This document shows, in pieces, positions 1-64,000 of a stretch of DNA of 64,000 nucleotides; position 1 is the first letter of the stretch, and the number at the start of each line of letters is the position of its first letter. The notes beneath the pieces were generated by a model. It made no database searches. It saw only the letters and a list, made by a program, of their open reading frames with translations, and was not told the DNA's origin. The DNA lies in NCBI GenBank assembly GCA_012295275.1, contig CM022670.1, positions 20,522,001 through 20,586,000 on the forward strand. Reading direction: 5' to 3'. The position numbers were made by a program, and so were the translations under genes. The DNA is from Chrysomallon squamiferum (lineage: Eukaryota > Animalia > Mollusca).

Positions 1-256
1 CTTGTTTTCCTGTTATTTTAATTGTTCTGCACCAACTATAAGATTTGTATAGCACTACATTTTGATTTCCAGTACGCACAAAACGTTCCTTGATGGAAAA
101 CAATAAATTTATATTAGAAAATTATGAATTAAAAATGTTTCTGTGATATGAAAGTATCTGGTACCGTGATATTAAAAGAATGAAAAAACCAAACAACAAC
201 AATGTTTTATTCTTTACCCAACGAAAGAAAATTCAAATATTTATGAATATAGTGTA

Positions 257-330
257 ATATAATATAATATAATATAATAATATATAATATAATATAATAT
301 AATATAATATAATATAATATAATATAATAT
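257..330. repeat. (AATAT)n microsatellite
   Basis: Direct reading. Confidence 0.9.
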
Positions 331-334
331 ATCT

Positions 335-800
335 ATATTATTACTGTCTAATACTTCAGCTGAAAACAGCTGTGATATTTATATTAATTTTATTTATTTG
401 GATTATTTGTTATAATAATTAATCATGTGAATTTTAATTTCTTATAATTATATTTTCTATTCTGCTTGCTACATACTGTGACATATAACAAGTTAATATG
501 TGTTTAAGGCTTTGGTTTATATCATTACTGTTATGATCTAGTGTTACTCTTGCAATGGAAATACAAATTTCGTTATTTTAAAATTTGCTATTCTTATCCT
601 TCAGGTAGAACACATTAAACCAGGTATTATAATAACGTTGTACACGAATTGTGACATTCAGTATTTTTATAAATGCAAAACTAAGTGTAGTAAGCTGAAT
701 TCAGATTTCTTCATCTTAAGATGAAAATGATTATGCAAAATAGAAAGTTCTTGAATTTTATCTTATTCCAGTGATGTATATAAAATTTAACATTTCTTTA
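335..800 (+). repeat. Copy of the gene-A-type 3' UTR/flank, implying another paralog just upstream of the window
   Basis: Aligns by eye with 13435-13870, immediately after the gene A stop (shared blocks such as tgtgtttaaggctttgg and aggtagaacacattaaaccaggtattata), and with 16585-16915. Confidence 0.75.
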
Positions 801-914
801 AAAATATATATATATATATCATTATATTATCTGATTTTTAGTTGCAACAATTTTCCTTCCACATATTGACTTATAATACTCCATTATTACGTCTTTTATA
901 TATATCAAATATAT

Positions 915-952
<38 letters not shown>

Positions 953-1494
953 TAGATAGATAGATAGATTTGAAAAAGGAAGAAAATTACAACAAATAAA
1001 AAAGTACATTAAATTATTTGAGTGATTTCTTGGTATATCTAAAAGGAACCGTTACAAAAATAAATTCTAAAAAAATTTGAATAATTAATGTAGTTTATCT
1101 TATCAAAACTATAATAAATATTTCAGTAATCTGAGCCAGTAACTTTCTTTTTATTTTTATTTTGTATTCAAAGAATAAGGCTTTAGTAATTCACTGCATA
1201 CACAAAATAACATTCCTTAACTCAGTTATGTAAAATCATGGAATCCAGCACAATAGTAGACTCAGATACGAACAAAAATTATTCATATATATATATATAT
1301 ATATCAGTATTTCATACTTCTCCCTTTTTTCCATTAGAAACCGAATATAAACATTAAACGCTCACATTTTCATTTCTGAGCCATTTAATTAGGTAATCTT
1401 AAAAGACTATTATTAATATGTGATTGGAAACACATAAAAGTTAAAAAGCCGCATAAACTTACAAGTGGTGTGTTTGATGTTATGTTGTAAGACC

Positions 1495-1720
1495 TGAGTC
1501 TAGGATCTGTCACCTGTCAATCAAAACATCGTACACTGAAAGCACCTATCGCAGTCATTGATGAATACCATGCCCCTACAAAGATTGAACAGATGTTGAC
1601 CAATCACAACTCCCTCTGTACTTCAGAGGAGTGGTTTAGGTGTGTATTTCTATACATTCACAGCATAATTATGTCAACGGGAAAATAAAGTAATTTGGAA
1701 GAAACAGACACATCTAGATA
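1495..1720. repeat. Duplicated non-coding block with CCAAT motif, second copy at about 17140-17365
   Basis: Shared cores gatgaatacca and cagatgttgaccaatcacaactccctctg(t/c)acttcagagg in both places. Confidence 0.7.
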
Positions 1721-1988
1721 CATAGTTTCAAAGCTGTACATAATTATTTTATGTATGTATGCCCAAATGTATGTATGTATGTATGTATGCGTGTCTCTCT
1801 CTCTAAATCTAGACACACATACATAAATTCATGTAAATATACACACTCACACAAAGACACACGCACACTCATATATATACACACGCACACTCATATATGT
1901 ACACACACACATACAAACACATATACATATACTCAGGAAATGAATCAAAAGAACAGATGGTGAGAGAAAGATTCCGATTATTTGGTAT

Positions 1989-3060
1989 ATACTGCTCAAA
2001 AGAAGTTAAGGGTAAAACAATATTTGTGCAAATAAAAATAAGATAATATGCTTTAACTGGGATGACTAATGACTAATTATTTCATTGATATCTCAAGAAC
2101 AGAACACACAAAACAGGAAAACCTTTCTTTGGAAACAATCCAGATGGAGAAAGTCATGCATCCACCAAAATGATGTTAGCATGCAGTAAAAGTGACAGTA
2201 ACTGGTGTAATCACCACTAGCATTTACACATTCTTGACAACGTTGGCGCATGCTGTTAACCTGGCGTTGAAAATAACGTCGAGGAATCGCTTGACATTTT
2301 GCAACTAACTGACCCAGTTGTCGTCAGGGACGTAATCTTACCGAACTCGCAGGCATCGTTCATCCCATGCATGGACTATGGCTGACAAATCTGTTGACAA
2401 ATGTGCTGAATGTTCTGCTGCAGGATTCTGAGTTGATCACGAAGACGCCATGCGGTAACATAACGCTGTCGCAATATCGTTATCATCACGAAACTGTCTT
2501 CTCGTGCTGTTGTTGATCGTGGTCTTCCAGAATGGGAGCAATTCTGAATAGACTTATTCATCCTGAACCTCTTCCAGAGTCTATTTATAATACATTTGGA
2601 CGGTAACCCGCGGATCTTTAAGTGTGTCCATTTTATAGCCAGCCAGTGGCCTTTCGCCTCTCTTTTAAACTCAGCTGTCGACGAACCATCTTCAATTGTA
2701 AAGGATAATGCTCATCCCTTTCATTGCTAAAATTGGCATGCATTGAATTACACTCATGCTAAACACGTGCAAATGGTTCACTAGATAACAAAGCGAGTCT
2801 ATCGAGGCAGGCTGTCAGTTTAGTCTGACTATGTTTTTGCTTCAAATCCATGAACAGGAAATCTGGGTTATCTTAAGAAATTTCTAAAGATGAGGACAAT
2901 GATTGTATGCCGCTTAATAACGTAACGACTTTAGTCCAAATGACAACACAAAGGTTAATATTCAAACCCTATCAGACCTAAAAAAATATATAAAATTAAA
3001 AAAACATACTTCCAAAAATTATCAAAAGGTTTCTTTGACCCTTACCTTTTTTAGTAGTAT
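1989..3060 (-). mobile_element. Internally deleted, decayed Tc1/mariner DNA transposon (about 1.07 kb)
   Basis: Imperfect TIRs: atactgctcaaaagaagttaagggt (1989-2013) versus acccttaccttttttagtagtat (3038-3060). Minus-strand transposase remnant starts at ATG 2689 (MVRRQLSLKERRKATGWL*...HSGRPRSTTAREDS...RQRYVTA) and ends with a Tc1-type C-terminus (NSMRQRCQECVNASGDYTSY, about 2200). Only about 500 bp of coding remnant remains and no DDE core is visible. Confidence 0.85.
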
Positions 3061-4384
3061 TTTTTGCTGTAAGTATTAGTTTATGTGTATGTGTGTCCCT
3101 GTATGTATATGAATATATGTATGTATGTATGACTTTTAAGATAACATAAAACCCTTTAGGGGAAAACAAGTAAGAAAAATTAGACGAATAGTGGGTCATT
3201 AGCTATCTGATGTTGTAATAACCTAGAAAGATTAAACAAATCTATGACGCACGGTGACACAAAAACTGACTTCAAACAGGAACGAGTGTTTATGTAGTCA
3301 AGTACAACACTTCAACACAATTCTAATTGTTTTCATTTACTGACCTGTATCTTAACTATTTATCACTTAACAAAATAGAAAAGTGCCAGCTATTATTACT
3401 GTTGTTGTTGTTGTCGTCGTCGTCGTTGTTATTCTTGTTATTGTTATTTTAAACTAAACTAGATTGAAATATCGAAATAAAACTTTAAAACAATTTAATT
3501 TTTGAATTCTTTAGTTTCGTTAAAAACACAGCTACTAAAAAGTTTCCTTTATGACACAGTTTTTCTTTTGATAATTGCACCACCATTATTGGTATTAATT
3601 GTATGACCGACAAATCTTTTAATAACAGTAACAACAACAAACAAATATAACAGTGAATATACAATATTCCAAATAAAATAAAATGAACTAGATAAAATAG
3701 AAAGAAAAGAAAGAAAGAAAGGATGTAGTAGTAGTTGTAGTAGTGGTTGTGGTGGTAGTAGCAGTAGCAGTAGTAGAAGCATTAGCAATAATAATAATAA
3801 TAATAATAATAAAGCAGCTGTAGTACTAGCTGTAGTAGTAGAAGCATCAGAAGCAGCAGTAGTAGTAGCAGTATAAAATATAGAACAAATATACAGGAAC
3901 AGACGTTTCAAGACGACACTACAGACTACATTAGCAATAAATGAAAGCAAATTGAACGTATCGACTTAAATAGTAAATGAAACTGAAACAAATGTGCATA
4001 CAAAACCCCACATACACACAAAGTCCACAACAAACAAAATACAATAAGAAAAAATAACATATCCCGTTTTAGACAAAGCTGAATACAGACAACAAAAAAT
4101 GGGAAAAAAAACAACCCCCAAAACACTAGTTATTGTAATATTTGTATTATTGTAATACCAGCATCACCATCATTATCATCATCAACTTTGATTTTTATTA
4201 TTTAAAAAAAATCATATTTCAATTTTTATACAAAGTACAAAAATAACAATTGAAAATTTATGACTGGATAGTCATTAGTTTTCTCTGTGTTCACAACGGC
4301 GACCTAATTACACTGACGACATTACATCCTGTTTTAAGAAACTATTATTCTTCCTGCTTTGTGAAATTCAAATCATTTGTAACA

Positions 4385-4460
4385 ATGGCGGCACGATGGT
4401 TTTATTATCTATTTCTTGCGTCGATCTTCGTGAAAATAGCAGAAATGTATGCCGCACATG
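4385..4460 (+). CDS. Gene A signal-peptide exon
   Basis: acaATGGcg start context, hydrophobic core WFYYLFLASIFV, 76 nt ending in phase 1 at G|GCAAGT. Confidence 0.75.
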
Positions 4461-7400
4461 GCAAGTATTTCTATTTATTTATTTATTTATGTACTTTTTA
4501 TTTATTTATTTGACGTTCGAAATAATTGATTAATAACTATCACTTAGTCTTATCTACAATAAACTGTGTAACTTCTGTAATGATAATAGAAAACATATTG
4601 TATGGTGGTATTTTGGCTTTTATGTGTGTTCGTATATATGTATGCATGAATATGTGTATATACGTATATATGTATGTACGTATGTATGCATGTATCTATT
4701 TTCGTGCGTACCTACATGTATTTTGCAAGTATGTATATGTATGTATAATTGTATATTTTTATCTATATATGTGTGTACATATGCGTCTGTAAGTATGCCT
4801 ATATGTACGTACGTATGTACTTATCTTGGGTATGTCTGTTAATCCGTTTGCTTCAGTTAATATTACTATTGTTGTTATTTATGTTGGTGTCCTTGTTCAT
4901 ATTTTTGTTTGGTGTTTGACCGTGGTGCTTTTACCACGTCACTGTTTTATTTCCTAAGCCTGTGGTTCTGGTTTATATGGTCGTCAATGTAACAAACGTT
5001 GTAGTGATCGTCATTGTGCTGATGTTTCTGCACCGTGTCCAGCATGGGATGGATACTGCTCAGGAAAATGTGAAGATGGCTGGAGAGGAGGAGACTGCAC
5101 AACGGGTAATTATTTCAAAGAGAAATTAAGCGAATACCGTTACTACATCAATAAACAGACGGAAATAAAAAAGAACATTTTTACATTAAAGTGATTTAAA
5201 TTTTAAATGAATGAATGTGATTTAATCGATCTCAAAAGCATAATTATGTTATAATAATAATACTTTATTATTACTTTGTTAGAAGATATTTATAATTTGC
5301 TCTTCACTTTTGTACCGAATTTTAAGTAAACAACATTTATCTAGCTATTAATTTGAAATATCTTATTACCAGCATGTTCTGAATTTGGAAGATACGGTGC
5401 TAAGTGTGGATTTGTCTGTAGCAGTCGTCACTGTGCTTCGTCTAGAGCTTCTTGTGATACAGTCACAGGAGACTGTGGACCTGAAGGCTGCGAACCAGGC
5501 TGGAAAGGAATCGACTGTAAACAAAGTAATAACACAATTATTACTATGTTAGTGCCCACAAACAAAAATCAATTTTCTGTAATAATCAGTAATTAGTACA
5601 TTATTTCTCGGTTGCAGAAATGAGTGCAAATGTTAATTAGAATCTTAAATGTTGTTAGTTCAGAAATATTTTGTGAAGATTTAATAAGAAAAAAGGTATT
5701 GCTGGGTGAAACATATTGCTGGGTGAAACAAAATGTAAAGATTTAACTGCGAGAGTATCACAGCTGTTTTCTATTTCAGCATATTTGGAAATATTTATTG
5801 GCAAAGCTTTTGATTTATCTTTTATTGGTACCTTTTTTCCTGCAAAACATTTTTTGTGGCTTATTTACTTTCTTTTCTATCTGTTTCTGGTTGTCTGTTT
5901 GTTTATCTATTGACGTATTTATTTATTGTTCGTTATACATTCATGATGAAAACCAGTTTGAACTCTGAATTTATATGAAATTGAAATCTATTATTCACTG
6001 TGTTTCAGCATGTGAGAGGAGAGTAAAATATGGACCAAACTGTAAAAAGTCATGTTCACATCGTCACTGTGCTACAACTTCAAACTATTGTCCTTTCACA
6101 AGTGGAAAGTGTCATGATGGATGTCAGCCTGGATGGAAAGGAGTCGACTGTTTGCAAGGTTTACAAAATTTGAATTTTTCGCTATTATTATTGTTGCATT
6201 TGATTTCTGTCTTCTTTAATAATTCACATATTGTAAAATGTATTACTGTGATATATATATATATATATATATATGTATCGGGCATAAAGTAATCTTACTT
6301 GTTGTAGTCATTTGAGACTTGAAGCTATTATACTCTCATAAGAGTATATGACTTTTTAATTATACCCATTATACTTTTACTTTTATTAATTATTTATTTG
6401 TTGCTTTTGTTTGTTTGTTTCTTTTTTATTCGTTTATGACAATATTTATTATCACACTGACATTACAAAATACGAATAAATTGCACATAAAAGTAACAAA
6501 TTTGACAGATAAAACGGTTACATATGCAAATGTATTTTGATAAATGATATATAATTATATTCTTAGGAATAGTCAAATAAAATAGTTTATAGGCGTAACT
6601 CATAACATTTATCCTTTAAAACTCAAATAATTTAATGATTAATTATAATAAATCTTTACGTCCGCTGGTATTATAAATATAACTAAATACGGAGATCATA
6701 CACGTATGGTTCATGTACAACTAACTGTATATTTATATATACAGAATAACATGTTGTTTTGTAATAAAATAGTGGAACTGTTCTGAAACTTATTTTTTTT
6801 TCATTTGTAACCTGTATCGTCTGTAACATTTTGGACGGATGTTTGCGAGAAACTTTAACTGTGTTTATGTCCTTGAAAATGTCTAAACACTAAAACATAT
6901 ATCTATATCTACATGGATAAACTATATCAGTTTGTAAAATCATTAGAAGAAAAATACACGAAAAGAACTGAACATCACTAAATCGAAAAAAAAGAAGAAA
7001 AAAAAAACAATGATTCGTTTACAATTAACACTGTGTTTAATAAGATTCATTCAACCTAAAATTTCGTACGGTTCAATAATTATATCTTCAAAATAATATG
7101 ATATCGACTGTTTTCAAGGTTTCAAAGGTTCGCATTTCTCTCTATTATTAACATTATTATTGCTGTTGCTATTTCTTTCTGTTCTTTTGTGGTTAAAAGT
7201 GAATTTTTACCGCATCTTTGATTCATTTCTGAAGCCTGTGATGAGGGATTTTATGGTAGACACTGTAACAAAAGTTGTGATGATCGTCATTGTGCTGTTT
7301 CTTCTCCGTGTCCAGAAAGTAATGGATTCTGCTCAGGAATATGCGAAGATGGCTGGAAAGGTCGTGACTGTTCAACAGGTATTTATTTTAATATAATTGT

Positions 7401-8265
7401 TTTTAACATACCAAAAAAACATTAAATTTGAAAATGTAAAAGAAATGTAATATCTGATATTCAATTTAATCTATAAAATATAAATAATTATTCCTTTCAT
7501 ATAAATGCTTTCAAATTACTGAGTTGTTATCTGAATGGTAACAACTGTACTGAGATGTTTTCTAGTTTGTAGTCAAGATTCATATGGCCCTTAATGTTTA
7601 CTGAAGTGTTCAGAAAGACACTGTATGGGAGATTCAAGTTGTAATCACATTACTGGGACCTGTGAAAATGGTTGTCAGTCTGGTTGGGGGGGCACAGACT
7701 GCAGAGGTAAATAACTAAATAGAAAAATGTCACTATCTCTGTGGTGTTCCATTTCTTCTACCCTTACAATTGCAGCAGTATCTTAATTAACTACATGTTA
7801 TTATTGTGTATGTCTTTTCTTGATCTATGATATCTTTGCATTGTATATATTCAAACAAATACACACATGGATCAGTTGTGTTAGTTGTCAAATCATTGGG
7901 AGAAAAATACATGCATAGAATTAACTTTATGCTTAATATTATTAATTCAGCCTAAAATTGTAAGCTGCTAAAGTTCAGTAATTATATCGCCAAAATAATA
8001 AATTATAATGTACGTTTTAAAATATGATACAACTAAATTTAAAATTATTATAAAAATTCAGTGACAAATGTCATAGCGGTCTCTATACCAGAGTGTAAAA
8101 GAGGAATCAACTACGGTTCTAACTGTGAAAAGAAATGTGCCAGTCGTCACTGTATGTCTACAAATATGAAACAATGTGATCCAATTAATGGTTCTTGTTA
8201 CGGACAGTGTGAGGCAGGATGGATGAGAGTTGATTGTACAGAAGGTAATACTGTCACAAGAAAAT

Positions 8266-8349
<84 letters not shown>

Positions 8350-11300
8350 AAATGTATGTTTGTATGTATGTATGATGTGTTTTCAGTTACGTAATTCATG
8401 AAACCCTGAAAAACATAATGTATGATAATTATTCTCTTTATTGTTTTCTTTATCTAGAGTGTAAAACAAATTATGCATATGGACCAAACTGTTCAAAACT
8501 GTGTTCACATCGTAAATGTAAACCGTCATCTCCTTGCAACAAAACATCTGGACATTGTGAAGGTGGATGTCAACACGGATATTTAGGAGAAGACTGTACA
8601 ACAAGTAAAGAGATTATAATCGAATTTTATTTAAAAAATATAAATATTAAATGTACTAACAGCATTTAATTAAGTAATATACACTTATTTAGTGATATTT
8701 AGCGAAGAAAAAGGCAGAATACAAGAACAAATATGAATTAAATAACAACCTGATATACAAGTTAATATATTTTTTTTCGTATGGTTTTTGGATGGTTTTA
8801 GAGTCTGAATATGTGTGTATATATATCAGGGCATGTGTTAGATGTTGATCATTTGTATTATATTTTTCTTCTAATTACTTCTGTAATTACCATTATTAAC
8901 TTTATCATTTTGATTTATTTATTTATTTATTTATTATATTTTCAAACTGTATTTCTGCTGTTAATATTATTTAAATAAGAAAATTTTGATTCAGTTATTG
9001 TTTTATTATTGTTATTGTTGTTGTTGTAGATATTTATATTTTATTCAGATAGACAACCAGTAACTTAGTATTTATTTATTTATTTATTTATTTATTTATT
9101 TTTTTATTATCAGTTATCGTACTTTCAGTACAATCGGTTCCAATCCATCCTATCTCACAGAGGCCATTTTTACATTCACCAGTTTCTCTACTACATGATA
9201 AATTATTCATGCAATGTCTGTCTTTACATATTATATCATTTTATCTACTTATTTATTTATGACTATCTATGGATGTCATTTATAATAATCTTATTAGTTT
9301 TGTTCAGTAATTACAATCATTTATATTTATTTCTTGCTCAAAATCATCATGGAATAAGAGATTAAGAATGCTAACAACTGTACTGAGATGTTTTCTAGCT
9401 TGTAGTCAAGATTTATATGGTCCTGAATGTTTACTGAAGTGTTCAGAAAGACATTGTAAGGGAGATTCAAGTTGTAATCACATTACTGGGGACTGTGAAA
9501 ATGGTTGTCAGTCTGGTTGGGGAGGTACAGACTGCAGAGGTAAATAACTAAATTTTTAACTTTTATTTTCTGCATGGAAAGGACTTGTCTTCTGTTTGAT
9601 CTTCCTTTCAAAGTGCAGAAGTATTCCGACTAATTACCCTATATATGCTGAGTATGTCTTTTTTTTGAATACATTTCAGCTATAATATCTCTGAGTAGCT
9701 TAAATATGAATATTGATAACTATATCAGTTTGTTGAAAAAAAATGGAGAAAAATACAAGCAAAGAACTACACAATATAAACATTATGCTTATATTTATTT
9801 TGTACATATCCGTGTAAAACGAAACACTCTAGAGTATCAATAACTCTATTGATATTTACTGTTTTAGGATGTGATAGATACCATTATGGTGCTAACTGTT
9901 CACTATCCTGCTCAAGGAGACATTGTAAAGGTTATCAGTCTTACACATGTAATTCTACAAATGGAGCCTGTCCCAAAGGCTGTGATTATGGGTGGCAAGG
10001 TGTTGACTGTACAGGTAAAATATTCAACATCAGTATTTTAATTTTTATTGAATCATCTTTCTACCAGAAAACTATCATAATAAAAATCATATCACTGGAT
10101 TGAAAACACACATATATGTATTTATATGATAACTTCACGAATTATTTCCATTAAGTGATACTTTTTAAATTTCTGTATTTATGCATTGTTGCTTTTAGAA
10201 TAATTGGGTAAAAAAGAAGACTTGTTTCTGTATTTCAATCATAAAATGATATTGAAAGTGTGTACTGAACAGGTGATGTTAGTCTGGACATTGAGTAATA
10301 CTATTTTATAAAATACAATACTCTAAAATATTTATAATAAATTTATAATAAATATTATTATATAGTTTAGATTAATAATGAATAACAGAGTCTTGAGTAC
10401 ATTCTCCTATACACATATGAATGTATACAAATGATATATATTAAATATATTATTTTTACCTTTTTTACCTTTTTCATATTTTACCCTAGAATGTAGGGAA
10501 GGAATAACATATGGTGCTGACTGTCACAAGAATTGTTCTGATCGTCATTGTGTGAAAAATTCAAACTGTGACAAGAAATCTGGAAAGTGTATTGGAGGTT
10601 GTCAGCCTGGATGGAGAGGATCTGATTGTTTACAAAGTATATACTGTAGAATAACAAGCAAATTAATATTAAATATTTAAATTGTGAACATAAAATTAAA
10701 TGAACTTTTGTAAAATAGTAATATACCTTTTAAGATATTATGTATTGTAATTAAATATATCACACATTTTGTGATAATGATTATTAAATACATACAGAGA
10801 AAGAGAAAGAGAGAGAAAAAGACATATTGTTTTAGAATGCAATTGGTAAGACATCTTGAACAAGAATGATGCATATGAAATGGAATATTGAATTTTAGGT
10901 TATTCTGATGTAGTATAGTTAAATGATATATAAATATTTCTTAACTGTTAGATTACTGTTTTGTTATTATTCTTGTTGTCTTGGAAAAATTAAAAATATA
11001 TTTTATTAAAATAATAATGAAATAAATGTCACATTTTAGAATGTGGTGCTAGATATTATGGAGCTAACTGTTCACAGCTTTGTTCAAAGTGACACTGTGA
11101 AGGATACACCGCAGCCATTTGTCATCATGTAACTGGATCATGTCCTAGTGGATGTAAGACACGATGGAAAGGCACTGATTGTACAGGTAGAGCTTTGAAC
11201 ACTTATATTAATTTTGAAATACTCTTCAAGATGTTGTTTCATGTTTTCATCATAATAGCAAAATTATGTATACAGTACACAATTGTGCTATTATGATCAG

Positions 11301-11651
11301 TTCCTAACTAAAAAAAGATATGTATCCTATGAATTAATATTATTATTATTATTTGTAAAAACAATGAGATCCATTGTAATGTAAAGCAATGATTTCCTAG
11401 TAATATAACTTTAAGTGTAATATTCTTAAAGCAAAGATTCAAGGATTATAGAACATGGATTATAGTAAAATTCTCTTTCTCTTTCTATAAACATCAGGCA
11501 GAAAAAAACTTATGTGAGAGTCTAATGTATTGTACTATGAAATATTGCAATAAAGCTAATGGTTATTGTTGAAGAAAAGGAAAATGTATTTCTTGATATA
11601 ACTATATAGTCAATTTCCTTTTAATACATTGTCAGTGATAATTATTTATAA

Positions 11652-11709
<58 letters not shown>

Positions 11710-12151
11710 GTAATAATTTTTAACATTCAAGAAAACTGTAACATCCATAATATTAAATATGGTTATTTAAGTTTTTAATGATAACATTAATGAATAAAAA
11801 AATCTGATGGAATGGTTTTAACATTTCAGAATGCAATAACACATATGGTACTAACTGTGGTTTAACATGCAGTGTAAGACACTGCAAGAACGACAACTCA
11901 TCATGCGATTCAAAGACAGGAGAATGTATTGGAGGCTGCAAGCCAGGTTGGAAAAACCTTAGCTGCACTGAAGGTAAGATAAATCTTTTATTAAATAAAG
12001 GAAATAAATCTGCTTACATTGTCGCTGAACATTTATCACACACTGATATGTATTCATGTATGTCTGTCTCTTTTTCTGCGGGTAATCTGTTAACGTTATT
12101 AATGTAGTATTATGGACCTAACTGTTTACTGCATTGTTCAAAGCGACATTG

Positions 12152-12185
<34 letters not shown>

Positions 12186-12428
12186 GTTGTGTGTGTGTGT
12201 GTGACTTTTACAAAAGTATTTCAGAATTTCGTTAAATTTATTATGATATTTAATTTCAGAATGTTCTTTTTGGGAGTATGGAGAAAACTGCAAATATGAA
12301 TGTACAGAAAGACATTGCTATGGCCGTCAAAGGTGTGATCCAGAGAGAGGTGAATGTGTTGATGGGTGCATTGATGGCTGGAACGGAATTTCATGTACTG
12401 AACGTATAGTGACAATTTACCTTTAGAA

Positions 12429-12490
<62 letters not shown>

Positions 12491-13419
12491 TAACAATAAC
12501 AAGAGCAATATTAAAATATATACACATTTAGATAGTCATACACACTATCTTTAACTATCTATATTCAAATTTTTCATATATTTTCGTCTTTATTTATTTA
12601 TTCACATTCAGTTTGATTATTAGTTCAATGATATATTTGTCTTTATATATATATATGTATATGTATATAAATTTCAGCTAAACCTTTGAAGACCATCAAC
12701 ATAACCTTAGTTGGTTTCTGTGTCTCTCTTGGAGTATTGATTATTCTTCTTGTAATTTCTGGTTTAATCATTGCTAGGTAAGCATCCCTTCCTCTACACT
12801 TCGTTTACATTTCTGCAAGTTAAAGGCAAATTTAGTTATCCTGTTTTACACTACTTTATTTTCTTAAATTTCTATTTATTGATATCTGATATTAAGAATT
12901 TTAAAATTAAAATGTTAAAGAAATCATATTTACATCGTGATTTAAAATGACTTTTGAAAATATCCTATATGCTAACATTATATATATATATATAATCTGT
13001 TTGTGATAATCATAGCATGGACCGTATTAATTTTGTTTTCACTTGAATGTCTTCACACAAAATAACGTTTCTTTGTTACCTCTTAAAGTTCGGTGTTATT
13101 TTTATCGTGCATGATAAATAAAATTAATATTCTCTTCTTTTTTTTATCAAGATTCGTGCTTAGAAAGCATTTACTTTGTTCGAAACGTGAACTGACAGAA
13201 CTGAAAGAACTGAAGAAAGAAAACTCGGACACAGACCACGTTCCTACGTACGACACGGCATATGAAGAAGTGAGCGATAAGAACTCGAATGCTGAACATC
13301 AGTATCAAAATGTGAGACAGTCTGAAAAGTGCAGCGAACCTGATACAAACACTTATGAAAAGCTAGAAAATGATGTGGTTGATGAACCTTCTCCTTACGA
13401 TGTAATCATCATTTCGTAA
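4385..13419 (+). CDS. Gene A: multiple-EGF-repeat type-I membrane receptor (MEGF10/SCARF/Draper-like), no lectin domain; two EGF exons carry in-frame stops
   Basis: Signal exon 4385-4460 (MAARWFYYLFLASIFVKIAEMYAAH, GC donor). EGF exons 4959-5105, 5373-5525, 6009-6158, 7235-7378, 7566-7706 (TAA), 8092-8244, 8458-8604, 9399-9539, 9868-10014, 10490-10636, 11040-11186 (TGA), 11830-11973, 12260-12403; all are AG..GT, phase 1-1, 8 Cys. TM exon 12678-12777 (ITLVGFCVSLGVLIILLVISGLIIAR). Cytoplasmic exon 13152-13419 with YEEV, YQNV, YEKL, SPYDVI. Confidence 0.85.
7566..7706 (+). pseudogene. Stop-containing EGF exon in gene A, duplicate of 9399-9539
   Basis: ggc cct TAA tgt (7592-7594) where the sibling exon has ggt cct GAA tgt. 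The flanking intron sequence is also duplicated and the splice sites are intact. Confidence 0.85.
8269..8346. repeat. (TC)n microsatellite
   Basis: Direct reading. Confidence 0.95.
11040..11186 (+). pseudogene. Stop-containing EGF exon in gene A
   Basis: TGA at 11090-11092 replaces R of the RHC motif, and GW has become RW. Closest sibling is 9868-10014. Confidence 0.85.
12108..12155 (+). pseudogene. EGF exon remnant truncated at a (TA)n tract
   Basis: Translates YYGPNCLLHCSKRHCN, then runs into (TA)n. Confidence 0.7.
12678..12777 (+). CDS. Gene A transmembrane exon
   Basis: tttcag|CT...AG|gtaagc, phase 1-2, about 24 hydrophobic residues. Confidence 0.85.
13152..13419 (+). CDS. Gene A cytoplasmic tail exon with tyrosine motifs
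   Basis: Within ORF 13093-13419. Acceptor ttttatcaag is phase 2, matching the TM exon. Confidence 0.85.
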
Positions 13420-15489
13420 TTAGAAGTAATAAATATATTGTTACTGTCTCATACTTCAGTTAGTTACTTCAGTTACTTATATTAAATTTATGTACTGTGG
13501 TAGTTTGTTATACAAATTAATGGTGTGAATTATGATCACTTGTTATGATATTTTCTATTCTGCATGCTGCATGCTATGATAAACAAAAAGTTAACATGTG
13601 TTTAAGGCTTTGGATTATAGTATTACTGTTATGATATAATCTTACTCTTATAATGTAAATAAAGATTTCATTACTTTATAATTTGCTATTCTAATCCTAC
13701 AGGTAGAACACATTAAACCAGGTATTATAACAACGCTGTACATGTATTGTGACATTCAGTATTTTTATAAATGTAATAAACCGAATTCAGATTTTGTCAT
13801 CTTAAGTTGAAAATGATTATGTAAAATAAAAATTTCATGAATTTTAACTTATTGATGTGATGTATTTAAAATATAATGTTTTTAGAACACACACATATAT
13901 TCACAACAAAAAAAAAAAAAAGTGTGAAAGAAAGAAAACGAAAAAGAAAATAAATAGAAAACAAAATCCAGTCTAATATGTGCCAGGTCATCTTTCTTAT
14001 AAAATAAGTTAATGCTACTCAGTCATCACATTATTGTATTTCTTTTTTTTTCTTCTCTTCTCTTCTTTCTTTCTTTCAGTCTGTCTTCATTCTTTCGGTC
14101 TTTTTTCATTCTTTCTTCATTCTTTCTGTCTTTTTTAATTCATTTTTATTTTCTGATGTACATCCAAACGTAAAATATTTTCGCAAAATATAAAATTAAA
14201 ACTCTTCATGTAGACTTTTGTTTGTTAATGTATTTCGTTTTCTTGTTTTTTCTGCAGATAATTATGTCATTATGTTATCTCACTTTTTAGTTGAGAGGAT
14301 TCTCCCTGCACATACTGATTAAAAATGCTGCGTTTATTTTATTTTATTTTATTTTATTTCATTTTATTTATTTATTTATTTATGTTAAATGGAAGAAATA
14401 AAACGAAATAAAACTGCATACAAGCAATAATCATCAGCTTTCTGACAACGATTTAATTAGGTTGTCTTAAGAGACAACAAGAGCCCAGGGTAGTTCTAAA
14501 TAATAAACGTGTACTGGCACCATTAAATTGTTTTTCGTTAAGATATATTTTCATTTGGTAACAATCTTGCATAGTTTGTTTCAAAACACATCAGTTTCAA
14601 GTTTACGGACGAGAAAGTTATTTCAAACATTATTAAAAGGCAAAAGCCCTGCCACTTTTCTATTATTGTTAAGTTTTTTTTTTTTCTTTACTGAAAATAA
14701 TTTTTATGAATGTTATTTTTTTTATCTTTAGATTTCGGAGAGGACTATATTATTGATATCAGTAAACCTACAGTTTAGTTGTAGCATGAAAACGACAGTG
14801 ATAGCTCTTCATTATAATAATAGCACGTGCTATGTCAAAGTTACATCAAGGTGGTTTCTCACCAAAATTGTTTATAAATGTGTGCTTTAAAATTTTAAAT
14901 TATATATTCAAGTATTTATTCACGAACAATAATTATACAATAATTCAATATAAGCAGAAAGAAAAAACCCAATTATTTTATATTGCGTAATCTTTATAAC
15001 AAACATATACTAAAAATATGCCACTTATAATGGTGATATAGCGCCTTTGATCTGTTGATTGTCAGTTTTCATTAATGGATATAACACTCATTGGACATGT
15101 ATGAATACTTTACTGATACAGAGCAGCTGTATCCTGTAAAGTGAAGTTGATTATCGCATTGTCATAATTATTATGTTTGTGTTTGTTTTGGAGTTTTTTT
15201 TTTTTTTTTTTTTTTTTTTGTTGTTGTTTACTATTATTATTATATAATTTGATTATTTAAAGAATATTTATGAACGGGACATCTTATTGCTGAACATGCA
15301 CGACAGTCTTATTAATACTTTATTTTGTTAATAGTTGTCATACAAAGACCAATCATTGTTTCTTGATTACAATTAATAAGTTGACTGTAATTTTGTTAAG
15401 AAGAATAAAGTTTGCGAAAGAAAGATAAATATTATATATGTAGCACGGTTCTTTGATATACCAATTATTGATCACTGAAATACCTCAAT

Positions 15490-15750
15490 GAGTGAAAGAT
15501 AAAAATATTTTATTTAACGACGCACTCAACACATTTTATTTATGGTTATATGACGTCAGACATGTAATTAATTACCATTATGATAGAAAGGAAACCCGCT
15601 ACTCATAGGTTACGAGTAGTAGCAAGGCATATTTTATACCCATCCTACAGAGAGGCTAGAATATACCACAGCCTTTCTATAGCAGTTGTGGAGCACTGGC
15701 GGGATCGAAAAATAGCTGAAAGGGTCCAACAGGTGGGATCGATACGATGC
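15490..15750 (-). mobile_element. Decayed tRNA-derived SINE-like interspersed repeat
   Basis: Contains ttttatttaacgacgcactcaacacattttattt...aggaaacccgct...ccacagccttt...gtggagcactggc...gggatcgat, which I recall as an abundant gastropod SINE. B-box-like atcgatccc on the minus strand near 15735. Recognised from memory, not from a database search. Confidence 0.65.
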
Positions 15751-16072
15751 CTCATGAATAGATGATCATGCCGAGCAAGGGACACTAGATTTGACCTAAC
15801 GGCATCGCCGCAAAACGAAAAAAGAAGAAAAATCACAAAAACCGCCAATGTAAAGTGTGATATTTGAGATTATGACATTTGTGACAAATGTCCACTAACA
15901 TTTTTCTTTTGTTATTAAAAATTATTTAATATTTATGTAAAAATTATTTCAACGATATTTATAAAGGTAAATATCTGGATGCAGTATGAATAATAACAAC
16001 TATATAGGTTGTTATTATATATATGTTTTACAAAAGTATTTCAGAATTTTAATAAATTGATTCTAATATTCG

Positions 16073-16232
16073 AATGTTCTTTTGGGGAATATGGAGAAAG
16101 CTGTCAGTGTAGAGACGTTGCTGTGGTCGTCAAATCTGTGATCCAAAGAGAGGTGAATGTGTTGATGGGTGCCTTGACAGATGGAACGGAATATCCTGTA
16201 TTGAAAGTATACTGCGAATATGCCTTTAGAAG

Positions 16233-16271
<39 letters not shown>

Positions 16272-16570
16272 ATAGTAACAATAAAATTATATAAATAATC
16301 TGTTTATGATAGTCATACCATAGACTTTGTATGTGTTGTATTAATGTTGTATTCACTTAAATATCCTCACACAAAATATTACATCAGTATTACCTCTGAA
16401 ACTTCGGTGTTTTTATCTGGTACAAAATAATCCATATTACTCATTTTTCTTTTTCATATAGACTCATGATTAAAAAGCGTCACATTCTTAGAAAGTTGAA
16501 CTGACCAAATTGAAAGAAAAATGAAGAAGAAAAGGTAGGATACAGACTAGGTTTCCATTACAACACAATA
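16073..16570 (+). pseudogene. Relic of the 3' end of a gene-A paralog
   Basis: 16073-16206 is a copy of EGF exon 12260-12403 with the acceptor AG lost and a 10-nt deletion. No TM exon is visible. 16462-16570 is a degraded, internally deleted cytoplasmic exon followed by the same 3' flank. Confidence 0.8.
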
Positions 16571-18002
16571 GAAGTAACTAATGTATTATCACTGTCTCAT
16601 ACTTCAATTAAAACCAAATTTGTTATCAATATTAAATTCATTCATTCTGATAATTTGTTATAATAATTAATGATGTGAATTTTAATCTGTTTTTATGATA
16701 TTTTCTAGTCTGCATGCAGCATGCTATGACAAACCAAAAGTTAACGTTTGTTTGAAGCTTTAGTTTACATCGTTACTGTTTCATTGCAAATAAAGATTTT
16801 ATTAGTTTATAATCTATTATTCACATCAGTTTGAGCGCATCAACATTGTACAAGAATGCAGAACAAAGTATAATAACCTGAATTCAGATTTCGTCATATA
16901 AAGTTGGAAATGCGAAAGAAAAAGTTCATTTAAAATATGTTTTTTTTATAACAAACAAAAACAAAAATAAAAACAAAAACAACCAACGGAAGAAAACAAA
17001 CAAACAAACAAATATTCAGTCTGGTATGTGCCAGGTCATCTTTGATATAAAATAATATAGTTTCTTCTCACTCATCAAATCCTTGATGAGTGGTATGCAT
17101 GGTTATTTGCATGGTTTCGATGTTATAACTGACAGCTTAGAGTCCCCAGTCCTAAATGTAGGGTCTGTCAAAACATCGGACGATGAAAGGTCTTACGCAG
17201 TAATTGATGAATACCACGCCCCTGGAAAGGTTACACAGATGTTGACCAATCACAACTCCCTCTGCACTTCAGAGGTGTGATTTTAAGTGTGTATTTCCAC
17301 ACATTTACTGCGTAAGTTTGTCAGTGGGAAAGTAAATTAAGTTTGGAAGAAATAGTTACATCTACGTAGATAGGAACAACGCTGTGTGTGATCCACTGAC
17401 GAGTCTCGAGCGTATAGCACCAATACGCCGCACTCCGAGGATAAAAACAAGATGACGTGAGATCTGAAATAAAAGACTGCGAAAAACAAAACTAAAAGAC
17501 AAATGATTGTGTCGTCAGTGATGACAGTCCGAAAGAATAAAGGCTGAATAACGATTACCATGATACGAGAATAGTAAAACAAACAAAAATAGAAAGAAAA
17601 AAAACCCAAAAAACAATAACACACAAATGAATGAATGAATGAGTGAATAGATAAATAGATAGATTAATAAATACGTAAGGAAGTATGTGATAAAATTAAT
17701 TAATTTTTTAATAACCACGTATTTTATAATATAAATAAATAAATAAATAAATAAAAGGCTCGTATTTGTATAAGATAGATAACAGGACTTAGTACGCATA
17801 TAGCTGTTATTCAAGTTGCAGCAACAGACAACATTTATCAATAACAGTAATGGTTTTGTTTCAAAGTTATATTGCTTAATTTAATATTATTTGATATATT
17901 TCAGTGCTTGAAATTAATGCTTGAAATTTACAACCAATTCTGTGTATATTCTAGACTCACTTTATTTTGCTGTAACACCCTTTTTCAGATTAATAAATTC
18001 AT

Positions 18003-18202
18003 NNNNNNNNNNNNNNNNNNNNNNNNNNNNNNNNNNNNNNNNNNNNNNNNNNNNNNNNNNNNNNNNNNNNNNNNNNNNNNNNNNNNNNNNNNNNNNNNNN
18101 NNNNNNNNNNNNNNNNNNNNNNNNNNNNNNNNNNNNNNNNNNNNNNNNNNNNNNNNNNNNNNNNNNNNNNNNNNNNNNNNNNNNNNNNNNNNNNNNNNNN
18201 NN
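18003..18202. other. Assembly gap (200 N)
   Basis: Run of 200 n. The round number suggests a scaffolding gap of unknown true size. Confidence 0.98.
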
Positions 18203-20529
18203 ATAACATTTATTGTGAGTTAGCGTTACGGAACAAAATGCAGTAGTCATCGTTCTAAAGGGCAGCTTGACTGTATCAGTTTCTCATACTTCCTGATCAT
18301 ATTCTTGTTACCCTTGCAGTTTTCTTTCAGCATAAATAGAAAAGATAAACTGCACATATTACATATCATCTCTGCTGAAAAAGCCTATTAAAAGAAAAAT
18401 GATATTCTTCAGTGTTTTACCTTCCCTATATATGTGATTTTATCAGTTCATCACAGTGCATGTATTTCTATCTGCCTAGGTTAAAATGATATGATTTAAA
18501 CCATAGTAAGAGATAACTCGACAGACAGTTTCGTTTGGAAGACATTCAGAGAAAAAAAACTAGCTATGGAGAGGGGGATTTGGGTTGTTGTTGTTGTTTT
18601 TTTTGTCTTGTTTCTTTTTCTTTTTTTTTTTCTTCCAGGTTTTCTATCATTTTCCATTATTTAGATTTTAGTATAATAAATAAATAAATAAATAAATAAA
18701 AATGAGGTCAATCTGATTTTTCGGCAATTGTTCAGGATTAATTATTAGAACAATTTTAATGCAAAAGGGTATATTTGATTATAAACATGTTAACACACTG
18801 ACACCAAATTATTACAATAACATTATGTATCTAATCTAAATTGTCATTTAATTCTAGATAATAGATCTAGGAATCTTTTTATATGTACAGTTGTAGTAAT
18901 GGTGGTGGTAGAAGTAGTAGTAATAGTAGTTGTGGTAATAGTGCAGCGATGGATATAATAAAAGTAGTCGCAGAAACAGAAGTAGTAGTAATAGTAATAA
19001 TATTAGAAGTAGTAGCAAAAAATAGTTGTAACTACTATTAGAAGTAATAGTGGTAGTAGTAATAGTAACAGTAGCAGTTATAGTAGTAGTAACATATGTT
19101 GTATTCTACAATCTATTCTAAGTCTTGTACAGAGAGACTATGAGGATATAATATGAAATGTTAGATGTAAGGTAAAATAGAAGAAAATAAAAAAGAAGAC
19201 TGTTTAATAGTTAAACATTTCCATAGATAATAAAAAAAGAAAAACGCAGATTGGCATGTGACAGGCAAGTGGATATGCAATTAGAATGGCCAGTGGATAT
19301 GGTGTTGGATACAAAAAGATACCATTATTAACAAGGATTTTCAATGTCACTGTCATTTGTTTAGAAATAACAGCTATTGTGAATTAATGTTACGGAACAA
19401 AGCGCAACAGCAGTCCTCCTATACATCTCTTGCGCCAACGACCATACTGATTATACGGCTTCTTTTTCATTGTGTAAGCATATTCTATTTCAAACTACCA
19501 GCCATCAGCGGCAACACGGATAACGTGATCTGCAGCCGTCGTTTCGGGAAGTGTTTCTCCCTTTGCAGCAGATAACCAGTAGCCCCCAAAAAGAATTTTA
19601 TTTGTAAATTCAAAGACGATTATGATATTTATAATAAATTACAGTTCACGTAAGTTAAATAATTAGCAGATAACAAAATGAATTAAACAGATGTAAAAAC
19701 ACTACTTGTGACAAAAGGTATTTTTATTAGTTTGATCTGGTGCATAATATATTCCGTAAAATGTATTAATGTAGTTAAGTTGTCTGTTTTGTTTCCGTTA
19801 TTTGGGGGTTTTTTTGTCTTAGAAACCATTATACAGCAGAGATGATGTCTGTACGAATGAATTAATAAATAACGAACCTCAAAATGTAATATTTAAAAAT
19901 ATATATTATTAATTAATTAGTTTATTTATTTATTTGTTGTTGTTGTTGTTGTTGTTCTAACCAAAGTTACAGTTTCGACAACACATCTTTTTCTACATGT
20001 AATATAAAGGAAACTCTAAAAAAAAGTAATGTTCGAGAAACTTTAATTTTTTCGATTTTTGAAAACCCAAATAACTAAACAGCTAATAAAATAATTTTTA
20101 ACTTACTATAATCGGCTATCGTTCGTCCTTATTGTAAAATAAGAAAACTAGAAACTAGAAACTGAAGATTTATCCAGCATCCAGCCATAGCGAAAATGTT
20201 TCGTAGATAAACCAACCAGGAAGTTTACGCAATACTTATTGTCACGATTCACCAATGACAAAAGATAAACAGCATCTTACATTACATAATATATTGTATT
20301 GAAAACCCCAAAGCAAATACTTTTGGACAGAGGAATGTAACTCTGTTAAATTAAACTAAATTTGGATCCAGGAAAACTGGTTTTTCACTCGTAGTGAAAT
20401 CAGGTCACATCATACAGAAAACTTGTCATCATATTAGTGTCATAATACCCCTGTTAATATATATCACAGGTTTATAAATATGGCAGACAAACCGCACAAA
20501 CGTGTACATATGCCTTTGTTTCTGTATAC

Positions 20530-20532
<3 letters not shown>

Positions 20533-20622
<90 letters not shown>
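20533..20622. repeat. (GT)n(GA)n compound microsatellite
   Basis: Direct reading. Confidence 0.95.
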
Positions 20623-20625
<3 letters not shown>

Positions 20626-20988
20626 AAACAAATTAATATAACAGCTTGGACATCTCTAACTTCACCTGACATTTGTTTTGTTTTTGTTGTAATTGTTTTG
20701 ACAGGGATGTTATTGTTCTTGCAGTTTATATATTTATCTCCTAGGCTTTTGGGGGACAATTGTTTGGTTATTTTAAACTTTCTAATAGAGTTTTTTTTTT
20801 TCTTCCTTTTCTTTCTTTTTCAAATTTAACAGCAGTATTTAATTTTAATAACGTTTTATTGTTTAAACGAGCATAAAATTTGTTTTAAAATAATTACTAA
20901 ATAAAATGCTGTTATTAGAAACTAATTAGGCTTTTTTATTTTATTTTATTTTATTTTTATTTTTTATTTTTTTATGCTTTTGTCACAG

Positions 20989-22385
20989 AATATCAGATTG
21001 GTTTGTATGGATCAAACTGTAATAAGTTTTGTTCCAGCAGACACAGTTTACATCAGTCTATATGTAACACACTGACTGGGACTTGTAATGGACAGTTTGA
21101 GCTGGATGGAAAGGAATTGACTGAACTGAAGGTAGGTACAGATATACACATTTTTATTTTTGCATGTATTTATGTATATGTGTGTGTGTATTTATGTATG
21201 TATGTATGTATGTATGTATGTATGTATGTGTACATATATCCATCCATCCATACATACATACACAGAGGTGAGTGCGTTTCCGAATATTGTCTATATGCAG
21301 TCTAATCAGACGAATAGAATATGTATTCCTAAATATATTCCTGCCAGTGCCAGGTTTCCCACAGAAACAAAATGCATAGAAAAATGACGAAAGACAAATA
21401 ATGGCGTACTTCGTTAGGAAGTGATGATTATCCTCGTTGCGATTGCCAGTTTCATTAACAAGAAACAAATAGACAAAAACACTCAAAAACATTATTAACT
21501 ATATAATGTCAGTTTAATTAAAGTTAATGACAACCAGAAGCGATAACATTTTTTTTCTAAATCATAGAAAACAAATCAGAATGTCTAATGGATTGTGTTT
21601 AGTCTGAAGTTTCCTTGTTTAGAATAGAGAAAATGTCACATATATTTGTGTGTGCTTATGTGTATGTATGTGTGTGTATGTGTGTACAGCAATCTTTTTA
21701 ATGAAATTATGTAAAGTGTAATTACAGAATGTGTTAAAGAAGTGACCTGTGGAAGGATTTATTTACAGAATACTAAACTGAAATATTTTCTACTTAATTT
21801 TCATATTATTGTTATTATAAATTCAGTGAATATACATCTGGACAATAGACTATTAAATTAACTGAAAACACATACTCTTAATGTTTTATTTATTAATCCA
21901 CACAACAAGAAATATTAAATTTTTTCTTCTTTTTTCATAAAAATTAACAGCTAAGCAAAGTCAGAATTTAGAGTAATAAGATTTTATTATTTGTGAAACA
22001 GAATCTCTCTACGTGTTAAATATTTTAATTATATAAAATATGCACTTACTAACTAATAACGTAAAAAAGGAATACATCTGCTGATTATACGAAGACAAAC
22101 ATCCTCCACAGAACTTTCAGTATCATTTGCAAGAAACGGCAAATGTCATCCCAGAATAGCAGCTACTCCGTCATCAGTGTATGAAGTATTTGATGAAGAT
22201 GTCAATAGAGTCATACCACTAGATCACAATGGCACTCAAACAATTTCACCAAGTGGTGATGAGACAAGTTATGTAAACACCTGACATCAAGAAGAACTGA
22301 AGTATTCGAGAAATAAACGATTATGATAAACTAGATACTGATGTTACTGGACAGGGATCTCCATACGAAATTTTTTTAAAAGTAA
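20989..22385 (+). pseudogene. Relic of a B/C-type receptor paralog
   Basis: 20989-21131 is an EGF exon homologous to 43535-43678 with Cys losses and a 1-nt frameshift. 21728-21755 is the 5' stub of the 46398-type exon. About 22075-22385 is a cytoplasmic exon copy (LIIRRQTSSTELSVSF...SSVYEVFDED...ETSYVNT*) with TGA at 22282-22284 and no acceptor or TM exon visible. Confidence 0.85.
21262..21415. mobile_element. Interspersed repeat or MITE-like fragment, second copy at about 52773-52940
   Basis: Both copies share gtgcgt..gaatattgtctat..gcagt, agtgccaggtttc.caca and aaaaatgacgaaagacaaa, and sit in non-homologous contexts. Both begin near a cagrgg-like end. Confidence 0.55.
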
Positions 22386-24347
22386 TATATAGATATGTAG
22401 ACACAGCTTTTATAAGTAAAGATAAAATGATTTATTAATTATTTTAGCAATGTCTGTAAAGCACATGTACTATTTTGATGTATACCATAACTTTATAAAA
22501 GAAACATTATTTCTCTTAATAATATGAACAATATAAATCATTTTAGTCACTTCATTATAGATAAGTAAATAGATTTCTAAATGCCAATTGTCCAAATTAT
22601 ACTAATACTAATATTGTATTACTCGTCTGACATTGCATATGGTAGAAATTAAATAAAACAGTCCGAGTATTACTATTAGAACAGTAAATTAACAATGTAT
22701 TATGTCATCATGACAGATTGTCTTTATTCTAAACAGACGGAGCCCTACTGAGTACTAAAAATATTGTTACCGCAAGATGACGATGCTCATAGTCTGATCA
22801 GAAGTATATTATACAGACTGACTAACTAATTACGAAAGATTAGATCTACTGGAACACGTTATTACAGTAAACTAAAAATGAATAATTTTTTTATATGTTC
22901 GTGGCGGCCAACAACCGTGACACAAACCAGATACTGGAACATCATATCATATCACATGCACACGTTTGTAAATAGGCAACTTAACGCTGATACATTTATA
23001 CATACATACATACATTCATGCATATGCACATACATACATATGCTCATACATAAAAATACATACATATACACATTCACACATACATACATACATACTTATA
23101 AAAGATCAAATAACATAGCTCTAAGCTTAGTATAAATATATATATGATACGTACGGATAGTGAAATTTGATACACTTCAGTCTACATTTTATTACAGTTC
23201 TTTTCAAATATTTAGCCATTCGTGCATGCTTAAATACATACTGACACTAAGAACTGACCTTTTTACATGAAACATTTGTCTCGTTGTAGAAGAATCAACA
23301 GATCTCTATAGTTTTCGATACGCTCGGTCTAGCTGTCTGATATGTCTGAAAGATAACTTGTGGCGAAGAGCAAGATTATTTATCGTTATGGTGTTTGTTT
23401 CATATATCTGGGTGTATTAATAATACTTGTTTGTTACATTAAATGCTACGTATTTTATTAGTATGATCTGTGTTATCGCATGAACAGTAAAGGCATAGTC
23501 TGAGTAAATCGCTCTAGGTCAAACGATCAGCATAGAAAAAACGATTTTATATTTACTAACGTATCATTTCTGTATTTATAAAAATCATAATACAGTATTA
23601 AGTTATGTTTTATTTTTATTAATATCTTAAAATAAAGTTATTATCATCACTGTTCAAATATTTTTATGTTTTGCACAGTCACGTAGATTAATCATGTGAT
23701 AGTGTTACGCGCTATAATTTACTCATTCGTTTATTTTTAATTATTTAATTGTTTTCTTTTTCAGAATTGTTTTTAAGGTTTTTCTTTCAGTTTCAGATCT
23801 GATAATTCTTTACTTTTAAAAGAATCAGCTGTATTCATTGATTTATATACACACGCACGCACGCACGCACAAACATTTATATATATAGATCCCCTGAATA
23901 AATGTATGTATGTATGTTTATGTGTTTCTATGTATATATATGTGTCCATGTTTTGTGATGTGTTTTATATTGGTATATAACAGCTGACAATATAGGGGTA
24001 TTCATGTCTCCACACTTCCTCCGTAAGCAAAGCCTATTAGCTATCTTTACTACGATCAACAATGATCAATATGAAAACACCGCTTGTGGGACAATGTGGA
24101 GGCCGAAAATTAAACTTCATGGGTGTGGAAATAGCACGCTTTGATTGGTTGAAGTTCCGAAACGATTGACACCTGTGGAAGCATGAAAAACTTGACTGAT
24201 GAGAGAATGTATATAAAAAGTTTTCTAGGTATTGTGACATAATTTTAGTACGAGTAAAAACCTTTAAAATCAGTGTGTTTAATTTATATAGTGTTTATCG
24301 AGTCTTGTGTAAACTCTCAATTTTACTTCCTGGACGGCCTGTCTACG

Positions 24348-32488
<8,141 letters not shown>

Positions 32489-34282
32489 TAAACACACACA
32501 TACAGACAAACACACACACCAAATATTTCGTCATGGTTTCTGAGTGAGAGTAAAATGATTTATTAAATATATTTTAGCAATCTTTGTACTATAAAAATAT
32601 ATAAAAATATACTAATAACATGAACAATATAAAGTATTTTATATCAAACAGATTTACATATGTTTCAAAGACATTTCTATCGATTGCTGATATTTCATTA
32701 AATGTCTGATATCGCGCATTGTGAATATTTAGTAAAAGTAATAGTCTGAATATTACTATTAATTAATAATGTACTAATATCATCATGACGACTGTTTCAT
32801 AAGAAATTGCTGATTATATTTTATAAGCAGCTTGAACTGAGTAATAAAAGTATTTTAACCAACATTGTATGTTGTACAGAATATTTGCTGGGTTTGTGAA
32901 TACATTTCATTGAGTAGTTTGCACTGCATACAAAAGTGTAAAGTTTAAATCATACAAGAATGGAGACTAATCCTATTTATACGAGACTCAAGATGAAGAT
33001 TCCCATAGTCTGATCAAGAGTATATTGTACAGACTGACACTAACCAATTACGAAAGATTTAATCGAACGAAATCTTATTGTAATAAACTAAAACTGTATT
33101 ATTTTGTGCATGTTCATGGCGGCCCGCATAGATGACTTAGACCAGTTAGAAGAACTCATAAATTTATATAAAAGATTAATAAACCAACAAAATATAAATT
33201 ATCATGATAAATATCAGTTTGTAAGTGCTACGTAATATGAACTACGTAAAAGCAGATCAGAGTGATTTCTATAGCGGTATTGCTTCGAATATAGATTTGA
33301 CTACATTTACAAGTCAATCTTCGGCCAATAACGTTTATTTTCTTGTTTCTTAAAAGCTTTTTCACTTTATCTGTTTTCTTTTCTTTTTTCTTTAATAACT
33401 TAACGAGGTAGTTCACAAGTGTTTAATTCTGGAAAAAATATACATATTATTTGTTTGGTTCTTTTTTGGTTTTTTAATATATAAAGAAGGTTTACAAGAT
33501 ATTTAACGTTTTCGAGGTGTTTTCAAACAATATTAAAACTAAGACTTAAACCCCTTTATTTACAAAAAATAATGTTTGCTATCATACACGTCCTGTAACT
33601 TACGATCATACCACATAATATCTTTACCAGCATACACGCATAGACACACACATACATACAAACACATATCTATTCTTACATACATACATACTACATGTAC
33701 ACACACACACACATACACATACATACATACATATACATATAGTTAAATGCATGCATACATACATACAAACATTCTGATACTATATATAAAATATAGTACA
33801 TATGCTGATAAAAAATTTAAAAACATATCTGTAGACTACCATACGTATCAATAGTGACATTCTAATAGGAAAAGATTACTCATCAATCTACAAACTGCTC
33901 CAGTTCGTTTCTAATATTTATCCATTCATGCATGTCCATGTTGTGAATAATATTAATAACTGATCTCTAGCTTCAAACGTTTGTCTCGTTATAGAACAGT
34001 CAACTGAGCTGTTTTCTCTGCACTCTGTTATGTCTAGAAGACAACTTATGGCGAAGTACAAAATTATGTATAGTTATGGTGTTCGATTCATATACCTTGA
34101 TGTGTAAATAATACTTTTATATTACATTAAATGCGTCAATTTTTATTATTATTATTATATGTTTTATCGCATGAACAGTAGTCAGACGCTCTAGGTCAAA
34201 CGCTCTAGGTCAGCTGTATTCATTTACCATATACCCGTACCCACATAAGAACATACGCCCACAGACATATTATTTTTACACA

Positions 34283-34322
<40 letters not shown>

Positions 34323-34544
34323 AACAGGTGTGTGTTTGTGTGAGAGAATGTATATGAAAATTTTACTGTGTGTTTTAACCTTATTTTAGTACGAGTAATT
34401 ATTTGTTTTCGTGGATCCAACTTTAACCTCAGTGTGTTTAATTTACCAGGCTATATCAGATGTTTATCTTTTCTCATTGGTGAATGATGATAATGAGTCT
34501 TGTGTTAACTCGCAATTTTACTTTGTCTACGAAACATTTTCGCT

Positions 34545-34623
34545 ATGGCTGGGTGCTACACAAGTCTTCAGTTTCTAGTTTGTTGTTTGATTTTACAGTC
34601 AGGTCAGATAACAGCCGAATATA
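34545..34623 (+). CDS. Distal signal-peptide exon upstream of gene C
   Basis: MAGCYTSLQFLVCCLILQSGQITAEY followed by A|GTAAGT; intact. Confidence 0.65.
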
Positions 34624-36464
34624 GTAAGTTATGAAACATTATTGTTGTTGTTGTTGTTGTTGTTGTTTCTGTTGTTGACGTTGTTACAGGTAGAGGTGGT
34701 GATAGTACATGTTTGAGAGAGTTAGAGAAATAATGTACCAGGAAGATATTACGTTTCCTTTTTTATTATCATGTGTCTTCTTTCGTGTAAATCTGCTGTT
34801 TATTGTTACAGCATTATCAAAACCATATTAAACAACACAATCACATAAGTAGTATATTATCTATTTATTATTTAACGTACTTTCAGAGGACACTGATATA
34901 TAAGTTTGATGAAAGATGAGTTACTTTATAACGTAAATATACGGTGATAACAAATACTTGCATTCTAAGTGTCACAGAAACAAACATGAGTACTGAATAT
35001 TTCTATATAAACTGTTTTGATCTCACTAGATAGCACTAAACATAATTCTTTAATTATAATTGTACTTTCCTGTACATGAACACAATTTTAGTTTAAATGA
35101 CTGGCTGCTTTTAGTAAAATATTCACAGAAATAATATTGTGAAAACATTTATAAGAGCCATAATTGCTGTAGCAAGGCTGTCATTCCTATAAACAATTAC
35201 ATTAACTATACTGTTGAGACACTGATATAGCTCTATGTATTATTACTACAATAAATATAACAATTATTTATAATTACACTGTATATTTAATACAAGTAGT
35301 TTTGAATACTGAAGCGGTCTGTTGGACTTCAGATAAACTGGAGAATACAAAATTAAAAAGATATATATAATAGTTGCTATTAGTACTAATAATACTATTA
35401 ATAACAATTTCCTCAAAAGACCTGTAATTTTATTAAATGTCTAATATCATATATTGTGAATATTTAGTAAAATTAATAGGCTGAATATTACTATTAATTA
35501 ATTATGTACAGTTGGAGTTGAACTGAGTACTGAAAGTATAGTAACCAACATTTTACGTTGCAAATAAAAATATTTATATGAGGCACACGATGATCATTCA
35601 CTTAGTCTGATCAAGAGTATATTATACAGACTGACACTAACCAATTTCGAAAGATTGGATCCAAGGAAATATTTTATTGTAATAAACTAAAAATGTTTTA
35701 TTTCATATATATTCATGGCGGCCAACAATCATGATCTAAACCAGTTACAGGAACATCATACTAAAAACTAATAAGACAAAAAGATGTAAATTATTAAGAT
35801 AAACAGGATTTTAAAAGTGCTGTATAGCAATTTATAAACAATATTACAATATTTTTGTTTCGCTTTTTCTGTTTTCCTTTTCAATATGTGTAATATGGTG
35901 CCTCACAAGTGTTTGATTCTGGAAAAAGTATACACATTTATTTAAAAAATATTTAGACGATATTTAGAGGGTATTTAGCGTATTCAGGATATTTTCAAAC
36001 GATATAAAAACTCACATTTAAATTCTTTTACTAAGAATTAAATTTTTCTATCATACACAGCTCAGTAACTTATATTCTTTACCAGTTTTATTACCTTTTT
36101 GTTATTTCAGAATTATTCCCCTTGAAATCGTATTATGATTTTTTTTTCTTCATAGAAACAGTGACCGCGTAGTAGTAGTTTGAGTCAATCGCTCTATGTC
36201 AGGCCTGCATCTTAGTTTTATTAAACATGTTAATTACACTAAAGATTTATTCTCTAAACTATAATAATAGAATTAAATATCACAACATCCGTATCGAGAA
36301 GTCATTCACTATAATAAACGCATTAACAAAATAAAATTCTCAAGTCTTGTATTATTTGTTAAATTTTGTAATTATCAGCATAACAATTCTAAGCTTCTTC
36401 TTTCCTTTTCTTCTCTGATAATCCTTTACTTTTAAAAGAAGTAGCTGTATTTTTAAATATTCAC

Positions 36465-36495
<31 letters not shown>

Positions 36496-36891
36496 GATAT
36501 ACATGTGTGAGAGTATATATGTTTCTGTGTTTTGTTTATATATGCGTATATATTTGTATATGTGTATTTGTCTATGTTCTTATTATTTGTTTTATATTCT
36601 TATACGTAAGTTGACAATATAGGGGTATTATTACACCTTTCTGATGAAAGAATGTGTTGTGACCTAATTTCAGTACGAGTAAAAAACCTGTTTTGCTGGA
36701 TCCAAATTAAACCTCAGTGTGTTTAATTTAATATGAATACCTTCCTCTCTTCAGTTCATATTTGTTAAGACCTTTTCACCAGAATATATTAGATGGTGTT
36801 TATCTTTTCTCATTGGTGAATCGCGACAACGAGTCTTGTGTAAACTCGCAGTTTTACTTCCTGGTTGCTTTGTCTACGAAACATTTTCGCT

Positions 36892-50465
<13,574 letters not shown>

Positions 50466-52558
50466 TATATATACATGGATCAAGTTCATACACAGCTCTT
50501 GTGATTGTAAACTGATTAATTAATTATCTTAGCAGTGTTTCTAAAACAGATGTACTGTAAAGATGTAGGCTATCGCTTTATTAAAGAGACATCATTTATG
50601 TTAATAATATGGACAACATAAATCATTTTAATAATTTCATTAGAGACATGTAAATAGATTTCTAGATGCCTATTGTCCAAATTAGCAGAGAGGCACTGAA
50701 ATTAATATTTTATTAAACGTCTGATATCGCTCATTGTGAATATTTAGTAACGTAGTCTCATTAGAACAGTATATTATTAATGTATTAGTATCATCGTGAC
50801 AATTCTTTAATACTCAGATACTGTTCGTTATCTTTGTTATAAACAACTGGAGCTCAGCCGAGTATAAAGGTATTGTAATCAACATTTTACGTTGCAAATT
50901 AACATATCCACGTATTAGTATAAAAAATATTTTAAGGGTTGTGAATACGTGTCATTGAGTAGTTTGCGCTGCATACAGTAGTGTGATCTTTACAATCGTA
51001 CAAGAATGGAGACTAATCTAATTTACATGAGACACAAGTTGATGATTCAAATAGTGTGATCAAGAGTATATTGTACATATTGACATTAACCAATTACGAA
51101 AGATTTAATCGAATGAAACAAAATCAATTAAAAATGTATTATTTTGTGTATGTTCATGACGACCCGCATAGACCAGAAAGAAGTATTCAAAAACTTTTAT
51201 CAATGATTAATAAACCAACAAGATGTAAATTATTATGATAAACATGAGTTTGTAAGTTCTATGTTATTATGAACTAAGTAAAAGCAATTCGAATGATTTG
51301 TTATAGTGATATTGCTTCGAATATAGATTCGACTACATTTACAAGTCAATCTTTGGCCAATAACGTTTATTTCGTTGTTTCTTAAAATATTTCAGTGTGA
51401 CCACATATATCTTGATATAGCGATTTATGATAAATATTACAATTATTATTATTATTAGTAGTAGTAGTAGTAGTAGTATTCACTTTATCCGTTTTCTTTT
51501 CTTTTATGTTTAATAATTTCAATTGGTGGTTCTCGAGTGTTTAATTCTGGAAAGAATATACATATTTTTTCTTTTTTATTATTTACAGATGGTTTATATT
51601 TAAAATATTCAGAGTGTTTTCAGACAATATTAAATCTAAGATTTAATTCCTTTATTTATAAAAAATAATGCTTGCTATCATATACAGTCCTATAACTTAC
51701 GATCATACCGCATAATATCTTTACCAGCTTAACAACTACAAATAATAATTACTAATGTAATAGTATTAACAAAAGTATTCAGAAGTATTTCCTATGAACT
51801 TTTTTATTAGCTCAAACAGTAATCAGACATAAACAATACCTTATACACATTTAGTGATACACGATTCCAAATAAAAGTAGTACTTCTATTACAGACAACA
51901 TATATACATTTGTTTATTTCCTAGTTTTAGCTTTAAGTAATGATAATACATATTAATTATTTATCAGAACTATTATTTCATTAAATATATTTTCAAGCAA
52001 GTGTACATTTGTTTATATTTGTATAAAAGTATTGTGTTGACGACTATGTACTTGTATGCGTTATGTATAAATATATCTTCATCACACAGAGAAGATACGC
52101 ACGCACTCACGCTTACACACATATATGCATACACGCATAGACACACACATTAATAAAAACATATATACGTTCATACATACATATATACTACATGTACACA
52201 TACACATACACATACATACATACATATATACATACATAAATGCATGCATACATACATACAACCATTCATGTTTATTTTAATCCGATATGCTGTGAATTCT
52301 GAGAAATTTTACCAGTGCGTCCTAAAAATTAATTTTAGGGAAAAAAATCCCAAAGTGGCATTCAACACATTAAAGTGATATTTGAAAACTGCTAACTATA
52401 TTTACTACGTTTTTTTTATACAATTCAACCCATCATAAAACAAATCTGAGTTAGATTAAATCTTAAGGCTTAAGATTTTAATAATTAATGTGTCAAGAAC
52501 TATAGTTTGTAATTTGTATATTTTGTTTTGTTATAAAGTAAAAACGTATATTCATTTT

Positions 52559-52706
<148 letters not shown>

Positions 52707-53501
52707 CTGTGTTATTCTTTTTGGAGATTTGGAAATGGCCACTCTAACGTTCATACATACATACACGTACATACAGGGCGTCAGTGCGTCCTTGAATATT
52801 GTCTATTAGCAGTGTTTAATCTGACGTACATAAGACAGAGAATGCTTAAATCCTAAAATATATACTTGCTAGTGCCAGGTTTCACACAAAAAATAGATGT
52901 ACGCAAAAATGACGAAAGACAAAAGTACAGCGTTACTTCGGGGAAAGAGAAATATGCCCCCCGGTTATTGAGAAATCTTTTTAGGCTTGTTTTGATGGCC
53001 GGACTGTTCTGATACTATACGTAAAATATAGTACTTATGCAGACAAAACATTTAAAACCATAGCTGTAGACTATCATATGCATCTCAATAGTGACATTCT
53101 AATAGGAAAAGATTACTCATCGATCTACAAACTGCTCCAGTTCGGTTCTAATATGTATCCATTCATGCATGTCCATGTTGTGAATAACATTAATAACTGA
53201 TCTCTAGCTTCAAAAGTTTGTCTCGTTATAGAACAGTCAACTGATCTGTTTTCTCTGCACTCGGGCTAGCCCTCTGTTACGTCTGGGAGACAACTTATGT
53301 ATAGTTATGGTGTTCGATTCATATACCTTGATGTGTAAATAATACTTTTATATTACATTAAATGCTTCAATTTTTATTATTATTATTTTCTGTTTTATTG
53401 CATGAACAGTAGTCAGACGCTCTAGGTCAAACGCTCTAGGTCAGCTGTCTTCATTTATCATATACCCTCTCCCACATAAGAACATACTCCCACAGACATA
53501 T

Positions 53502-53537
<36 letters not shown>

Positions 53538-53755
53538 TATAAACAGGTATGTATTTGAGTTCCATGTGTAATTTTACTGTGTGTTGTGACCTAATTTAAG
53601 TACGAGAAAAAAATTGTTTTCGTGGATCCAACTTTAACCTCAGTGTTTTTAATTTAACAGGCTGTATCAGGTGTTTATCTTTTCTCATTGGTGAATGATG
53701 ATAATGAGTCTTGTGTTAACTCGCAATTTTACTTTGTCTACGAAACATTTTCGCT

Positions 53756-64000
<10,245 letters not shown>

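What the first reader, a model, noticed from the sequence alone, without database searches (positions are those of the whole stretch)
4959..12403. Symmetric phase 1-1 EGF cassettes with dead exons inside an otherwise intact gene: possible combinatorial splicing of stalk length
Seen: all 13 EGF exons of gene A are multiples of 3 nt, so any subset stays in frame. Two carry stops (7592 TAA, 11090 TGA), yet the leader, 11 other EGF exons, TM and tail are open with Cys intact. Each dead exon has a living sibling in the same gene (7566 with 9399, 11040 with 9868). Inference: damage concentrated in redundant duplicates suggests they are skipped, so these genes may splice cassettes combinatorially. 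Alternatives are a young pseudogene, poison exons that trigger NMD, or a secreted truncated form.
Basis: partly seen in the sequence, partly recalled or inferred. Interest (0 to 1): 0.7.

Follow-up and report, generated by a model that had tools for sequence, protein, structure and literature searches.

The report
Snail receptor stop alleles, not cassettes
In a snail gene for a predicted immune-type surface receptor built of 13 repeated exons, the two 'dead' exons are intact in other gene copies and one stop codon is spliced into the RNA rather than skipped, so this is likely a broken copy in a fast-changing gene family that also shows some in-frame exon skipping.

Summary
The sequence facts hold: 13 phase 1-1 EGF-like exons, TAA at 7592, TGA at 11090, the rest open. 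The inference 'dead exons are skipped' fails where it could be tested. The TGA is real: it occurs in DNA contigs of two samples from two studies, beside a CGA version. Spliced RNA includes it (E10-E11*-E12) at 0.40 of depth, against 0.33 in that sample's DNA. The TAA appeared in none of 4 runs laid on it; two spliced samples include that exon with a sense codon and one skips it. So these exons are alive in the species, and the window holds a stop-bearing copy. In-frame skipping exists (E4-E6; probably others), but some joints come from near-identical copies with other exon sets, and database isoforms of abalone and Gigantopelta relatives already drop single modules (19 of 29 comparisons). The gene belongs to the molluscan MEGF/scavenger-class-F-like receptor clusters. 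The scan noted this family elsewhere in this genome, but not this feature. Left open: the stop transcript shows no obvious decay and would encode a secreted ectodomain.

The parts
4385..4460 (+). Leader exon, predicted signal peptide; GC donor
   Evidence: loose end of RNA run X8 at 4961 is the end of this exon, so leader joins E1 directly
4959..5105 (+). E1, 8-Cys EGF-like module, 147 nt
   Evidence: E1-E2 joint in X4, X6, X8
5373..5525 (+). E2, 153 nt; many coding differences between copies
6009..6158 (+). E3, 150 nt; joined to E4 and, by a loose end, to E12 in X4 and X8
   Evidence: tables 5, 7
7104..7148 (+). Remnant of the 3' end and donor of an E3-like exon
   Evidence: blastn, 80% over 45 nt
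7235..7378 (+). E4, 144 nt, 79% like E1
7566..7706 (+). E5, 141 nt, TAA at 7592 in the window; sense (GAA) and included in X4 and X8, sense in DNA run X2, skipped in X6
8062..8244 (+). E6 with two acceptors, 8062 (adds 10 aa in frame) and 8092
   Evidence: joints at depth 28.6 and 25.4 in X4
8458..8604 (+). E7, 147 nt
   Evidence: 148 letters between E6 and E8 in contigs of X4 and X6
9120..9234 (-). Inverted decayed copy of an EGF exon inside the E7-E8 intron
   Evidence: nhmmer E 2e-14
9399..9539 (+). E8, 141 nt, 93% like E5; likeness ends about 30 nt upstream and 15-20 nt downstream
9868..10014 (+). E9, 147 nt
10490..10636 (+). E10, 147 nt
11040..11186 (+). E11, 147 nt, TGA at 11090 (CGA in other copies); both versions occur in DNA of X1 and X3 and both are spliced E10-E11-E12 in X6
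   Evidence: tables 3, 5, 7, 8
11830..11973 (+). E12, 144 nt
   Evidence: loose ends
12108..12154 (+). Decayed EGF exon fragment ending in an (AT)n run
   Evidence: nhmmer E 7e-8
12260..12403 (+). E13, 144 nt
12678..12777 (+). Predicted transmembrane exon
   Evidence: hydrophobic run in the translation; no reads laid here
13152..13419 (+). Cytoplasmic tail, 88 aa, four Yxx[L/I/V] motifs, no catalytic domain
   Evidence: no reads laid here

Best explanation
The window holds a stop-bearing copy of a variable, multi-copy snail gene predicted to encode a MEGF/scavenger-class-F-like surface receptor; its stops are likely young point mutations in exons that are intact and used in other copies, and the TGA exon is spliced in, so this copy would make a truncated, membrane-less product or none. 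How it works: one symmetric exon encodes one 8-Cys module (shown). Such exons are gained by duplication and lost by decay without shifting the frame (shown by duplicates and remnants). The number of modules therefore differs between genomic copies (inferred from contigs) and, to a lesser degree, between transcripts through in-frame skipping and a second acceptor (one skip shown, others likely). Redundant copies let nonsense alleles persist (inferred). Intact copies likely act as recognition or adhesion receptors that signal through tail tyrosines (inferred from family and motifs; untested).
For: TGA 11090: DNA run X1 has a contig identical to the window over 10917-11260 (depth 36.9 of 110.7) and a CGA contig with 27 differences (73.8). 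X3, from another study, has both too (8.88 and 10.1 of 19). X6, spliced and from the same sample as X1, has a 218-nt contig with E11 identical to the window, joined to E10 and running on into E12 (4.94 of 12.2). All 6 contigs laid from X6 are listed and none joins E10 to E12. X4 has only CGA (65.2 of 65.2) and includes E11. TAA 7592: G at full depth in 4 of 4 runs; an X2 DNA contig spans 6436-7618, so it is E5's own locus; E4-E5 joints in X4 (31.2) and X8 (3.6), E5-E6 joints in X4. Turnover: three remnants in gene A's introns, two neighbouring pseudogenes and more remnants in genes E and F. Other copies: contigs with 7-14 differences per exon joined in another order in X4, and an E5/E8-like exon with a different acceptor in DNA of X3. 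Family: 291 hits at E<=1e-10; the 120 listed are, where named, molluscan MEGF/draper-like/PTP-type proteins, the best from Gigantopelta and Haliotis. Similar unstable clusters with EGF loss are described in Biomphalaria (PMC12297450 section 8, PMC13712769 section 20).
Against: The TGA transcript is not depleted although it lies 94 nt upstream of a junction, which a plain null allele subject to decay would not lead one to expect. All runs are assembled contigs: depth is one figure per contig, isolated variants are dropped, and nothing is phased. Tables were cut (47 and 52 variant rows and 19 loose ends hidden), so a minor E10-E12 skip in X4 is not excluded.
Confidence: 0.66

Rival explanations
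1. The TGA version is a kept allele or copy that makes a secreted ectodomain (predicted 485-495 aa if E5 is skipped), acting as a soluble decoy or opsonin beside the membrane forms.
For: TGA present in DNA of 2 of 2 samples laid there, from two studies, at about 1/3 and 1/2 of depth; its spliced RNA is at 0.40 versus 0.33 in DNA. The same sample skips E5, which would remove the upstream TAA. The leader is spliced on in X8. None of the 29 exonic differences shown removes a Cys.
Against: CGA to TGA is a CpG transition, the commonest route to a nonsense codon (recalled). The stop cuts a module after 16 residues, not at a boundary. RNA depth is only about 5 and comes from contigs. No protein evidence. 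Two samples say little about allele frequency.
Confidence: 0.17
2. One reading: the gene splices cassettes combinatorially to tune stalk length, and the stop exons are normally skipped and hence free to decay.
For: E4-E6 joint without E5 in X6; E3-E12 loose ends in X4 and X8; E8(or E5)-E10 joint in X4; two E6 acceptors. 19 of 29 isoform comparisons in relatives lack one or two 8-Cys modules.
Against: E11 with TGA is included and no E10-E12 joint was shown. E5 and E11 are sense and included in other samples. Most joints seen are between neighbouring exons. Several skip-like joints carry 7-14 differences and fit other genomic copies. E11 has no close duplicate.
Confidence: 0.12
3. Poison-exon control: inclusion of the stop exons sends the mRNA to nonsense-mediated decay and so regulates the gene.
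For: Both stops lie more than 55 nt upstream of a junction; decay may operate in snails (PMC12277549, passages).
Against: The stops are polymorphic in DNA, not fixed features; TGA-bearing RNA is not depleted.
Confidence: 0.03
4. Both stops are assembly errors.
For: TAA 7592 was seen in none of 4 runs laid on it, and no matching row was shown when E5 contigs of X1 and X3 were cross-laid on E8 (52 rows hidden). It may be an error or a private variant.
Against: TGA 11090 is in contigs of two DNA runs from two studies and in one spliced run.
Confidence: 0.02

Closest known systems
Biomphalaria MEGF / 'potential scavenger class F-like' single-pass receptor clusters (LG5R subgroups 1A and 1B, PMC13712769 section 20; SudRes1, PMC12297450 section 8)
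   Same: Tandem cluster of signal peptide + EGF/Tie2-like repeats + one TM + short tail. Gene A fits subgroup 1A (no lectin); neighbours D and E fit 1B (galactose-binding/F5-F8 domain). Gene fragments, copy differences and EGF-domain loss between haplotypes are described there too.
   Different: The sections and passages read do not describe a spliced-in nonsense allele or skipping of EGF exons (supplements not read). No link to a parasite is known here.
RefSeq 'MEGF10/11-like' genes of Haliotis spp. and Gigantopelta aegis (e.g. XP_046583488.1 and its isoforms; XP_041374465.1 and XP_041374466.1)
   Same: Same 46-52 aa 8-Cys module; isoform models drop one or two whole modules in 5 of 6 sets compared.
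   Different: These are automatic models whose read support I did not check; tails differ (tail A had no hit and one weak hit, E 0.008, among the fetched proteins).
Human SCARF1/SREC-I, MEGF10, Drosophila Draper, C. elegans CED-1; Tie2 EGF repeats
   Same: Repeat type: Tie2 EGF region matched by profile (E 0.002); SCARF1 ranks 2-4 in the fold search but only at E 0.24-0.36.
   Different: Orthology not tested. No EMI domain is evident in gene A, where the leader joins E1 directly (EMI as a MEGF10/Draper feature is recalled).
CD97/ADGRE5 EGF-exon splicing (PMC9101421, passages)
   Same: In-frame choice of EGF exons changes ectodomain length.
   Different: A single-copy 7-TM receptor with three defined isoforms and known ligands; no stop exons, no copy turnover.
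Botryllus fester family (PMC12065747, passages)
   Same: Polymorphic, copy-variable invertebrate receptors with genotype-specific splicing of stalk exons. Here one sample skips E5 while two include it.
   Different: Different domains (Ig/sushi, three TM); the review itself notes that many PCR variants were not found in bulk RNA. Genotype-specific splicing is only hinted at here.

Membership tests
Molluscan MEGF/scavenger-class-F-like single-pass receptors | Tandem 8-Cys EGF/Tie2-like repeats | tested here: met
   Pfam DSL matches 7 of 11 exons at E<=0.1 (best 1.2e-4; the exons whose bit scores were shown fall below the curated cut-off)
Molluscan MEGF/scavenger-class-F-like single-pass receptors | Signal peptide, one TM helix, short tail without catalytic domain | tested here: met
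   read from the translation; no Pfam family in the tail; no signal-peptide or TM predictor was run
Molluscan MEGF/scavenger-class-F-like single-pass receptors | Occurs in a tandem cluster with fragments and lectin-bearing paralogues | tested here: met
Molluscan MEGF/scavenger-class-F-like single-pass receptors | Binds a ligand and acts in immunity | not testable with these tools
   inferred from family only
MEGF10/Draper/CED-1 orthologues | N-terminal EMI domain and orthologous position (recalled) | tested here: inconclusive
   leader joins E1 directly in X8, leaving no room for an EMI exon in that transcript; no tree built
Dead (constitutively skipped) cassette exons | Stop fixed in the species | tested here: not met
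   sense versions of both exons in other copies and samples
Dead (constitutively skipped) cassette exons | Stop exon left out of mRNA | tested here: not met
   E11 with TGA included in X6; E5 skipped in X6, but its stop was not seen in any run
Cassette-spliced EGF arrays (CD97-like) | The same genomic copy yields both inclusion and skip transcripts | tested here: inconclusive
   inclusion (X4, X8) and skip (X6) of E5 are in different samples; contigs are unphased; a haplotype lacking E5 is not excluded
Poison exons | Inclusion depletes the mRNA | tested here: not met
   TGA share 0.40 in RNA contigs versus 0.33 in DNA contigs of one sample; low depth

The most novel reading that the evidence does not exclude
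A common nonsense allele turns one copy of a snail membrane receptor into a secreted, decay-escaping ectodomain, while individuals also differ in which stalk exons they splice: a membrane/soluble receptor pair with genotype-specific stalk length, made by a polymorphic stop plus skipping.
Probability: 0.17. Interest if true: 0.6.

Novelty: new member of a known kind. Interest (0 to 1): 0.3.

Why it matters
As it most likely stands it is ordinary for a fast-evolving invertebrate receptor cluster, and it is a caution: stop codons in one assembled haplotype do not mark exons as skipped. Its modest value is that it shows three layers of stalk-length variation in one gene (exon turnover, copy differences, skipping) in a family tied to parasite resistance in other snails. 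If the TGA copy makes a stable secreted protein, it would be a simple route to soluble decoys and a natural test of how strong nonsense-mediated decay is in molluscs, which the one paper read on it calls unconfirmed (PMC12277549, passages).

Tried and rejected
No whole genome was held, so copies outside the window could not be searched. A homologue search with the 88-aa tail found nothing among 87 candidates (weak evidence). The single-module model (pLDDT 78) gave no fold match at E<=0.001 and does not show the disulfide pattern. Stop-codon recoding was rejected: the three stops in the window differ (TAA, TGA, TAG in gene D) and replace Glu, Arg and Gln by single changes. The weak Pfam match of E1 to a scorpion-toxin family (E 0.081, 13.7 bits against a cut-off of 27) is taken as chance from Cys spacing. 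Joints 6091-7564, 10552-9366/9399 and 9440-10957 were set aside as probable cross-matches between similar exons or repeats. Selection test: 22 of 29 exonic differences shown change the residue, against 80% expected from site counts; the rows are a truncated subset, so no dN/dS claim is made. Using cross-laid E5 contigs on E8 to see the TAA in X1/X3 gave no row among those shown, which is uninformative because contigs drop isolated variants. Of 9 runs listed, 6 were laid; X5, X7 and X9 were not. No reads were laid on E7, E12, E13, the TM exon or the tail. Seven paper searches: the two aimed at splicing in molluscan MEGF genes listed nothing whose title or abstract start describes it; most subscription journals are not covered. 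Scan look-ups near the finding, by sequence and by words found nothing.

Full report
1. Observation. All are multiples of 3 and in phase 1. A leader (4385-4460, GC donor), a TM exon (12678-12777) and a tail (13152-13419) complete the gene. Internal stops are TAA 7592 (E5) and TGA 11090 (E11); without both exons the frame runs 686 aa. Eight Cys are invariant in the 11 open exons. The symmetry follows from all exons being copies of one module and is no evidence of splicing. E5 and E8 are 93% alike, with likeness confined to the exon and short flanks (recent duplication or conversion). E11 and E9 are 65% alike, against a median of 56% over 78 pairs, so 'damage falls on redundant duplicates' rests on one case in gene A. 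Gene D offers a second: TAG in 29713-29859, whose neighbour is 96% identical.

2. What the gene is. A profile of the 11 open exons found 291 proteins at E<=1e-10; the best are from Gigantopelta aegis and Haliotis and are named MEGF6/10/11, draper-like or receptor PTP. The window is therefore most likely from a gastropod; I do not name a species. The module matches Tie2 EGF repeats (E 0.002) and weakly Pfam DSL (7 of 11 exons); a fold search ranks SCARF1 high but without significance. The tail has four Yxx[L/I/V] motifs. The window is a tandem cluster: A, two pseudogenes (about 16.0-16.6 kb and 20.9-22.4 kb), D and E with an F5/F8-type galactose-binding domain (E open for 803 aa, D with one internal stop), and the start of F. 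Exon remnants lie in introns of A, E and F. This matches the 'scavenger class F-like' clusters of Biomphalaria (PMC13712769, section 20 and passages read; PMC12297450, section 8 and passages read; supplements not read).

3. Are the stops real? Nine runs were listed and six laid, all as assembled contigs. At 11090, DNA run X1 has a contig identical to the window over 10917-11260 at depth 36.9 of 110.7, plus a CGA contig with 27 differences. X3, from another study, has both forms (8.88 and 10.1). X1 may be the assembly's own sample; X3 is independent. The stop is real and polymorphic between alleles or near-identical copies; the 1:2 ratio in X1 suggests three copies. At 7592, 4 of 4 runs show G at full depth. 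Some of those contigs are E8 cross-laid at the 90% threshold, but an X2 DNA contig spanning 6436-7618 and X4 contigs joined from E4 are E5 itself. The TAA was never seen.

4. Are the stop exons skipped? X4 and X6 are labelled 'DNA?' but cover almost only exons and join them at GT..AG, so I treat them as spliced RNA. For E11, X6 (same sample as X1) has two 218-nt contigs E10-E11-E12: one identical to the window with TGA (4.94) and one sense (7.3). All 6 laid X6 contigs are listed and none skips E11. The TGA share is 0.40 in RNA and 0.33 in DNA, so neither skipping nor strong decay is visible, at low depth. X4 includes sense E11 (44.2) and a more divergent E11-like exon (21); with 19 loose ends hidden and E12 outside the stretch, a minor skip there is not excluded. 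For E5, X4 and X8 join E4 to E5 and X4 joins E5 to E6. X6 has one 668-nt contig E4-E6-E7-E8-E9 without E5. An X1 contig that appears to run from E4 into E5 has depth 101.6 (my reading of a cross-laid piece), so this is probably true skipping, but it cannot be tied to the TAA.

5. How much combinatorial splicing? Besides E4-E6, there are loose ends E3-E12 in X4 and X8, a joint E8(or E5)-E10 in X4, and two in-frame acceptors for E6 (8062, 8092). X4 also holds a chain of exons with 7-14 differences each, joined E3'-E5' and E6'-E9', and DNA of X3 holds an E5/E8-like exon with its own acceptor and the same first letters. Part of the variety is therefore likely genomic. In relatives, I looked up 8 of the 120 listed hits and compared isoforms in six sets: 19 of 29 comparisons lack exactly one or two 8-Cys modules, in 5 of 6 sets. 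These are automatic models, but they show that module skipping is a family-wide and already annotated trait.

6. Mechanism. Shown: one exon is one module; duplicates and remnants; a polymorphic TGA that is spliced in; sense inclusion of both exons; one skip of E5. Inferred: symmetric exons allow gain, loss and skipping without frameshift; copy redundancy tolerates nonsense alleles; the window's copy gives a 232-aa product if E5 with TAA is included, or 485-495 aa if E5 is skipped, both without TM; intact copies are recognition receptors signalling through tail tyrosines.

7. Comparison and novelty. It works like the Biomphalaria MEGF clusters for DNA turnover, and like CD97 (PMC9101421, passages) or fester (PMC12065747, passages) for stalk splicing; it is a member of the first kind only. 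PMC13619432 (passages) lists MEGF genes among infection-responsive snail genes. Two searches aimed at splicing in molluscan MEGF genes listed no paper on it, so the detail may be unpublished, but the design is known. An earlier scan note on another piece of this genome concerns the same family and gave the lead to PMC12297450. Verdict: real observation, mostly wrong inference, new member of a known kind, interest 0.3. The undepleted TGA transcript is the one point worth a test.

Noticed in passing
window 24348-32488 (gene D): Lectin-EGF-TM paralogue with three EGF exons; the middle one (29713-29859) has TAG at 29754 and a 96% identical tandem neighbour (30897-31043).
   Followed up: partly
window 36892-50465 (gene E): Open 803-aa paralogue: leader, two lectin exons, 10 EGF exons, TM, tail. 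Exon 43535-43678 has a GC donor. The two lectin exons are also symmetric phase 1-1 (207 and 222 nt). The choice of leader is my guess among two candidates.
   Followed up: partly
window 34545, 36892, about 53760 and 56260; inverted copy about 20070-20270: Several copies of the D/E-type leader exon lie upstream of genes E and F, within a 2.2-kb block duplicated at 98% (34755-36993 and 54136-56359): possible alternative first exons or relics.
   Followed up: no
window 53700-64000 (gene F): Leader copies and at least six EGF exons but no lectin exons seen; a 1.3-kb tandem duplication (59070-61711, 96%) carries one intact and one decayed exon per unit.
   Followed up: partly
window 15990-16600 and 20900-22400: Two pseudogene relics: one like the end of gene A (frameshifted E13 and tail), one like the end of D/E.
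   Followed up: partly
window 8062-8091: Second in-frame acceptor adds a 10-aa Cys-free spacer before E6; both acceptors are used at similar depth in X4, only the longer in X6.
   Followed up: yes
window 4460-4461 and 4872-4958: Leader intron has a GC donor; one spliced contig of X6 keeps the end of this intron in front of E1, possibly slow splicing or another start.
   Followed up: partly
window 334-815: 80% like the 3' UTR region of gene A (13434-13900): another A-type paralogue probably ends just upstream of the window.
   Followed up: no
window about 2100-2700, minus strand: G+C-richer stretch whose translation recalls a Tc1/mariner-type transposase fragment (recalled likeness, not searched).
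   Followed up: no
window 18003-18202: 200-N assembly gap inside the cluster.
   Followed up: no
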